NCBI GenBank assembly: GCA_013203315.1
Contig: JABMQJ010000026.1
Span: 1-64,000, forward strand
Reading direction: 5' to 3'
Length of the DNA stretch: 64,000 nt
Origin: Candidatus Omnitrophota bacterium
Lineage (GTDB): Bacteria; Omnitrophota; Gorgyraeia; JABMRN01; RBG-13-46-9
A program made the translations under genes and the position numbers. Positions 1-64,000 of this stretch are shown one piece after another. Positions within the stretch are counted from its first letter, which is position 1. Each line of letters opens with the position of its first letter. The notes beneath the pieces are model-generated. The model ran no database searches, was not told the DNA's origin, and was given only the letters and a program-made list of their open reading frames with translations.

Positions 1-141
1 GCGAATATTGCAGACGCAGTTGCAAGTGATAGAACAGCACCAACACCTGCCGATACACGAACGGCAGAACAAGCTCCTCAGGCTGCACCGGCAAAAGCAG
101 ATGCGAATATTGCAGACGCAGTTGCAAGTGATAGAACAGCA
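1..141 (+). repeat. 39-bp exact direct repeat (ANIADAVASDRTA) with 102-bp period, in frame
   Basis: gcgaatattgcagacgcagttgcaagtgatagaacagca occurs at 1-39 and 103-141. Confidence 0.95.
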
Positions 142-3100
142 GCAGGACAACAACAAGCACCAGCAGATAGTGGAAGCGGAGCATCTCAAGTTACAACAGA
201 TTCTGCGGCACCAAAAGTAGGACCACAAGGAGAAGTGGGAGCGGATGGGCAAGTAGGACAGCAAGGACAACAAGCAGGACCGCAGCAAGGACAACAAGCA
301 GGACCACAGCAAGGACAACAACAAGCAGGACCAGCAGTAGGACCACAAGCACAAGGCCGACAAGGTATATTTAACCGTGCACGGAACGTGATTGGTAACG
401 CGTGGGATGCATTAGTGAGAATTGTTGGCGGAAAAGACAAAGCCGCAAAAGCAGCCGCACCTGCTGCCGCAGCGACACCTGCAGCCGCAGAAAAAACAGA
501 AACACCACAAACATTGCCCAGGCCGCCGACACCGACAGGAGAAAACTTATCAGAAAATATGCCATCGTACGGAACATTACTAGGCCCATCACCACTTAGC
601 TCGCTACCGGCAGGAGCTGTAGGAGCACCCGCATTTTCGCCGCCGGCAGAATCACCAAACCAAGCCGCAGACGTAAGCCAGGAAGCACTACCTGCAGTCG
701 GAACAGAAACACTATCAGCTGAAGAAGCCCAAAAAGCCGCTGAAATATTCGCCAAAGAAACTGAAAAAGCAGATGCTGAAGAAGTATCTGCAGTAGATAC
801 AGATGTTGCAGCTACAACTCCAGTGGAAACATCGGTAGCGCCGGCAGAAGCTGCTGCACCACAAGACCAAGCCACTGCTGAAACCACTACCACAGACGTA
901 AGCCAGGCAGTGCCTGTAGTTGAAGCGCAACAACTCTCAACCGAAGAACAACAAGCACAGACCGAAGAACAAGGTACGCTATCAGCCGAAGAAGCCCGGG
1001 AAGCTGCTGAAATATTTGCCGGTCAAGCCGGAGTAGATACTGAAGCAACATCTGCAGTAGACGCAGACGCCGCATCTGCAATCGGGCCAGAACAACTCTC
1101 AACTGAAGAAATACAGGAAGCCGCTGAAATATTCGCTGATCAAGCTGCTGAAGCAACATTTGGAGAAGCAGTCGCTGAGACAGAAGAAGCTGCAGCCGCC
1201 GCTGAAACCACAGATGCACATGCCGAAAAGACGCTTCCAGGTAGAATCGTTGCCCACTTCGTGGATTCGATAAAAGAAGACTGGAAAAAATCGCCGACAA
1301 AAACCATTGTAAAGAACATCGGACTTATAGGTATTGGTGTTGCCCTGGTAAGTGCTTTCTTCCCTGTAGTGGCAATAGGATGCGTAGGCCTGGGCGCCAT
1401 AGGCGGTATTACAGCAGGATCAACCGCAACAATACTCGGATTAATGGACTATAAGAAGCTTATATATGACTGGAAGAGCACAAAGGGCATAGCCCACAAG
1501 ATCTCGTTCCTCTCAGGAGCGGTTTTAACTACCGGATTAATCGGTGCAACAGTAGGCTTACCTTTAATTGTAAGCGTAGTTGCGATAGCGCTCGTTGCCA
1601 AATCCGTCTCTACACTTGTCGATGCCTATTTCACATTTAAAGACGGTAAGTTCAGCAAGACATCGTTTGCTCTGTCCTTTACCCTTGCATTGGTTGCATT
1701 CAGCATGCTGTTTGGAGGTATGGATGTCCTTACCAATGGCGTGAATCAGGCAACAGGTTTTGTAGACTCCGAAGGCCTGGATACAATTGTTTCTGACACA
1801 GGAGATATCTCTATCGGAGATGCCACTGTCGTTGACACAGGAGATGTCTCTCTGGAAGATACCGCAGATATTTTTGGAGAAGGTGTCCAGGATACAGCTG
1901 ATGTAGCTAATGAGATTGATTTAGATAATGAGATCAAGGGAGCCGCTGACGCTAGCAAGGCAGTAGGCGATGTTACGAAGGAAGCTATAGACAAAGCATC
2001 TCAAGTCGCCAAACGCGTGAGACCATCAAATGCTCAGAGAATAATTCGATTACTTAATGGCCCTGCCTCAAGACAGCGAATACAAAATAAAACTAAAGCA
2101 GCCATCGTGATTGGCTTCGTAGGAGCACTACTAACATCGGCTGGTATTGCAAGTACAAAAGGCCTAAGAAAATTATTCCAACGCGCCGGTGAAGATGCCG
2201 GAACACAAGCAAACGCTGCATCTGTACAAACCGACGGATCTGTAGAAAGTCTGACAAGTTTGCCAACACCTGCATCACGCACAGAAGGTGAAGATGCCGG
2301 AACACAAGCAAGCGTTGCACCTGCACAAACCGACGGACAAGCAAAATTAAAAGGTCGAGTCAAACCACAAGACCAAACAAGAGCGGAAGCTTCACCGAAA
2401 GACCCAGCTGCCCCGAAAGGCCCGGCGCATGTGGTACCTCCAATAGCCGCACCTGTAGCCGCACCTGCAGCTGCAGTAGCACCGAGAGTCGGACCTCCAG
2501 CACTGCCACCTGCCGCAGTCGCACCTGCAGCAGTAGCACCGAGAGCCCCACCTGTACCTACATTGCCACCGGTTACACCAAGCACAGAAACAGAAGAAGC
2601 GGTTGATGCAGAAGTAGTAGAAGAAGCGGTTGATGCAGAAATAATAGAATCCGCCGCGCCGACACCAAAATCACCGGCTAATAAAGCAACACGAGACGAA
2701 GCAAAACATAAGCAATTAAAGAAAGTTCTTGAAGAAGCGACAACGCTTGAAGAATATGCCATAGCTCAGCTCGAGTTGGAGAATGAAGAAATAGAAAATA
2801 TACTGGCGAACCCGCAACCGGAACACCAGGAAAGAATAGAAGATTATGAGAAAAAATTAAAAATAAACAAAAAGGTAATAAACCTCCTCAAAAAAGACGT
2901 AAGGGCTAAAAAAATATTTACAAAAGAAGGATATAGGAGCCTGAAAGAAAAATTTGAGGAGTTGAAGGCAACTAGGCTATATAAAGAAGCGCTGAAAACT
3001 ATAGGCGACATAGATAGAGAGTTAGAAGAAAAGGAAGATAAGTTAAAAGACTTAAGGAAAAATCTGGAGGAACAGAAAGAGAGGTTGGGTAAACTAGCCA

Positions 3101-6100
3101 AAAGTGAAAGTCCGGAATATAGGGAAAGCATCGAAACCGGAATATCCAATCTGGAACAAAAGATAGAGAAACTTGAAAAAGAGAAAACAAAACTAGAAGC
3201 CAAAAAAGCAAAACCGCAGAGGATTATACGTAATTATAAAAATCAGGAAAGACTCAAAGCAGCGCGCCTTATCGGAAAGAAAAAGACCGCGCGGAATGCA
3301 ATAGGCGACAGGATTAAGCTCAGCGTAAGAGACGGTTGGCTGGGTAGCTTGATAGATTGGGTGGAGAGACGTGTTTTAGGCAAGAAAGTAAGGGGCGGCA
3401 AGAAGGTAAGGGGCTGGTTGATTGATAAATTTACTAAGTGGACCGGGCAGTGGAAAGGTAAAGAGCTAGATAAGGTAAGGAAGGGTCTTAAAGATTCAGA
3501 GAAGCCATGCCTTGCGGAACTTATTATGAACTGGCTCACGTTTAAGGTTTTCAATAAGGAAATCAAGAAACTCGATGCCGAAGGCCACAAGGCCGTGCAA
3601 GAAGTCAGAGAGCGATTTATGTCAAGCATGGAGACGGAGCTGGGAGATATAGAAGACATAAAAGCCAAAACCGGTACTGTGATAGGCGATGTTGATAAAC
3701 GAATAAACGCAATAAACGAGAGAATTGCGAAATTAGAAAAAATGAAAGATTCTGTAGGCGCAGAGGAACTAAAAGCAATAGAAAAACAAATCGAAGAACT
3801 GGAAGAGATGCGGAAAACTGCGAATACGCTCACGGGAAAACTGCAAGACCTACCGGGCGACCTTGGACAGGCGAGGCTCGTGGTTATTTCAGCCGAAGCC
3901 TTCGCATCATTGAGCGAAAAATACTTAAATACCAGCCAGGAACTTATGGAGATGGAGGCACAATTAAAGGTTACCGAAAACGGTGAAAGAAGAGATGAGC
4001 TGCAGGGAGAAATTGCGGACAAAAAAAGTGCTATTGACGGCATTTCTACGGGCATAGAAACAGTTTCAAGCCAGGCAGAGAAAGCAGAGATATCAGCGCA
4101 GAAACTTCTTACAATGACTGTTCTGGCAAATACGAAAAAGGGAGAAAAGGTTTTTAATGAATATGTGCAACAAAAACATGAAGGTTTGGAAAAGAAATAC
4201 AAGAAATCGCATGACCTTAACGCAATAAGGGCTGAAGCCTTCGCGATTGCGGGATTATGCATTTTAGCAGAAGAAGGATTTCCAAGCACGAGGATGGAAC
4301 ACCTGGGCGCAGCCTTATTCATGACCAGCGGCAATGTAATCGCGGAATTAAAGACGGGTGAAGGTAAAACAACAGTGGCGCGTTTTGTGCAATATCTCGA
4401 TTCCTTCAGAGGCCCCGGCAGGACAATAGTTCTTCAGCCCACAGAACTCTTTGCCATACGAGACGGTTCGGGTTCAGGCCGCATATTTGCGAGGCTCGGA
4501 CGAACCGTTGGCGTGGTTAAGCAAGAGATGACCGAAGAAGAGAGAAAAGCGGCCTATAAGTGCGATGTTGTGTACATCTCCGCGCAACAGTTCGCCTTCG
4601 ATGTATTACACGACTTATTCCAAATAAGCGAGGAGCAATTGGCAAACGGCGGCGGATATTTAAACACAGGAGCCAAGACCAAAAAAGAATATCTCGAGGT
4701 ATTGAGGGAAGAATTTGCAGGCATAGCTGATGAGGTGGATAGTATATTAATAGACCAGGCCGCAACCAAGTACATAATGTCGTTAGGAAAAGGTAAAGCG
4801 GTTACCGAGGAAAGGGCAAAAGAAATACAATTACTGCTTGATATCGCGAAAAAACTTAATACCGGCGAACAAAAGGTTAAGATATTGACGGAAGAAGAAG
4901 CAAAAGCGCAAGGCCTGGAAGATGGCGCCAAGCCCAAAGCCACCGGATACGCGTATGTCGTCGATAGACACCATAGGAGTGTTACAAGAGGAGGAATGCT
5001 GGAAGGAGAAGGCTTAAGAAAAGAGCTTATGGAGCATAAAGATGCCTTCACGGAGGCAGGAATTGATATTGAGAATGCCACAGATGAAGAAATCGAGAAA
5101 CTTGGTAAGCAGCTGGATAAAGCGGTTGAAGCGGAACATTTATTCAATCATAACTCTGACTACGTAGTGCAGGTTGATCCTACCACAAACGATGTCGGCA
5201 TAATCTTGGTCGCGCATGAAACAGGCGTTAGCCAGTTCGGCCAGAGACTGCACGAAGGATTACACGCATTCCTGGAGGCAAAAGAAGGCTTGACCATACA
5301 CGAAGACGTCCCGACAGAAAGCTCCGCGACAGCGGCTACGATTTTCGGTCTTCTAGGTCACTTCTCGGGTATGACCGGTACAGCCACGCAGGGCAGGGCC
5401 ATGGACTTCTTCGCTAAAACCTACGGGCTCAAGGTGAAGGTTGTACCTTCACACGTGCCTTCGAGAAGAACGGATATTCCGATGAGGATCGTTAGTGACG
5501 ATATGTATATAGAGGAATTCCTTAAAGATATAATGGAATCAGCGAAAATAGGAGCACCGGTACTTGTTCCGGCTGACGACATTAGATGGGCAGAGGTCTT
5601 GCACGCGGCAACCAATGCCTATACTAAAGCCACAGTAGCGGCGGCCAGACCCGGTGACAAAGAAGCGCAAAAAGCCTATGAAGAGGCCAGAAAAGAATTC
5701 GAAAACAAACACAGGGATTATACCAACGGCGAGAATGCCGAGAGTGCGCTTAATTTCCTCGATGAAATTTCAAAGGGTAACATAGAAGCTACACCGGTTA
5801 ATTTGCAAGTTCAGTTTGACGCGAAATCAGGCAGTGATTTTGAATATCAGCAGGTTATCGTTGGCGGCGGCGGATACGCCTGTACCGTAACCATTGCCAC
5901 TAACATAGCCGGTAGGGGGACTGACGTAAAGATAAAGGGTAAAGCTAAGGCCCTCGGTCTTAATGTAGTCATTCCGAACGTTGTTAATTCCGCAAGGATA
6001 GAAGGCCAGAACAGGGGTAGGGCCGGCAGACAAGGAGCAGCAGGCACGTCAAGTCAGCTTGTTTCCGCAAGCCAATATAGAGAATTCATAGAAAGCGCCT

Positions 6101-9100
6101 TTAAGGGCGTTGATGAGACGCTCATGAAGAAAGCGTTACAGGTAGATTTCTCTAGCGAACAGGGGCAAAAAGCGGCAAGGCGTTATATAAAAATGGCCCA
6201 GAGTGAAACGGAAAGAAGAAATCTGGAAAGCATAACCAGCCAAGCTGAGCAGGACAAGGTAGAGTTTACCGCGCAACTTGCGATGAGGGCACTACGAGAT
6301 AAGGTTGAATCGAGCGAAGTGGAACTCGATTCGGCAGCACAGAAATTTATATCGGAAGGGATTTCAGATTTGATGAAAGATTGCACCAATGACGATGGCT
6401 CTATTAATGTCGAGAAACTTGCAAGAGAACTGAAAGACAGGTTTGGGATAGATTTACACGGCGACACATCTCAATTAGACGAGCTTAAATCCCCGCAGGA
6501 AATCGAAGACTTTGTAATGTATCTTGTGCATGAGCACGTGGTAAAAGCGACAAGGAATAACAATATTTCCCATGTCCTCGGTGACATGATGGAGGATTTC
6601 CAGGAAGCTGTGCGCAATGCCGTTGATGAAAAGACAGGCCAGTATGACGCTAAGAAATTCGCTAAACTGGTAGGAGAAGCGCATGCCAAGGCCATGATCG
6701 CAACAGGCAGAGCGGTTGAGACTCCGTTAACAGAGGACTCTATTAAAGAATTCATAGAGGACCAAAAAGAACAGGCCGAAATTCAGGAAACAGAGGAAGC
6801 GAAGAAGAATGAGATTGTGCTTGACGGCGAAGCACGAAGAATTAGTAAGGCAGTCAAGAATGTCGAAGCAAACGGAACGAAATTTACGGCAGGCGCATTT
6901 GTCGGATTGCTCGACGTAGCAGCCGATATATATGTTACCGATAACGGCAGGATAGCGGTTGTTAATGACGTTGTGGTTGCCTCAAGCGATAGCAAGATAG
7001 CGGTAGGCAGCATATATTCACAAATTGAAACCACAGATGCAAGCAAAACATACGAGCACCAGGGGCAATCAAAGCTCGAGGCGAAAATACTGGACCTTGG
7101 AACAGGGGAAAGAATCACCATAGTTTACGGAATTGTCGTGGAAACGCGAGCTGATGGAATAGAGATAGGCAATAAGGTTACTTATGATGAAGTCATAGGT
7201 GATGTAGGCGGTAAAGCCGCTGTGGAAAAATACCATCGCGATCAGGAAGCAAGGGCTCTAAGCGGAAGTCAGACAGCGGGAACAGGTGAAGCAACTGCAG
7301 AAGGAGCCAGCGTTTCGACCCATAGGGCACCGGCCGGAAAGGGTGTAGTCGTGCATTACGTGGCACGGGCTTCGCAAGCCGGTTCCAGAGTAGATATCGG
7401 CCGGGCAATGAGAGATTTCAAAGCGAAGAAGGTGCGCGAGGCAGAGAAGGCAGCCGCTTCCGAAATTTCTTTAGAGGCTATAGCCGAAGAAGAATATACT
7501 CCTCAGTTTGATGTTGGAAATGACATTGACGTTGATTTAGACGATTCTGACGGTGAAACTGTCCAACCGGTCATGGTAGAAGCTGAAGATGCACCGAGCA
7601 ACTTAGATATTATCCAGGCATTAAGCGAAGCCAGAACCGAAGATACCCATCAAAAGTCGATTTGCGTTGTGCTGCCGCCGGACGATGACGACAAAGAACA
7701 AATATTGAGAAGCCCTGAACTTTCAAACGCATTAAGAAATCGGAACTTACAAGAAGGCGAAACGCTTGTGGTAACCGGTTATGTAAGCGATGAAGGAGAA
7801 GTTAAAATTACTACATATCAGCTTTCCGCTGAGATTGCGGAATATTTGATTAGCGAATACAGAAGTGCCCAAGAGAGCGGAGTAGTCGCCGGTAGCGAAA
7901 GAGCAGCCCTTGAAGAGATATTTGACAGGGTGTTCTCACCGACGACCGGCACGACAGAAATCGCCGGACATGTCATAGCGACGTTGGAAAAAGACGGAAA
8001 AAGGGCCGTCATTGACCTCGGCAAAAAAGACGAGGTTAATCCACTTGTCATTAAACAGATAAATCTCGCGGGAGACCAAAGACAAGCGCAGGTAGACGCT
8101 ATAATGAGCGGAAAATCTTCCGAAGATATTCACGCGCCCGAGGTTATCGAGGTTAATGGTAGATTAATTATAAAGGTAGGGGATGTATCAATCCATAAAA
8201 ACGCAAAGCTTGAAGACGGTGTGGTGGTGTGGGATTCGCTTATTGCGGACAATTCCGAGATCGGAAGAGGGGCGCTAGTGAGAAATTCTACATTACCGAA
8301 GGTGCCCGTTATCCTCGAACCGCATAGCGCAATCGACGGTATAAACGATGAAATTGTTATAGGCATGGACAGGGTTAGAGTAAATACCGGAGAGGCTCTC
8401 TCGGGAAGATTTAGAATGGAAAACGGCAAGGCCGTACAAATCCGAGAGACAGTCGACGTTAAAGAAAGATATGAATTAGAAGCAGCAAGTATTACCAAAG
8501 TCACGGCGATAAGTCGAATAAAGGAACATATACCCACATTTGTTAAAAATGGTTATCGCAGCTTCTTAAAATGGTCTTTCAAGCATATGCCGACATTTAC
8601 TAAATTAGGATTTGGATTATGGAACATAGTAAGTTGGCCTGTGAAGAAACTATATAAGGCAGCTAGCAAGTTATTAGATAGAAATGCCAAAAAGATTAAG
8701 GCGGCGGAAGAAGATTCCGCAAAAGTGCGAAAAGCAAACCTTGCATTGGGGGATCTCTTATTTGATGAAGGACCTATACAAAATTTAGATATATCAAAGA
8801 GTGAAGACCTGAGAGGGAAGGCCAGAGACCTCAGGCTTGCCGTAGCCGAAGATCCGGAGGACATAATTATAGTAGAAACTGTCCCGGACGTTGGGGACGC
8901 GGAAATTAAAGAGCCAAACACCGTAAGAAAAGACGAACTAGAAAAGGCGCTTAAACTTGCCAGGGCGGCTGTTGCTCTCGACCCGGACAACGTCGAAGCG
9001 AAGAAAGAGCAGGCTGTCATATTGCATTTACTGGGCAAGGGTAAAGAGGCAAAAGAAGTTGCCGAGGAAGCTTTAAAACATAAATCCGCCAGAGGAGATA

Positions 9101-12100
9101 TTGAGTTTGTAAAGCATGCTGCCAGGATAGCGGAGACGCAAGGCGACCACGACCTGACTATTAAGACGTGTCGCTCGCTTATAAAACTTGTTCCTGAAAA
9201 AGAAAAAGCTAAATTGCGTACAAGGCTAGCAGAAGCCCTCGCGAAGAAAAAAGAAGCGGTGGATAAGGAAAAAGAAGGTAAAAAAGAGACGTGGGTAAAT
9301 AAGGTCATCCCTGTCATAAAGAACCTCTTAGGATTCCATTATCTCAAGACGCACTCCAAACCAAGGGCCTATTCCGCGATCGCAGTGCGTTCAGTGTTTG
9401 CTGTGCTACTTATTGTCTTGGCCGCCAAATGTTTAATACCGGTTGTTAGTGGAATTAGTTTGATGAAGACGGGAATGGTTATGGCCCAGGTCATCATGAT
9501 TATTAACAAGATGCGATCCAAAGACAAGAAAGCTCCGGGAGACAAGAAAGCTCCGGGCGTTGGGATAGGTAAGCGATTACTCGGTTCGCTTACCGGCGCG
9601 GACAAGAAAGATGCCTCTAAGCTGGAATACAGAAGTCAGCGCTTTAATAACAAAGCGATTAAAGTTACACGTGCATTAGGAGCGATTTGGCTTATAGGAC
9701 TTTCTTTCTATCTCGGTGATTATAGCGGCGGTACATGGAGCGGTATATGGAGTGCATTGAAGACCAGCACTATGCCGGCTGTAATGCTCAATCTCGGGCT
9801 AAGCCTACTCAATTCAATAAATACCAATATACCGAGTTGGTATAGAGCAACGAGGAAGTGGAATTCGGAGAGAAACCTTGACAAGAAAGCAATTGCGCAA
9901 CTTGAGAAAAACTTTAATGAAGAAGGCATAAGCACAGTAGAAAAAGCAAATAGATATGCAGCACTCGCCATGCTGGATGAAGCAAGGCGCGATGAGCTCA
10001 TTACCGAGATGGAAGATGAAGGCATGGAACAAGCATTGCAGAATATGCTCATACAGCCTGATAGCCCTGACGCTGCAACGCAGAAAGCGATTGATAGTGA
10101 AAAGGAAGAAGCGTTAGGAGCACTTATTGAACTTGCGAAGTTATATCACAAAGCCGGCGAGACTGACGGTGCTATAGACACTTTGCTTATTGCCATTGAC
10201 AGAGCTAAAAACAAAGTTAAAGACGACAAAGGCAAAGTAGCTATTAGAATGGCGCTGGCCGACATCTATCTGGAAAAGAAAGATTATTCCGGGGCCTTAA
10301 AGCAGCTTGAGTTGGCAAGAAATATGGATCCACAAAATGCCGAAATATTCAAGAAAATGATAGAGGCCCATCAAGGCCTGGGCGAGAATGAAAAGGTTAT
10401 ATCCTTATTAGAAGACGCCCTCAGGAAAGATATAACGAATGCAGAAATATTAGGTCTCTTGCAGGATGCCTATATCAAATCCGGCAGGGTCGCGGATGCA
10501 GCAAAAGTAGTAACGCAAGCCTTACAGGTAGAGCCAAAAGACGAAGACTTATTGCCGCTACTTGAAAAGGTGAAAGACGCAATAAAAGAAAGATCACTGG
10601 AAGCGCCGGAAGATATCGAAGATGCAAAAGGCGCCTGCGAAGCATTATTGACAGTGATAAAACAAGCGGATAACATTAAACCGGCCCAAAAGTCTCTGGA
10701 TATAGCACTTGATCTGGTAGACGAGGAAGGCATGGACAAGGTATTGAGATTCGAAGATATCCTATCAGCCATTGTGGATAGCGAGGGATTAGATTTCTAT
10801 CAAAAAGCAGTCCTTGTAAGAAGAGTCGTTGACAGGATAAATGGCCGCGACGGCATTATAAATGAAGAAGAGGTCGGGCGCCTGATAGCAGCATTCGATA
10901 ATACTTTAGGCCAGGCGAAGAATCTAAGGATAAAAGCTGCCCTGGAAATGGGCCTTGCAATAATAAACATGAAGCGCGATGAAGCGCATCTTGAAGATGG
11001 CCAGAAGAAAGCGCTTATCCATATTGAAAATGCAAAAGGTTATTTGAGGAAGGCTTCGGTTTCGGAAGACAGCCTGGAGAAACTCTATGAGCTGGAGGCA
11101 GAAGCGCGTTCAATCACGCAGCATATGGTAATAGGTGATGGCCTGGAGAGAAAAGGCGAATACGCTAAAGCGAAACAGCATTATGAAGAAGTGCTTAAAG
11201 TTGGTTCTGACAGCTGGAAAGCAAAAGCCCATGTCAAACTGGGCGGAATAGCGATGAGAGAAGAAGATTACAAAGGTGCCACCGGACATTACGAGGAAGC
11301 TATCAAGCTTAACCCAGCGCTTCGTGAGGGCTTAAGAGTACCTCTCTTTGAGGCTTGCGCGAAGATAGGAGACGCTACGAAAGCGATCGAGACGTATAAA
11401 GAGATGAATCCAGATCAAAAAGCAAGTCTCTCCGATGATGATGCTAAGGACAAGATGGCCGGATTGCTTAGAGCGAAGATGAAAGGACAGGATAGCCTGA
11501 TTGAAAGCCAAGATGAAGCATTTGAAGACGACCGCTCCAGGCAGGCACAAAATGCATTATACAATTCCTTAGATAAGGCCATTTCCCTGCAGAAAATGCT
11601 TCTGGAACTTTGCCCGGATGACAGCGTAGCTAAAGGTAGAATGGCTGAACTCGAGCAAAAATTAGAAGTAATAACAAGTGCCAGACAAAAGAGAATAAAT
11701 GCCATTCATCCTATTATAAGCGGACTGGAAGGTAAGAAAGCGGAAAGTGATAGGGATGGAGCTATATATATAGGTAAGGAGCTCATATCCCGCTATTCAG
11801 AACTCCTGGCCCTGGAAACTGACAAGGGCGAAAGGGCGAAGGTATATGCCGCGCTTATCGCTATCTATTTCGAACAGGGTAACGTAAGACAGGCAGTGGA
11901 TTATCATAAAAAAGCAACGGCTGAAGGCCTTACCTTCGAACCTGCCCGACAAAAACTTGTCGATGCGGCAAGAGACTCTGCTATCGAAGAAGCAGAAGCA
12001 ATACGTTACTCAACAAGTGCCGGTAAATTGGAAAGAGCCAACGCTGCGTTAAGACTTGGAACATTATATGGACTACGCGGTGACACAGAAGAAGCCAAGA

Positions 12101-15100
12101 AACAGTTCAAGTGGGCTTACTGGAGATTAGATAAAGGCCGCAGCGCAGAAGCAAAGTCAGGTCAAGAAGAGCTTGCCAAGGAAGAAGATGAGAAAGCGAA
12201 GCCCAAGATAGCAGCCGAGGTTGTAGAGGCTGCCGATGATGTCGAAATAAGAAAAGCATTAGAAAAATTAGCCCTTAATCGCAAGAGTGCAATTACTGCA
12301 CTTAAACGCGCTAAACACCTTGTAAGACAAGATAAGAAGAAGCGCGAAGATATTGATCAGAAGATAGCCGCTCAAAATATTAATCTTGGCGATGTCTATT
12401 GCCAGATGGGAGAGTCTGACAAAGCAACAGCCTATTATAAGCAAGCTATAGAACTTGGTAAAGACTCTCAAACAGCCTACGTTGGTCTTGCCAAAGTGGC
12501 GTTAATGAAAGACGAGACAGACGAATTTGTAAAGAACCTGAGCATGGCAAAGGATTCAGGCGCAGATATCAGACAAGAATTCGGCTATAGCCTGAAAGAT
12601 AAAGTCGTGAAGACATTGAAGGAGAAAGTAGATAGCCTTATCTCAGACAGTGAATTTGATAAGGCAAGAGAAACCCATGCATTATTAGGCGAAATATCAA
12701 GCGAGGACGCCGAACAATTATCTGACCGCATGATTGAAGTTTATGAAGGGCAACTAAAGCCTTATCTGGAGAAGAAGAAGCTTACCCGATCCGATAAACC
12801 AAAAGTGCAGCGGTTACACGCGTTGCAAGGGGATGCTTATAGAGCTATCGGAGATAATAAAAAGGCGCGCGAAGCTTATCAAAAAGCTCTTAAACTTGAT
12901 AAACGTTCCAGAAGGGCGCAACTCGGACTTGGACATATTGCTCTGGCGCTTGGAAACTATAAAGAGGCTAAAAAATTATTCAATAAAGCAGCAAAAGACG
13001 AGAGCTTGAGGAATGAAGCACTTACAGGCATGGTGAGGGCATATATCGGTCTTGGTAATGTTGACAAAGCCTGGGAGATATTTAAAGTAATCGCATTAGA
13101 AGGCAAGGAAGCGGAGGAGATAAAAGGCGCGCTTAAAGGGCTGCTCGAAAACAAGGCTGAAGAGTTACAAAGGGATATAAACGAGGCGGTTTCGGCTCCT
13201 ATAGTTCTGCCGCTTTCTGGATTTGTCTACAATCCGAAATCGAAAGGAACGGCAAAATTAAAAGACGTTTACAAAAAACTGTTAGAACTTGATCCGGAAA
13301 ATGAAGACATAAAAACACGATTATTCGAACTCGATCAGGAACCAGGTGAAGAGAAAGATTCTGCTGCTTCGCTCGCCGAAGAAGGTAAGTTTGATCTCGC
13401 GCTCGAGATAGACCCATCATGCAGCGCAGCGCACCTGGGCCTTGCCAGGGAATTTGAAGCGGACGGAGATCAGGAAAAATCCATAACCGAGTACGAAAAG
13501 GCCCTTGCGGGCAAAGGCCAGGCAGCCATAGATGCCGGCATGAGGCTTATAGAGTTGTATGGCCACGAAGATAGCGCCCCTGAAAAACAGGAAGCGGTAG
13601 TCGAAAAGCTGGCTCAGAAAGCGTTCGACACAGACGGCAACATAGAAAGACTTTTAATCAAAATAGAAGAAAGCGCTACAGACAATAAAGTCCTGAGAAG
13701 CATGATAGATGCATATATAGAGCTCAAGAAGAAAATAAAGACGCTGGAAGCCCGCGAGGAAGCACTTAAACAAAGACGCAAGAGTTTGGCCGCAAGACAT
13801 GACAGACAGGAAGACCAGGCTGGGGAGATAACGAAGAAAATAGCTGATACGAAGACAAAATTGGGAGACAAAAAGGCCAAATACGAAGAAAAAGCTCTGG
13901 AAGTTCACTTGTATAGGGAGAATGCGAAAAAACATCAAATAACCGATGAGTTAAGAAATGAATGGAAGGTCGCAGAATTAGAGAAGAGCAAACTCGCTTC
14001 AGAGGTTCAAAGTCTAGAGACAAAACTTGATAAGCTGGAAAAATCCCAAAAAGCAGTTGAAGAAGCCCCGAGCCGCATAGATGCGGAAGATAAATCACTG
14101 CAGTCGGAATTAAGCAAAATTAATGGCGAGCTCAGGAAGGCAAGAAAGAACCTCGCGAGCCTCGTAAAAGTTCAGGGGCATTTCGCCGCCACAGAAAACA
14201 CAGCGACCATTCTTATGAGAGCCGAAGCTTATCTCAAAGTAAGAAAAATTGGCAAGGCAATGAGGGAAGCACTAAGGGTTATTGATAATGAAGACAGAGA
14301 AGTTACCGCAAGTGAGCTAAGCCGCGCGCATATAATAATTGCGCGAATACATGAATTATCACGGGATAAAAAAGAGCAGGAGAAAGCCACAGAGGAATAC
14401 CTGAAGGCGCTCGAGGCGGATCCGATGAATGAATCAGCCTTGAGGTCGCTTGCAGGAAAACTGGAAGCCGGAAAACTAAGTGATGCAATACGCGACAGGC
14501 TTATAAGGGTAGCCGAAGAATTATCCGATGCAGGACGCTTAAGCGCAATAGTAGATATTATTGCAACGCAGAACAATGTAGAACTTCTAAATATAATATT
14601 GGAGAATAAAGATATTGAAGAGGAAGAGAAGATAGAACTTGTTGTCAGGCTTATTGATTATAAGATGGACGGCGACGGAATAGACAACGAATTCTTTGCC
14701 GTTCTGGCAGGGTTGGAAAATGCGGAAGGCAAAATGAAATGGGTAGGTAAGGTAGGCCTTGCATATGTCCATGCCAGAAACGGAGAACTTGAAAAAGCGC
14801 GCGCAGCATTAAAAGAAATTACCGCTAACGAAAAAGGCCTGAAGAATCAGGTATTGAGGGTAGGACTGGAAATAGATCTGTTAGAAGCCAGAAGAAGCGT
14901 GGATAGGGTAAAGAGCGGAATAACACTATGGATACGCCTCTTCCAGGCTAAGAGGGCCCTTAACAAGGTAGTAAGGAAATACGAAAAACTTGCTCGTATA
15001 AGGCCTAAAACAGCCGAAGCAATGAAATCGAGACTGGCCGAAGAAATTAGAAAACAGGGCGAAGATATTGAAAAGCTTTCGCAAGCAGCAGCCATCAAAT

Positions 15101-17781
15101 TCTATAAGGCTGCAGTGAAAATAGATCCTTCACTCGTAGAAGCACACCTGGCACTGGCGAGGCTTTACGAAGAACAGGGTAATGTAGAGGATGCTATAAA
15201 GAGCCTCGATAACGCTATTGCGCACATTGAGGATAAAAACGCAAAGGCTGCGCAAGAGAAAGTAAAGGCGAGACTCTTAGTGAAGAAAGCGGGTATTTGC
15301 GATACGCTTGATGAAAAACAAATGTTCTTACAACAGGCCCTGGAATTAGACCCGACGCTGGCCGAGGATGATGCGTTTATGGCAACGGTAATCCGTCTTC
15401 GAACGGAAGCTGTTGGCATATATTACGGCGATAGGTCAGCACTTACCAGGGCTGGACAAGAAGAGCTCGATAAGAAAGAAGCTCAAGTAGCCGGATTATC
15501 GGAGGACATCTCAAGGATTGAACGGAATATAACCTCTGAAGAAGACGCCGGCAAGATAAAGAGGCTTGAACGAAAAGCTGAAAAACTGGAACAGGAGATG
15601 AAGGATATTAAGGACGAGATGGCAAAGAGAATCGTTGAATCAAGCATTCTTTTAGCCGATGTATATATCGCCAGAGGCCAACTTGATAATGCAAACCGCG
15701 TTCTCTCGGAAGGCCTCCGGGGAATTCCGAATGAGATCGTTGCGGAGAACCCGCAAGTTCAGTTACGCCTTGGCAGAGTGGCTTTCAGAAAAGGCAATTA
15801 CAGCAAGTCCTCGGCGCGTTATGTCGCTGCGTTGGAACTGGATGGCAGATTGCTTGAGGCTTATTTGAGATTAGCCGAGATGTATGTAATGCCGGAAATT
15901 ATTGTGGAAAGAAAGGATGAGGAAACCGGCGAAAAGATAACGGTTAACAAATACAATGCGGCCTTAAGACAGCTTACAAGCATATTAAGGATTGCGCCGG
16001 AGGTAAATAGCGAGGTTTCTTCAGTAGCAGTAAAGGTTTTAGCTACGGTACTTGACAAATTCAGGGGCACATCGGAAGAAAGAGAAGAATTTGACAATTT
16101 GTTGGAAGGTATCCAGGACTCACTTGTTCATAGGGCACAAATAGCCAATAATGTTGAAGCAGTCAACGGAATAATTGATATTGCCCACTCACTTGGCAAT
16201 GCTGAATTTATCGATCGCTTAAGAGAAGCAATCGAATCCAACAAGAATGTTGAAGCGAATGAAACAAAATTACCTGTAGCCATAACACCACAGCGTATCT
16301 CGCAGGAAGACGAAATCGTAGACCAGCTCTCACAACCATCCACAGGAATCGTAGCACCGCCAGTCATGGATAGAGTCGTTTTAGCTAACATAGTAAAGGC
16401 GCTAGAGAATGAATATGGAATTTCGAGAAAACTCGCGGAAGAAGTTGCTCATGCTGTCGGAGAAGCTAACAATGGCAGAGCCTTTAAAGACATGAAGATA
16501 GCGCTAAGAAGAAACGGTAAAACAGAGTATGTAAGCGTAAAGAAAGGCGATGATGTAGGGGCTGCGGTATTAGCGCATATCAGACAGAATGATCCGGACG
16601 GGAAGATGGAAAGAGTTATTGATAATGCCATAAGCGAGCACTGGGACAACGCGTTCCGTTACGAGGTTGCTTTTGCTGTCAGTGAAGACGGAAAGCTCAA
16701 AGAGATGACTGAAACGGCGATGGAATTCACCGAAGACGGCGAAGGTTTCAGAATGAGTTCTACGGTGCTTGTCAATACGGCGAAAGACAAGATGATTATG
16801 CATTCACATCCTGTAAATTCAACCGATGCGGAATTTGACAATAGATTCAACCCTAACAGCCGATTTGCGGAAGACATGGTAAATGCAAGGCTACTCGGAG
16901 GCTTTGGCATAGAACATTCGCTCGTTATAGATCCGAACGGAACCGTAAGGACGCTTGGCGTGCCGGAACGTATTGCGACAGCAGAAGAAACATTGAAGAC
17001 AAAAGAAATATCGGAGACCGTGGCCGTTACTTACGGATTTAGCTATAGATCCGGCTCAGAACCCGCTGAATTCATAGATGACAGTGCGCTAAACGGCCTG
17101 CTGCTGATGGCAGAAATTGAGGAAGCAACCACACCGGATAAGGCAATACACGGGACGATGCGCTATCTCAAGCAAAAGGCGCAACCCGGCGGGGTTTACG
17201 TATATTTAGTTGACTCGAGGTCCGTGGACGAATCTGTAATAAAACTCGCAGAGTCAAACCACGACTTTATCAGGATTGTCGTGATGGGCGATGAAGTCGA
17301 TAGATTAAAGAACGTAACCTACATCTCAGAAGAACCTGATGAATCCGAAGAAGGTTTGACATTGTCGCAAAGGGCTGAAGCCGTGGTGCGAAAGGATCTC
17401 GCGCAGAATAGACATATTGTGAAAACAGGTGTTATCCTTACCGAGCCAAGTGAAGAGCTTAAAGCAGCCGTCTTAAGGGACATAGAGAAAAGGAGCAAGA
17501 TCGACGCTATCGATAACAGGCCATCTTTCGCATTTATAAACGGCAACCGTAAAGTAAAAGATAACGCAGATATAAATACTGCGGTTGTGGCTAGTAGCGT
17601 TGCAAGGAAACGCAATTGCGCAGCGTTTATCGGATACCCCGATGAAAACGACGACATGTTTATAGGAGAGGTCAAAACGGTCGTAATGGCGACAGGCGGT
17701 TTCTTCATATTCGTGAAAAATCTGAATGCCATAATCAAAATAATCTTCAAGTCCATAAAAGAGAGTATAAGCTCCATATAA
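1..17781 (+). CDS. Giant multidomain membrane protein (at least 5926 aa, 5'-truncated): repeats, TM clusters, SecA-like ATPase, TPR/coiled-coil array, JAB-like motif
   Basis: Frame 1 is stop-free from base 1 (ANIADAVASDRT...) into the tracked 235..17781 ORF, so the real start is upstream of the window. SecA motifs: KTGEGKT 4351-4371, DEVDSILID 4729-4755, GMTGTA 5368-5385, TIATNIAGRGTDVK 5890-5931, QNRGRAGRQG 6007-6036. TPR-like helices run about 8950-16000. HSHP is at 16801. Confidence 0.9.
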   Translation, partial: ANIADAVASDRTAPTPADTRTAEQAPQAAPAKADANIADAVASDRTAAGQQQAPADSGSGASQVTTDSAAPKVGPQGEVGADGQVGQQGQQAGPQQGQQAGPQQGQQQAGPAVGPQAQGRQGIFNRARNVIGNAWDALVRIVGGKDKAAKAAAPAAAATPAAAEKTETPQTLPRPPTPTGENLSENMPSYGTLLGPSPLSSLPAGAVGAPAFSPPAESPNQAADVSQEALPAVGTETLSAEEAQKAAEIFAKETEKADAEEVSAVDTDVAATTPVETSVAPAEAAAPQDQATAETTTTDVSQAVPVVEAQQLSTEEQQAQTEEQGTLSAEEAREAAEIFAGQAGVDTEATSAVDADAASAIGPEQLSTEEIQEAAEIFADQAAEATFGEAVAETEEAAAAAETTDAHAEKTLPGRIVAHFVDSIKEDWKKSPTKTIVKNIGLIGIGVALVSAFFPVVAIGCVGLGAIGGITAGSTATILGLMDYKKLIYDWKSTKGIAHKISFLSGAVLTTGLIGATVGLPLIVSVVAIALVAKSVSTLVDAYFTFKDGKFSKTSFALSFTLALVAFSMLFGGMDVLTNGVNQATGFVDSEGLDTIVSDTGDISIGDATVVDTGDVSLEDTADIFGEGVQDTADVANEIDLDNEIKGAADASKAVGDVTKEAIDKASQVAKRVRPSNAQRIIRLLNGPASRQRIQNKTKAAIVIGFVGALLTSAGIASTKGLRKLFQRAGEDAGTQANAASVQTDGSVESLTSLPTPASRTEGEDAGTQASVAPAQTDGQAKLKGRVKPQDQTRAEASPKDPAAPKGPAHVVPPIAAPVAAPAAAVAPRVGPPALPPAAVAPAAVAPRAPPVPTLPPVTPSTETEEAVDAEVVEEAVDAEIIESAAPTPKSPANKATRDEAKHKQLKKVLEEATTLEEYAIAQLELENEEIENILANPQPEHQERIEDYEKKLKINKKVINLLKKDVRAKKIFTKEGYRSLKEKFEELKATRLYKEALKTIGDIDRELEEKEDKLKDLRKNLEEQKERLGKLAKSESPEYRESIETGISNLEQKIEKLEKEKTKLEAKKAKPQRIIRNYKNQERLKAARLIGKKKTARNAIGDRIKLSVRDGWLGSLIDWVERRVLGKKVRGGKKVRGWLIDKFTKWTGQWKGKELDKVRKGLKDSEKPCLAELIMNWLTFKVFNKEIKKLDAEGHKAVQEVRERFMSSMETELGDIEDIKAKTGTVIGDVDKRINAINERIAKLEKMKDSVGAEELKAIEKQIEELEEMRKTANTLTGKLQDLPGDLGQARLVVISAEAFASLSEKYLNTSQELMEMEAQLKVTENGERRDELQGEIADKKSAIDGISTGIETVSSQAEKAEISAQKLLTMTVLANTKKGEKVFNEYVQQKHEGLEKKYKKSHDLNAIRAEAFAIAGLCILAEEGFPSTRMEHLGAALFMTSGNVIAELKTGEGKTTVARFVQYLDSFRGPGRTIVLQPTELFAIRDGSGSGRIFARLGRTVGVVKQEMTEEERKAAYKCDVVYISAQQFAFDVLHDLFQISEEQLANGGGYLNTGAKTKKEYLEVLREEFAGIADEVDSILIDQAATKYIMSLGKGKAVTEERAKEIQLLLDIAKKLNTGEQKVKILTEEEAKAQGLEDGAKPKATGYAYVVDRHHRSVTRGGMLEGEGLRKELMEHKDAFTEAGIDIENATDEEIEKLGKQLDKAVEAEHLFNHNSDYVVQVDPTTNDVGIILVAHETGVSQFGQRLHEGLHAFLEAKEGLTIHEDVPTESSATAATIFGLLGHFSGMTGTATQGRAMDFFAKTYGLKVKVVPSHVPSRRTDIPMRIVSDDMYIEEFLKDIMESAKIGAPVLVPADDIRWAEVLHAATNAYTKATVAAARPGDKEAQKAYEEARKEFENKHRDYTNGENAESALNFLDEISKGNIEATPVNLQVQFDAKSGSDFEYQQVIVGGGGYACTVTIATNIAGRGTDVKIKGKAKALGLNVVIPNVVNSARIEGQNRGRAGRQGAAGTSSQLVSASQYREFIESAFKGVDETLMKKALQVDFSSEQGQKAARRYIKMAQSETERRNLESITSQAEQDKVEFTAQLAMRALRDKVESSEVELDSAAQKFISEGISDLMKDCTNDDGSINVEKLARELKDRFGIDLHGDTSQLDELKSPQEIEDFVMYLVHEHVVKATRNNNISHVLGDMMEDFQEAVRNAVDEKTGQYDAKKFAKLVGEAHAKAMIATGRAVETPLTEDSIKEFIEDQKEQAEIQETEEAKKNEIVLDGEARRISKAVKNVEANGTKFTAGAFVGLLDVAADIYVTDNGRIAVVNDVVVASSDSKIAVGSIYSQIETTDASKTYEHQGQSKLEAKILDLGTGERITIVYGIVVETRADGIEIGNKVTYDEVIGDVGGKAAVEKYHRDQEARALSGSQTAGTGEATAEGASVSTHRAPAGKGVVVHYVARASQAGSRVDIGRAMRDFKAKKVREAEKAAASEISLEAIAEEEYTPQFDVGNDIDVDLDDSDGETVQPVMVEAEDAPSNLDIIQALSEARTEDTHQKSICVVLPPDDDDKEQILRSPELSNALRNRNLQEGETLVVTGYVSDEGEVKITTYQLSAEIAEYLISEYRSAQESGVVAGSERAALEEIFDRVFSPTTGTTEIAGHVIATLEKDGKRAVIDLGKKDEVNPLVIKQINLAGDQRQAQVDAIMSGKSSEDIHAPEVIEVNGRLIIKVGDVSIHKNAKLEDGVVVWDSLIADNSEIGRGALVRNSTLPKVPVILEPHSAIDGINDEIVIGMDRVRVNTGEALSGRFRMENGKAVQIRETVDVKERYELEAASITKVTAISRIKEHIPTFVKNGYRSFLKWSFKHMPTFTKLGFGLWNIVSWPVKKLYKAASKLLDRNAKKIKAAEEDSAKVRKANLALGDLLFDEGPIQNLDISKSEDLRGKARDLRLAVAEDPEDIIIVETVPDVGDAEIKEPNTVRKDELEKALKLARAAVALDPDNVEAKKEQAVILHLLGKGKEAKEVAEEALKHKSARGDIEFVKHAARIAETQGDHDLTIKTCRSLIKLVPEKEKAKLRTRLAEALAKKKEAVDKEKEGKKETWVNKVIPVIKNLLGFHYLKTHSKPRAYSAIAVRSVFAVLLIVLAAKCLIPVVSGISLMKTGMVMAQVIMIINKMRSKDKKAPGDKKAPGVGIGKRLLGSLTGADKKDASKLEYRSQRFNNKAIKVTRALGAIWLIGLSFYLGDYSGGTWSGIWSALKTSTMPAVMLNLGLSLLNSINTNIPSWYRATRKWNSERNLDKKAIAQLEKNFNEEGISTVEKANRYAALAMLDEARRDELITEMEDEGMEQALQNMLIQPDSPDAATQKAIDSEKEEALGALIELAKLYHKAGETDGAIDTLLIAIDRAKNKVKDDKGKVAIRMALADIYLEKKDYSGALKQLELARNMDPQNAEIFKKMIEAHQGLGENEKVISLLEDALRKDITNAEILGLLQDAYIKSGRVADAAKVVTQALQVEPKDEDLLPLLEKVKDAIKERSLEAPEDIEDAKGACEALLTVIKQADNIKPAQKSLDIALDLVDEEGMDKVLRFEDILSAIVDSEGLDFYQKAVLVRRVVDRINGRDGIINEEEVGRLIAAFDNTLGQAKNLRIKAALEMGLAIINMKRDEAHLEDGQKKALIHIENAKGYLRKASVSEDSLEKLYELEAEARSITQHMVIGDGLERKGEYAKAKQHYEEVLKVGSDSWKAKAHVKLGGIAMREEDYKGATGHYEEAIKLNPALREGLRVPLFEACAKIGDATKAIETYKEMNPDQKASLSDDDAKDKMAGLLRAKMKGQDSLIESQDEAFEDDRSRQAQNALYNSLDKAISLQKMLLELCPDDSVAKGRMAELEQKLEVITSARQKRINAIHPIISGLEGKKAESDRDGAIYIGKELISRYSELLALETDKGERAKVYAALIAIYFEQGNVRQAVDYHKKATAEGLTFEPARQKLVDAARDSAIEEAEAIRYSTSAGKLERANAALRLGTLYGLRGDTEEAKKQFKWAYWRLDKGRSAEAKSGQEELAKEEDEKAKPKIAAEVVEAADDVEIRKALEKLALNRKSAITALKRAKHLVRQDKKKREDIDQKIAAQNINLGDVYCQMGESDKATAYYKQAIELGKDSQTAYVGLAKVALMKDETDEFVKNLSMAKDSGADIRQEFGYSLKDKVVKTLKEKVDSLISDSEFDKARETHALLGEISSEDAEQLSDRMIEVYEGQLKPYLEKKKLTRSDKPKVQRLHALQGDAYRAIGDNKKAREAYQKALKLDKRSRRAQLGLGHIALALGNYKEAKKLFNKAAKDESLRNEALTGMVRAYIGLGNVDKAWEIFKVIALEGKEAEEIKGALKGLLENKAEELQRDINEAVSAPIVLPLSGFVYNPKSKGTAKLKDVYKKLLELDPENEDIKTRLFELDQEPGEEKDSAASLAEEGKFDLALEIDPSCSAAHLGLAREFEADGDQEKSITEYEKALAGKGQAAIDAGMRLIELYGHEDSAPEKQEAVVEKLAQKAFDTDGNIERLLIKIEESATDNKVLRSMIDAYIELKKKIKTLEAREEALKQRRKSLAARHDRQEDQAGEITKKIADTKTKLGDKKAKYEEKALEVHLYRENAKKHQITDELRNEWKVAELEKSKLASEVQSLETKLDKLEKSQKAVEEAPSRIDAEDKSLQSELSKINGELRKARKNLASLVKVQGHFAATENTATILMRAEAYLKVRKIGKAMREALRVIDNEDREVTASELSRAHIIIARIHELSRDKKEQEKATEEYLKALEADPMNESALRSLAGKLEAGKLSDAIRDRLIRVAEELSDAGRLSAIVDIIATQNNVELLNIILENKDIEEEEKIELVVRLIDYKMDGDGIDNEFFAVLAGLENAEGKMKWVGKVGLAYVHARNGELEKARAALKEITANEKGLKNQVLRVGLEIDLLEARRSVDRVKSGITLWIRLFQAKRALNKVVRKYEKLARIRPKTAEAMKSRLAEEIRKQGEDIEKLSQAAAIKFYKAAVKIDPSLVEAHLALARLYEEQGNVEDAIKSLDNAIAHIEDKNAKAAQEKVKARLLVKKAGICDTLDEKQMFLQQALELDPTLAEDDAFMATVIRLRTEAVGIYYGDRSALTRAGQEELDKKEAQVAGLSEDISRIERNITSEEDAGKIKRLERKAEKLEQEMKDIKDEMAKRIVESSILLADVYIARGQLDNANRVLSEGLRGIPNEIVAENPQVQLRLGRVAFRKGNYSKSSARYVAALELDGRLLEAYLRLAEMYVMPEIIVERKDEETGEKITVNKYNAALRQLTSILRIAPEVNSEVSSVAVKVLATVLDKFRGTSEEREEFDNLLEGIQDSLVHRAQIANNVEAVNGIIDIAHSLGNAEFIDRLREAIESNKNVEANETKLPVAITPQRISQEDEIVDQLSQPSTGIVAPPVMDRVVLANIVKALENEYGISRKLAEEVAHAVGEANNGRAFKDMKIALRRNGKTEYVSVKKGDDVGAAVLAHIRQNDPDGKMERVIDNAISEHWDNAFRYEVAFAVSEDGKLKEMTETAMEFTEDGEGFRMSSTVLVNTAKDKMIMHSHPVNSTDAEFDNRFNPNSRFAEDMVNARLLGGFGIEHSLVIDPNGTVRTLGVPERIATAEETLKTKEISETVAVTYGFSYRSGSEPAEFIDDSALNGLLLMAEIEEATTPDKAIHGTMRYLKQKAQPGGVYVYLVDSRSVDESVIKLAESNHDFIRIVVMGDEVDRLKNVTYISEEPDESEEGLTLSQRAEAVVRKDLAQNRHIVKTGVILTEPSEELKAAVLRDIEKRSKIDAIDNRPSFAFINGNRKVKDNADINTAVVASSVARKRNCAAFIGYPDENDDMFIGEVKTVVMATGGFFIFVKNLNAIIKIIFKSIKESISSI
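259..333 (+). repeat. Tandem 24-bp coding repeat (QQGQQAGP)x3
   Basis: cagcaaggacaacaagcaggacc(g/a) at 259, 283 and 307; the third copy has one extra caa. Confidence 0.9.
712..1137 (+). repeat. Dispersed coding repeat LS(A/T)EE..(K/E)AAEIFA x3
   Basis: Copies at 712-753, 979-1020 and 1096-1137. Confidence 0.85.
2188..2337 (+). repeat. Coding repeat GEDAGTQA.....QTDG x2 (99-bp period)
   Basis: ggtgaagatgccggaacacaagcaa starts at 2188 and at 2287. Confidence 0.85.
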
Positions 17782-17800
17782 TATATGGAGGCGTTTCACT

Positions 17801-17830
17801 TTTACATTTTTCTAAAAAATGTGATATAAT
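17801..17830 (+). promoter_or_regulatory. Putative sigma70 promoter of the glycosyltransferase cluster
   Basis: TTTACA (17801-06), 18-nt spacer, TATAAT (17825-30) preceded by an extended -10 TG. The ATG lies 8 nt downstream and there is no SD. Confidence 0.6.
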
Positions 17831-17838
17831 TCTAATGT

Positions 17839-19311
17839 ATGGACGCAAAGAAAACCATATTAGTGCTTATAGCCATTTTACTCCTGGGACTCTTGCTAAG
17901 AATCCACGACTTAACTACCGAGAGCTTATGGTTAGATGAGGGGCAATCAATCAAAATGGCCAGCTTGGAGCCATTCCACATCATAAAACAATGCACTAAA
18001 GATAACCACCCACCTTTATATTATATCATTCTTCACTATTGGATTAAAATCTTCGGCGATTCAGAATTTTCAGTGAGATTTTTGTCTGTTTTATTCGGCT
18101 TTATAGCGCTTATTGTTGTCTACAAACTGGGAAGCTTGCTTTTTAACAGGAGGGCAGGCCTATTAAGCGCTTTACTAATGAGCACATCAGTATTTTACAT
18201 TGCCAATTCCCAGGATGCAAAGATGTACTGTCTGGGGGTTCTCTTGACATTATCTTCCATGTATTTTTTCATAAAGCTTTTTGATAAGAGGGACATTGCA
18301 ATTTCAGCGGGATATATCCTATCGACTTTTTTATTGATATCTACCCTTTACCTTGGTTTTTTTATAATATTGGTCCAACATATCTTTCTTATCACGGTAC
18401 TGTTATTATCCAAAGGACGCTACAATATTAATTTTAAGAAATGGTTCACGATGCAATTTATATTGCTTATTGCATATATGCCTTGGCTTTATTTCCCAAT
18501 ATCGCGATTAATGGATATCGCAAGCAACCCAACAGCAATATCGGAAACCCAGATAGCCCCTTCTGTTATTAGCGCGATAAAGATATTTGCCGGTTCACAT
18601 CCTTCATTTTTCGTATTTATTGTAGTGGCTGCGATTTCATTAATTCCGGCAGGCGCCAGAGATACCCGCAATATTACTTTTTCATACTTTAAGAAGATTT
18701 ATTTTCTAACTTTGTGGTTATTTATTCCTACGGTTATTATTCTGTGGTTTATAATTTTCAGATGGAAATTCTTTTTTTTAGCCGCCCGTTATTTAACCTT
18801 AGGTTCAATGGCGTTTTATTTATTAGTGGCACAAGGTATAAATAATATAAGAATGAGATATTTAAGAATAACGGCGATCTGCGTTGTTATAACAGTCTCT
18901 CTCATAACAACCTGCTCATATTATGTAAGAACAACTAAAAACCAATGGAGGGAGGTGGCCTGGTACATTGATGAAAACGCAAAACCGTGGGATGTTTTGT
19001 TGTTTCACAAAGGTTACTTCCAGGAAAATGTTTTTGATTACTATTCCGAAAAGCAGGATCTTATAAAAATACCGCTCCCCGAACAGACGCGAAAAATACC
19101 GATGAAGATGAAAGAAATAGTCATAGGGATAAACGAAAAGGACATAGAAAAGGCGTGGCCACGCATAAAGAGCCGTGATAGGGTCTGGCTTATATTGTGC
19201 CACGATCGTGACCGTAAGGGGTTGATTAAAAAAAAGCTTCGCAAGACCTTTAAGGAATCGCACGTAAAGAAGTATTTTGGTATAGAGGTTTACTTATTTG
19301 AGAAGACATGA
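17839..19311 (+). CDS. GT-C fold membrane glycosyltransferase (GT39/GT83, PMT/ArnT-like)
   Basis: SLWLDEG, HPPLYY, SEFSVRFLS and SQDAKMY motifs; many TM helices; C-terminal soluble domain. Confidence 0.85.
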   Translation: MDAKKTILVLIAILLLGLLLRIHDLTTESLWLDEGQSIKMASLEPFHIIKQCTKDNHPPLYYIILHYWIKIFGDSEFSVRFLSVLFGFIALIVVYKLGSLLFNRRAGLLSALLMSTSVFYIANSQDAKMYCLGVLLTLSSMYFFIKLFDKRDIAISAGYILSTFLLISTLYLGFFIILVQHIFLITVLLLSKGRYNINFKKWFTMQFILLIAYMPWLYFPISRLMDIASNPTAISETQIAPSVISAIKIFAGSHPSFFVFIVVAAISLIPAGARDTRNITFSYFKKIYFLTLWLFIPTVIILWFIIFRWKFFFLAARYLTLGSMAFYLLVAQGINNIRMRYLRITAICVVITVSLITTCSYYVRTTKNQWREVAWYIDENAKPWDVLLFHKGYFQENVFDYYSEKQDLIKIPLPEQTRKIPMKMKEIVIGINEKDIEKAWPRIKSRDRVWLILCHDRDRKGLIKKKLRKTFKESHVKKYFGIEVYLFEKT

Positions 19312-20756
19312 AACTAAAATTTAATAAAACCATATTGTTACTCCTTGGAATTCTGTCTCTGGGATTATTGCTGAGGATTTATGGATTAAACAAAGAAAGC
19401 TTTTGGCTGGATGAGTGTATCTCCGTTAGGGTAGCCAGCCTTAAAAATGTATTCCTTGTTATTCTCATACGGTATAAAAGTTTCCACCCGCCTTTTTACT
19501 ACCTTCTTTTACGAAATTGGATTAATATCTTCGGGAGCTCAGAGTTTTCTGCAAGATTTCTCTCGGTTATATTAGGATTTTTTGCAATAATAATGACCTA
19601 CAAAGTCGGAAGTTACCTTTTCGACAAAGAAACAGGCATTTTTGCTTCTTTAATTCTGGCCCTATCCAGGTTCCATGTATACTATTCCCAGGAAGCCAGG
19701 ATGTATAGCTTAATGCCGCTTTTTGGCCTTATTTCCATGTATTTTTTCGTAAAACTCCTTAGTGAAGATAAATATGGCAAAAGTTATATTGTTACTAACA
19801 CCCTACTTATATATACACATCACAGCGGCCTGCTTATAATCCTTGTTCAAAATATATATTTTCTTACTGTGCTTTTTTTCGGGAAGAAGAAGACTTTAAA
19901 AATTAACCTTAAAAGATGGGTTTTGTCGCAAGCTGTAATTGCGATTCTATGCATACCTCTTGTGCGGTATTGGATAGTCTTTTTGTTAAACATACAGGGA
20001 AATCCATTTTGGATACCACAACCTTCGGCCACTTCGCTGATGAAGACATTTACTGATTATTCCGGGTCTTTTCCGGTTCTTTTATTATTTTTGCTACTCA
20101 TAGGATTTTCACTAATCACATATAAAAACACTAAGCCAAAAATGAATTTATCAGGCGGTAGTCGCTATTACCTGCTCCTTTTATGGCTCTCGGTGCCGAT
20201 AGTTGTGCCATTCGCGATTTCACAGGTTTCGGCTCCCCTTTATACGAGTAAGTACATTATGACGGCCTCACTAGCTTTTTACATCTTAGCAGCAAAAGGC
20301 ATAAGCATTATAAAAAACAACAAATTAAAATATGCCGTAGTTTCTATAATCGTCATTTTCTCACTGGTTAGCATTGTAAAGCAATATAAACGCATTGATA
20401 AACCACAGTGGAGGGAGGTTTCCAATTACATCACAGAAAATGCCAAACCGGACGATTTATTAATGTTTAACGACCCGGCCTCAAAGAAAGAAATTTTCAA
20501 CGACTATTATTTTAAAAGAACCGATGTGGAGGAAAAGATATTTCCGGGTAAAATAAATGCACCGTATATGTTGCCAACGTACGAAAATGTTGAAAAATTA
20601 TTCGAGTCCGTGAAAGGGCATGATAGAGTTTGGATAATATTATCCCATACCCTTGACGGAGATAAGGTTATCAAGAAAACATTTAAAGAATCCTATAATA
20701 TCGTGTACTATGGACGGTACAATTCTATCGAGTTATTTCTATTTGAAAAAAAATGA
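19308..20756 (+). CDS. GT-C fold membrane glycosyltransferase (GT39/GT83), tandem paralogue of the preceding gene
   Basis: SFWLDEC, HPPFYY, SEFSARFLS, YSQEARMYSL and QWREVS motifs; ATGA overlap with the upstream gene. Confidence 0.85.
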   Translation: MKLKFNKTILLLLGILSLGLLLRIYGLNKESFWLDECISVRVASLKNVFLVILIRYKSFHPPFYYLLLRNWINIFGSSEFSARFLSVILGFFAIIMTYKVGSYLFDKETGIFASLILALSRFHVYYSQEARMYSLMPLFGLISMYFFVKLLSEDKYGKSYIVTNTLLIYTHHSGLLIILVQNIYFLTVLFFGKKKTLKINLKRWVLSQAVIAILCIPLVRYWIVFLLNIQGNPFWIPQPSATSLMKTFTDYSGSFPVLLLFLLLIGFSLITYKNTKPKMNLSGGSRYYLLLLWLSVPIVVPFAISQVSAPLYTSKYIMTASLAFYILAAKGISIIKNNKLKYAVVSIIVIFSLVSIVKQYKRIDKPQWREVSNYITENAKPDDLLMFNDPASKKEIFNDYYFKRTDVEEKIFPGKINAPYMLPTYENVEKLFESVKGHDRVWIILSHTLDGDKVIKKTFKESYNIVYYGRYNSIELFLFEKK

Positions 20757-21487
20757 ATAATTCCATAAACCAAACCGATGTTAAGCTTTCAATCATCATT
20801 CCGGTTTTTAACGAATACGAATCATTATCCGAGCTTCAAGAGAGGCTTCATAGGGTAATGGAGAAACTTTCCTCACGGTATGAAATTATTTACGTAAATG
20901 ACGGTAGCACAGACCGCTTTCGCGAAACAATGGAGAAGCTTTACAGCGATTATCCTAATGTAACCGTTGTGTCGCTAGATAAACATAAAGGTAAGAGTGA
21001 TGCTTTGGCTGCCGGTTTTACGAAGGCCGACGGCGATTGGATAATTACCCTGGATGGAGATTTACAAAATCCCCCCGAAGAAATACCCAAACTCCTGCGC
21101 TTTAGAGAAGACTTCGACTTTATCATAGGAATAAGAAAAAATAGGAAGGATAATTTCTCGAGAAAGTTCGCATCGTTTTTGGCAAGATTTTTCCGCTTAG
21201 TGATACTCGGAGATATCACCAGGGACGCAGGGTGCGGGTTGTTCATTTTTAGAAAAGATATTTTGGGCTTTTTCCCTTATTTCAGAAATTTTTTCCTATA
21301 TTTTTCGCTCCTGGCAAGGGCGAAAGGCTTTTCCGTAAAAGAGGTGGAGATAGAACACGAAGAGCGTAAATACGGGAAGACAAAATTCAACAATATCCTC
21401 AAGAGGGCATGGTACGGCATGCTCGGCATATGGGGCGTATTAGTACTTAAAAACAGGTTCTTAAAAGACAGAATTAGAATGCCGTAA
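20753..21487 (+). CDS. GT2 polyprenyl-phosphate glycosyltransferase (Dpm1/ArnC/GtrB-like)
   Basis: LSIIIPVFNE, YVNDGSTD, TLDGDLQNPPEEIP and DAGCG motifs. Confidence 0.85.
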   Translation: MNNSINQTDVKLSIIIPVFNEYESLSELQERLHRVMEKLSSRYEIIYVNDGSTDRFRETMEKLYSDYPNVTVVSLDKHKGKSDALAAGFTKADGDWIITLDGDLQNPPEEIPKLLRFREDFDFIIGIRKNRKDNFSRKFASFLARFFRLVILGDITRDAGCGLFIFRKDILGFFPYFRNFFLYFSLLARAKGFSVKEVEIEHEERKYGKTKFNNILKRAWYGMLGIWGVLVLKNRFLKDRIRMP

Positions 21488-21514
21488 GCTGCTCAACCGT
21501 GTGATTAAGGTGCC

Positions 21515-22357
21515 ATGCTAACTTTTTTTACTTCTCTAAAATCATTCCGTGGTCAAATAGCAGTTATACAGCGTAATGCCATAAAAAGCTGGACATTACT
21601 AAGACCCAAGTGTGAAATTATACTGCTTGGCGACGAAGACGGGGTAGCCGAGGCCGCCCGTGAATTCGGAACAAAGCATATACCGGATATAGAACGCAGT
21701 AAATGCGGCATACCGCTAGTTAATTCCATTTTTAAAAAAGCACAAAACACAGCTAACAATAGCCTGATGTGCTACGTCAATCCGGACATAATTCTTCAAA
21801 ATAACTTTCTGGATGCCGTAAAACGCGTATCGTTTCATAAATTTTTGATGATAGGAAGACGCCGGGATATCGACATCAATAAGCCATGGGACTTCATGGC
21901 GCCGGATTGGGAAAGTAAGCTACGCGAATATGCTAAAAGCGCGGGAAAACCCCATCGGCCTTACGGTAGCGATTACTTTGTTTTCCCACGAGAAACCCGT
22001 TGGGAAATGCCGCCTTTTGTAATCGGACACCCAAGATACGACAATTGGATTATTTGGAAAGCGCGCTCTCTTAAGATGCCAGTAATTGACGCCAGCAAAG
22101 TTGTTAATGTCATCCACCAAAACCATTGCGGTGGATGCGCATCGGTTCAAAAAAGCAAAGCCGCGCGGGAGAACATGAGTCTCGCCGGCGGATGGGGCTA
22201 TATCTATACAATTCTAGACTCAACCCATGTCATGACCCGAGACGCCGTGCTACGAGTATTCGGTTATCGATATCGGCATTTACGTTGGGTCCTGCCAACA
22301 GCAATTCCCGGCATGCGAAGTTTTTTACGATTTCTCTTATTACGTAATAAAACATGA
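21515..22357 (+). CDS. Putative GT-A fold glycosyltransferase-like protein
   Basis: QRNAIKSW, YVNPDIIL, GSDYFVFP, YDNW and HQNH motifs; located in the GT cluster. Confidence 0.6.
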   Translation: MLTFFTSLKSFRGQIAVIQRNAIKSWTLLRPKCEIILLGDEDGVAEAAREFGTKHIPDIERSKCGIPLVNSIFKKAQNTANNSLMCYVNPDIILQNNFLDAVKRVSFHKFLMIGRRRDIDINKPWDFMAPDWESKLREYAKSAGKPHRPYGSDYFVFPRETRWEMPPFVIGHPRYDNWIIWKARSLKMPVIDASKVVNVIHQNHCGGCASVQKSKAARENMSLAGGWGYIYTILDSTHVMTRDAVLRVFGYRYRHLRWVLPTAIPGMRSFLRFLLLRNKT

Positions 22358-22374
22358 TTAAAAAGGGGTAAGAA

Positions 22375-23058
22375 GTGATTAGCGCGGTTATGTTAAGCTG
22401 GAAACGGCCCGAGAATGTTTATAAAATAGTCCCGGAGCTGAGAAAAAACGAAGCAATAGACGACATAATAGTATGGAACAATAATCCTGATGAGAAGCTC
22501 TCATTTTTAAAGTCTATCGAAAGGGTAACCGTCATAACCCCGGCTGCGGACCTCGGCATGAACGCAAGATGGTACGCTAGCTTACTCACAAAACACGACA
22601 CGATTTATATGCAGGACGACGATTTGATAGTGTCAAATAGCGCCATAAAAAACCTGCATAGCGAATGGAAGAAAGACCCCGAGGTTGTCCACGGCATATG
22701 GGGCAGGTCTTGCAAGTTCAACAGATACTGGGCCATTACAAGCGCCTATCCGGAAGCGGAAATGGTAATGACGAGATCGGTAATATTTCATAAAAAATAT
22801 GTCCGTAGTTTTTTTAAAAGAATAGCAACATTCAAAGAAGACATGCTTGAATTAATCAAAAAAGGTATGGAAGACATATGCTTCAGCTATTTTGTAATGT
22901 CAGAAACGGGAAGAAAAAATAAAACACACAGGCTCTTTAGAGAAATCGAAGAATTGCCGAACCCTCATTCGATCAAAAAAAGACCAAAACACTGGACAAA
23001 TCGGACGAGAATGATGAGATATTGCCGGAAAGAATTTGGCATTGACAGGCCTAAGTAA
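22375..23058 (+). CDS. GT-A glycosyltransferase resembling GT64 (EXTL2-like)
   Basis: IVWNN, TIYMQDDD, WKKDPEVVHG..GR, MVMT..IFHKKY, EDI and H...R motifs. Confidence 0.6.
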   Translation: MISAVMLSWKRPENVYKIVPELRKNEAIDDIIVWNNNPDEKLSFLKSIERVTVITPAADLGMNARWYASLLTKHDTIYMQDDDLIVSNSAIKNLHSEWKKDPEVVHGIWGRSCKFNRYWAITSAYPEAEMVMTRSVIFHKKYVRSFFKRIATFKEDMLELIKKGMEDICFSYFVMSETGRKNKTHRLFREIEELPNPHSIKKRPKHWTNRTRMMRYCRKEFGIDRPK

Positions 23059-23091
23059 AAAATGCCCGAATCGCTTGCAACCTAATATGTT

Positions 23092-24279
23092 ATGTTAATG
23101 GCTAAGAGAAAGTTTATCGTTCATGTGGACATGGACGCCTTTTTCGCCGCGATTGAACAACGCGATAACCCGAAGTTTCGCGGAAAGCCGGTCGTAGTCG
23201 GCGCAGACCCAAAGAAAGGCCGCGGCCGGGGCGTTGTATCAACATGCTCTTACGAAGCCAGAAAGTTTGGCGTTCACTCAGGCCTTCCCATATCCATGAC
23301 TTATAGAAAGTGCCCGCACGCTATCTTCCTGCCGGTGAACATGGAAAAATATGCAAAAATTTCACGTCAAATCTATAAAATCTTTTATGATTTTACCCCG
23401 GAAGTCGAACCCATAAGTATTGACGAAGCCTTCATGGATATAACCGGAAGTTTTCACCTTTTTGGTACACCGCGCAAAACATGCCTTTTAATAAAATCCC
23501 GCGTAAAAAGAGATACGGGACTAACTGCCTCCGTAGGCCTTGCGCCGGTTAAAATGGTAGCAAAAATCGCCTCTGATCTGAAAAAACCCGATGGGCTTGT
23601 CGAAGTAAGCCCCGAGGGGTTGCTTGGTTTCCTGTGGCCGCTTGATATAAGAAAACTCTGGGGCCTTGGGGGAAAAACAGAAATTATTTTGCGCAAAATG
23701 AACATTAATACTATCGGTGAGCTCGCAAAAAAAGACGTAAAAGAATTAATAGACATGTTAGGCAAAAACGGCGCACACTTTTGGAATTTGGCTAACGGCA
23801 TAGACGAAAGAGGCGTTGAATCCGCCGAAGAGGCAAAATCAATAGGCAACGAGATCACGTTTGACAAGGATACCCTTAGCAGGGAAAAAATAGAAAACAC
23901 CTTAATGCTTCTTTGTGAAAAAGTGTCGGATCGGCTCAGATACGACGGCGTTAAAGGCAAAACAATTACTTTAAAAATACGCCTGGAGGGATTTAAAACT
24001 TACACCAGAGCCGTTACGATGGGCGTCCCAAACAATTTTACGGATGTGCTTTACAAAGAGATTAAAAACCTTTATAATAGGTTTGATTCAAAGGGTAAAA
24101 AAGTGCGCCTCGTTGGCGTTAAGGTTTCCAAGCTTTCTCCGGCAGATTTTCGCGACACGCTTTTTAATGAAGCCGGAGATAGAAAAAAAGAAAACGTCCA
24201 CAGCGCCGTTGATAAGATAAAAGAAAAATTCGGGACTGGCTCTATTCATAGGGCTAGTAACCCAACAATTGGGAAGTGA
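23092..24279 (+). CDS. dinB: DNA polymerase IV (Y family)
   Basis: HVDMDAFFAAIE, CSYEARKFGV, SIDEAFMD and KIASDLKKPDG motifs. Confidence 0.95.
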   Translation: MLMAKRKFIVHVDMDAFFAAIEQRDNPKFRGKPVVVGADPKKGRGRGVVSTCSYEARKFGVHSGLPISMTYRKCPHAIFLPVNMEKYAKISRQIYKIFYDFTPEVEPISIDEAFMDITGSFHLFGTPRKTCLLIKSRVKRDTGLTASVGLAPVKMVAKIASDLKKPDGLVEVSPEGLLGFLWPLDIRKLWGLGGKTEIILRKMNINTIGELAKKDVKELIDMLGKNGAHFWNLANGIDERGVESAEEAKSIGNEITFDKDTLSREKIENTLMLLCEKVSDRLRYDGVKGKTITLKIRLEGFKTYTRAVTMGVPNNFTDVLYKEIKNLYNRFDSKGKKVRLVGVKVSKLSPADFRDTLFNEAGDRKKENVHSAVDKIKEKFGTGSIHRASNPTIGK

Positions 24280-24287
24280 GGCTGAGC

Positions 24288-25295
24288 ATGGCGGATTTTG
24301 AAAAACCGGAAGATCTATTCGGAAACCCCGAAGATTTTCTTAAAGACGCGGGGAAAAAATTACAAAAGTTTAAAGGTATAATACCCCTTGCCGTGGCGGG
24401 TGTGGTGATAATTGCGGCGCTTTTTTCAAGCTTCTATTCGGTAGGGCCCGATGAAGTCGGCGTGATAAGACGGTTCGGAAAATACGTAAGATCGACTAAC
24501 CCGGGGCTTCATCTTAAGGTGCCGTTTGTAGAGAAGGTAAACAAGGTTAAGGTTAAGTACATATTCAAAGAAGAGTTCGGTTTCCGCACCACGCGCCCCG
24601 GTATCGTAAGCCAGTACTCGGCGAGAGAATATTTCGACGAATCACTGATGCTTACAGGGGACCTAAACGTTTTAGTGGTTGAGTGGATAGTCCAGTTTAA
24701 AGTAAAGAATCCGGTAAAACTTCTCTTTAACATAAGAAACCCGCGAAGAACCATACGCAATATTTCAGAGGCTGTCATGCGCCAGGTGGTGGGTGACAAC
24801 ACGGTAAACGAGGTTCTCACAAGAAGAAGAGTAGAGATAAACCGCGAAGTGCAGGACAAGCTGCAGGAAATCCTCGACTCTTATGATTCCGGTGTACAGA
24901 TCGTAACGGTAAAGTTGCAGGACGTGAACCCGCCTGATGAGGTAAAGCCCTCGTTTAACGAAGTAAACGAAGCAAAGCAGGAAAAAGAGAAGGTTATAAA
25001 CCAGTCATGGGAAAAGTACAACAAGATTATACCAAAAGCCCGTGGCGAAGCGGAAAAAACAATAAGGGAGTCGGAAGGATACGCGCTTAACAGAATCAAT
25101 ATGGCAAAAGGTGACGCCGCGAAATTCATCGCGACGTGGGAAGCTTATAAAAACGCCAAGGATGTTACGAGAAAAAGGCTTTACCTGGAAGCGTTAAACG
25201 AAATCCTGCCAAAAGCAGGAAAGAAATTTATCGTAGACTCTAAAGAAAAAAGCATTTTACCGCTCCTTCACTTAGGCGAAAAGGGAGGCAACTAA
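24288..25295 (+). CDS. hflK: FtsH protease modulator HflK
   Basis: Single TM followed by an SPFH domain, MLTGDLN, VNPPDEVKPSFNEV, RLYLE. ATG 24288 has a GAGG SD; the track's GTG 24276 is an alternative start. Confidence 0.93.
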   Translation: MADFEKPEDLFGNPEDFLKDAGKKLQKFKGIIPLAVAGVVIIAALFSSFYSVGPDEVGVIRRFGKYVRSTNPGLHLKVPFVEKVNKVKVKYIFKEEFGFRTTRPGIVSQYSAREYFDESLMLTGDLNVLVVEWIVQFKVKNPVKLLFNIRNPRRTIRNISEAVMRQVVGDNTVNEVLTRRRVEINREVQDKLQEILDSYDSGVQIVTVKLQDVNPPDEVKPSFNEVNEAKQEKEKVINQSWEKYNKIIPKARGEAEKTIRESEGYALNRINMAKGDAAKFIATWEAYKNAKDVTRKRLYLEALNEILPKAGKKFIVDSKEKSILPLLHLGEKGGN

Positions 25296-26257
25296 TGAAG
25301 ACACTATTATCTTTTATAACGATTGCGGCGATACTCGTCGCCATACTAATGGTAAGCGGCGCTGTGTATACGATTGATGAAACGCAACAGGTTGTGATAA
25401 CCCAGTTCGGCGAGCCGATAGGTGCGCCCATTACGGATGCCGGACTTCATTTCAAAATGCCCTTCATCCAACAGGCGAACTACTTTGAGAAAAGGATACT
25501 GGAATGGGACGGCAATCCGAACCAGGTCCCTACGAAAGATAAAAAATATATCTGGGTCGATACGACTGCCAGGTGGAAGATAGTCGATGCCTTAAAGTTT
25601 CTGCAGTCAGTGACGAATGAAACAGGCGCGCAGGCAAGGCTCGATGACGTCATTGATTCGGCAACAAGGGATTTTGTGACAAGCCACAACCTTGTCGAGG
25701 TCGTAAGGAATACAAATAGGATTATAGAGGAGCGCGCGGCTGAACAACTGGACGAACCATCAGACCAGCTTGCCGGTGAACTCGAGAAGATAGCTTTCGG
25801 CAGGGACGCCCTTACCCGCGGCATACTCCAGGAAGCTGCTAAAATCGTGCCGCAATACGGAATAGAAATCGTTGACGTTAGGATAAAAAGAATAAACTAT
25901 GTCTCCGAGGTCCAGCAAAAAGTGTTTGACAGGATGATATCCGAAAGAAAGCGCGCAGCTGAGCAGTACCGTTCTGAGGGCCAGGGGAAAAAGGCTGAAA
26001 TCGAAGGCCAGACGGGAAAAGAGCTGAAGCAGATACAATCCGAGGCCTATAAGGTAGCCGAAGAAAACAAGGGAAAAGCCGATGCCGAAGCCACTGACAT
26101 CTATGCGGATGCGTATAACAAGGACCCCAACTTTTACTCATTCTTAAAGACGCTTGATACATATAAGAACACCATTGATGAAGGCACCACAGTTATTCTT
26201 ACTACGGACAGCGAATACCTATCGTATCTGAAGGGTACAAAGGAAGTTTCACAGTAG
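25295..26257 (+). CDS. hflC: FtsH protease modulator HflC
   Basis: GLHFKMPF, DVRIKRI, RMISER and DPNFYSF motifs; coupled to hflK. Confidence 0.93.
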   Translation: MKTLLSFITIAAILVAILMVSGAVYTIDETQQVVITQFGEPIGAPITDAGLHFKMPFIQQANYFEKRILEWDGNPNQVPTKDKKYIWVDTTARWKIVDALKFLQSVTNETGAQARLDDVIDSATRDFVTSHNLVEVVRNTNRIIEERAAEQLDEPSDQLAGELEKIAFGRDALTRGILQEAAKIVPQYGIEIVDVRIKRINYVSEVQQKVFDRMISERKRAAEQYRSEGQGKKAEIEGQTGKELKQIQSEAYKVAEENKGKADAEATDIYADAYNKDPNFYSFLKTLDTYKNTIDEGTTVILTTDSEYLSYLKGTKEVSQ

Positions 26258-26352
26258 CTTTTTATTTTTTCTCGAAAAGGCGCATAAGACTGCATAAGCG
26301 GTAAATCGCACGTCCGGATTTTAAAGCATATACCCGCCAACCCCTCTTTTTC

Positions 26353-26382
26353 TTGACAACCTTTTGCCACATAATGTATACT
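26353..26382 (+). promoter_or_regulatory. Putative sigma70 promoter of the ilv-leu-aro operon
   Basis: TTGACA (26353-58), 18-nt spacer, TATACT (26377-82); AAGGAG SD at 26426. Confidence 0.7.
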
Positions 26383-26436
26383 ATATAGCTCATATAGCAA
26401 GATATTAGTATCTAACATATTATATAAGGAGAACTT

Positions 26437-28089
26437 ATGAAAAGTGATAGAGCAAAAAAAGGTTTAGAAAGGATGCCAAATAGGTCCCTTTTGTACGCGA
26501 CAGGCATGTCGCCTTCACAAATGGGTAAGCCCTTTATCGGCGTCGCGTCAAGTTTTACGGATTTGATCCCGGGGCACGTCGGCATGAGGCGACTGGAGCG
26601 TTTTATTGAACGGGGTGTTTCAGCGGGCGGCGGGGTTCCGTTTATTTTCGGAATACCCGGTATCTGTGACGGTATTGCCATGGGGCATAGCGGCATGAAA
26701 TATTCGCTTGCCTCGCGGGAATTGATCGCGGACATGATCGAAACAGTTTGCAGGGCGCACCAGCTGGACGGGCTCCTGTGTCTTACAAACTGCGACAAGA
26801 TTACACCCGGCATGCTTATGGCCGCGGCGCGGCTTAATATTCCGACTATCGTTGTTACTGCGGGGCCCATGATTTCCGGAAATTACAATTTCCAGAAGCG
26901 CAGCCTTGTCAGGGATACATTCGAGGCCATAGGAAGATTTAAAAACGGAAAGATCAATAAAGAGGAATTGGAGGCTTTGGAAGTTTGCGCCTGCCCCGCG
27001 CAGGGTTCCTGCCAGGGTTTATATACCGCAAACTCTATGGCCTGTCTTACAGAGGTGTTAGGCATGAGCCTTCCCGGGTGTGGGACGGCAATGGCGGGGT
27101 CTGCCAAAAAAGAAAGAATCGCTTATGAGTCGGGCGTTAAAATTGTTAATCTTGTCAGAAGAAATATTCTGCCGAAAACGATTCTGATTCCGAAAGCGTT
27201 TGAAAACGCTATCAAGGTGGACATGGCAATCGGCGGGTCCACAAACACGGTTTTGCACCTTATGGCTATTGCCCATGAAGCAGGGGAGGATCTGAAACTC
27301 GAACTTTTCGATAAGATCAGCAGGACCACCCCGCACATTACGAGTCTTCGTCCCGGCGGCGAGTACTTCATGGAAGACTTAGAGTATGCCGGAGGTATTC
27401 CTGCTGTCATGAAACGCTTAAGACAGGTGTTGAATAGCGTTCAGACTGTCAGCGACAAGTCTATAAATCAAATTGCCGCTGATGCCAAAATTACCAACGA
27501 AGATGTAATAAGGAGCACCAAGAATCCTTATCACAAAGAGGGCGGTATCTTTATCCTGAAGGGGAACATTGCCCCGGACGGCGCTGTGGTAAAGCAATCT
27601 GCGATAAGCAAAAGAAACGTTCGTTTCAAGGGAAAGGCCAAGGTCTTCAACTCCGAAGAACAGGCGATGGCCGCGATCATGGGTAAACGTATTAAAAAAG
27701 GCGACTGCGTTGTTATCAGATACGAAGGCCCCAGGGGCGGCCCGGGTATGAGGGAGATGCTTAGCCCGACAGCAGCTATCGCGGGGATGGGCCTCGGCGA
27801 GGATGTAGCGCTTATTACTGACGGAAGATTTTCCGGGGGAACGCGTGGCATAAGCGTCGGGCATATTGCGCCGGAAGCGGCTTTTGGCGGGCCTCTGGCT
27901 ATCGTGAAAGACGGCGATGAGATCGTGATTGACATTAACAAGAGAAGCATCGATTTGAAGTTGAGCAATGGCGTTATAAGAGAAAGATTTGCTTCGTGGA
28001 AAGAACCCGAACCTAATGTTAAGTCCGGGTATCTGGCGCGGTATGCAAAAATGGTGAGCTCTGCGAGTAAAGGCGCAGTGCTTCAGTAG
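26437..28089 (+). CDS. ilvD: Dihydroxy-acid dehydratase
   Basis: [31 protein letters not shown] and TDGRFSGG motifs. Confidence 0.97.
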
Positions 28090-28100
28090 CGGAGTTTAAT

Positions 28101-29783
28101 ATGAAAAAAAATGGTGCACAAATAGCATTAGAATCACTAAGGCGTGAAGGTGTAAAAGTCATATTCGGCTATCCGGGTGGTTCGGTTTTGCCGTTTTTCG
28201 ACGCGATGTATGAAATGAAAGAGCCGCGTTTCATACTGACCAGGCACGAGCAGGGCGCAGCTCACGCTGCGGACGGTTATGCCCGGGCAACCGGAAAGGT
28301 GGGCGTTTGCGTTGCTACATCAGGGCCGGGCGCAACTAACCTTGTTACGGGAATCGCAACCGCGCACATGGACTCTGTTCCAATGGTGGCTATTACAGGC
28401 CAGGTTAAAACATTTCTTATCGGTAACGACGCTTTTCAGGAAGCCGATGTTACCGGCATTACGCGGCCGATCACAAAACACAACTTTCTCGTTAAGGATG
28501 TTAAAGAACTTGCCCAGACAATAAAGGAGGCATTTCACATAGCAAGAACAGGGCGTCCGGGGCCTGTCGTTATCGATTTGCCCGTGGATGTTCAAATGGC
28601 ATCATGTGATTTCCATTATCCGAAGGAAGCGAATATACGAAGCTACAAGCCTACTCTCGAAAGCCATAAAGGGCAGATAAAAAGGATCGCAAAGGCAATA
28701 GAAAAAAGCGAGAAACCTGTTTTGTATGTCGGCGGGGGCGTTATAATTTCCGGCGCAAGCCACGAATTGACTGAGCTTGCTAAAAAATACCACATCCCCG
28801 TTACCACAACACTTTTGGGCATGGGCGCTTTTCCGGATACTGATGAATTAAGCCTCGGTATGCTCGGAATGCATGGCACTGTTTATGCAAACCACGCTAT
28901 ACAGGAATCGGATTTAATAATTGCCGTGGGCGCCAGATTTGACGACAGGGTTACCGGAAAACTTGATGAATTTGCGCCTCACGCGAAAATAGCCCATATC
29001 GACATTGATCCTTCAAGCGTTAGTAAAAATGTTACAGTAGATATTCCCTGTATAGGAGACGCCAAACACGCTTTACATGGATTAATCAGGGCGCTTAAGA
29101 AAAAACCCGATACCGAGAAGTGGTTGAAAAAAATAAACGAATGGAAGAAAAAAGCGCCTATGAAATATAAGGATGACAATAAGCTAAGGCCGCAGTATGT
29201 CCTGGAAGAAATTTATAGAGCGACCAAAGGCGACGCTATCATTACGACAGAAGTCGGCCAGAACCAAATGTGGGCGGCGCAGTACTATAAGTACACAAAG
29301 CCCAGAACTTTTCTTTCAAGCGGCGGCCTGGGCACGATGGGATACGGTTTTCCCGCTGCTATCGGCGCGAAAGTAGGAAAGCCGGAAAAAACCGTTTTCG
29401 ACATTGCCGGAGACGGCTCGATTCAGATGAATATCCAGGAACTTGCCACGGCTGTTTTGGAGAAAGTTCACGTAAAAATCGCTGTTTTAAATAATTGCTA
29501 TCTTGGCATGGTCAGGCAATGGCAGGAGCTATTTTACAAGAAAAGATATTCGTATACTTATCTCTCCACGTGCAGCTGCCCGGATTTGGTCAAACTCGCG
29601 GAGAGTTACGGGGCCGTAGGGATACGCGTTACCAAAAAGAAGGATGTGAGAAAAGCAATCGAAAAGGCCATCAAGATAGAAAATACCGTTATTATCGACT
29701 TTACTGTTGAAGAAGAAGAAAACGTTATGCCGATGGTTCCTGCGGGCCAGGCGATTAACAGAATGATCGGAGGAATGGCTTGA
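28101..29783 (+). CDS. ilvB: Acetolactate synthase large subunit
   Basis: [23 protein letters not shown] and [12 protein letters not shown] motifs. Confidence 0.96.
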
Positions 29784-30271
29784 GTATGGAAAAATTTACG
29801 CTTTCTGTTTTGGTTGAAAATAAATTCGGTGTCTTAGCCAGAGTTGCCGGGCTTTTCAGCGCAAGGGGATTTAATATAAATTCGCTTGCTGTTGCCGAAA
29901 CCGAAGACCCAAGTGTTTCAAGAATAATCATGGTTGTGGATGCCAATGAGAAAATACTGGAACAGATAAAAAAGCAACTAAATAAGCTGATAGACGTAGT
30001 TAAGGTCATAGACCTTACCGAGAAAGATTATATAGACAGAGAACTTGTGCTGGTTAAGGTAAAAGTTGACACAAAAACCAGGGATAAAGTAATCCAGGCC
30101 GTAGACAGCCTGGATGCCAAAGTCGTTGACATGGGCAAGGGTTCTATAACGATTGAAGAGGTAGGCGATACCAAAAAAATAAATGCGACATTGGAACTTT
30201 TGGGTCCATTTGGCATATCAGAAATTGTTCGCACGGGAAGAATAGCAATACAGGCTGATAGTAAAGAGTAA
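29780..30271 (+). CDS. ilvN: Acetolactate synthase small regulatory subunit
   Basis: ACT domain [22 protein letters not shown] and [12 protein letters not shown] 29786 is an alternative start. Confidence 0.95.
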
Positions 30272-30359
30272 GGAAAAACAGAAAAATTGGCCCCTCAAAT
30301 GCTTCCATAGGGCGCATTCTCGGGACGATTTTTCTGGCGAAAAATCGGAGGTTAAAAAA

Positions 30360-31358
30360 ATGGCGAAAGTGTATCATGACAAGGATGCGAATCTTGACGT
30401 TATCAAAAACAAAAAAGTTGCGATTATCGGATACGGCATACAAGGCCGCGGCCAGGCCCTGAATCTAAAGGATTCAGGTATCGACGTTATCGTAAGCGAA
30501 CTCGAAGGAACGCCGAATTACAAAACTGCCGAAGCCGACGGCTTTAAACCCATGCCGGCAGATGAGGCGGTAAAAAGCGCCGACATCATACAGGTTCTTA
30601 CACAGGACCATGTCCAGGCAATGGTTTATAAGGGTGCTATAGAGCCGAATTTAGCAGCCGGTAAGGCGCTTGTTTTTTCACACGGGTTCAACATTCATTT
30701 CAAACAGATCGTGCCGCCGAAAAACGTAGATGTGTTCATGGTAGCACCTAAGGGCCCCGGCGCGCTTGTAAGAGAACAATACGAGGAAGGGAAAGGCGTT
30801 CCGTGCCTTGTCGCTATCTTCCAGGACTCTACCGGTAACGCTCTTAAACTCGCACTCGCTTATGCCAAAGCCATAGGCGGGACAAGGGCAGGCGTTATCG
30901 AGACAACTTTCGAAGAAGAAACCGAGACAGATCTCTTCGGAGAGCAGGCGGTTCTTTGCGGAGGAGTAACGGAGCTCATAAAAGCAGGTTTCGACACGTT
31001 AACGGAAGCCGGTTACCAACCGGAGATAGCATATTTCGAATGCTTGCATGAACTTAAGCTGATAACCGATTTGATTTACAAAGTAGGCATACAGGGAATG
31101 AGAAAGAAAGTATCCGATACCGCGGAGTACGGAGATCTTACGAGGGGAAAAAGGATTATAACAGCCGAGACGCGGAAAATTATGAAAGACATGTTAAGCG
31201 AAATACAAACAGGTAAATTTGCTAAAGAATGGATTGATGAAAATAAAAACAAAAGACCAGTTTTTAATAAAATATCCGCCGAAGAAAGCAAGCACCCGAT
31301 TGAAGAAGTCGGAAGAAAGCTTCGTAAGATGATGCCCTGGATGGAGGAGTCGAAGTAA
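30360..31358 (+). CDS. ilvC: Ketol-acid reductoisomerase
   Basis: [20 protein letters not shown] and [16 protein letters not shown] motifs. Confidence 0.97.
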
Positions 31359-31375
31359 CTAGAAGGTAGAAGAAG

Positions 31376-32887
31376 ATGGAGAAGATAATAATATTTGACA
31401 CTACGCTAAGAGACGGCGAGCAATCGCCCGGAGCAAGCTTAAACAACAAAGAAAAACTTGAAATTGCGAAGCAGCTTGAGACTCTCGGTGTTGATGTCAT
31501 AGAAGCGGGGTTTCCTGCCTCAAGTCCCGGGGACTTCGAGTCAGTAAAAGCAATCGCAAAGACTATTAAAAAGGCAATCGTTTGTGGCCTGGCGCGTGCC
31601 GTCAAAAGCGACATCGACGCCGCTTACAGGGCGGTTAGGCCTGCTAAAAATCCGCGCATACATGTGTTCCTGGCTACGTCTAAGATACACATGAAATATA
31701 AGTTGAAGAAAGCAAAAAGCGAAATTTTGAAAACTGCGGTATGGGCCGTTAAATACGCGAAGCGGAAAGTAAAGGATGTAGAGTTTTCACCGGAAGACGC
31801 CTCGCGCACGGATAAGAGATTTCTTTACGAAGTCGTGGAAGCTGTAATTGACGCAGGGGCTACGACGGTCAATATTCCCGATACAGTGGGGTACGCAACA
31901 CCTTACGAATTCGGAGAACTCATAAAGGGTATAAAGATGAACGTGCCCAATATGCACAAAGCCGTGATCAGCATTCATTGTCATAACGACTTAGGGCTTG
32001 GCGTAAGTAACTCTCTTGCCGCTATTCTAAACGGCGCAAGGCAGGCCGAGTGCACCATTAACGGCCTCGGTGAAAGGGCCGGTAACGCGTCTTTGGAGGA
32101 GATAGTCATGGCTATTGCCACAAGAGGCGATATACTTAATTTCAAAACGAAGATAAAAACAAAAGAAATCTATAAGACGTCACGCCTTGTCAGCAAACTT
32201 ACCGGAATTCCCGTGCAGCCCAATAAGGCTATAGTAGGCGCCAATGCTTTTGCGCACGAAGCAGGTATTCACCAGGACGGACTTTTAAAGGAACGTACCA
32301 CGTACGAAATCATGAAGCCACAGCACGTTGGTTTCGAGGAGACAAAGCTTGTCCTGGGAAAACATTCGGGTAGGCATGCCCTTAAAGCAAGGTTGAAAAA
32401 AATGGGCTATACCCTGACCGATAAAGAGGTGGGAAAAGCCTTTGTTAGATTCAAGAAGCTGGCTGATAAGAAAAAGCAGATTTTCGATGAAGACCTGGCA
32501 GCGATCGTAGAGGATGAAATCGGCACTACCCCCGAGGTTTATAAACTGGTGAGTTTTTATATTTTGAGCGGCAACAAGGTTACCCCGAGCGCAACAGTTA
32601 CGTTGAAACACGAGGGCAGGAATCTTATAGCCAGCTCCACCGGAGACGGCCCTGTCGACGCATGCTATAAAGCCGTTGAAAAGATCGCGTTTATAAAACC
32701 GAAACTTTTGTCTTACAATCTGAGCGCGGTAACTGCGGGTGAGGACGCCCTCGGCGAAGTTTCAATCAGAATTAAGATAAAAAAGCACGAGGTGAACGGC
32801 AGGGGCGCATCGACAGACGTTGTCGAAGCGAGCCTAAAAGCGTACCTTAATGCCCTGAACAAATTTAAGGTATTAAACGCGAAATAA
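31376..32887 (+). CDS. leuA: 2-isopropylmalate synthase
   Basis: DTTLRDGEQSPG, HCHNDLG, GERAGNA and HQDG motifs; C-terminal regulatory domain GDGPVDA. Confidence 0.95.
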   Translation: MEKIIIFDTTLRDGEQSPGASLNNKEKLEIAKQLETLGVDVIEAGFPASSPGDFESVKAIAKTIKKAIVCGLARAVKSDIDAAYRAVRPAKNPRIHVFLATSKIHMKYKLKKAKSEILKTAVWAVKYAKRKVKDVEFSPEDASRTDKRFLYEVVEAVIDAGATTVNIPDTVGYATPYEFGELIKGIKMNVPNMHKAVISIHCHNDLGLGVSNSLAAILNGARQAECTINGLGERAGNASLEEIVMAIATRGDILNFKTKIKTKEIYKTSRLVSKLTGIPVQPNKAIVGANAFAHEAGIHQDGLLKERTTYEIMKPQHVGFEETKLVLGKHSGRHALKARLKKMGYTLTDKEVGKAFVRFKKLADKKKQIFDEDLAAIVEDEIGTTPEVYKLVSFYILSGNKVTPSATVTLKHEGRNLIASSTGDGPVDACYKAVEKIAFIKPKLLSYNLSAVTAGEDALGEVSIRIKIKKHEVNGRGASTDVVEASLKAYLNALNKFKVLNAK

Positions 32888-32900
32888 CTTTTGAAATTTA

Positions 32901-32980
32901 ACGGATAGCGGATAGCGTATAGCTGGTAAAAAGTGAAAATTCTTACAGAAACTATGCGTTATCCGCTATGCGCTATCCGT
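32901..32980. repeat. Inverted pair of heptamer tandem repeats (CGNATAG)n forming a hairpin
   Basis: ACGGATAG-CGGATAG-CGTATAG-C at 32901-23; its reverse-complement-like partner CTATGCG-TTATCCG-CTATGCG-CTATCCGT at 32952-80. Confidence 0.85.
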
Positions 32981-33004
32981 AAGATGCGAATGAAAGTCAA
33001 AATT

Positions 33005-33856
33005 ATGAAAACATACGGCCTTCTGGGAAGGAACATAAATTACTCGCTTTCGCCCGCTATGCATAACGCAGCGTTTAGGGCGCTAGGACTGGATGCGGAG
33101 TATAAAATTTTCGATATTCCGGAAAGCGGTATCAGCGGTTTCTTTTCGGATTTGAAACAAGGTAAAATCTCGGGTTGCAACGTAACGATTCCGCATAAGG
33201 AAAAAACGCTTGAGTTTGTTGACGAATGTCACAATCTCGCAAAAGACATAGGGGCTGTAAACACTGTTGTTACTAAAGCCGCCAAACTTCATGGGTATAA
33301 CACTGACTATCAAGGTTTCGTGAAAGCGCTGACGGGGAAAAACGAGAACGACCTTGATTTTAACCCTAAGGGTAAAGAAATTTTTGTATTCGGCGCAGGT
33401 GGCGCCTCAAGAGCCGTTATTTTTGGCCTTGTAACTTTGGGAGCAAAAAAGATCGCTATAGTCGACATCGATGAAGCAAAAGCCGAAGAACTCGCCTCGT
33501 CTGTTATAAAAACCCACGTGGGAAATTCTTTGATAACGGTCGTAAAAGACAGGACTAAATATGAAGAATTTATATCAAAATCCGATCTTTTGATCAATGC
33601 GACACCGTGCGGTGTGGAAGAAAAAGATCCCACACTCTTTGATTATAGGTATATTCATGAAAAATTACATGTTTTTGATTTGATTTATACCAAAGAAACC
33701 CGGCTCGTAAAGGAAGCCCGGCCGCGTAGCGGAAAATCAATTAACGGATTAAATATGCTTTTGTATCAGGCAACCGAAGCGTTTACGCTTTGGACAGGCA
33801 TGCCGGCACCGCTTGAGGTGATGCAAAAAGCACTTCGGGAAGGAATCGATAAATGA
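33005..33856 (+). CDS. aroE: Shikimate dehydrogenase
   Basis: SLSPAMHN, NVTIPHK, GAVNT, NTDYQG, GAGGA and MLLYQA motifs. Start placed at ATG 33005 because the track's N-terminal extension is the heptamer repeat. Confidence 0.93.
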   Translation: MKTYGLLGRNINYSLSPAMHNAAFRALGLDAEYKIFDIPESGISGFFSDLKQGKISGCNVTIPHKEKTLEFVDECHNLAKDIGAVNTVVTKAAKLHGYNTDYQGFVKALTGKNENDLDFNPKGKEIFVFGAGGASRAVIFGLVTLGAKKIAIVDIDEAKAEELASSVIKTHVGNSLITVVKDRTKYEEFISKSDLLINATPCGVEEKDPTLFDYRYIHEKLHVFDLIYTKETRLVKEARPRSGKSINGLNMLLYQATEAFTLWTGMPAPLEVMQKALREGIDK

Positions 33857-34620
33857 TTATTGTTCTTTCCTTTATTATAGGCGCTATCTCGGGCAGTTTT
33901 ATGAACGTGTGTATTTACAGGTTGCCGCGCAAGGAATCAGTAGTAAGGCCGCGTTCTCATTGCCCGTCATGCGCCAGGGCGATACCGTGGTACGATAACG
34001 TCCCGATTTTAAGTTTTTTGATGTTGGCCGGAAAATGCAGATTTTGTAAAAAAAGAATTTCCGTGGTTTATCCGATTGTTGAAATCCTTTCGGGGTTGAT
34101 ATGTGTTTTACTTTTTTTAACTTTTGGGTTAACAGTTAAATTTTTCATACTATGGTATTTTTTAAGCGCCCTGGTTGTAGTTTCATTCATCGATCTACGG
34201 ATTCATGAAATACCGGATGAAATTACGCTTTCAGGAATAGCGCTCGGGATGGTTGCGGCAGCTTTGTACCCCCCGCTCTTGGGTAAGGTAGGGCATCTTT
34301 CATCTTTGCTTGATTCGTTTCTCGGGGTTATAGTAGGAGGGGGAAGCATTTATCTACTAGGTTTTATCGGAGAATTTATTTTTAAAAAAGAAGCAATGGG
34401 AGGCGGAGACGTTAAACTCCTGGCGATGATAGGCGCTTTTTTAGGATGGAAATTAGCCATCTTTACTTTTTTCCTGGCGCCGCTTTCCGGATCTATAGTG
34501 GGTATTACACTTAAAATAAAAAAGGGCGAAGAAATAATCCCCTACGGACCGCACCTCTCTCTGGCGGCTGTAATAGCGTTGTTTTATGGAGAGAGGCTTT
34601 TAAGAGGTCTGTTTTTTTAA
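33853..34620 (+). CDS. pilD: Type IV prepilin peptidase/N-methyltransferase (A24)
   Basis: GSFMNVCIYRLP, two CxxC pairs, ID...IPD, MGGGDVKL and PYGP motifs. Confidence 0.93.
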   Translation: MIIVLSFIIGAISGSFMNVCIYRLPRKESVVRPRSHCPSCARAIPWYDNVPILSFLMLAGKCRFCKKRISVVYPIVEILSGLICVLLFLTFGLTVKFFILWYFLSALVVVSFIDLRIHEIPDEITLSGIALGMVAAALYPPLLGKVGHLSSLLDSFLGVIVGGGSIYLLGFIGEFIFKKEAMGGGDVKLLAMIGAFLGWKLAIFTFFLAPLSGSIVGITLKIKKGEEIIPYGPHLSLAAVIALFYGERLLRGLFF

Positions 34621-34631
34621 AGGAGGAAACA

Positions 34632-35759
34632 ATGCGAATACGATATTTAACCGCAGGCGAATCGCACGGTAAGGCGCTTGTCTCGATTATAGAGGGAATT
34701 CCAAGCGGCATGAAGCTTGACGTTGGGTTCATTAACGATGAGCTCGCAAGGCGCATGAAAGGCTACGGCCGAGGGAAAAGAATGCTTATAGAAAAAGACA
34801 AGGTGCAAATTTTATCCGGAACAAGGAAGGGGAAGACGCTTGGAAGCCCTGTCACCCTTCTTATTGAAAATAAGGATTTCAAGATAGAATCTCTCCCATC
34901 CATAAGCTGTCCGAGGCCGGGACATGCTGATCTGGCAGGCGCGCTTAAATTCGGAGAACGGGACATAAGAAATATTCTGGAAAGAGCATCGGCACGTGAA
35001 ACCGCTTCGAGGGTAGCAACCGGCGCGCTTTGTAAAATTCTTTTAAGCGAATTCGGCATAAAATTTTTAAGCCATGTTGTAATGATCGGCGGCATTAAAG
35101 CCGAAAAGAGGTTTTCATTCGGCAAGATGAAGCTTCTCGCGGAAAAATCAGCCGTGAGGTGCGTGGATAAAGACGCCTCCGAATTAATGAAAAACGAAAT
35201 ACAGGATGCCAAAGATGCGGGTGACACTTTAGGCGGTACCTTTGAAGTGGTTGCAGAAGGCATTCCGTGCGGTTTAGGTAGTTACACGCAGTGGGATAGA
35301 AGGCTCGATGGAAACCTGGCAAGGGCCGTCATGGCGATTCCCGGCATCAAGGCCGTGGAAATTGGCGCAGGTTTCAACGTTGCCATAAAACGCGGCTCCG
35401 AGGTGCATGACGAAATATTTTTTGAGAAAAGCTCAAAAAAATTCAAAAGAAATCAGAATGCAGCAGGTGGCATAGAGGGCGGCATTACAAACGGAGAGGA
35501 TCTCATTTTGCGCGCAGCGATGAAACCGATAGCTACGCTTGTAAAGCCCTTAAGGTCGGTAAACATAAATACCAAAAAAGCCACGAAGGCTCAGGTGGAA
35601 AGGGCCGACGTTTGCGTTGTGCCGTCTTCGGGCGTTATAGCCGAGGGCGTCTCGGCTATTGAGATAGCGTGCGCCATGACAGAAAAATTCGGCGGTGATT
35701 CGCTCATCGAAATGAAACGAAACTACGAAGGATACTTGAAGCAGATTAAAAAGTTATGA
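34632..35759 (+). CDS. aroC: Chorismate synthase
   Basis: TAGESHG, PRPGHADL, ERASARETA and GGIEGG motifs. Confidence 0.97.
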   Translation: MRIRYLTAGESHGKALVSIIEGIPSGMKLDVGFINDELARRMKGYGRGKRMLIEKDKVQILSGTRKGKTLGSPVTLLIENKDFKIESLPSISCPRPGHADLAGALKFGERDIRNILERASARETASRVATGALCKILLSEFGIKFLSHVVMIGGIKAEKRFSFGKMKLLAEKSAVRCVDKDASELMKNEIQDAKDAGDTLGGTFEVVAEGIPCGLGSYTQWDRRLDGNLARAVMAIPGIKAVEIGAGFNVAIKRGSEVHDEIFFEKSSKKFKRNQNAAGGIEGGITNGEDLILRAAMKPIATLVKPLRSVNINTKKATKAQVERADVCVVPSSGVIAEGVSAIEIACAMTEKFGGDSLIEMKRNYEGYLKQIKKL

Positions 35760-36271
35760 AAAATATAGTACTAGTCGGCTTCATGGGAACGGGCAAAACA
35801 GCCGTTGCCAAAGAGCTATCCAGAAAACTCGGAATGAAATACATATCTACAGACGATATTATCGAAGAGATAGAGAAAATCAAGATATCAAATATTTTCT
35901 CTGGAAAAGGAGAGGATTACTTTAGAAAAGTAGAAAAAAAAGTTATTAAAGACATCTCGGAGATGGAGAATGTCGTTATTGACGCCGGCGGCGGTGTTTC
36001 GATAGACCCCGAGAACGTGCAAAATCTAAAGGAAAAAGGCATTATCATATGCCTGTGGGCGGAACCGGAAGTTATTTTGGAAAGAACGAAAAAATATGCG
36101 CACAGGCCATTATTAAACGTAAGCGATCCCCTGGCGAAGATAAAGGAACTCCTCGAAAAGCGAAAACCTTTTTACGAAAGAGCCGATCACCACATAGTTA
36201 CCTCGAAGTTATCTTTGGACGGTGTAATCAACGAAATCGAAAGGATTATAAAGGATGCAAAAAAAGATTAG
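35756..36271 (+). CDS. aroK: Shikimate kinase
   Basis: GFMGTGKT, GEDYFR, GGG and RPLL motifs. Confidence 0.95.
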   Translation: MKNIVLVGFMGTGKTAVAKELSRKLGMKYISTDDIIEEIEKIKISNIFSGKGEDYFRKVEKKVIKDISEMENVVIDAGGGVSIDPENVQNLKEKGIIICLWAEPEVILERTKKYAHRPLLNVSDPLAKIKELLEKRKPFYERADHHIVTSKLSLDGVINEIERIIKDAKKD

Positions 36272-37286
36272 CAAAGAAATAGTCAACATGTTGGAAGGAT
36301 ATGAAACAATATCAGGAAAAGCAGGCTACGCTGTTTTCATACATGACACGAGAGGCAACATTTTTGAAGTAAATAAGAGGGCCGAAAAGCTGACAGGGTA
36401 TCCCAGAAAAGAATTGCTAAACATGAATGTAATGCAATTGCACACAAAAAAAGAACTAAATACCTCTATCAGGAAGCTTCGGCTAATAGAGGAGACAAAA
36501 AGAGAGGTTGAATTCGGATCTCAAATGCAGAAAAAAAACGGAAAAGCGATAAACGTAAAAATCACGGGGGATAAATTTAAATTTAAAAATATCACTTTTG
36601 TCATAGGCATGGTAAGAGAGATCGCGCCCCACGCAAAATTATGGAAAGCAAAAAAGAGAAGAAGTACCACAAAGCCAAATAGCGATAAATTCTCTAAACA
36701 GGTAAAAAATATGAATAAAGAAGGCATCGGCTCTCTTCATCTTTTGATAGAGATTGCTGAAGCAAGAGACCCCTATACAATGAAACATTCCGTAAAGGTA
36801 AAAAAATACGTAGAACTTCTGGCGCGGCGCGTGGAATTTTCCGAGAAAAATATAGAAAGTTTAAAACTTGCTTCAATGCTTCATGATATAGGAAAAATCG
36901 GAATAGATCAGGATGTACTTACCAAACCCGGCGCTTTGACTAAAGCAGAATACAGTAAAGTAAAAAAACATCCGCTCTTAAGCACAAAGATGATAAGACG
37001 CATACCGGTTGTCGATAAGCAGATATCAAAAATCGTGAAATATCACCACGAAAATTATGGCGGGGGCGGTTATCCCACAGGCTTAAGGGGCACAAAGATT
37101 CCTTTAGGTGCCCGCATCCTGGCCATAGCTGACACGTATGATGCCCTAAGAAGTAATCGGGCCTATCGAAAGGCGTATTCCTACCCGGAAGCAGTAGGAA
37201 TTATGAAAAGTGAGCGTGGAAAGAGATTTGATCCTAAGCTGGTAGACATATTTTTGGATTGTCTGCAATCCGAGGCAAAGAAGTAA
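36255..37286 (+). CDS. PAS + HD-GYP cyclic dinucleotide phosphodiesterase
   Basis: N-terminal PAS (VN.RAEKLTGY), then ARDPYT..HS, LHDIGK, HHE...GGGYP.GL and ADTYDAL...R.YR. Confidence 0.9.
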   Translation: MQKKISKEIVNMLEGYETISGKAGYAVFIHDTRGNIFEVNKRAEKLTGYPRKELLNMNVMQLHTKKELNTSIRKLRLIEETKREVEFGSQMQKKNGKAINVKITGDKFKFKNITFVIGMVREIAPHAKLWKAKKRRSTTKPNSDKFSKQVKNMNKEGIGSLHLLIEIAEARDPYTMKHSVKVKKYVELLARRVEFSEKNIESLKLASMLHDIGKIGIDQDVLTKPGALTKAEYSKVKKHPLLSTKMIRRIPVVDKQISKIVKYHHENYGGGGYPTGLRGTKIPLGARILAIADTYDALRSNRAYRKAYSYPEAVGIMKSERGKRFDPKLVDIFLDCLQSEAKK

Positions 37287-37308
37287 AAGGAGAAGGCATA
37301 GGGCTTAA

Positions 37309-38193
37309 ATGCAAATAAATAGAATAAGCATAAGCGATAACGAATACCCGGCCGGCTTGCGGAACATATTTATACCGCCTGAGGAGCTTTTTGTTAACGG
37401 CGAGATTTTACCCCGGGATGATAATGCCATAGCTATTGTCGGTACAAGGCGGGCTACTCGCTACGGGTTGGAAGAGGCGAAAAAGCTTTCTTACGATTTG
37501 GCTTTAAAAGGGATAACAATTGTTAGCGGCATGGCGAGTGGTATTGATACTGCCGCGCACAAAGGGGCGCTTGCCGCAGGCGGAAGGACGATAGCTGTTT
37601 TGGGAAGTGGTCACGATTATATTTATCCGCTTGAAAATAAAAAATTATACGATGAAATCACAAGAAATGGCGCCGTAGTGACGGAGCACCCCGGAAATAC
37701 CCGCCCGTTCCCGCAGAATTTTCCCAGAAGAAACAGAATTATAAGTGGCTTGTCAAAAGGCGTAGTCGTAGTTGAGGCCCCGCAAAAAAGCGGCGCCCTG
37801 ATAACGGCGAATTTTGCCCTCGAACAGGGCAAGGAAGTATTTGCGATGCCGGGTAATATAAATTCGACAAGATCAGACGGTACCAACGCCCTAATAAAAG
37901 AAGGTGCGAAGCTCTTAGCTAGTGCTAACGATATACTCGAAGAATTGAAATACGTTATGCCCGTTTCGGCCGAACCCGCCCCGGATCGTAACCATGATAA
38001 AGAATTGTCTCTTAAGAACTTGTCTTCCGACGAGAAGACAATATTCGGTATTTTAGATTACAAGCCAAAATCAAGAGATGAAATTTTAGAAACCATAGAT
38101 CTCCCCGTACAGGAGCTTTCGAAAGCATTGCTTGGGCTGGAGTTGAAAAAGCTTATTAAAGCCCTTCCGGGAGAAAATTTTACAAAGGTGTAG
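37309..38193 (+). CDS. dprA: DNA processing protein DprA
   Basis: AIVGTR, SGMASGIDTAAH, FPRRNRIISG and VVVEA..KSGALITA motifs. Confidence 0.96.
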   Translation: MQINRISISDNEYPAGLRNIFIPPEELFVNGEILPRDDNAIAIVGTRRATRYGLEEAKKLSYDLALKGITIVSGMASGIDTAAHKGALAAGGRTIAVLGSGHDYIYPLENKKLYDEITRNGAVVTEHPGNTRPFPQNFPRRNRIISGLSKGVVVVEAPQKSGALITANFALEQGKEVFAMPGNINSTRSDGTNALIKEGAKLLASANDILEELKYVMPVSAEPAPDRNHDKELSLKNLSSDEKTIFGILDYKPKSRDEILETIDLPVQELSKALLGLELKKLIKALPGENFTKV

Positions 38194-38196
38194 AAA

Positions 38197-40239
38197 ATGT
38201 CAAAAAAAGCAATTGTTATAGTAGAATCACCCGCTAAGTCCAAAACGATCAATAAAATCCTCGGCCCGGATTATGTTGTGCTCTCCAGCATGGGGCACAT
38301 TGTGGACCTGCCGAAAAATAAAATGGGGATTGACGTTGAAAATGACTTTAAACCTGAATACATCGTAATCCAGGCCAGAAGAAAATACATGGCGCAATTA
38401 AAGAAGGAAGTTAAGAAGGTTGACACAATCTACCTCGCAGCTGACCCGGACAGAGAGGGCGAAGCGATAAGCTGGCATCTCAAGAAACAGCTTGGCAAGG
38501 GAAAGAAGGTCTTCAGGGTTACCTTTGACGAGATTACCGAAACCGCGGTAAAAAAGGCTTTCAAAAACCCGCACCCTATCGACATAAATCTTGTCAACGC
38601 CCAACAGGCGCGCCGCATCTTAGACAGGATCGTCGGTTATAGTTTAAGCCCACTTCTCTGGAAAAAGGTTACGCGAGGCCTTTCAGCAGGCAGGGTGCAG
38701 TCCGTAGCCGTGAGGCTCGTTGTGGATAGGGAGGCGAAGATAAAAAAGTTTGTTCCGGACGAATACTGGGACATAGAAGCGCATTTAAAGAAGAAAAACA
38801 AAGAGGAACGCCGCTTTTTCTCGGCAAAACTCGAGAAAATAAATAAAAAAGATTTCGAGATCAAAAACGAAAAGGATATCGAAAGTACGGTAGAGGATAT
38901 AAAAAAGAACGAGTTTGTTGTATCGAAAATAAAAGAGGCTAAGAAGAAAAGATCTCCCCAGGCGCCGTTTACAACATCAAAAATGCAGCAGGACTCTTTT
39001 AACAAGCTGCATTTTCCCGTAAATAAAACCATGCGCGTGGCTCAGCAGCTGTATGAAGGCGTGGAATTGGAGGGCAAAGAGAGCGTGGGTCTTATCACGT
39101 ACATGCGAACTGACTCTGTCAAGGTATCGCACGACGCGCAGGAGGCCGCTGCAAAGCATATACTGAAAGTTTACGGCAAAAAATATTATCCACAGAAACC
39201 AAACGTCTACAAATCAAAAAAAAGAGCGCAGGAAGCGCACGAATGTATAAGGCCCACACTTCCCCTGAGGACCCCGGAGAGCGTGAGAGAATTCCTGGAG
39301 CCGGATCAGTTTAAATTGTACGAACTTGTCTGGAAAAGATTCATATCAAGCCAGATGACCCCGGCGCTGCATTCTGTAAATACCGTAGAGATAGAAGCCG
39401 GTATCTATCTTTTTAGAACCTCCGGCACAAAAGTCGTCTTTGACGGTTTTATGGTCCTATATCCGGTTATAACCGCGCCCGAAGCAGAAGACGAAAAGCG
39501 ACAAATGCCATGGAAGATACCCATGCTGGAAATCGGGGAACGCTTAAATCTGATGAAATTGATTCCCTCGCAGCATTTTACGAAGCCACCTGCCCGGTAC
39601 TCTGACGCTACGCTAGTCAAGGCATTGGAGGAAAAAGGTATCGGAAGACCGTCTACTTACGCCCCTATTATCTCGACAATTATTATTCGCCATTACGTAA
39701 AGCGGATAAGGGGTTATCTGCACCCCACCGAACTCGGCGATATCATAATAGAGCTACTCGTAAAACATTTTCCTAAGATAATGGAATCGAATTTTACCGC
39801 AGAAATGGAAAACGAGCTCGATGATATAGAAGAAGGAAAAATCGAATGGCGCATGGTCCTGAAAAATTTCTACGCACCCTTTATGAGCAGAATCGACGCA
39901 GCGAAGGAAAATATGAAGAGCATAAAGAAAGAGGGCGTAAAAACCGACGAAATTTGTGATCTTTGCGGTAAGCACATGATTATCAAATGGGGACGGCGCG
40001 GAAAATTCTTAAGCTGTTCGGATTTCCCGAGATGTAAATTCGCTAAATCCATAACAACAGGTATAAAATGCCCGGCCCCGGACTGTGAGGGAGAACTCAT
40101 AGAGAGGCGTTCAAAGAGGGGCCCTTTCTACGGCTGCACGAAGTACCCGAATTGCAAGTATACCTCAAGGGGCCTGCCGAAGCAGGAAGAAAACCCCGAA
40201 GAAACGAAGAAAGAAGAACCAAAAGAAGATACCCCATAA
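38197..40239 (+). CDS. topA: DNA topoisomerase I
   Basis: IVESPAK, DPDREGEAISWH, SAGRVQS and LITYMRTDS motifs; C-terminal zinc ribbons. Confidence 0.97.
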   Translation: MSKKAIVIVESPAKSKTINKILGPDYVVLSSMGHIVDLPKNKMGIDVENDFKPEYIVIQARRKYMAQLKKEVKKVDTIYLAADPDREGEAISWHLKKQLGKGKKVFRVTFDEITETAVKKAFKNPHPIDINLVNAQQARRILDRIVGYSLSPLLWKKVTRGLSAGRVQSVAVRLVVDREAKIKKFVPDEYWDIEAHLKKKNKEERRFFSAKLEKINKKDFEIKNEKDIESTVEDIKKNEFVVSKIKEAKKKRSPQAPFTTSKMQQDSFNKLHFPVNKTMRVAQQLYEGVELEGKESVGLITYMRTDSVKVSHDAQEAAAKHILKVYGKKYYPQKPNVYKSKKRAQEAHECIRPTLPLRTPESVREFLEPDQFKLYELVWKRFISSQMTPALHSVNTVEIEAGIYLFRTSGTKVVFDGFMVLYPVITAPEAEDEKRQMPWKIPMLEIGERLNLMKLIPSQHFTKPPARYSDATLVKALEEKGIGRPSTYAPIISTIIIRHYVKRIRGYLHPTELGDIIIELLVKHFPKIMESNFTAEMENELDDIEEGKIEWRMVLKNFYAPFMSRIDAAKENMKSIKKEGVKTDEICDLCGKHMIIKWGRRGKFLSCSDFPRCKFAKSITTGIKCPAPDCEGELIERRSKRGPFYGCTKYPNCKYTSRGLPKQEENPEETKKEEPKEDTP

Positions 40240-40245
40240 GAGATT

Positions 40246-41118
40246 ATGAAGCGGTATATAGATAAATTTAAAAACTATCTGACTGTTGAGAAAAACTATT
40301 CCCCGCACACGATAAAAAACTATTTTATCGATTTAAACGAGTTCTCCGAGTTTCTGTCCGAAAGAAGCGTGCAGGATGTTGATTATCTTACGGTAAGGAA
40401 GTTTCTTGCGCATCTCCGACAGAGGCAAATTTCCAAGCGTTCGGTAGCAAGAAAACTATCCAGTCTCAGGACATTTTTTAAATTCCTACAAAGAGACGGA
40501 TATACGAAGAATAATCCCGTTGCAAGCGTATCAACGCCTAAATTGGACAAAAAATTACCTGTCTTTCTTGATGAGAAAAGCGCCTTAAAGCTCGTAACGG
40601 CGCCTAACAAGAATACCTTCCAGAGCGCAAGGGACAGGGCCATACTCGAAACGCTTTATAGTACAGGCATAAGGGTGGGCGAACTGGTAGGCATCGATAT
40701 CGATGACGTGGATATTATAAGCGGTGTAGTCAAAGTGTTGGGAAAAGGCCGAAAAGAGCGTATTGCGCCTTGCGGGGATAAAGCAATAAGCATTATCCGC
40801 GAATATTTAAAGTATAGAAACGTAAAAATAAGCCAGGATAAAAAAGCGCTCTTTTTAAATAAATCAGGGAAACGCTTATCAGACAGAAGCGTAAGGCGTA
40901 TCGTTGATAAATATATAAAAGATGTCGGAACTAAAGAACATATTTCGCCGCATACATTGCGCCATTCTTTTGCGACACATCTTTTAAATAGGGGAGCGGA
41001 TCTTCGTAGCGTACAGGAACTTTTGGGGCACAAGAACCTTTCGACCACGCAGATCTATACGCACGTAACGATGGAGCGCCTTAAATCAGTGTACGATAAG
41101 GCGCATCCCCGGGCATAA
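40246..41118 (+). CDS. xerC: Chromosomal tyrosine recombinase XerC
   Basis: R...GKG.KER...HTLRHSFATH...LGH...TTQIY, ending HPRA; dprA-topA-xerC synteny. Confidence 0.9.
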   Translation: MKRYIDKFKNYLTVEKNYSPHTIKNYFIDLNEFSEFLSERSVQDVDYLTVRKFLAHLRQRQISKRSVARKLSSLRTFFKFLQRDGYTKNNPVASVSTPKLDKKLPVFLDEKSALKLVTAPNKNTFQSARDRAILETLYSTGIRVGELVGIDIDDVDIISGVVKVLGKGRKERIAPCGDKAISIIREYLKYRNVKISQDKKALFLNKSGKRLSDRSVRRIVDKYIKDVGTKEHISPHTLRHSFATHLLNRGADLRSVQELLGHKNLSTTQIYTHVTMERLKSVYDKAHPRA

Positions 41119-41130
41119 CGGACAGGACGC

Positions 41131-42396
41131 ATGACCATATACGATATATCTTTCTTCATGTTTTCCATAATATACCTGCCGTACCTTGTCGTAAAAGGCA
41201 AGGCGCATAAAGATTTTATGCAAAGATTCGGCAAATTATCCCCGGATTTTAAAAGGACGAGTTTACTGAAACCTGTGTGGATACACGCTGTAAGCGTAGG
41301 CGAAGTCCTGGCTGTTAAAAATTTCGTGGAGAATTTTCAAAAAAGATTTCCGAAACAAAAAATAATTCTTTCCACAACCACAAGAACGGGAAACGCTGTA
41401 GCCGGAAAAGTATTGAATAGGGATGTTTTAAAATTCTATTTTCCACTGGATTTTAGTTTCGTTGTTAAGCGGGTGGTGGATTTCATTAACCCGTCTATTT
41501 TGATTATTATGGAAACCGAGATTTGGCCGAATCTCATTTTGGAGCTATCCAAAAGAAGGCTTCCCATCGTTCTGATAAACGGAAGGATTTCAGATAAGTC
41601 GTTTAAGGGGTATCGAAAAATAAAATTTTTCTTCGGAAAAATACTCAAAAAAATAAATTTATTTTGCATGCAAACAACCGAAAGCGCCGAAAGAATAAAA
41701 GCCCTGGGCGCGGCCCCATCAGGCGTCAGGACAACGGGAAATATGAAGTTTGACGTACGCGAGCTTTCACAGCAGGAGAAACTCATGCCAAATCTTGAAT
41801 TATCCGGCAAGCTTATTATTGCCGGTAGCACGCATGCAGGTGAGGAAGAAATCGTATTAGAGGTATATAAAGAGCTTTTAGAAGCTTCAGACAGCCTCCA
41901 GCTTCTCATAGCGCCGCGGCACATAGATAGAGCCGAAGCAATAAAGAAAAAGCTGGAACAATATGGATTCGAGGGTATATTAATGTCGCAGATTGAAAAG
42001 GGCGCACGCAAGGCTCTTTCAAAAAAAACAATTCTTATTCTGGATACGCTCGGGGAATTAAAACATCTTTATAGCCTGGCAACGATTGTTTTTATGGGGG
42101 GAAGCCTCATAAAAAGAGGCGGGCATAATATAATAGAACCGGCAATATCGGGAAAACCCATCGTGTTCGGGCCTTACATGTTTAATTTTAAGGATATGGC
42201 AAGATCTTTTCTTGAAAATAACGCTGCCTTAGAAGTTAAAAATAAAAGGGCGTTAAAAGAAACATTGCAATTATTACTAAAAGACGAGAATAGGAGAATC
42301 GCGTTAGGACGTAACGCGAAAGGTTTAATAGACAAAAGTAGGGGCGCTACGGAAAGAAACATAGATGAGGTTGCGCTCCTTTTAGAAAAACGATAA
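41131..42396 (+). CDS. waaA: Kdo transferase
   Basis: WIHAVSVGE, ETEIWPN, GSTH.GEE, APRH and GGHN.IEPA motifs. Confidence 0.95.
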   Translation: MTIYDISFFMFSIIYLPYLVVKGKAHKDFMQRFGKLSPDFKRTSLLKPVWIHAVSVGEVLAVKNFVENFQKRFPKQKIILSTTTRTGNAVAGKVLNRDVLKFYFPLDFSFVVKRVVDFINPSILIIMETEIWPNLILELSKRRLPIVLINGRISDKSFKGYRKIKFFFGKILKKINLFCMQTTESAERIKALGAAPSGVRTTGNMKFDVRELSQQEKLMPNLELSGKLIIAGSTHAGEEEIVLEVYKELLEASDSLQLLIAPRHIDRAEAIKKKLEQYGFEGILMSQIEKGARKALSKKTILILDTLGELKHLYSLATIVFMGGSLIKRGGHNIIEPAISGKPIVFGPYMFNFKDMARSFLENNAALEVKNKRALKETLQLLLKDENRRIALGRNAKGLIDKSRGATERNIDEVALLLEKR

Positions 42397-42417
42397 TTTT
42401 AGGAAGGCGGTTATTAT

Positions 42418-42879
42418 ATGAAGGTAAAAGATATAATGACGAAGGATGTTATAAAAATCAGCCCTTCAATCGGTATACGCGAGATCTACAATATTTTTCG
42501 CGAAAAAAATGTAGGCGGAGTACCGGTTGTAGATAACGATAACAAACTGCTTGGCCTCATCACGAAGACAGAGCTTCTTGATGTCCTGATTCCCGATTAC
42601 TTCGGCATGGTGACCGATTTTCTTTTTATCGATGATTTCGGAGCACTTGAAGAAAAACTCGAATCCCTGCCGTCTTTAGAGCTTTTTATAGCCGAAGACC
42701 TTATGATAAGCGGCCTTATCAGCATAAAAGAAAATGCCTCGTTAATGAAGGCGCCAGTTTTGATGAATAAATATAACATAAGAAGATTGCCCGTTGTGGA
42801 CGCTGACAATAGGCTCGTAGGCATTGTCACGAGAATGGATGTCTGCGACGCGTTATTCAACGGGAAGGGGCGGCACTAA
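42418..42879 (+). CDS. CBS-pair domain protein
   Basis: KVKDIMT, PVVD...LGLIT and RRLPVVD...VGIVT motifs. Confidence 0.9.
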   Translation: MKVKDIMTKDVIKISPSIGIREIYNIFREKNVGGVPVVDNDNKLLGLITKTELLDVLIPDYFGMVTDFLFIDDFGALEEKLESLPSLELFIAEDLMISGLISIKENASLMKAPVLMNKYNIRRLPVVDADNRLVGIVTRMDVCDALFNGKGRH

Positions 42880-44150
42880 TGGCTAACTACATCGTTGCAA
42901 TATCGATATTTGCGGTTACTTTTTATTTTATTATTTCCGGAAAACTTGATAGAACCATCGCCAGCTTTGCAGGCGCCCTGGCCATGATCGGCGCCGGAAT
43001 AACCCTTGGATTTTATTCGCAAGAAGAGGCGTTTCACGCGATAGATTTCAATATGATGGGCCTTCTCTTAGGAATGATGATTATCGTAAGCGTATGCAAA
43101 AAAACAGGCTTTTTTTCATATGTAGCGATAAAAGCAGCTAAGGCATCCGGCGGCTCACCGCTTCGCCTTATGATAATGATGGGTTGTATCACAGCCTTTC
43201 TTTCGATGGCCCTAGACAACGTAACGACGATAATTCTCGTTATCCCAATTACCATACTTATATGCGACATTCTCGGCATAAGCCCGCTTCCTATAATTAT
43301 GTCCGAAATAATCCTCTCAAACATAGGCGGCACCGGTACCATGATCGGGGATCCGCCGAACATGATGATCGCCTCAAGCGCTAATTTTTCTTTTACGGAT
43401 TTCTTAGTTCATCTTTTACCCATTACTCTTCTTGCTATGGTCATAAGCCTTGTTGCGCTTGCTTTCATATTCAGAAAACAAATGATACATCCGTCAGTAG
43501 ACTTTAGCCCGATTTCACAGATAAACGAACGGGCCGCCATACGTGACGAAAAAAGTTTACGCAAAACAGTTTTTTCGCTTATTATCGTATTTGCGCTTTT
43601 CATACTGCAGAAGCAATTACACCTTCACCATTCTTTCATAGCGCTTTTAGGCGCCGGCATTGTTCTCATTCTGGTACGGCCGAATATCGAAGAAATAATG
43701 AAGGATATACACTGGCCGATACTGGCTTTCTTTGCGTCTTTGTTTGTCTTAATAGGCGGACTCGAGAAGACCGGCTTACTGAACTTAATAGCCGAACAGA
43801 TAAGCAGGATAGCCAATGCAAATTATAATCTTGCAAAGATTTCGATTCTTTGGGTTTCGGCGTGTTTCGCCTCGCTCGTGGATCGCGTTCCTTTCACCAC
43901 CGCGATGATACCCATAATAAAACAAGTGGGTGTGCTCGGGTTTAACATTGATTCCCTGTGGTGGGTTCTTGCCCTAGGTGTCGGGTTCGGTGGAAGCGGA
44001 ACTCCCATAGGCTCTGTTGTTGGCGTAGTGGGCTTGGCCATGAGCGAAAAAACAAGCACCCCGATAGATTTCAAGATATGGTTTAAAACGGCAACAGTTG
44101 TTACGGTGATTACGTTAATTCTTGTAACCCTTTTAATAGGGATCATATAG
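42879..44150 (+). CDS. ArsB/NhaD (ion transporter superfamily) permease
   Basis: About 11 TM helices; LDNVTT and SNIGG.GT.IGDPPN motifs. Confidence 0.88.
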   Translation: MANYIVAISIFAVTFYFIISGKLDRTIASFAGALAMIGAGITLGFYSQEEAFHAIDFNMMGLLLGMMIIVSVCKKTGFFSYVAIKAAKASGGSPLRLMIMMGCITAFLSMALDNVTTIILVIPITILICDILGISPLPIIMSEIILSNIGGTGTMIGDPPNMMIASSANFSFTDFLVHLLPITLLAMVISLVALAFIFRKQMIHPSVDFSPISQINERAAIRDEKSLRKTVFSLIIVFALFILQKQLHLHHSFIALLGAGIVLILVRPNIEEIMKDIHWPILAFFASLFVLIGGLEKTGLLNLIAEQISRIANANYNLAKISILWVSACFASLVDRVPFTTAMIPIIKQVGVLGFNIDSLWWVLALGVGFGGSGTPIGSVVGVVGLAMSEKTSTPIDFKIWFKTATVVTVITLILVTLLIGII

Positions 44151-45230
44151 ATGCCTTTTTTAAGAGAGTACATACAGGATTTAATGAATGACAGAAAAAG
44201 CGATCCATTGTCGCAGGGCATAAAGCTTTGCCTTTTGGTTTTTTCTTATGCTTACACTATCCTAATAGCCTGCCATCATTTTTTTTATAAAATTAACTTA
44301 TTGAAAAGTTATAAAGCGCCTATTGCCGTCTTAAGCGTCGGCAACATAACTTTGGGCGGTACGGGAAAAACCCCTTTTACGATAATGCTCGCCGAGCGCT
44401 TGGCAAGCAAAAACAAAAAGCCCGCCATTCTCATAAGAGGCTACGGCGAAGACGAATGGATAATGACGCAGAATAGGCTGGAAAAAATGGGCATAAAAGT
44501 TTTTGTGGGAAGAGACAGGGTGAAATTTGCCCAAGAAGCGCTTGGGCAGGGCGCGGATACCGTGATTCTCGATGACGGTTTTCAGCACCGCCGTCTCAAA
44601 AGGGATTTGGATATAGTGCTTATTGATTCCACGAATCCTTTCGGAAACGGATTTCTTTTTCCGCGAGGTATTTTAAGAGAGCCCCCAGGTAGCTTAAAAA
44701 GGGCCGACATCATTGTTTTAACCAAAACTGATAAGGGTTGTTCCGGGATTTTGGCAACAGAAGAGAAAATAAAAAAAATAGCACCGGATAAAAATATCGT
44801 AAAAGCCGAGCATAAACCGCAAAATCTTTGCGACATGAAAACCGGTAGTCCTACCGAAATATCTTACATAAACGGAAAGACGGTATGTGTTGTTTCCGCG
44901 ATCTGTGACTCATCCTATTTTAAACACACGGTTCAGGGAACGGGGGCCAAGGTCGGGCTCGAATTTGTTTTTTCAGATCATTACGCGTATATAAAAGGCG
45001 ACTTAGATCATATCTTTGAAGAATGCAAAAAAAAGGAAATAAATATAATCGTTACTACGGAAAAAGACGCTGTTAAGCTTAAAAAAATAATGTTGACGGA
45101 GAAAAATATTCAGAAGGCTTTTCCGGACACGCTTGTATTGGGTATAGAACTTAAGATTGTGCAGGGCGAAAAAGAATTAAATGAAAAAATTGATCGATTA
45201 TATATGCGCACTTCTAGTAAGGGCGCTTAA
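44151..45230 (+). CDS. lpxK: Tetraacyldisaccharide 4'-kinase
   Basis: VGNITLGGTGKTP, RGYG, LDDGFQH, P.G.LRE and TTEKDAVK motifs. Confidence 0.95.
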   Translation: MPFLREYIQDLMNDRKSDPLSQGIKLCLLVFSYAYTILIACHHFFYKINLLKSYKAPIAVLSVGNITLGGTGKTPFTIMLAERLASKNKKPAILIRGYGEDEWIMTQNRLEKMGIKVFVGRDRVKFAQEALGQGADTVILDDGFQHRRLKRDLDIVLIDSTNPFGNGFLFPRGILREPPGSLKRADIIVLTKTDKGCSGILATEEKIKKIAPDKNIVKAEHKPQNLCDMKTGSPTEISYINGKTVCVVSAICDSSYFKHTVQGTGAKVGLEFVFSDHYAYIKGDLDHIFEECKKKEINIIVTTEKDAVKLKKIMLTEKNIQKAFPDTLVLGIELKIVQGEKELNEKIDRLYMRTSSKGA

Positions 45231-47124
45231 TTTAATATTCCATTTACTCCCTATAAGCTTCACGTTGTGGTTAGGCGGACGGCTGGGATTAATCGCGTGC
45301 TTTTTTAATAATGAAAGAAGGATCATAGCCTATGCTAACCTGCGAGCCGCTTACTCTCGTGAGAAAACCCCGCGCGAACTAAAAAAACTCACCGAAAGGG
45401 TCTACAGAAATATAGGCCAGATTTTTTTTGAAATACTGTCACTCACGAAAGTAAATAAAAAATATATAGATAAATATATTGACGTCGTTAATGCGGAGGA
45501 TAAATATAAATTAACCGATCACCCAAACGGCGTAATACTTTTAACCGCGCATTTCGGAAACTGGGAGTTATCCGGAATGACAAGTGCCATTAAAGGTTTT
45601 CCGCTGGTCGTCTTGGCCAGGGAGCAAAGTATGAAAAAGCTAAACGGACTCCTAAATAGGCTTCGGGAATCAAAGGGCTTGCAGGTTGTTACAAAAGGCA
45701 TTACAACCAGATACATAGTAAAAGCACTCCATCAAGGTAAGACAATCGGCATGGTCGGTGACCAGGACGCGGGAAAAACCGGAACACTCGTAGAATTTTT
45801 CGGAAGGCCGGCTTCCACAGCACCGGGGTCAGCCAGAATCGCCCAGAAAACAGGAGCCTACATAATACCTGCTTTTATGGCCAGGGTCAAAGGGCCTTAC
45901 CATAAGGCGATACTCGAAGAAGCGATAAAAATCGAAAAAAAAGAAGATATAACGCCCTATTTGGCAAAATACAATAAGTTGCTTGAGAAATATGTGAGGA
46001 AACATCCCGAACAGTACCTGTGGCTTCATAAAAGATGGAAATCTTCGCCGCTTAAAAGAGTCGTTATCTTAAGTGACGGAAAAGCAGGACATCTTAATCA
46101 GGCAAAAGCGCTTTGTAAGCAACTGATAAGATACAGGAAGGATTCGGGCTATGATGTTCCGGACACCGTGGTAAAAATTGCGGAAATAAAATACAAAAAT
46201 AAATTTGCAAAAATGCTACTTAACTTATGTAGCCTCTTCTCTACGCATAGATGCCAGGGCTGCATGTCTTGCATGAGACACTGCCTTACAAGCGAGTCGT
46301 ATGAGAATTTAATGAAACTTCACGCCGATATAATTATAAGCTGCGGTTCAGGCGTTGCGGGCGTAAACAGATTTTTCTCCGTAGAAAATAACGCGAAGAG
46401 TGCTTGCGTGATGAAGCCCTCCATCTTAAGGCTAAATAAGTTTGACATGGTGGTCCTGCCCCAGCATGATCGCGTAAACGGCAAAGAGGGTAGCATAATC
46501 GTGACGGACACAGTGCCGAATCTGATAGACGAAGAATACATGGAGAAATGCTCTCGGAAAGTTAGCGAAACTGTGAAATTGGACGCTCCTGTAAAAATCG
46601 GAATTCTCCTCGGCGGCAACAATTCGGATTTTGAATTAACAGAAGAAATAACGGAAAGCCTTTTAAATAATGTCATAAATGCCTCGCGAAAACTAGACGC
46701 CGACATCCTTTTGACAACTTCTCGCAGAACCCCAAGAAATATAGAAGAAGTAGTAAAACATAGATTGCATTCCGAAAAACGCTGTAAATTTCTGGTGATA
46801 GCCAACGAAAAAAATACCCCAGAAGCTGTGGGCGGAATTTTAGGGCTTTCCGATATAGTAGTTGTATCAGGCGAAAGCGTTTCCATGGTTTCAGAGGCTG
46901 TTTCCAGCGGAAAGGCAGTAGTTGTATTTAATTTAAAAAACAAAAAGAGAAAAAACGGAAAATTCGACAGAATGCTCCGCCGCCTTGAAAAAAAAGGGCA
47001 TATAACCACGACAAGCGTTCGTGGGCTTTCCGATGCGATATATGGGGGCTTACGCGATTCAGAGCCAAAACCTCTCCTGCGCGACCAATATAACGTGTAC
47101 AAGTATATGTGGCGACTACTATGA
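45181..47124 (+). CDS. Fusion: LpxL/HtrB-type lipid A acyltransferase + ELM1/GtrOC1 (DUF1022)-like domain
   Basis: N half has HFGNWE, DQD, FFG and PEQYLWLHKRWK. C half has LSDGKAGHLNQ, P.HD, LLGG, TTSRRTP and V.GES.SMVSEA. Confidence 0.85.
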   Translation: MKKLIDYICALLVRALNLIFHLLPISFTLWLGGRLGLIACFFNNERRIIAYANLRAAYSREKTPRELKKLTERVYRNIGQIFFEILSLTKVNKKYIDKYIDVVNAEDKYKLTDHPNGVILLTAHFGNWELSGMTSAIKGFPLVVLAREQSMKKLNGLLNRLRESKGLQVVTKGITTRYIVKALHQGKTIGMVGDQDAGKTGTLVEFFGRPASTAPGSARIAQKTGAYIIPAFMARVKGPYHKAILEEAIKIEKKEDITPYLAKYNKLLEKYVRKHPEQYLWLHKRWKSSPLKRVVILSDGKAGHLNQAKALCKQLIRYRKDSGYDVPDTVVKIAEIKYKNKFAKMLLNLCSLFSTHRCQGCMSCMRHCLTSESYENLMKLHADIIISCGSGVAGVNRFFSVENNAKSACVMKPSILRLNKFDMVVLPQHDRVNGKEGSIIVTDTVPNLIDEEYMEKCSRKVSETVKLDAPVKIGILLGGNNSDFELTEEITESLLNNVINASRKLDADILLTTSRRTPRNIEEVVKHRLHSEKRCKFLVIANEKNTPEAVGGILGLSDIVVVSGESVSMVSEAVSSGKAVVVFNLKNKKRKNGKFDRMLRRLEKKGHITTTSVRGLSDAIYGGLRDSEPKPLLRDQYNVYKYMWRLL

Positions 47125-49214
47125 ACATACTACAAACTGTTACTAGATTAGACGCGAGTGATAGTGCAGACGATGTAATCCAGACCACAAGGTTTTTTAC
47201 GCTAAACGGCCATAAGGCCGTTGTGGTTTCGGAAAAAAGCGCGCGCACAAAAGAAATAGACGAAGTTGGTGCGCGGTATTACGCGCTATCCTTAAGGCCG
47301 AATATATTTTTAATGCCCCTCGCTATTTTTAAATTATCACAAATAATCACAAGAGAAAATATCGATATTGTGCACGCAAGAGACGCCTCTTCTTCATTTG
47401 CGGCACTTTTTGCTTCTAGATTTACCGAACGCCCGTTCATAACAACGGTATACGAACATCACAAAAAAAGCCTTTTTGAAAAATCGCAATTTTGGGCAAA
47501 ACGCGTAATTTGTTCCAGTGAAAGCGATGCGCGTAATCTCGTAAAGCGCGGTTTTCTTTCGGAGAACAAGGTACGCGTTATACCGCCTTTCATAAAATTG
47601 AAGGTAACTGATTCGGCGCCTCTGGCCAAGAAAGACGGAAGCTTCGTTATAGGAGCGGCAGTCCCTCTATTTTCCCTGGAAGCAAGGCAAAATTTTATAA
47701 GAGCTATTTCGATATTATCCCGCACAATTAGCAAGTTAAAAGTTTTTATTACTGATAGTAGCCCCCGCCGCGAAAAGGATGCCGCCCAAAAACTAAAACT
47801 TTTAATAAAAAGACATTCGCTTGCGAATCTCGTTACGCTTTTGCCGCAAGGCGAGGACATAATGCCGATCTTGGGCATAGATCTCTTTGTTCAGATTAAT
47901 GTGGACAAAAATCCTTCCGCAAAACGCCTTTTACTCGCGCAAGCCTACGGTATACCGATTATTACTACTTGCGCTGATTGGATAAGCGATTATGTCGAAG
48001 ATAAAAAAACTGCTATTATATGCCAGTCGCCTGCGGCGCAAGAAATAGCTTCAGGAATAAACGATCTATATAAAAACAAGGAATTGCAAAGTCGGATAAC
48101 AAGCGCGGCAAAAACACACTTAAAGGAAAATTTTAAGGCCGAAAATATAATGGAATCCACTCTTGCCCTTTATGAAGACGCGCTTTCCGGCACTAATATG
48201 TTAATTATAAAAATAGGCGCTCTCGGAGACTCTATATTGGCAACCCCGTCGGTAAGGGCTTTAAGAGAAAAATTTCAAAAAGCTACCATAAAACTTCTCA
48301 CGGGACTCGAGCAAAGAGAGGTTTTTATGAACTCACCTTACATCGACGAACTTATAGTTTGCGATTTTAAACGAAGAGATAAAGGTGTAAGGGGCCTTTT
48401 GCGTGTCGGCAAAAAATTGCGGACCGCAAACTTTGACATAGTCGTCGACTTGCAAAATAACAAAAAAAGCCATCTCTTATCCTTTTTATCATATGCACCC
48501 AGGAGATTCGGTTATGATAACGGTAAGCTCGGCTTCTTATTAAATAGAAAGATTAAGGACACGAAAATCCCCACCGGCCCAATAGAACACCAGTCGAAAG
48601 TTTTAGGCCTTTTGGGAATACACAATATGGACAAGCGTATTGAATTATGGCCCGCAAAAGAAGATAGAATATGGGCGGATAATTTCCTATCATCGCATTG
48701 GGTAAAGGGTAGCACGAAACTCATCGCACTTAATATCGATTCCAGCCCTAAATGGGTTACCAAGCTGTGGCCCATAGAGTATTTCACGGAAGTATTTAAC
48801 AAGCTTGCGAAGAATTTCGGTATCCGTGCCGTATTAATCGGCCGGGAAAGAAACACCCCCAGAATAGAAGAGTTTTTGAAACACGCCAAATGCAAACCTA
48901 TTGTAGCCCTGGGAAAGACCAATATATCGCGCCTGGCATCTTTAGTCAAAAAATGCGACCTTTTATTGAGCCCTGACAGCGCACCGATACATGTGGCATG
49001 CGCCATGGGTACGCCTTTTATCGCGCTTTTCGGCCCGACGGACCCTAAGCGGCATCTGGCATCATCAAAAAACGCCGTAGTTTTCAACAAGAACTTAAAA
49101 TGCAGCCCCTGTTATCGCGCGCGCTGTAATCAAGGATATGCGTGCATGCTATCTATCAAACCCGAAGAAGTATATGAAGCGATCTTGAAGCTATTAGGCA
49201 TTAAGAAGAGGTAA
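47121..49214 (+). CDS. Fusion: degenerate GT4-like domain + GT9 heptosyltransferase domain
   Basis: N half is GT-B-like (IDIVHA) but lacks the ExxxxxxxE motif. C half has GALGDSIL, DSAPIH.A.A, LFGPT and CSPC. ATG 47121 overlaps the upstream stop. Confidence 0.85.
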   Translation: MNILQTVTRLDASDSADDVIQTTRFFTLNGHKAVVVSEKSARTKEIDEVGARYYALSLRPNIFLMPLAIFKLSQIITRENIDIVHARDASSSFAALFASRFTERPFITTVYEHHKKSLFEKSQFWAKRVICSSESDARNLVKRGFLSENKVRVIPPFIKLKVTDSAPLAKKDGSFVIGAAVPLFSLEARQNFIRAISILSRTISKLKVFITDSSPRREKDAAQKLKLLIKRHSLANLVTLLPQGEDIMPILGIDLFVQINVDKNPSAKRLLLAQAYGIPIITTCADWISDYVEDKKTAIICQSPAAQEIASGINDLYKNKELQSRITSAAKTHLKENFKAENIMESTLALYEDALSGTNMLIIKIGALGDSILATPSVRALREKFQKATIKLLTGLEQREVFMNSPYIDELIVCDFKRRDKGVRGLLRVGKKLRTANFDIVVDLQNNKKSHLLSFLSYAPRRFGYDNGKLGFLLNRKIKDTKIPTGPIEHQSKVLGLLGIHNMDKRIELWPAKEDRIWADNFLSSHWVKGSTKLIALNIDSSPKWVTKLWPIEYFTEVFNKLAKNFGIRAVLIGRERNTPRIEEFLKHAKCKPIVALGKTNISRLASLVKKCDLLLSPDSAPIHVACAMGTPFIALFGPTDPKRHLASSKNAVVFNKNLKCSPCYRARCNQGYACMLSIKPEEVYEAILKLLGIKKR

Positions 49215-49215
49215 T

Positions 49216-50316
49216 GTGAAAATACTAATTTTAACCACACACTTAAACATAGGCGGGGTTGCCAGTTACACCGTTAACCTGGCAAAGGGGCTAAAAAAAA
49301 GAAACATACCGGTCTGGGTTGCTTCAAACGGAGGAGACCTGGAGAAGGTGCTGGGAGAGCACGATATTCCCCATCTTAAGGTAAGCGTGAAAACAAAATG
49401 TGAATTTCATCCCAAACTATGCTTTGCATTTTTTAAACTACTTAAATTCGTAAGAGAAAATAAAATCGATATCATTCATGCTCAGACAAGAACTGCACAG
49501 ATAGTGGCGTATGCGCTTTCGAAAGCTACCGGGGCCAAGTTTATCAGCACTTGTCACGGATTTTTCAAGAGCAAACGAATCTCAAGAAGGCTTTTTGGCG
49601 CTTGGGGTGATTCCGTCATTGCCATTAGTGACGCTGTCCGTGATCATTTGATAAAAGATTTTCGCATAAACCATGACAAGGTCTTCCTTATATATAGCGG
49701 CGTGGACACGGAAGCGTTTTCTGCCGAGATAAGTAGTGATGAAGAAATGCGTTTAAAGCGCAATTTAGGATTTGCCAAATGCCCGGTGATCGGGTCTATT
49801 TCGAGGCTTTCGCCGGTCAAGGGTCTTAAATACCTGCTTTTTGCCATGAAGGACTTACTGAAAACTGTGCCGGAGGCGCAACTTCTTTTGGTCGGCGAAG
49901 GGCCTTCCAAGGTTTTCCTGACAGGACTTGCCAAAAAACTTGGCATTGAAAATAATGTATTTTTCGCCGAAAGCACCGTTCAAATACAGAGATTTTTGTC
50001 CATAATGGATGTTTTTGTATTTTCTTCGCTAGAAGAAGGTCTGGGCCTTTCTCTTTTGGAGGCACTTGCCTCCGGAAAATCCTGCGTGGCCTCTGACGTG
50101 GGAGGTGTTTCGTCCATAATAGAAGACGGCGTAACGGGTATCCTTGTTCCCCCAAAAGACGCGCATGCGCTGAAAGAAGCGATAATCAAAGTCCTTAACG
50201 ACGAACACTTAAGGGTTTCGTTGGCGAGAAGGGGCAGGGATTTAGTTAATGAAAAATTTTCACTCGATAAAATGACAAAGGAAGTTATCAATGCGTATGA
50301 TAAAACCCGGAAATAA
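49216..50316 (+). CDS. GT4 family glycosyltransferase
   Basis: GGVA, DIIHAQ, RLSPVKG and EGLGLSLLEA motifs. Confidence 0.9.
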   Translation: MKILILTTHLNIGGVASYTVNLAKGLKKRNIPVWVASNGGDLEKVLGEHDIPHLKVSVKTKCEFHPKLCFAFFKLLKFVRENKIDIIHAQTRTAQIVAYALSKATGAKFISTCHGFFKSKRISRRLFGAWGDSVIAISDAVRDHLIKDFRINHDKVFLIYSGVDTEAFSAEISSDEEMRLKRNLGFAKCPVIGSISRLSPVKGLKYLLFAMKDLLKTVPEAQLLLVGEGPSKVFLTGLAKKLGIENNVFFAESTVQIQRFLSIMDVFVFSSLEEGLGLSLLEALASGKSCVASDVGGVSSIIEDGVTGILVPPKDAHALKEAIIKVLNDEHLRVSLARRGRDLVNEKFSLDKMTKEVINAYDKTRK

Positions 50317-51100
50317 GCTTTTTTTTATTCTCGCTATCACGGCAACTGTAATTTTCCTTTTAGCCGGAAAACTCTTCCTGAACGCTGTATACGTGCCGGT
50401 TATTATTATGTATCACTCTGTAGGCCCGGAAAACATCGCGCCCGCCAATTACGGCGGGAAACTTAACGTGACTACCCGCACTTTTGAAAAACAGATGAAG
50501 TTTCTCTCCGACCACGATTATAACGTAATTCCCCTTGCCGAATTCGTAAAGCGCATAAAGAGAAATGAGCGCATTCCGCACAAAACTCTTACGATAACCT
50601 TTGACGACGGCCTTAAAAATAACTTTACCAATGCCTACCCTGTTTTAAAAAAATACAATTTTCTGGCTACAATATTTATCGTAACCGATTTCATGGGGAA
50701 AAAGAATTTTCTTACACCCGAAGACATGAAAATCATGCAAAAAAATAATATAACCATAGGAAGCCACACCATGGCGCATTCGTTCCTTCCCTGGATGGCT
50801 GATCGTGATGTCCAGAAAGAACTCGTCGAGTCAAAAAAAATATTAAAAAAAATAACGGGACAAAGAATCGATCTTTTTTCTTACCCCCTCGGTCGATTTA
50901 GCGATAAGACCAAAGAAATAGTCAAAGACGCAGGGTATATAGGGGCCGTAGCGACAAGCCCGGGCAGGCCCAAGCCAAGCGACGATATTTACGCCCTTAA
51001 GAGAATCCGGATATCAATGAGCTCTGATAACCTGGCTGTTTTCTGGATAGAGACAAGCGGCTATTATACCTTTATAAAAGAAGTAAGAGATGAAGACTGA
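50291..51100 (+). CDS. Polysaccharide deacetylase (CE4/NodB, PgaB/IcaB-like) with N-terminal TM
   Basis: IMYH, ITFDDG, GSHTMAH and FSYP.G motifs. Confidence 0.9.
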   Translation: MRMIKPGNKLFFILAITATVIFLLAGKLFLNAVYVPVIIMYHSVGPENIAPANYGGKLNVTTRTFEKQMKFLSDHDYNVIPLAEFVKRIKRNERIPHKTLTITFDDGLKNNFTNAYPVLKKYNFLATIFIVTDFMGKKNFLTPEDMKIMQKNNITIGSHTMAHSFLPWMADRDVQKELVESKKILKKITGQRIDLFSYPLGRFSDKTKEIVKDAGYIGAVATSPGRPKPSDDIYALKRIRISMSSDNLAVFWIETSGYYTFIKEVRDED

Positions 51101-52118
51101 AAATCCAAGACGCATACTCATAGTAGAAGTAAACTGGCTGGGGGATGTCCTGTTTTCCACGCCGTTTATAAGAGCGCTTAGGGGTAAATTCAAAGACGCC
51201 CATATTGCGTGCATGGTTGTCCCGCGCGCCAAAGAAATATTACAATATAACCCTCACATAAACGAGATAATAATTTATGACGAAAAGCGTGCGCACAAAG
51301 GGCTTTTCGGAAAAATAAAACTTATCTGGCTTCTTCGAAAAAAGCGGTTTGACCTCGCTGTCCTTTTACACAGGTCGTTTACGAGGGCCTTTATAACATT
51401 TTTGGCCGGAATAAAAGAGCGCGCCGGTTATATCACTAAAAAAAGGCGCACAATTCTTACGCATCCGGTCGAGCCCTCCGAAACGGACCTTCACAAGGTG
51501 GAATATTTTTTAAAAATTGCCGAATCCCTGGGATGCGATATCTCAAGAAAAGATTACGAATTTTTCGTAACGGACAAAGAAAGAAAATATGTGGAAAAAT
51601 TGCTTTCAGAAAACGATGTCCACATGGAGGACTTCGTAGTTGTCATACACCCGGGCGCCAACTGGATTCCGAAAAGGTGGAGCGAGGATAATTTTGCGCG
51701 TCTTTCAGATACCCTCATAAAAAAGTACAACGCGAAAGTGATCGCGATCGGTGCCGAGAAAGATGCGAAAATCGCAACGCGCATAAAAAATAAAATGAAA
51801 GAAAAACTTATAATATTTTCGGGAAAAACAAGCCTTTTGGAGCTCGGCGCGCTTACCGAAAGAGCGGATTTTGTCATATCAGGCGATTCCGGTCCCATGC
51901 ACATTGCCTGCGCGATGAAGTCGGGCGTGATAGCGCTTTTTGGGCCGACCTCTCCTGCACTTACAGGGCCATATGGCAGCGGGAACTATCGCGTGATACA
52001 GAACGACACCGATTGCGAGATTCCCTGTTACGACCTTACCTGTAATGATTATAGGTGCATGGACGCGATAACCGTAAGTGACGTTTTGCGCGTATTTGAG
52101 GAAATGTATGCTAGATAA
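51090..52118 (+). CDS. waaF: LPS heptosyltransferase II-like (GT9)
   Basis: NWLGDV, HPGA...KRW, DSGPMH and LFGPT motifs. Which GT9 paralogue is the true WaaF is uncertain. Confidence 0.75.
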   Translation: MKTENPRRILIVEVNWLGDVLFSTPFIRALRGKFKDAHIACMVVPRAKEILQYNPHINEIIIYDEKRAHKGLFGKIKLIWLLRKKRFDLAVLLHRSFTRAFITFLAGIKERAGYITKKRRTILTHPVEPSETDLHKVEYFLKIAESLGCDISRKDYEFFVTDKERKYVEKLLSENDVHMEDFVVVIHPGANWIPKRWSEDNFARLSDTLIKKYNAKVIAIGAEKDAKIATRIKNKMKEKLIIFSGKTSLLELGALTERADFVISGDSGPMHIACAMKSGVIALFGPTSPALTGPYGSGNYRVIQNDTDCEIPCYDLTCNDYRCMDAITVSDVLRVFEEMYAR

Positions 52119-53082
52119 ATCCGACATAAAACGAATATTAGTTATAACGTTATCCAACCTTGGCGACATTATCCTGACAACGCCCGTTGTCGAAGTGCTT
52201 TCAAAAGAATTTCCGAAGGCAAGCCTGGATGTTATGGTAAGCCCCGTGGGAGAGGACATTTTTAAATCCCACCGGAGAGTGTCCGAATGCATAATATACG
52301 ACAAGAAGGCGACACCCCTTCAAAAATTCAAACTTTTTTTAACGTTACGCAAAAAAAAATACAATCTTGTAGTAGATTTACGAAATACGATTCTTACGCT
52401 TCTTCTCGGAGCCAAATACAACACCGGCCCTTTCAAGCGCGGGCTAAAAAACGATATGCACAAGAAAGACGTGCACCTATCCTGGCTGCAGGCTATAGGC
52501 ATTGACGCGTCAAGCGCTTCTTTTCATATTCCCATAGAGAATGCCGACGAAAAATACGTAGATAGCTTATTATCTAAATTAGGCGGAAAACCATTTATTA
52601 CGATAAGTCCGGGCGCAAAAAGCCATGTCAAAAGATGGGCGCTTAAAAACTTCGCAAAACTCGCTGATATGGTAAAAAATGATCTCGGGATTGAAGTAAT
52701 ACTCGTAGGTAACGAATTTGACAAGATTATTATCGAAAGAATTTTATTCTACATGAAAACCAAGCCGTTCAATTTTATAGAAAAAACAAACGTCCGCCAA
52801 CTTGCGTATTTAATTAAAAAAGCGAAGCTTTTAATAACAAATGATAGCGCGCCGATGCACATAGCAAGCGCCGTAGATACGCCCGTCCTTGCCTTTTTCG
52901 GGCCGACAGACGAAAAAAAATACGGCCCAGTGACAAAAACAAAAAGTAAGGTGTTAAGAAAAAATATAAAATGCGCGCCATGCGAAGTCCCTCAGTGCAT
53001 AAATGCGGCAAATAAATACGAATGCTTAAAAACTATCTCGGCAGACGAAGCATTCGCCGCAGTCAGGGAGTTGTTAGGATAA
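52108..53082 (+). CDS. GT9 family glycosyltransferase
   Basis: SNLGDIILTTP, PGA...KRW, NDSAPMH and FFGPT motifs; ATG 52108 follows GAGG. Confidence 0.88.
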   Translation: MLDKSDIKRILVITLSNLGDIILTTPVVEVLSKEFPKASLDVMVSPVGEDIFKSHRRVSECIIYDKKATPLQKFKLFLTLRKKKYNLVVDLRNTILTLLLGAKYNTGPFKRGLKNDMHKKDVHLSWLQAIGIDASSASFHIPIENADEKYVDSLLSKLGGKPFITISPGAKSHVKRWALKNFAKLADMVKNDLGIEVILVGNEFDKIIIERILFYMKTKPFNFIEKTNVRQLAYLIKKAKLLITNDSAPMHIASAVDTPVLAFFGPTDEKKYGPVTKTKSKVLRKNIKCAPCEVPQCINAANKYECLKTISADEAFAAVRELLG

Positions 53083-53083
53083 T

Positions 53084-54100
53084 ATGCGCATACTGCTGAC
53101 AAGAACAGACAGAATAGGCGATGTAGTTTTATCAACGCCGGCAATTAAAGCGGTGCGCGATAAATATCCCGAAGCGCATATCGCGTTTATGGTAAGGCCA
53201 TACGCGAAAGATATTGTCGACGGTAACCCATACCTTGACGAAGTAATAATCTACGATAAATACGGTAAGCATAAAAGCATTTTGAGCACGATTTTGTTCG
53301 CGCTTCGGCTTAAGAAAAAGAAGTTCGATAAAGCCTTTATGCTGCACCCGACAAACCGCGTTCACTTAGTTGCCTACCTTGCCGGCATCCCGGAGAGAAT
53401 AGGCTTTGATAGGAAAATGCCTTTTCTTCTTACGAAAAAAGTTCCGCACATAAAGCAGGAAGGTAAAAAGCACGAGTTAGAATATACCCTCGACCTTCTG
53501 GCATCTATAGGTATAGAGGCTAAAGATAAAGAACTTTTCGTACCGGTACACGAAAATGATATCGAAAAGGTTGAAAAACTTTTAACTGAACACCATGTCG
53601 GTAGCGATATTCCATTAATTGCCGTGAACCCGGGCGCCAGCTGTCCGTCCAAGAGGTGGAAGCCTGAAAATTTCTCCGAAGTTTGCGATAATTTAGCAAG
53701 TAAATACAAAGCAAGGATACTGATCGTATCTGACCAGGCAAGCAAAGAGTTTGCGGACAAAGTGGTAAGCGGCATGAAGTACGAACCGGTCAACTTGGCG
53801 GGCAGGACCACTGTAGGCGAGTTGGCAGCCTTACTTTCAAAGTGCAAACTCTTCATATCTAACGATTCCGGCCCGGTTCACATCGCCTGCGCTGTCGAAA
53901 CGCCGGTTATCTCCATTTTTGGCCGAAAAGACCCGGGTCTTTCACCCAAAAGGTGGGGCCCGACAGCCGAAAAAAGCGCAACATTCCACAAAAACGTCGG
54001 CTGCGACCCATGCCTTGCCCACAACTGCAAAATCAACTTCAAATGCCTCGAAGCTATTACCTCGGTCGAAGTCCTCTCCGCCGCCGAAAAGCTTTTATAA
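53084..54100 (+). CDS. GT9 family glycosyltransferase
   Basis: DRIGDVVLSTP, NPGASCPSKRW, NDSGPVH and RWGP motifs. Confidence 0.88.
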   Translation: MRILLTRTDRIGDVVLSTPAIKAVRDKYPEAHIAFMVRPYAKDIVDGNPYLDEVIIYDKYGKHKSILSTILFALRLKKKKFDKAFMLHPTNRVHLVAYLAGIPERIGFDRKMPFLLTKKVPHIKQEGKKHELEYTLDLLASIGIEAKDKELFVPVHENDIEKVEKLLTEHHVGSDIPLIAVNPGASCPSKRWKPENFSEVCDNLASKYKARILIVSDQASKEFADKVVSGMKYEPVNLAGRTTVGELAALLSKCKLFISNDSGPVHIACAVETPVISIFGRKDPGLSPKRWGPTAEKSATFHKNVGCDPCLAHNCKINFKCLEAITSVEVLSAAEKLL

Positions 54101-54119
54101 GAAGCAAGAGACGCAATTC

Positions 54120-54588
54120 CTTTCCCCACGAAAATTTTTACTTCACATAAAAGGGGTAACCGGGAGACAAGGCAGTCCCGGCGCAGCGCCTCATAAGATG
54201 TGCCATAGTCAAAAGTACCTCATCCCATCGTTCCGATGGTATTCGGCACTTTTGACTGAAACTGCGCCGGGACTGCCTTGTCTCCCGGTTACCCATTAAG
54301 GGGCTCCTTCTTTACTAATAAACTAAGAGCTTGATGCTTACTTATTCAAATAGAAGGAGCCTCTTTTATCGGAATGAGAGGGTATTGGCGAAAGCGGCTT
54401 TTTTGCGGTCTTGTAGGAGATCCTTTCTTTCCATAATCGCCTTGGACCGTGTCCATCTAGTTATTGCTATATGGACACGGTCCAAGGCTTATATAGCTTA
54501 CTACAATTTGTTGAAGAAGAAAGAGCTCCGTCGTTAGCGCCAAGCCGCACTCGCCAATACCCTCTCATTCCGTAAGGTTTGGGGAAAG
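54120..54588. repeat. Intergenic element of nested inverted repeats (candidate structured ncRNA or MITE-like cluster)
   Basis: Perfect IRs: 54154-186/54262-294 (33 bp), 54207-216/54248-257 (10 bp), 54302-311/54352-361 (10 bp), 54370-391/54551-572 (22 bp), 54439-456/54471-488 (18 bp). Closing pair 54120-128/54580-588 (9 bp). Confidence 0.9.
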
Positions 54589-54599
54589 CGAAAAAGGGG

Positions 54600-54627
54600 T
54601 TGAATAATGCGGCTGGGTCATTATAAT
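54600..54627 (+). promoter_or_regulatory. Putative sigma70 promoter of polX (probably leaderless mRNA)
   Basis: TTGAAT (54600-05), 16-nt spacer, TATAAT (54622-27); ATG 7 nt downstream with no SD. Confidence 0.6.
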
Positions 54628-54634
54628 TGATAGT

Positions 54635-56350
54635 ATGAAGAATCTAGAGATCGCGGAAATATTTAATAACATGGCCGATATACTCGAGATAAAGGGCGAG
54701 AACCCTTTTCGCATAAGGGCGTACAGGAAAGCTGCCCAGAATATTGAGGGTTTGAGTGAAGATATTGCGAAGATCGCCCGTGAAAAGAAGCTGGAGGACC
54801 TGCCGGGGATAGGTAAGGACCTTGCCGGAAAGATGGAAGAGTATATTGCTACAAGCAAAATTGAGGCTTATGAAAAATTGAAGAAAAACGTCTCGAAACC
54901 GGTCCTGGAACTTATGGACATACCCGGCGTAGGCCCTAAGACGGCCATGGTTTTATGCGATAAGTTAAAGGTAAAAAGCATTAGGGATCTAAAAAAGAAG
55001 GCCTGCGAGGGAGAGATAAAAGGCATTCCCGGCATTAAAGAAAAAACGATCACGAATATATTGCGGGGTATAGATTTCTTAAGAAAGTCAGAGGGAAGGA
55101 CACTTTTGGGGCAGGCTATTAAGATATCAGAAGAGATTATTGCCCGCCTCAGGAAATTACCGGAAGTAAAGAGAATCGAACCCGCAGGCAGCTTAAGGAG
55201 AAAGAGAGACACGGTAAGAGACATAGATATTCTCATAACCTCCGGCAACCCGCGCAAGGTAATGGATGTTTTTACGCGCCTGCCGGAAGTAAGAGACGTC
55301 CTGGCCGACGGCCCCACCAAGTCGAGTATAATTACAAAGGGCGAAGTTCAGGTGGATGTAAGGGTTGTTAAGCCGTCCAGCTTCGGCTCGGCGCTTTGCT
55401 ATCTTACCGGCTCGAAAAGTCATAATATCAGGCTACGAAAAATGGCGGCGCAAAAAGGCCTTAAAATAAACGAATACGGCGTTTTTAATATAAAAACAAA
55501 CAAAAGAGTAGCAGGCGCAGAAGAAAAAGACGTTTACAAAACACTTGATCTTCCGTGGATACCGCCTGAGATACGGGAGGATAGGGGCGAGATAGAAGCG
55601 GCCATGAAGAATAAGTTGCCGCGTCTTCTGGAATTGAAAGATATAAAAGGCGATCTTCACGCGCACTCGGATAGTTCAGACGGCGTGCTTAGCTTCGAAA
55701 AAATAGCTGCCATATGCCAAAAACGCGGATATGAATATGTTGTCATAAGCGACCACTCCAAGACCTTACGCGTTGCGGGTGGGCTAAGCGAAAAGGACCT
55801 GTTTGCAAACATTAAAAAGGTACAAAAACTCAATAAGAGATTTAAGAAAATACGCCTTTTGATAGGTTCGGAAGTGGACATTACTAGCGACGGCGAAATG
55901 GATTACGAAAACGATATCTTAAAGGAACTGGATTTTGTAATCGCTGCAATCCACTCAGGGTTCAAGCAGTCGAAAGCGGTCCAGACAAAACGCATATTGA
56001 AAGCGATGGACAATAAATACGTTAATATGATAGCGCACCCCACAGGTCGCTTGATGGGCGTAAGGGAAGGCTATGAAATAGATCTGGAGAGAATCCTAAA
56101 GCAAGCCAAGGCGACAAATACAGCGCTTGAGATAAACGCCTATCCCGAAAGGCTGGACTTAAATGACGCAGGCGTCGGCCGCGCGAAAGAATTTGGCGTT
56201 ATGATTGGTATAGCTACTGATGCCCACGTTGAAGACCAATTTGAAAATATGCGTTTTGGCGTAAGTGTTGCCCGCCGCGGATGGCTAGAAAAGAAAGATG
56301 TTTTAAATGCGCATGGCCTGGAAAATTTCCTGAAAAAGATTAAAAAATAA
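54635..56350 (+). CDS. polX: DNA polymerase X with PHP domain
   Basis: GENPFRIRAY, GSLRR...RDIDIL, QVDVR and TGSK.HN motifs; PHP motifs DLHAHS, DHS, HPTGR and TDAH. Confidence 0.95.
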   Translation: MKNLEIAEIFNNMADILEIKGENPFRIRAYRKAAQNIEGLSEDIAKIAREKKLEDLPGIGKDLAGKMEEYIATSKIEAYEKLKKNVSKPVLELMDIPGVGPKTAMVLCDKLKVKSIRDLKKKACEGEIKGIPGIKEKTITNILRGIDFLRKSEGRTLLGQAIKISEEIIARLRKLPEVKRIEPAGSLRRKRDTVRDIDILITSGNPRKVMDVFTRLPEVRDVLADGPTKSSIITKGEVQVDVRVVKPSSFGSALCYLTGSKSHNIRLRKMAAQKGLKINEYGVFNIKTNKRVAGAEEKDVYKTLDLPWIPPEIREDRGEIEAAMKNKLPRLLELKDIKGDLHAHSDSSDGVLSFEKIAAICQKRGYEYVVISDHSKTLRVAGGLSEKDLFANIKKVQKLNKRFKKIRLLIGSEVDITSDGEMDYENDILKELDFVIAAIHSGFKQSKAVQTKRILKAMDNKYVNMIAHPTGRLMGVREGYEIDLERILKQAKATNTALEINAYPERLDLNDAGVGRAKEFGVMIGIATDAHVEDQFENMRFGVSVARRGWLEKKDVLNAHGLENFLKKIKK

Positions 56351-56351
56351 A

Positions 56352-57149
56352 ATGAAAATTATTCTTATTCTGCTCTTATTGTTTTCAAGTATTTTCAGTC
56401 AAGCCCCTGTCCTGGCAGTAGACATGGATGATATTGTCCCGATTTCAGCCGAGAAAGAAAAGAAAATGGGAGCCGCTATATCTAAGCAGGTAGAAAAACA
56501 ATTCGATGAAGTTGACGATCCGCTTGTCCAAAAGCGCTTCGAGGAAATAGGGGCAAAGCTCGCCAAGGTTTGCGACAGGCACGAATTCGTATACCACTTT
56601 AAGGTTCTGAAGGCAAAAGAGGGCCCCAAGGAGAGGTATTACAACGCCTTTACGCTTCCCGGAGGGTATATTTATATGTTCGAGCCTTTATTAGAAGCGC
56701 TCGAAACCGATGATAAAATCGCCGCTGTTACGGCTCACGAGATCGGGCACATTTGCGGCCGACATGTTGTAAAAAGGCTACAGTCATCCCTTGGCGTTAA
56801 CCTTCTCATGATTTTAGCCGTTGTTGCTGCGCGCGATGGCCGGACAGTAGCGCACACAAATGAGGCCATAACTCAGCTTATGATGTCGTATTCGAGGGAA
56901 GATGAATTTGAGGCGGACAGATTATCCGTAGAATACGTTAAGAGAGCAGGGTTCGATCCGGAGGGCGTTTTAGAAAGTCTTCAAAGGCTAAAGGAATTAA
57001 GAAAAAAGGGGCCTGATCGGAGATACATAGACTACAGGAGCCACCCCTATTTGTCGGAGCGAATTGCCGCTGCGAGGAAAGAAATTAAAGGTTATGCGGA
57101 TTTCGATAGTTATATAAACTTACCGCACAAAGAAAAGACTTTCGATTAG
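56352..57149 (+). CDS. Exported M48 family zinc metallopeptidase
   Basis: Signal peptide, NAF.LPGG, HEIGH, YSREDE.EAD and SHP....RI. Confidence 0.9.
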   Translation: MKIILILLLLFSSIFSQAPVLAVDMDDIVPISAEKEKKMGAAISKQVEKQFDEVDDPLVQKRFEEIGAKLAKVCDRHEFVYHFKVLKAKEGPKERYYNAFTLPGGYIYMFEPLLEALETDDKIAAVTAHEIGHICGRHVVKRLQSSLGVNLLMILAVVAARDGRTVAHTNEAITQLMMSYSREDEFEADRLSVEYVKRAGFDPEGVLESLQRLKELRKKGPDRRYIDYRSHPYLSERIAAARKEIKGYADFDSYINLPHKEKTFD

Positions 57150-57161
57150 AGTTTCGGCAGG

Positions 57162-57584
57162 CTAAAATATCCCCAGGATCTTCCCGCGTATTATCTCGAC
57201 ATTTTTGAAGCGAAGCGCGTTAAAAGACGTGCCGTCAAACATGCCTTCAAATTGGATTGTTTTTCCTTTTCTGATGCTTTTGGCGGTTTCGAGGCCTATC
57301 GTAAGCACTAGTTCGTATGTCTCACCTTTGAAGCGTTTCGTGAGATACACTACAGCGTCATTTTTGGTACCGGCTACCTGCAAAACGTCTTTCACTCTTC
57401 CTTTTCCAACCGCAACTTGCCCGTTATATTGACGAACGGCGTCTCTTCTCTGAATAGAGGTCAGCTTTGTGTTGGTGAGGTCTTTTAATATCGTATTGAC
57501 GTTTAAGGGTTTTGCGTAAGTATATATAGGAGAAAACGCGATAGAGAGCGCGAGAATTAATACAAGGATTTTTGTAATCTTCAT
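57162..57584 (-). CDS. Small exported hypothetical protein, possibly OB-fold
   Basis: Signal peptide (MKITKILVLILALSIAFSPIYTYA); GGAGG SD; G.V.DV...KG..I.FEG beta pattern; fills the gap between + strand genes. Confidence 0.75.
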   Translation of the reverse strand: MKITKILVLILALSIAFSPIYTYAKPLNVNTILKDLTNTKLTSIQRRDAVRQYNGQVAVGKGRVKDVLQVAGTKNDAVVYLTKRFKGETYELVLTIGLETAKSIRKGKTIQFEGMFDGTSFNALRFKNVEIIRGKILGIF

Positions 57585-57593
57585 TTAGGCCTC

Positions 57594-57613
57594 CCTGCCT
57601 GCCGGTAGGCAAG
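57594..57613. repeat. 20-bp near-palindrome CCTGCCTGCCGGTAGGCAAG (REP-like)
   Basis: Self-complementary with two imperfect positions (a G/T pair and a mismatch on each strand); abuts the SD of the minus-strand gene. Confidence 0.7.
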
Positions 57614-57649
57614 CTTTATATTTTTTTGGCTAGTTTTATAGACCATTCA

Positions 57650-57678
57650 AATATACCATAAAATAGACAAAAATACAA
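57650..57678 (-). promoter_or_regulatory. Putative sigma70 promoter of the minus-strand gene
   Basis: On the minus strand: TTGTAT, 17-nt spacer ending TGG, then TATATT. Confidence 0.5.
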
Positions 57679-57690
57679 ACAAAACAGGCC

Positions 57691-57719
57691 TTGACTTACA
57701 AGTTGGGCCGTGGTAAAAA
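57691..57719 (+). promoter_or_regulatory. Putative sigma70 promoter of the helicase gene (divergent pair)
   Basis: TTGACT (57691-96), 17-nt spacer ending TGG, then TAAAAA. Confidence 0.5.
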
Positions 57720-57730
57720 TAAATGAGGTT

Positions 57731-59746
57731 ATGAAATACATAATTAAAAAAGACATACCGCGTAAGTTTAAAAATATTGACTATAAAAAAGCATTAAATC
57801 CGGAACAACTCAAAGTTGTTACAGGAGCCGAGGGTCCGAGCCTTGTGCTCGCCGGGGCGGGCAGCGGAAAAACAAGGACCCTTATTTACCGCGTAGCCTA
57901 TCTCCTCGAAAAAGGCATCTCACCGCAGAATATTTTACTCGTTACATTTACGAATAAAGCCGCAAAAAACATGGAGGAGAGAATTGAGGGGCTTTTGGAA
58001 GCCAAGCCCAAGCGACTGTGGAGTGGTACCTTCCATCACATCGGCAACCGGTCCTTGCGCCTTTTTACGAAAGACCTGGGATACAGGCAAAACTACAATA
58101 TTCTTGACCAAGAAGATTCCGTTGATTTGCTCAAGGTTTGTATAAAAAACCTGAATATCAAAGTTCACGAAGAGCGTTTTCCACGCCCGAAGGTCCTGCG
58201 TTCCATAATAAGTTATTCCGTAAATTCCGACAAAACTATAGAGGAGACCCTGGAAAGGCAGCACCCCTATTTCCTGCGTTTTCACGATACGATACAAAAA
58301 ATTAAAGCAGAATATGATGCTAAGAAACTCTCATCCAGCAACATGGATTACGATGATCTTCTCGTAAAATGGTTATGGCTCCTCAAGAACGTAGAAAGGG
58401 CCAGGGAGAGATTTTCGAAACAATTTCACTATATTCTCGTAGATGAATATCAGGATACTAACAGGCTTCAATCGGCTATTATAAAGGAGCTTTCCGGATT
58501 ACATGGAAACGTTCTGGCGGTCGGAGATGACGCCCAGGCCATATATTCTTTCAGGGGGGCGGACGTGTCAAATATACTGCATTTTCCCAAAGAATACCCC
58601 GATGCGAAAATATTTAAACTGGAAAGCAATTACCGCTCGTCTCCTGAGATCCTGGATCTCGCAAACGACTCCATATCGTATAACAGGAATCAATTTGAAA
58701 AGCACCTAAGGACTGTTAACGAAAACGGCTCGAAACCCGCCCTTATAGAGGTAAGGGATATGCGCGCCCAATCAAATTTTGTAGCCCAGCGCATACTGGA
58801 ATTGCGTGACGAAGGGGTGGAGCTAAAAGATATGGCCGTTCTTTTCAGGGCGCACTACCAGGCGGCGGAGCTGGAAATGGAGTTCACAAAAAGAGGTATT
58901 CCTTTTATTGTCCGCGGCGGAATCCGTTTTTTTGAACAGGCGCATATTAAAGACGTTTTAGCGCATGCCAAGATTTTGACAAATCCTTTTGATGAGATCT
59001 CGTGGATTAGGGCGCTTTCCATCCAATCCGGTATCGGCACCGCTTACGCGGGCCGCGTTTTTAATGAGTTTTTAAGCTTAGGTGACTTGAATAAAATGAC
59101 AGGCAAAGAATTCGGAAGGTTCCTTCCGGAAAGATCCCGAAAGGGCCTTAAGAATTTCAAGAAAATAATGAATTCCATAGTAAATGAGGGATTGGAAAAA
59201 AGGCCTGACGAAGTAATCAGGCGAATTATTGATTCAGGCTACGCCGACTACGTAATGACGCATTTCGACAATGCCAAAGACAGGGTAGACGATTTGCATG
59301 AGCTTGTAAACTTCGCGCACGATTACAAGAATATAAAAACGCTTTTGCATGATATTACGCTGCGGGAGCCGTTCAAGGGTGAAACCATCACCGGATCACC
59401 TTCACACGATGAATATATCGTGCTTTCTACGATCCACCAGGCAAAAGGGCTGGAGTGGAAGGCTGTTTTTATGGTAGGGCTTTGCGAAGGGCAATTTCCA
59501 CACCCAAAGGCCAAGGAGGATCCGCTACAGCTGGAAGAAGAAAGAAGGCTGTTTTATGTCGCGGCGACAAGAACAAAGAGCGACTTATTCCTGTTGCACC
59601 CGATCACGAGGTATGATTACCAGATGGGGACAGTTATTTCACGTAAGTCATTGTTTTTAGAGGAGTTAAGTCCAGAACTCTATGATCATTGGGAGATAGA
59701 GGAAGAATATGCTGAGAATTGCGTTATAGATCTTGACAGGGGCTAA
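57731..59746 (+). CDS. UvrD/PcrA/Rep family SF1 DNA helicase
   Basis: AGAGSGKT, TFTNKAA, VDEYQD, VGDDAQAIY.FRGA, STIHQAKGLE and EERRLFYVA.TR motifs. The track start 57710 lies inside the predicted promoter. Confidence 0.93.
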   Translation: MKYIIKKDIPRKFKNIDYKKALNPEQLKVVTGAEGPSLVLAGAGSGKTRTLIYRVAYLLEKGISPQNILLVTFTNKAAKNMEERIEGLLEAKPKRLWSGTFHHIGNRSLRLFTKDLGYRQNYNILDQEDSVDLLKVCIKNLNIKVHEERFPRPKVLRSIISYSVNSDKTIEETLERQHPYFLRFHDTIQKIKAEYDAKKLSSSNMDYDDLLVKWLWLLKNVERARERFSKQFHYILVDEYQDTNRLQSAIIKELSGLHGNVLAVGDDAQAIYSFRGADVSNILHFPKEYPDAKIFKLESNYRSSPEILDLANDSISYNRNQFEKHLRTVNENGSKPALIEVRDMRAQSNFVAQRILELRDEGVELKDMAVLFRAHYQAAELEMEFTKRGIPFIVRGGIRFFEQAHIKDVLAHAKILTNPFDEISWIRALSIQSGIGTAYAGRVFNEFLSLGDLNKMTGKEFGRFLPERSRKGLKNFKKIMNSIVNEGLEKRPDEVIRRIIDSGYADYVMTHFDNAKDRVDDLHELVNFAHDYKNIKTLLHDITLREPFKGETITGSPSHDEYIVLSTIHQAKGLEWKAVFMVGLCEGQFPHPKAKEDPLQLEEERRLFYVAATRTKSDLFLLHPITRYDYQMGTVISRKSLFLEELSPELYDHWEIEEEYAENCVIDLDRG

Positions 59747-59814
59747 AAACAAGCTTAAACGTTGTTAGGTTATAAAAAAGCCACATTCTTACCCTTCTTT
59801 TTCCCCCCATTCTG

Positions 59815-59823
59815 TGCTATACT
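59815..59823 (+). promoter_or_regulatory. Possible extended -10 element upstream of the ECF sigma gene
   Basis: TGcTATACT, with no clear -35. Confidence 0.4.
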
Positions 59824-59976
59824 CTATGTAGAGTTAAATAAAGTGCTTGAATGAAGACAACGAGCAAAACGTAAGATTTTCGACAGGCATTTTTTTTGTC
59901 AACTAACTAAAAGCTTTAAAAAAGTATTACCTATATGTATGATGCAAGTTTTACGCAAGTACTGGAGGAACCCAGA

Positions 59977-60567
59977 ATGAAACATTTCACGGACGAGCAA
60001 TTGATAAAGAAAGCGAAGCGTAAAGATAAGAGCGCTTTTAGCGAGGTCATTGATAGGTATAGCGATAAGATGCTCGGGTATCTCTATCGATACGTGGGTG
60101 ACTATCAGAAAGCCGAAGACCTGACGGTTGAAACATTTTTCAACGCGTATAAAAGGCTGAAAACCTACACGGAAATGGGCAAATTCAGTTCGTGGCTTTA
60201 CATGATAGCGACAAACTGTGCACGGAAAGAGTTACAAAAAAGGGCCCGCTCCAAGGAGGTTTCGCTTGAAAAGCCTTTGGGCGTAGGGGCGAAGGAAGAT
60301 ATAAACTTAGGCGACTTGATAGCCGATGAAAAAACACGTCCCGATTACAACGCCAGGCAAACCGAACTTAAAGAGCTGATTTACAGCGCGATATCAAAGC
60401 TGGATAAAAAGTATAAAGACGTTTTGCTATTTTGCGATGTCGAAGGTTTATCTTATGAAGAGGCAGCCAAGATTTTGAAGTGCAATCCGATAACAATCGG
60501 CACCAGAGTAAGAAGGGCACGAATCATGCTATACAATACACTGCGAAGATATGGTTATGAATTCTAA
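59977..60567 (+). CDS. ECF-type sigma-70 factor
   Basis: Region 2 (AEDLT.ETF, FSSWLY.IA.N) and region 4 (EGLSYEE.A.IL.....T...R..RAR); GGAGG lies 8 nt before ATG 59977. Confidence 0.92.
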   Translation: MKHFTDEQLIKKAKRKDKSAFSEVIDRYSDKMLGYLYRYVGDYQKAEDLTVETFFNAYKRLKTYTEMGKFSSWLYMIATNCARKELQKRARSKEVSLEKPLGVGAKEDINLGDLIADEKTRPDYNARQTELKELIYSAISKLDKKYKDVLLFCDVEGLSYEEAAKILKCNPITIGTRVRRARIMLYNTLRRYGYEF

Positions 60568-60781
60568 AACAAGGTGTCTATACCCTGTATATGGGGGCGT
60601 CCCCATAAAGATGATTTTTTTTGAAATAAAGTGAAATATTCCGGGATTTAGGGGATTATACATAATAGAAGCTTAAAAAAGCTTGGCAAAAATCTACGTG
60701 TTTTGAGTTTCGTATCTACGTCTTTTTTTATGTCCTGAAACTTAGGACATTTAAAAAGGGATAAATAAGGAGATCTACGTG

Positions 60782-63700
60782 ATGAATGCTTGGCGTCCTT
60801 GGCAGTCTTGGCGAGTTTGGCAAGAACGCAAACTAAATAAACGCGAAAGTAATTATAATAATATAGATGCTAATGGTCTATCCGGAGGCGGTGTGTCTTC
60901 GGACGATTCTATGGAAGGCATGGCAGTTTGGACAAAACGCCATGCCCTTTTAATTAAAACTTTAGCATGGGTTTTAGTTTTTGCTTTTATAGTTTATGAC
61001 ATAACATGGGCGCAGGGCGGCGAGCCGCTTAGCCTTGGCGCTAAGGCGAGCGCCGTAAAAGTAAACGGCAGAGTTCACGAAGAAGGCATCAGGATACCGC
61101 GCGACGCCGGCTGGGCTCACGAATCGCATATCAACGGCAGCGACGAATTTATATTTAACATACAAGACCCGCACGCAAGCCTCGATGCACAGCACTCAAT
61201 CGTAAGAATCCTCGAGTCACTAAGCTCAAACTACGACCTGAACCTAATCGCGTTAGAAGGCGCCGAAGGCCCGATAGACATATCGTTTTTACGGACCTTC
61301 CCGGACGCTGAGATACGGAAGCACGCGGCCGAATATCTAATGCGCGAAGGCCGCATGTCAGCGGGTGAATTCTTCGCAATTGTATCCGAAAAACCGATAA
61401 AGCTCTACGGCATAGAAAATAGTCGCCTGTATCTCGAAAACGTGGAAGTATTTACGAAATTCATGGAATCGAGGCAAGGCTGCATAGACCACGTAAAAGG
61501 CGCTTTAAAAGCCCTAGAGAAATTCGCGCCAAAAGTTTACTCAAAAGACCTTCAAAAGTTATTGAAAGCGTCCAGGCTCCACGAGGAAGACAAGCTCGCA
61601 TTCGTTAAGTACTGGGAAGTTATTACGAAAATCGCAGAAGAACGCAATGTTGAACTTGGGGATTTTGCGGGCCTTCCGCAACTACTGGCAGCAATTGAAA
61701 TCGAGAAGGAAATCGATACAAAAGAGCTCAACAAGGAAAGAAAGCAGCTTCTTGACGAGCTTACAAATACGCTCACAAAGCCAGAGCTCGAAGACCTCGT
61801 AAAAACATCTCTCGATTACAAAACCGGCAAAGTATCCCAAAGCCAGTTTCACAAGTACGTGATGCGCCTTGCGCTGGATAAAGGCCTTTTCCTTCAGCAA
61901 TACTCCAACCTGGCAACGTTTAGCCGATACATCGCCGCTTACGAAGACATAAACTTCATGCAGCTTTTCCTCGAGATAGAGCAAGTTGAAGCCCGTCTCA
62001 GGGAGATCTTATTCCTGAGCGATGAAGAAAGGGAGCTCTATAACTTCACAAAAGCAGTCCGCACCACAAAAAAGCTATTCGATATCGCAGTAGGCAATAG
62101 CGACTACGAATTTATCCTGGAAAGCAAGAAATACTTCAATACAGATAACCTGCGCGAATTTATTAACAAAACCTACAAAAAATATGCCCTGATCAATGAA
62201 GATGAGTATGACGTAAATCGCGTATTCGAAAAACTAAGTGATGGCACCGAGCTTTATAACGTAGCCCAAAAGCGTAATAATGCCATGATTTCAAACACCC
62301 TAAGAGCCATGAGGATTAACAAGGAATACGCTGCCGCTCTCATAACCGGTGGTTTCCACTCAAAAGGCTTAGCAGAACTCATAAGAAAAAAAGAGCTTTC
62401 ATACCTGATTGTAATGCCGAAATACGAAGGCGAAAACAAAAGGCCGTATATAGCCGTTCTTACACAGAAACGCCAACCTTACGAGGAACTTCTTGAAACC
62501 GGCGAATACATGCTAGCAGTAAGGGCTTTCTGTTGGGACAGCGATCCGCGGAACATGGCAAGGGTCATAATGCCGATCGCAATATTGGCAGAACGCGGGC
62601 CTCTATCATTTGAAGATCTTGTTACGCAACACTATGAACAATTTTTACCTGTTTTTGAATACTATCAGAAGGCAAGAGAACAGTGGGGTGGCGATGGCTT
62701 GAGAACGCCGGTTGCGGAAAAAGACTTCTGCGCTATATACGGAGCAGAGGCGGATGCAAGCGGTAAACCGATTAGGGGCGAAGATGGCAAAATTCAGATA
62801 AAAACAAAACCGGTTGTAGTTAGAACATCGGTAGCGAACACACCAGTTTTTGTCGTGCGCCTCAAAATAAACGGTGAGAGTTTTGTTGGCTGCTTCGCTG
62901 AAAAAGACGGAAATTTTGAGTACCTCAGCCTGGATAGCTCAATGGCTAAAAAAGCAATAAGGAGCGCGACACGAAAAACCAGGAGATTAGCTTCGGAAAG
63001 AAAAGAAATTACCGCCGCAGTAGCGCGAGACGTTTCAATTGACGGGGCTGAAGGCATATTAGAAGGGCTAGGATCGCTATATATAGAGGAAAGCGCACTT
63101 AATACAGACCAAATAGCAGAGCGTGATAAGGCGCTTGAACTTATTGGAGCAGCAGCCAGTCGGCTTAATGGCCAAGAGGTAACCGTTAATAGGGCTGTTC
63201 GAGCCTTTGCAGGCGCAGCAGGTGCAGCAGGATATAGGATAGACCGAAAGAAGATCGGAGAAGACCTTCAGAATGTTATTGCAGCAGAAATAAAAAAGAA
63301 ATTAACACCGGAAGCTGCAGTCATACCGGATTTAGATAACAGGCTTAGCGAAAAGATAGAAAGATCCTTAAAGGAGCACCCCGAACAGAGAAATCCGGAA
63401 TCCCTAGCAAGTTTAAAACAAAAGCTGCTGGAATTATACAAAAAGATTTCGTCTTCTAAAGATATATTAGGTAACCCGGAGAAACAGGAGAAACTAGCGG
63501 CATTAATTGAATATACATTTGACAAGCTTTTAGATCAAGACGTAGATGATCTGAAGCTCCCGTATACTCCTCACGGCGCAAAACACTCGCTTGACGTTGC
63601 TAATTATATGGAAAGCCTGGTAGAAAATACCCCCGGTCTTAAAGAAAGGCTGGAAGATCTCTACGGCGAGAATTATAAAGAAATAGTTTTTTTGCTTGGA

Positions 63701-64000
63701 CTTCTTCATGACATAGGATATGCCGGATTGGAAGGCGCTAAGAAACAATTTGGAAAAGATAAAGTCGAAAAAGGTTATCATGCTGACTTAGGTGCGGCTA
63801 TGGCAAGGGATGACTTATCCGCTATTTTGCGGGAACTTTTTGGCATGGAAAGAGATGGGTCTCGGGAAGACAAAAGCGCGTTAGACGATTTCATAGATGC
63901 GATATTGCTGCACGGCGCGGATAAACGAAGTGTAGAAGAAGAAGGTCCTGAAGGTTCCGGCGAGCATAAGCATACACCGGCAAGCGAAACTAATAACCCT
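60782..64000 (+). CDS. Large exported multidomain protein (at least 1073 aa, 3'-truncated; absent from the ORF track): signal peptide, TraB/Tiki/EreA-like domain, HD domain
   Basis: Hand translation of frame 2 is stop-free from GTG 60779/ATG 60782 (TAAGGAG at 60766) to 64000. It contains KRHALLIKTLAWVLVFAFIVYDITWA-QG, IQDPH 61160, LEG 61253, RNNAM 62273, GGFH 62348, PYTPHGAKHS 63560 and LLHDIGY 63701. Starts at 60893, 60911 or 60920 are also possible. Confidence 0.9.
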   Translation, partial: MNAWRPWQSWRVWQERKLNKRESNYNNIDANGLSGGGVSSDDSMEGMAVWTKRHALLIKTLAWVLVFAFIVYDITWAQGGEPLSLGAKASAVKVNGRVHEEGIRIPRDAGWAHESHINGSDEFIFNIQDPHASLDAQHSIVRILESLSSNYDLNLIALEGAEGPIDISFLRTFPDAEIRKHAAEYLMREGRMSAGEFFAIVSEKPIKLYGIENSRLYLENVEVFTKFMESRQGCIDHVKGALKALEKFAPKVYSKDLQKLLKASRLHEEDKLAFVKYWEVITKIAEERNVELGDFAGLPQLLAAIEIEKEIDTKELNKERKQLLDELTNTLTKPELEDLVKTSLDYKTGKVSQSQFHKYVMRLALDKGLFLQQYSNLATFSRYIAAYEDINFMQLFLEIEQVEARLREILFLSDEERELYNFTKAVRTTKKLFDIAVGNSDYEFILESKKYFNTDNLREFINKTYKKYALINEDEYDVNRVFEKLSDGTELYNVAQKRNNAMISNTLRAMRINKEYAAALITGGFHSKGLAELIRKKELSYLIVMPKYEGENKRPYIAVLTQKRQPYEELLETGEYMLAVRAFCWDSDPRNMARVIMPIAILAERGPLSFEDLVTQHYEQFLPVFEYYQKAREQWGGDGLRTPVAEKDFCAIYGAEADASGKPIRGEDGKIQIKTKPVVVRTSVANTPVFVVRLKINGESFVGCFAEKDGNFEYLSLDSSMAKKAIRSATRKTRRLASERKEITAAVARDVSIDGAEGILEGLGSLYIEESALNTDQIAERDKALELIGAAASRLNGQEVTVNRAVRAFAGAAGAAGYRIDRKKIGEDLQNVIAAEIKKKLTPEAAVIPDLDNRLSEKIERSLKEHPEQRNPESLASLKQKLLELYKKISSSKDILGNPEKQEKLAALIEYTFDKLLDQDVDDLKLPYTPHGAKHSLDVANYMESLVENTPGLKERLEDLYGENYKEIVFLLGLLHDIGYAGLEGAKKQFGKDKVEKGYHADLGAAMARDDLSAILRELFGMERDGSREDKSALDDFIDAILLHGADKRSVEEEGPEGSGEHKHTPASETNNP
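60790..60826 (+). repeat. 9-bp period tandem repeat TTGGC-N4 x4 (encodes WRPWQSWRVWQE)
   Basis: t-tggcgtcct-tggcagtct-tggcgagtt-tggcaagaa. Confidence 0.75.

Follow-up and report, generated by a model that had tools for sequence, protein, structure and literature searches.

The giant gene at the edge of a contig in a Candidatus Omnitrophota genome (a 1.5 Mb, 97%-complete draft in 32 contigs) raises two questions: whether a SecA-type motor is truly built into a very long membrane protein, and what such a motor would do there. The original prediction, made from the DNA sequence, held that a complete SecA motor is embedded in the protein and might form a private export or injection device. Here, the window denotes the whole stretch of DNA that was analyzed, 64,000 nucleotides from the contig start.

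Architecture of the giant protein

Positions 1–17781 of the window encode the C-terminal part, at least 5,926 aa, of one giant Omnitrophota membrane protein. The visible frame is a single open reading frame (ORF) of 5,926 aa, open toward the 5' end of the contig. The SecA domain was predicted to begin more than 1400 aa from the N end; this distance applies to the visible ORF only, since the protein truly starts upstream of the contig. The protein is organized as follows, around the SecA module at aa ~1381–2190 (nt 4141–6570):

1..17781, + strand: giant ORF of at least 5,926 aa, 5'-truncated at the contig end; stop codon at 17779–17781
1..1290, + strand: N-terminal low-complexity, repeat-rich region (A/S/T 38%, P/G 15%)
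1303..2157, + strand: hydrophobic (TM-like) cluster 1, aa 435–578 and aa 698–719, with an acidic loop between
2638..4140, + strand: K/E-rich stretch before the SecA module, helical in appearance (30% E+K)
6898..9228, + strand: middle region, aa ~2300–3076, conserved, fold not recognized; TPRs at its end (aa 2973–3069)
9364..9816, + strand: hydrophobic (TM-like) cluster 2, aa 3122–3272, with a K-rich loop at aa 3164–3224
10024..15276, + strand: TPR arrays with interspersed charged helical stretches, aa ~3342–5092
16258..17778, + strand: C-terminal region, aa 5420–5926

Hydrophobic clusters were called by the Kyte-Doolittle scale with a 19-residue window and a threshold of at least 1.6. As predicted, two such clusters flank the SecA module, at aa 435–719 and aa 3122–3272, and the roughly 2,400 aa between them contain no hydrophobic segment. 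The positive-inside count is ambiguous as to topology. A hydrophobic cluster occupies a like position in the relative P0002, and in P0003 the SecA core is followed downstream by a TM-like cluster. The K/E-rich region, which P0002 keeps from aa 1113 on, has an E+K content of 30% over aa 880–1400; for the coiled coils predicted to flank the SecA domain, a crude heptad test detected no heptad windows there. For the middle region, Pfam and PDB searches returned TPR matches only. In the TPR arrays, many TPR families exceeded the Pfam cut-offs; TPR_19, for example, scored 115.6 bits. The C-terminal region carries an HSHP motif (nt 16801–16812) and a hydrophobic tail (aa 5887–5912); family searches matched none of it, Atlas lead scores were at most 0.76, and single-sequence AlphaFold modeling gave a pLDDT of 35.5.

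Assembly check and orthologs

A fragment of secA misjoined into an unrelated long ORF could mimic this arrangement. The genome is a draft, and the gene begins at a contig edge inside a collapsed repeat: a 102-nt direct repeat lies within the first 141 nt and runs on upstream of the contig, and the 31-mer at window 9–39 has a depth of 140–235, while the giant gene itself has a depth of 12–17. However, contigs of three sequencing runs (X1–X3) bridge nt 2287–19000 and cross both module borders with no joints and 0 differences, and those of X2 and X3 span nt 112–19000, again with 0 differences; the three runs come from one study and may represent the source sample. The same layout is found in Candidatus Omnitrophus magneticus SKK-01 and in an Omnitrophica CG11 metagenome-assembled genome, and these orthologs are colinear with the giant protein over ~2,000 aa on and around the module; the Ca. 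Omnitrophus magneticus protein is 36% identical along one stretch, aa 1113–3076. Moreover, the module and the secA of its own genome share only ~35% identity. Because joint-free contigs bridge the locus and orthologs exist in two other Omnitrophota assemblies, the module is not a chimera, and we regard the chance of a misassembly as negligible.

The closest relatives of the giant protein are Omnitrophota. Since its close orthogroup is rare, with 3 relatives in 1.84 billion representatives and none in 40 related genomes, comparative inference is limited. SecA_DEAD was above cut-off in 13 of 40 relatives, in open frames of at least 1,800 aa.

A diverged SecA paralog with an apparently working ATPase

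The six SecA motifs quoted in the prediction all occur, in the quoted order, within a single frame (nt 4342–6036). The motifs and domains of the module are the following:

4141..4782, + strand: N-terminal part of SecA NBD1, with Walker A and Walker B; pLDDT mostly >90
4342..4371, + strand: Walker A AELKTGEGKT, aa 1448–1457, with Lys1456
4729..4755, + strand: Walker B DEVDSILID, aa 1577–1585, containing DEVD
4783..5316, + strand: PPXD, inserted into NBD1; Pfam SecA_PP_bind, aligned to SecA chains in the AlphaFold model
5257..5292, + strand: motif GLHAFLEAKEGL, aa 1753–1764
5317..6096, + strand: remainder of NBD1 (GMTGTA) and NBD2 (motifs V and VI); P-loop_SecA
5368..5385, + strand: motif GMTGTA (motif III), aa 1790–1795
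5890..5931, + strand: motif TIATNIAGRGTDVK, aa 1964–1977
5995..6036, + strand: motif RIEGQNRGRAGRQG, aa 1999–2012
6157..6381, + strand: long scaffold helix (HSD), aa 2053–2127, 75 residues; AlphaFold helix 673–747
6409..6558, + strand: reduced helical wing-like domain (HWD-like), aa 2137–2186; AlphaFold helices 757–806
6565..6702, + strand: low-confidence helices at the two-helix-finger position, aa 2189–2234, pLDDT 52–64

Read from its sequence, the module carries Walker A, Walker B and motifs III, V and VI in intact form. In NBD2, TIATNIAGRGTD and RGRAGRQG represent helicase motifs V and VI (arginine finger); both are conserved, and the catalytic residues are invariant in 75 aligned SecAs and in the 4-member orthogroup. 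The module is also the most conserved portion of the protein, with 47–53% identity to P0002 and P0031, compared with 25% in the TPR part. The giant protein contains a second, divergent and apparently working copy of SecA.

Sequence and structure searches identified the same family. The resemblance to SecA goes well past chance: in the PDB sequence search (E ≤ 1e-3), all 24 matches belonged to SecA or SecA2, and 2ipc_A ranked first at 4.2e-43. The AlphaFold model of the module reached a pLDDT of 84.5 and a pTM of 0.78, and its best Foldseek matches were all SecA (3jv2_B at 4.6e-33). VIA-align gave a Z of 36.8 to 6itc_A, with 690 residues aligned with 6itc_A residues 33–763, and an rmsd of 4.2 over 611 residues to 5eul_A. 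With Pfam, NCBIfam, the PDB search and AlphaFold in agreement, the predicted embedding of a SecA-derived ATPase module in a giant membrane protein stands.

The predicted completeness of the motor is only partly borne out. Pfam SecA_DEAD (160.2 bits, cut-off 24.6), SecA_PP_bind (32.2 bits, cut-off 23.5; profile positions 39–110 of 110) and P-loop_SecA (48.6 bits, cut-off 27) were above threshold, and NBD2 bears a helical insertion of ~65 aa (aa ~1861–1925; AlphaFold model helices 481–544). The HMMER check proposed for a missing wing or finger gave a sub-threshold SecA_SW match of 16.1 bits (cut-off 26.7; profile positions 5–119 of 200). A C-terminal HMM of canonical SecAs only scored 25.6 bits over aa 2042–2185 (positions 21–162 of 286), and hhalign assigned the scaffold/wing region a probability of 95.1%. 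The wing-like domain at aa 2137–2186 lies within the canonical-HMM, hhalign and SecA_SW matches. In the model, pLDDT was at least 79 in all but two 10-residue blocks of the scaffold and small helical domain up to residue 800, with values of 80–90 for the wing-like domain up to that residue. The scaffold helix is well supported and the wing is reduced. Beyond aa ~2180, AlphaFold confidence drops to low; the two-helix finger had no match to SecA_SW positions 120–200 or canonical HMM positions 163–286, and no SEC-C zinc tail was detected in the module. The module thus comprises the motor core, the PPXD, the scaffold helix and a reduced wing; finger and SEC-C tail went undetected.

Equivalog models scored far under their cut-offs, both for SecA (NF009538, 251.1 bits vs 814; TIGR00963, 242.9 vs 800) and for SecA2 (TIGR03714, 227.8 bits vs 930; TIGR04221, 151.7 vs 725). 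The same genome encodes, as anticipated, a separate canonical SecA of 1,043 aa, which has a zinc tail, scores 196.5 bits with SecA_SW and shares 94% identity with the SecA of a 'Candidatus Omnitrophica bacterium'. In a FastTree phylogeny of 83 rows, the module clustered with P0031, P0002 and P0003 (support 100), nested in an 11-row clade of giants and one fragment (support 99), apart from the genome's canonical SecA. On these sequence relationships, the module is a paralog of that enzyme. In conclusion, aa ~1381–2190 almost certainly constitute a diverged SecA paralog, not the housekeeping enzyme.

A candidate membrane-tethered motor

The module most likely acts as a membrane-tethered, ATP-driven polypeptide motor for export or insertion of giant proteins. 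Herein, we describe how such a motor could work. The SecA module would lie against the inner membrane on its cytoplasmic side, where the giant protein's own hydrophobic segments would hold it, and would not act as a soluble, recruited factor. Unfolded polypeptide would be clamped between PPXD and NBD2, and ATP cycles would push it into a channel in the membrane, for which the cell's only SecYEG is the most probable candidate. Segments of the giant itself, or of other giants, would thereby be exported or inserted, and the downstream TPR arrays may serve as a docking platform. The predicted private export device is a plausible hypothesis, one already published in the accessible part of West-Roberts et al. 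2023 (bioRxiv 10.1101/2023.11.21.568195). Several findings count against the mechanism: the visible protein shows little obvious extracytoplasmic mass for export; the two-helix finger is undetectable and SecA equivalog scores are far below cut-off; the positive-inside count gives an ambiguous topology; and the gene is flanked by no secretion genes. Module identity and mechanism taken together have slightly better than an even chance, while the mechanism on its own remains tentative, its chance somewhat short of even.

In canonical SecA, the two-helix finger (IRA1) inserts into SecY. Its undetectability would suit a tethered ATPase that works independently of SecY, gripping or unfolding clients for assembly, quality control or proteolysis with no SecYEG translocation. 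The related giants, which pair the module with Peptidase_M48 and M50 (P0003), DnaJ (P0008), and TPR or ankyrin repeats, are consistent with such a remodeling hub, as is a visible protein that seems to reside mostly in one compartment. However, the module keeps the PPXD, scaffold helix and wing, through which SecA touches SecY in solved complexes, and no protease domain was found in the giant protein. The AlphaFold model also superposes best on SecY-bound SecA (TM 0.65–0.67 for 6itc_A, 3din_A and 3dl8_A), against 0.46–0.56 for most SecY-free chains of full-length SecA; this better fit may simply reflect the conformation that AlphaFold prefers. We consider client remodeling without SecY a rather doubtful explanation.

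Genomic context

The tethered export/insertion motor could alternatively be an accessory one that, by SecA2-like logic, acts in trans on other giants of the same cell and not on itself, with the TPR arrays, repeats that bind proteins, as receptor. The largest giants in the genome, of 16,618 aa (contig C25) and 5,220 aa (C11), are dissimilar to the SecA-bearing protein, and SecA_DEAD has only two matches genome-wide. One candidate client would be the 16,618-aa multi-enzyme ORF, which lies 43 kb downstream on the same strand and has enzyme domains and no SecA. That the visible SecA-bearing protein has little of its own to export also fits a motor acting in trans. On the other side, the two giants are unlinked by an operon, with ~43 kb of housekeeping genes between them; SecA2 models fall far below cut-off; and the 97%-complete genome yielded one SecY match and no second SecY (SecY2). 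A motor dedicated to other giants is distinctly unlikely.

The prediction further allowed for an injection device that engages or jams a host's SecY; on this reading, the module would be delivered into, or would target, the cells of a prey or host. The accessible part of West-Roberts 2023 (10.1101/2023.11.21.568195) reports Omnitrophota as predatory or host-dependent and implicates giant proteins in prey attachment, which would favor such a role. Nevertheless, the module requires ATP and is positioned between its own membrane anchors, in the 2,400-aa non-hydrophobic stretch, and its sequence gives no hint of release. No secretion or injection apparatus genes were found near the giant gene, whose neighbors are glycosyltransferases and housekeeping genes, with a promoter-like site between it and them. 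Host SecY jamming or injection is thus unsupported, and we judge it highly improbable.

Comparison with known systems

Like the housekeeping SecAs of B. subtilis (6itc_A) and T. thermophilus (2ipc_A), the module has the NBD1-PPXD-NBD2-HSD-HWD order and fold and all ATPase motifs, at 22–30% identity in structural alignments. Unlike the housekeeping enzyme (TIGR00963, NF009538), it is neither stand-alone nor soluble: its own membrane segments flank it, and it is embedded in an ORF of at least 5,926 aa, while stand-alone SecAs have about 800–1,100 aa. It further differs in the insertions in NBD2 and the scaffold helix and in lacking a detectable two-helix finger and a SEC-C tail.

The module resembles the SecA2 of Gram-positive bacteria and mycobacteria in being a second, divergent SecA beside the essential one that may serve very large substrates. 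It departs from SecA2 systems (TIGR03714, TIGR04221) in its low equivalog scores, the absence of a SecY2 and its embedding in a giant. In the tree, it falls outside the stand-alone SecAs; SecA2s are not labeled among the tree rows.

Secondary SecA_DEAD proteins of Planctomycetes, Verrucomicrobia and other phyla have been linked to type I secretion genes in the accessible part of Kamneva et al. 2015 (PMC4452313). These too are second SecA_DEAD proteins in diderms in which the full canonical domain set is absent. They are reported there beside three type I secretion-related genes, whereas no ABC-exporter, HlyD or TolC-type family was found among the 41 other ORFs scanned in the window. In our FastTree phylogeny, proteins of 590–677 aa formed a separate clade, away from the module.

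A 20-protein PF07517 architecture cluster appears in the accessible part of a 2026 preprint (10.64898/2026.06.07.730766). Omnitrophota giants with SecA DEAD and PPXD modules are described in the portions available of West-Roberts et al. 2023 (10.1101/2023.11.21.568195), and within that text several differences can be noted. The present protein, at least 5,926 aa, is smaller than the giants emphasized there and has TPRs only, with no enzyme domains; the largest giant here (16,618 aa) has no SecA; and scaffold helix and reduced wing, both reported there as lacking, were recovered here with sensitive profiles and structure. The likenesses, as far as that text goes, are a SecA DEAD and PPXD within a very long ORF with transmembrane regions, normal-length SecA and SecY encoded separately in the same genome, a divergent long-branch clade, a SecA_SW that does not reach the Pfam threshold, and common TPRs. 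The SecA-in-giant arrangement is thus already described for Omnitrophota, and the present module belongs to that class.

An embedded SecA-derived motor

The module is a real, well-formed SecA-derived motor within a giant Omnitrophota membrane protein, with a putative function. The giant gene and the module occupy the following positions:

1-17781, + strand: giant reading frame of 5,926 codons, stop-free and open at the contig's first base
4141-6570, + strand: SecA module, aa ~1381-2190 of the giant protein

The six SecA motifs quoted in the original prediction were all recovered between nt 4342 and 6036 (aa 1448-2012), and they follow one another as in SecA. Three Pfam families exceeded their cut-offs: SecA_DEAD (160.2 bits, cut-off 24.6), SecA_PP_bind (32.2 bits, cut-off 23.5) and P-loop_SecA (48.6 bits, cut-off 27). 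NCBIfam models for SecA and SecA2 matched far below their equivalog cut-offs, the best being NF009538 with 251.1 bits versus 814. When the PDB was searched with phmmer, all 24 distinct sequences retrieved were SecA or SecA2 (best 2ipc_A, 4.2e-43). An AlphaFold model was computed for aa 1381-2300 from a 75-row alignment, which comprised the query, the genome's separate canonical SecA and 73 of 150 listed proteins. The model had a mean pLDDT of 84.5 and a pTM of 0.78. The top ~30 rows of a Foldseek search with this model were SecA or SecA2 chains, led by 3jv2_B (4.6e-33), and unrelated helicases started only at ~1e-6. Pairwise alignment with VIA-align gave Z 36.8 over 690 residues for 6itc_A (model 1-844, chain 33-763) and an rmsd of 4.2 over 611 residues for 5eul_A; DEAD-box helicases scored lower, at Z ~20-22.

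The catalytic elements are intact. The module has Walker A (G-x-G-K-T, Lys1456), Walker B (DEVD), motif III (MTGTA), motif V (TIATN-AGRGT) and motif VI (R-x-E-x-Q-x-RGR-GR-G), and many of these residues fall in columns that are invariant both in the 75-row SecA alignment and within the orthogroup of four. It is also the best-conserved part of the giant protein, with 47-53% identity to the close relatives P0002 and P0031 versus 25% in the TPR region. From these sequence features, we infer that the module is a working ATPase.

The motor halves are followed by diverged scaffold and wing elements

In the model, the second motor half (NBD2) leads into a 75-residue helix (aa 2053-2127) and then a small helical domain, which is confident to ~aa 2180; beyond this point the pLDDT drops to 52-64, and after aa 2236 to below 50. 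Three sequence tests were applied to this region. Pfam SecA_SW, the scaffold/wing family, gave a sub-threshold match of 16.1 bits at aa 2057-2180, covering positions 5-119 of the 200 in the profile, while the canonical SecA of the same genome scored 196.5 bits over positions 2-198. An HMM built only from the C-terminal parts of 71 canonical SecAs scored 25.6 bits at aa 2042-2185 (positions 21-162 of 286). Finally, hhalign of the three-member orthogroup against the canonical C-terminal alignment gave a probability of 95.1%. The three tests concur that the region after NBD2 is a diverged scaffold helix, which is well supported, with a reduced wing.

None of the three profile tests reached the part of the profile that bears the two-helix finger, and the SEC-C tail is absent from the module. 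In the 75-row alignment, a resemblance to the finger was seen by eye in P0003, the orthologue from an Omnitrophica CG11 MAG, and was not supported by the canonical HMM. The description of the module as a complete SecA was thus overstated: it has the motor core, the preprotein cross-linking domain (PPXD), the scaffold helix and a reduced wing, but no detectable finger and no tail. In its passage on Omnitrophota SecA modules, a 2023 preprint has the wording "lacks scaffold and wing" (West-Roberts et al. 2023, bioRxiv 10.1101/2023.11.21.568195). For the orthogroup of the window protein this wording understates what is present, and it reflects a Pfam threshold rather than a structural fact. That the orthogroup keeps a scaffold helix and a reduced wing is one modest new point of this analysis.

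The giant gene is contiguous and extends beyond the contig

We then considered whether the module could have been joined to the giant gene during assembly. The genome assembly (1.5 Mb, 32 contigs, 97% complete) was compared with Logan contigs from a single freshwater study, four runs of which contain the locus; the runs, possibly of the source sample, were assembled independently. A 30,216-nt contig found in two of the runs covers window positions 112-19000 with 0 differences, and a 25,061-nt contig in a further run covers 2287-19000. No joints across the locus were reported in the contigs of these three runs. No RNA run was listed as containing the locus.

Two orthologues from unrelated assemblies are colinear with the giant protein, that of Ca. 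Omnitrophus magneticus SKK-01 (P0002, locus L008) and that of the CG11 MAG (P0003, locus L009). The former shows 36% identity over aa 1113-3076, and its alignment extends to aa 3968. An in-frame stop and a change of frame (L008 2576-2581 and 14119-14149) break it into three adjacent reading frames, the third of which aligns with aa 4093-4361 of the window protein; the split could reflect errors in a single-cell genome or real decay. Together, the run contigs and the two colinear orthologues exclude a chimeric join for practical purposes.

At the 5' end, window 1-39 is repeated at 103-141, forming a repeat within window 1-141, and the 31-mer at window 9-39 has a depth of 140-235 versus 12-17 for the gene (roughly 10-fold). 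Short contigs continue past this 31-mer, upstream of the window start. The repeated copy and the raised k-mer depth indicate that the giant gene begins in a collapsed tandem repeat and that its true N-terminus is missing; the giant protein is longer than 5,926 aa. The 5' 1,500 nt of the window had no match in the other contigs of the genome.

The module is a paralogue of the housekeeping SecA

Exactly two SecA_DEAD matches were found in the genome. The second belongs to a separate canonical secA on another contig, C28, whose product of 1,043 aa shows the complete Pfam set, bears a CPCGSG...CC tail and shares 94% identity with a "Candidatus Omnitrophica bacterium" SecA. The genome has one SecY, of 448 aa. 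A FastTree phylogeny was computed from 83 of 179 SecA cores: all 34 proteins of at least 2,500 aa and 49 of the 145 others, the latter being every third one plus the genome's canonical SecA and P0031. The module, P0031, P0002 and P0003 formed one group (support 100), which lay within a clade of 11 rows that were all giants except for one fragment (support 99); the canonical SecA was placed among canonical sequences. The module is a paralogue and not the housekeeping SecA. A second giant clade of 22 rows included Elusimicrobia, Jidaibacter and eukaryote-labelled proteins. The label "giant" required 3 changes on the tree versus 26.7 with shuffled labels, a clustering that is descriptive only, as the giants were chosen by length.

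Close relatives are few. Among 1.84 billion representative proteins there were only three (788, 717 and 474 bits); the next relative scored 188 bits, and scores then continued at the level of ordinary SecA. The list of representatives contained no stand-alone close relative except P0031 (1,573 aa), which is apparently a fragment. A search of 185,579 species genomes gave only two close loci, both in Omnitrophota, and 0 of 40 related genomes had a close orthologue at E<=1e-60. SecA_DEAD exceeded its cut-off in 13 of these 40 genomes, in open frames of 1,874 to 20,415 aa. Hence the general arrangement is common, though the close orthogroup is rare. P0008-P0030 form a separate clade of proteins of 3,300-5,300 aa that combine SecA_DEAD with ankyrin, TPR or DnaJ domains. 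They include Candidatus Jidaibacter acanthamoeba and an Elusimicrobia MAG, as well as animal-labelled records (Harpegnathos saltator, Chironomus tepperi, Adineta steineri).

Remainder of the giant protein

Hydropathy confirmed two clusters of hydrophobic segments, at aa 435-719 and aa 3122-3272, and revealed a C-terminal hydrophobic tail. Counts of the charges flanking the hydrophobic segments gave ambiguous signals as to topology. TPR families occupy aa ~2973-5092 in Pfam. The stretch predicted to be coiled coil is 30% E+K, and a crude heptad-periodicity script found no coiled-coil window. For the middle region (aa 2281-3110), the PDB search gave TPR matches only and PADLOC gave nothing.

The C-terminal region (aa 5401-5926) gave only noise in Pfam at E<=1 and no match to PDB sequences or in PADLOC, and of the candidates scored (8,000, of 289-921 aa) none had E<=0.01. 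Its single-sequence AlphaFold model had a pLDDT of 35.5 and was unusable. In Atlas no score exceeded 0.76, and a weak JAB-like lead scored 0.75. An HSHP motif lies at window 16801-16812 (aa 5601-5604) and is followed by ...ED...LLGGFGIEH, an arrangement that may resemble JAB/RadC-type metalloenzyme motifs, the Atlas lead being its single support.

Neighbouring genes and other giant reading frames

The following features lie downstream of the giant gene:

17782-23058: glycosyltransferase cluster, directly downstream (two PMT_2/GT-C-like genes, an ArnC-like GT2, an unassigned 280-aa reading frame and a GT64-like gene)
59935-60567: sigma-70-family gene, just before the next feature
60755-64000, continuing to contig position 110611: reading frame of 16,618 aa, near the window's 3' end

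The cluster has a G+C of 0.36-0.40 versus 0.44-0.47 in the giant gene, and the 57-bp gap after the giant gene (nt 17782-17838) holds an 11-of-12 promoter-like site at 17801-17830. Past the cluster lie dinB, hflKC, ilv/leu, aro and LPS genes. These neighbours are uninformative on the function of the module.

Pfam found HD, OEP-like, GH5 cellulase, cytidine deaminase, GDPD, HAD, nucleotidyl transferase, class-II FBP aldolase, HATPase_c and HEAT domains in the 16,618-aa reading frame, and no SecA domain. It is similar to giant proteins of the "multi-enzyme" or Archaeovorin type. Beyond the window, contig C29 of the same genome (9,077 nt) is a single stop-free frame of 3,025 aa over its whole length. 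Its first 41 nt equal its last 41 nt, and the resulting 9,036-nt unit is divisible by three, so the frame is "endless". The best explanation of C29 is that yet another giant gene contains an in-frame tandem repeat of ~9 kb, which has been collapsed.

Possible functions of the embedded motor

In the giant protein, a SecA fold whose ATPase motifs and PPXD are intact is flanked by hydrophobic segments of the protein itself and followed by long TPR arrays. Since the module needs ATP it should be cytoplasmic, in which case the hydrophobic-free stretch aa 720-3120 would be cytoplasmic too. Canonical SecA has a lipid-binding N-terminus and a SecB-binding tail; in the embedded module, covalent tethering to the membrane may replace these recruitment functions. 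Its most likely job, which we put forward tentatively, would be to use ATP to handle unfolded polypeptide at the membrane, in a process coupled to SecYEG that inserts or exports this or other giant proteins. The suggestion that it jams the SecY of a host is without support.

If the module instead worked independently of SecY, as a clamp or a remodelling hub, the undetectable two-helix finger would fit, as would the proteases or DnaJ found in related giants; we regard this as doubtful. P0003 itself joins the same SecA module with Peptidase_M48 and Peptidase_M50 (precomputed Pfam), which hints at a link between such embedded motors and membrane proteolysis. A stand-alone M48 peptidase is encoded in the window at 56352-57149.

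Another reading makes the module a SecA2-like motor acting in trans on the cell's other giants. The genome's reading frames of 16,618 aa and 5,220 aa without SecA favor this reading, which is nevertheless unlikely. Its fully specified form we consider a long shot: a near-whole SecA that kept its scaffold helix and wing, lost the SecY-inserting finger, is permanently fixed in the membrane by anchors of its own and was fused to a TPR receptor of ~2,000 aa, as a dedicated export or insertion motor for other giants such as the 16,618-aa protein. If true, the module would be the fused counterpart, in a diderm, of the SecA2 accessory pathway, and would account for the way in which ultra-small cells cope with polypeptides that run to tens of thousands of residues.

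Motors of this kind bear on the question of how proteins of 5,000 to >80,000 residues are made, inserted and exported by bacteria whose genomes measure 1.5 Mb. The window protein is a compact and tractable example: its ATPase and PPXD are intact, its scaffold helix and wing are recognizable, enzyme domains are absent and the model is of high confidence. It would suit a first biochemical test of embedded motors.

Comparison with described SecA-containing proteins

A private SecA-type motor built into giant proteins is the main published clue to how such proteins are handled. According to the 2023 preprint, divergent forms of the SecA DEAD helicase domain and of the preprotein-binding domain occur in most Omnitrophota giant proteins (West-Roberts et al. 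2023, bioRxiv 10.1101/2023.11.21.568195), and a 2026 preprint describes a PF07517 architecture cluster of 20 proteins among long Omnitrophota proteins (10.64898/2026.06.07.730766). The SKK-01 orthologue has carried the NCBI name "membrane protein containing SecA DEAD-like domain protein". In other phyla, secondary SecA_DEAD proteins are described as adjoining type I secretion genes (Kamneva et al. 2015, PMC4452313), whereas the window module has no such neighbours among the 41 other reading frames scanned in the window. In conclusion, the class to which the window module belongs has already been described, and the module is a member of a rare orthogroup within it.

Follow-up and report, generated by a model that had tools for sequence, protein, structure and literature searches.

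Introduction

The Correia and Rickettsia palindromic elements are bacterial MITEs whose transcripts fold into hairpins along their whole length. Other palindromic units of bacterial genomes are built differently: REP units are 20-40 nt long and are tied to the transposase type called RAYT, E. coli BIMEs group such imperfect palindromes, repeated many times, with characteristic linkers, and integron attC sites are imperfect hairpins with R''/R' core sites and extrahelical bases that lie beside an integron integrase.

One review (PMC10969869, Figure 2) describes Coxiella QMITE2 as a core of 113-145 bp between TIRs of 23-29 bp, the transcript of which has a free energy of about -113. Its authors characterize MITEs as typically AT-rich, state that the direct repeats flanking them wane with time, and give a range of 1-22 copies per genome for MITEAba12. 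In section 3.3 of that review (PMC10969869), the BOX, RUP and SPRITE repeats of pneumococci are said to bunch and to insert into each other. A second article (Delihas 2011, PMC3184786) presents REP units as small, G+C-rich stem-loops of which a genome has several hundred copies, and credits clusters of them (REP/BIME) with effects on mRNA stability and an association with recombination.

An earlier note on a 64-kb stretch of Omnitrophota DNA (here called the window, meaning the whole stretch that was analyzed) drew attention to an intergenic element of about 470 nt upstream of polX. It offered three alternatives for this element: a large structured noncoding RNA, a cluster of small RNAs processed by RNase III, or a cluster of DNA cruciforms or non-autonomous elements. 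Here we report that the last of these fits best and that the two RNA alternatives found no specific support. The spacer may hold three unrelated palindromic DNA elements, nested one beside another, rather than one designed RNA.

Results

The spacer ahead of polX (54101-54634, 534 nt) is the largest in the window, ahead of one of 211 nt, and the median spacer is 6 nt. The polX spacer opens at the stop codon of the last gene of a co-directional LPS-core operon that lies upstream (Table 1); the preceding genes of this operon encode LpxK, an LpxL-like acyltransferase, GT4 and GT9 enzymes and a polysaccharide deacetylase, according to Pfam. The protein encoded by polX is 74% identical to that of the closest relative, locus L001, which was its best match among representative genomes. 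Both flanking genes are intact and keep their frame as far as the spacer. Between them, at 54151-54572, three long palindromes lie back to back, with perfect stems of 33, 22 and 18 bp. The 64-kb window has three perfect hairpins with stems of 16 bp or more (loop <=250), and all of them fall inside this one spacer; the loci of relatives contain 21 such hairpins in 1,086,037 nt.

Table 1. Features of the spacer between the LPS-core operon and polX, in window coordinates.
Feature	Coordinates	Strand	Description
Glycosyltransferase family 9 gene, last of LPS-core operon	53084..54100	+	Pfam Glyco_transf_9, E = 2.6e-40
Outer inverted repeat, left half (CTTTCCCCA)	54120..54128		9 bp, near chance
Arm 1, 147-nt whole-length palindrome	54151..54297		33-bp perfect outer stem, 20-nt/4-nt asymmetric bubble, inner hairpin
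Arm 1 inner hairpin	54207..54257		24-nt arms, 83% complementary, 3-nt loop
Arm 2, 68-nt hairpin	54298..54365		14-bp stem, one G-T
Arm 3, 203-nt whole-length palindrome	54370..54572		Outer stem of 22 perfect bp + 7 bp, decayed middle, inner hairpin
Arm 3 inner hairpin	54439..54488		22-nt arms, 95% complementary, 18 bp perfect, 6-nt loop
Outer inverted repeat, right half (TGGGGAAAG)	54580..54588		9 bp, near chance
Sigma-70-like promoter, TTGAAT-16-TATAAT	54600..54627	+	10/12 consensus matches, 7 nt 5' of polX ATG
polX, family X DNA polymerase with PHP domain	54635..56350	+	Context, outside the element; Pfam DNA_pol_B_thumb, HHH_8, PHP

Every stem that the earlier note had assigned to three back-to-back arms is present. 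The outer stem of arm 1 (54154-54186 with 54262-54294, or 36 nt at 97% when extended) encloses 75 nt of interior between its halves, and its pairing (33/33) exceeds that of the inner hairpin (20/24; Fisher p = 0.027). The stem of arm 2 joins 54298-54311 to 54352-54365. In arm 3, the perfect 22 bp (54370-54391 with 54551-54572) are followed by two mismatches and then seven pairs, giving an outer inverted repeat of 31 nt at 94% overall, the halves of which enclose 141-159 nt. Arms 1 and 3 do have in common the plan of stem, bubble and hairpin that had been pointed out, and, as had also been claimed, not their sequence; the arms are mutually unrelated. Decay within the arms is patchy rather than uniform, with perfect blocks beside blocks rich in indels, and this combination of perfect ends and a weaker interior is the TIR-plus-core pattern. 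GC content is 0.55 in arm 1 and 0.48 in arm 3, and 0.32-0.43 in other spacers.

RNA folding of the plus strand of 54101-54634 gave -264.2 kcal/mol, compared with -150.6 +/- 6.2 for 100 dinucleotide shuffles, none of which did as well (0/100; z = -18.45). The fold density of the spacer, -0.495 kcal/mol/nt, compares with -0.13 to -0.29 for five other spacers of at least 80 nt. The minus strand folded to -266.3 kcal/mol (z = -19.46), and each arm folds comparably on the plus and minus strands (-101.9 and -108.3 kcal/mol, respectively, for arm 1; -111.3 and -112.5 for arm 3). The long stems of 33, 22 and 18 bp are wholly Watson-Crick, and among some 160-170 pairs there are 10 G-U pairs on the plus strand and 7-8 on the minus strand, with no strand bias. 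The Rfam check that had been proposed found no family at the gathering score anywhere in the window. At E <=10 there was no 6S RNA and the hits were generic plant and animal miRNA-precursor hairpins, the best at 30.9 bits where the gathering score is 64; this relaxed search also gave a 13.6-bit Moco match. The arms are symmetrical at the level of DNA, and the evidence favours DNA palindromes over an RNA gene, since both strands fold equally, wobble pairs show no bias and no Rfam family matches, and also because of four results given below: the short polX spacers of relatives, the synteny breakpoint, the excision register of arm 1, and the multi-copy palindromes of relatives.

The earlier note regarded the three arms as a structure closed by a 9-bp outer stem. 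That repeat exists, and closure by it is near chance: stems of at least 9 bp closed 227 of 5000 flank shuffles (4.5%) and 15 of 1683 placements of the same geometry elsewhere in the window (0.9%). The arms themselves are solid, and the "closed" architecture, marginally supported, is not established. An 11-mer from the 33-nt polX leader of the closest relative occurs once in the window, inverted, at 54116-54126, where it overlaps the left outer half, and a 7-nt direct version of it lies within the right outer half. The score of the 11-mer was reached by 5 of 2000 shuffles; the observation was made post hoc and the sequence is purine-rich. Separately, the 9-mer AAAAGGGGT is present in direct orientation at 54149 and 54592, where about 0.5 such pairs would be estimated by chance in 534 nt.

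As previously described, the element ends just before a polX promoter candidate. This sigma-70-like site is a consensus match only, with one found in the region and 0.9 expected; if used, it would make the polX mRNA leaderless or nearly so. Ahead of the arms, no independent promoter-like site was found on either strand. The proximity of the arms to polX looks like coincidence, as had been suspected: across 66 loci, the gap ahead of polX has a median of 15 nt, with more than 300 nt in five of them, and a conserved polX leader or regulator was rejected on this basis. In one relative (L002), a 68-nt polX spacer contains a single 13-bp palindrome.

We found no partner gene for the arms. Pfam scanning of 38 ORF translations from the window (omitting a 5,848-aa ORF at 235-17781, a 70-aa ORF at 8-220 and an open-ended ORF from 60779) identified no transposase, RAYT-type or other, no reverse transcriptase, no TnpB/IscB-type nuclease and no phage integrase, in line with the absence of a nearby transposase noted before. 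The sole tyrosine recombinase of the window (40246-41118) follows DprA and TopA and is 13 kb from the arms. An integron attC array was rejected, given this distance and stems that are perfect and have no single-base bulges; nor do the arm termini fit what we take to be the attC core-site consensus. The judgment that the element has no convincing ORF held as well, in that the two spacer ORFs (52 and 68 aa) have neither a Pfam match nor a database relative. Peptide probes from a 57-aa frame of arm 1 and a 71-aa frame across arms 2 and 3 recovered no candidates from a set of 5.8 billion proteins, and exhaustive phmmer comparison of the 71-aa frame with 1.84 billion representatives gave 0 matches, negatives that are weak because they depend on gene callers calling such ORFs, the window's own frames being unrecovered too. 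The window contains no tRNA or tmRNA. A replication origin or terminus at this position was also rejected: GC skew is positive in all 16 of the 4-kb bins, and genes on both sides are on the plus strand.

Within the 64-kb window, no arm has a second copy. The blastn search for copies, which the earlier note had put forward as a way to tell repeats from RNA, likewise gave no match in 80 related loci (1.09 Mb, all from MAG, SAG or isolate-bin assemblies), and no homologue of the arms was found in these loci, including the spacers upstream of polX in 66 of them. Plasmid and phage collections yielded no copy, and not even inverted-repeat ends were shared at E <=0.01. In the closest relative, the spacer ahead of polX is 33 nt. 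Gene order in this relative is kept for polX-M48-uvrD and for the region corresponding to 41131-44150 of the window, and the roughly 10 kb between these blocks differ: the window has the LPS-core operon, and the relative has genes for RrnaAD (rRNA adenine dimethylase), PdxA, two rotamase/SurA-like proteins, a short-chain dehydrogenase, a ketoacyl synthase and TauE. The arm cluster sits at the right-hand breakpoint of this synteny.

Repeated palindromes do occur in two other loci of the set. L049 has a palindrome of ~180 nt in two copies (12519-12700 and 6080-6259) that are 91% identical and fold to -112 and -96 kcal/mol, and L079 has a hairpin of ~80 nt in two copies (11727-11807 and 16007-16079). 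Like the arms, these are intergenic, whole-length palindromes (73-182 nt) in genomes of similar uncultured lineages, and their folding energies of -0.52 to -0.66 kcal/mol/nt compare with -0.55 for arm 3 and -0.69 for arm 1. They differ from the arms in having no sequence in common with them, in occurring one per spacer rather than as a triple, and in being demonstrably repeated, whereas the arms are single in the sequences searched. In a limited literature search, we found no published account of such hairpins in Omnitrophota.

For arms 2 and 3 and for the composite, the earlier statement that the element lacks a target-site duplication is correct: direct repeats around these, and around the inner hairpins, were not above chance, being equalled by at least 874 of ~985 random placements. 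Arm 1 departs from that statement weakly. A candidate insertion at 54157-54297 has AAGGGG in direct orientation on both sides, a repeat equalled by 68 of 993 random placements. Alternatively, the AAGGGG bracket could reflect a terminus common to arms 1 and 2. When 54157-54297 and one copy of AAGGGG were excised in silico, the stem of arm 2 gained four contiguous pairs in exact register; the present context gives a gain of 0, and 549 of 63,151 other left flanks (0.87%) equalled the four-pair gain. This excision register, an insertion trace that we found post hoc, supports arm 1 as a putative insertion.

Without arm 1, arm 2 is predicted to form an 18-bp stem between ATAAAA and TTTTAT, an arrangement of A-tract, stem and T-tract that, at the end of a long operon, resembles a bidirectional rho-independent terminator. 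Unlike such terminators, in which the loop is 3-8 nt, arm 2 has stem halves that are 40 nt apart; its stem is followed by only four T, and arms 1 and 3 have no T-run. An intrinsic terminator was rejected, as the arms do not combine a GC-rich stem, a short loop and a T-run. A terminator scan of 53900-54800 found no site at the level of an arm, just a 5-bp inner site at 54443-54455, and terminator-like sites in this genome are at background (33 vs 24.8 +/- 4.8; 24 vs 22.9 +/- 6.2).

Discussion

Our data suggest, short of an even chance and yet ahead of every other account we considered, that the spacer is a nest of MITE/REP-like palindromic insertions that perhaps incidentally insulates the LPS-core operon from polX. 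Arm 2 would most likely be the original terminator-like hairpin that ended the LPS-core operon, and it is probably the oldest part of the cluster. Arms 1 (147 nt) and 3 (203 nt) would be MITE-like, non-autonomous hairpin elements, each with long TIRs and a partly palindromic core, that inserted on both flanks of arm 2, at a site where rearrangement has made the order of genes differ from that in the nearest relative. Because the genome is otherwise tightly packed, the spacer may have been one of few harmless places for insertion. Transcripts that run past the end of the operon would, incidentally, form three hairpins of extreme stability, which should block 3'-exonucleases and hinder read-through into polX, a gene that has its own promoter-like site downstream of them. 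Inferences, rather than observations, are the mobility of the elements, the sequence in which they inserted and whatever influence they have on transcription.

Several properties of the arms agree with those of bacterial MITEs. There are TIRs at both ends (perfect over 33 bp in arm 1 and 22 bp in arm 3, with 14 bp in arm 2), and the arms are small (68-203 nt) and have no internal transposase, the 52- and 68-aa ORFs being the only ones. Like QMITE2 and ERIC, they are intergenic, lack coding capacity and have transcripts that are predicted to form a single stable stem-loop; arms 1 and 3 come close to QMITE2-type MITEs in length, in folding energy (-102 to -112 kcal/mol) and in their TIRs of 31-36 nt. 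The arms also differ from bacterial MITEs, in that no second copy was found in the window, the 80 loci, plasmids or phages, no clear target-site duplication is apparent, and no autonomous IS with matching ends was detected among the 38 ORFs or in the plasmid and phage collections. Their GC content, at or above the genome mean, contrasts with the AT-richness of typical MITEs. The copy number of a MITE can be as low as one per genome, as with MITEAba12 in some hosts. Because this genome looks streamlined, an expanded MITE family is less likely and 534 noncoding nt are notable. The packing of several hairpin elements into one post-operon spacer is reminiscent of BIMEs and of BOX/RUP/SPRITE bunches. 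REP/BIME was rejected as an identity for the arms, which are 68-203 nt, mutually unrelated and not found repeated, so that back-to-back clustering is the only similarity.

A local origin would dispense with transposition altogether: template switching or fold-back errors during replication at a rearrangement breakpoint could have produced inverted duplications in place, and the hairpins would then be scars left when the LPS-core operon and polX were joined. The position of the cluster exactly at the right-hand breakpoint with respect to the closest relative speaks for such an origin, as do native leader sequence that seemingly lies in both orientations around the cluster (the 11-mer and its 7-nt version; 5 of 2000 shuffles), the lack of a convincing target duplication, and the failure to find another arm copy in the window, 80 loci, plasmids, phages or protein sets. 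We nevertheless think it unlikely, since three unrelated neighbouring palindromes require three events, patchy decay does not fit perfect duplication in one step followed by uniform decay, and the excision test on arm 1 fits a discrete insertion; moreover, arm GC contents of 0.55 and 0.48, above those of other spacers, indicate material unlike native spacer, and the 11-mer was noticed post hoc in purine-rich sequence. We rate as decidedly unlikely a lineage-specific structured RNA, made as the 3' end of the LPS operon or as a separate transcript, whether in the form of dsRNA rods (6S-like with a central bubble, or RNase III substrates that yield small RNAs) or of a three-helix RNA of ~470 nt. 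Extreme folding energy (z = -18.5), the retention of 534 noncoding nt despite a 6-nt median spacer, the stem-bubble-stem design common to arms 1 and 3, and a closing stem that is nominally unusual (0.9-4.5% of controls) would all suit an RNA, which, matching nothing in Rfam, would be new. However, the minus strand folds as well or better with no G-U excess on either strand, neither strand has a promoter-like site ahead of the arms, nothing comparable exists in the closest relative or before polX in 66 loci, and neither 6S nor any other Rfam family emerged even at E <=10. Perfect helices of 33 bp are also unusual among functional bacterial RNAs.

Below both of these we place, as improbable, a single-copy structure of ~470 nt, RNA or DNA, that belongs to no described family and has been selectively retained. 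As RNA, it may consist of three dsRNA rods that end the LPS-core operon and are processed or sensed as dsRNA, or it may be 6S-like; as DNA, it may act as an insulator or as a supercoiling-sensitive set of cruciforms controlling a leaderless polX. Assemblers and multiple-displacement amplification are, in addition, known to generate perfect inverted repeats in error, and the lineage is known mostly from MAG, SAG and isolate-bin assemblies (80 of 80 related loci), such that joins made by fold-back or chimerism during the assembly of metagenomic or single-cell data could in principle have created the arms. That explanation is very improbable here, given three differing palindromes in a row whose long, unique interiors (75 and 141-159 nt) have imperfect inner hairpins of their own, arms that copy nothing else in the window, and flanking genes that are both intact and in frame.

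If the spacer is indeed a nest of palindromic insertions, then the locus is ordinary in kind, consisting of small palindromic insertions lodged together in a spacer that tolerates them. Uptake of such elements would then extend even to a very compact Omnitrophota genome (median spacing of 6 nt in the window), and an operon-end hairpin at a rearrangement breakpoint would be a place where they accumulate. The locus further shows how little extreme folding energy says by itself about the presence of an RNA gene, as strand symmetry and absence from relatives point in the opposite direction. Should the cluster turn out instead to occur once per genome and to be conserved in close strains, it would represent a new large structured element, from a phylum whose RNA biology has hardly been studied by experiment.

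Palindromic arms in the spacer upstream of polX

On a crude gene map, the 534-nt spacer 5' of polX (54101-54634) is the largest in the window (runner-up 211 nt, median intergenic gap 6 nt), and it contains three back-to-back palindromic hairpins (arms 1, 2 and 3). Direct reading of the sequence and a repeat scan recovered every stem listed in the earlier note (see table). The plus strand folds as RNA at -264.2 kcal/mol, compared with -150.6 +/- 6.2 for shuffled sequences (z = -18.45; 0/100 shuffles equally good), a density of -0.495 kcal/mol/nt versus -0.13 to -0.29 in the five others that measure 80 nt or more. Perfect hairpins of 16 bp or longer number three in the 64-kb window, all of them within this spacer, and 21 in 1,086,037 nt of related loci. 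Fold score, hairpin counts, spacer size and fold density together indicate that the three arms are genuine and well past chance. Alignment of left halves with the reverse complements of right halves indicated that each arm is palindromic end to end and has decayed unevenly, with perfect blocks beside blocks rich in mismatches and indels (in arm 1, 33/33 outer versus 20/24 inner positions pair; Fisher p = 0.027).

The arms had also been described as closed by a 9-bp outer stem. The case for that stem is marginal: perfect flank complementarity of at least 9 bp turned up in 227 of 5000 shuffles that kept dinucleotide composition (4.5%) and, at other sites of the window, in 15 of 1683 placements with the same geometry (0.9%). 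Unlike the arms, the stem is not far beyond chance. An 11-mer from the polX leader of the closest relative, L001 (GGGAAAGGAAT, L001 9984-9994), occurs once in the window, inverted, at 54116-54126 within the left half of the closing stem, and 54582-54588 carries a 7-nt version in direct orientation; the match score was equalled by 5 of 2000 shuffles. These sequence matches suggest that native leader sequence, present in both orientations, makes up the closing stem.

Positions of features in the window and in related loci (L numbers)
Feature	Position	Details
Closing stem	54120-54128 / 54580-54588	9-bp outer inverted repeat
AAGGGG beside arm 1	54151-54156, 54298-54303	
Arm 1 outer stem	54154-54186 / 54262-54294	33 bp, perfect (repeat scan)
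Arm 1 inner hairpin	54207-54257	
Arm 2 stem	54298-54311 / 54352-54365	14 bp, one G-T (repeat scan)
Arm 3 outer stem	54370-54391 / 54551-54572	22 bp perfect, then 2 mismatches, 7 more pairs
Arm 3 inner hairpin	54439-54488	18 bp, perfect
Promoter-like site	54600-54627	TTGAAT-16-TATAAT
polX	54635-56350	then M48 peptidase, uvrD
Giant ORF	235-17781 (+)	about 5,848 aa
DNA-repair genes	23092-24279; 54635-59746	DinB-type (IMS family) polymerase, PHP-domain polX, uvrD
Tyrosine recombinase	40246-41118	after DprA and TopA
Minus-strand ORF	57162-57584 (-)	140 aa, no Pfam match
ECF-type sigma factor	59935-60567	Sigma70_r2/r4_2; then 211-nt spacer
Open-ended ORF	60779-64000	at least 1,074 aa; runs off window end
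L001 tandem palindromes	9373-9607	two, small, perfect, GC-rich
L001 runs of N	2090-2189, 18642-18741	100 nt each
L032 nested hairpin	12738-12841	104 nt
L049 repeated palindrome	12519-12700, 6080-6259	~180 nt; -112 and -96 kcal/mol
L049 third palindrome	4412-4576	165 nt, unrelated to the pair
L079 hairpins and elements	11727-11807, 16007-16079, 13173-13217, 7238-7408, 4072-4215	

Genomic context and synteny

The source is a Candidatus Omnitrophota bacterium, whose best PolX match among representative genomes (74%) is in L001 (CP070780.1, a 1.43-Mb chromosome); the next are mostly Omnitrophota, Nitrospirota or Thermodesulfovibrionia MAGs (50-60%). The window is very compactly coded, with about 40 genes, nearly all on the plus strand, and short in-frame direct repeats crowd the 5' region of the giant ORF and the DNA preceding it (1-2650). 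Each of the sixteen 4-kb bins has positive GC skew, which rules out a replication origin or terminus here. No link was found between the DNA-repair genes of the window and the hairpins.

Upstream, an LPS-core operon, long and co-directional (Kdo transferase, CBS protein, CitMHS transporter, LpxK, an LpxL-like acyltransferase, GT4/GT9 enzymes, a polysaccharide deacetylase and three GT9 genes), ends at 54100. The promoter proposed earlier for polX is present as a promoter-like site whose -10 hexamer ends 7 nt 5' of the ATG; no Shine-Dalgarno-like run was found between this hexamer and the ATG (54600-54637), and polX may here be translated from a leaderless mRNA.

In L001, polX has a GTG start and follows TauE after 33 nt, and the second-closest relative, L002, has a 68-nt spacer with one perfect 13-bp palindrome. 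Across the 66 loci with a callable upstream gene (among 68 in which 700 nt or more precede polX), the spacer has a median of 15 nt and exceeds 300 nt in 5, and a conserved polX leader was rejected on this median. The window and L001 are syntenic over polX-M48-uvrD and window 41131-44150. The ~10 kb between differs (in L001: RrnaAD, PdxA, two rotamase/SurA-like genes, short-chain dehydrogenase, ketoacyl synthase and TauE), and the element therefore lies on a rearrangement breakpoint. The tandem palindromes of L001 occupy the spacer after its ketoacyl-synthase gene.

Possible traces of insertion

The earlier note saw no target-site duplication, and in a scripted search the direct repeats flanking arms 2 and 3, either inner hairpin and the composite did not exceed chance. 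Arm 1 does have AAGGGG on both sides, but this pair was equalled by 68 of 993 random placements; shared termini offer an alternative account, because the second copy is arm 2's own terminus. When 54157-54297 and one AAGGGG were removed in silico, the arm 2 stem, which has no extension in its present context, lengthened to 18 bp by four Watson-Crick pairs, contiguous and exactly in register (a gain equalled by 549 of the other 63,151 left flanks, 0.87%), and the local MFE went from -28.7 to -33.6 kcal/mol. The reconstructed hairpin, with ATAAAA on one side and TTTTAT on the other, resembles a bidirectional terminator but has an oversized interior. This excision-register result, post hoc and modest, is the sole direct sign of history, and from sequence it modestly points to insertion.

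As the earlier note stated, no transposase is nearby: none was found, nor any reverse transcriptase or phage-type integrase, among 38 window ORFs scanned, a set that left out the giant and open-ended ORFs. The sole tyrosine recombinase found is, we presume from gene context, XerC/D-like. Peptide-probe searches with arm translations were negative, a weak result. Comparison with relatives, a step the note had proposed, was carried through for the window and fetched loci, and blastn with the element gave no match in 80 related loci, plasmids or phages.

Similar palindromes in relatives

Relatives carry repeated palindromes built like the arms. In L049, a MAG labelled Pseudomonadota, two copies of a whole-length palindrome (91% identity, within 7 kb) look like a clear MITE-like family. 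L079, an Omnitrophota MAG contig, has a long hairpin in each of several intergenic spacers, including two copies of a ~80-nt hairpin with a partial third at 495-520, and two TIR-bearing elements with identical ends, one of which (about 170 nt) lies directly 3' of polX. The L032 hairpin, which re-uses one ~14-nt unit in outer and inner stems, looks like a two-unit REP/BIME-like arrangement.

According to a 2024 review (PMC10969869), prokaryotic MITEs carry TIRs, along with direct repeats that fade over time, and give rise to transcripts that fold into stable stem-loops; in QMITE2 the TIRs measure 23-29 bp and the core 113-145 bp, and the free energy is about -113; BOX, RUP and SPRITE elements cluster and insert into each other; and MITEAba12 has 1 to 22 copies per genome. 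BIMEs (REP clusters) are described in Delihas 2011 (PMC3184786) as influencing mRNA stability, being associated with recombination and binding IHF, gyrase and Pol I.

Origin of the arms

A lineage-specific structured RNA, such as a 6S-like rod or RNase III substrate, is improbable. Folding is slightly more favorable on the minus strand (-266.3 kcal/mol, z = -19.46), the strands are equivalent arm by arm, and G-U pairs number 10 on the plus and 7-8 on the minus strand (of about 160-170 pairs). Selection for an RNA from one strand should leave G-U pairs tolerated there only, and the pattern seen is the one that palindromy at the DNA level produces. Neither strand has a promoter-like site ahead of the arms, and an Rfam search, which the earlier note had recommended, found nothing that reached gathering score across the entire window; up to E = 10 there were only generic long-hairpin miRNA precursor matches and a 13.6-bit Moco match. 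Local scars of the rearrangement, made by fold-back or template switch, are unlikely, and an assembly artefact is very unlikely.

We tentatively favor three unrelated palindromic elements of MITE/REP-like type, nested around an older hairpin at the end of the operon, on the synteny breakpoint. By analogy, the spacer palindromes behave like known small palindromic repeats, and they are candidate members of the MITE class, membership being unproven because copy number was seen only in the window and fetched loci, target duplications are unconvincing and no parent IS is known. Such a nest could possibly serve, incidentally, as a barrier at the 3' end or as an insulator in front of the promoter that polX has for itself.
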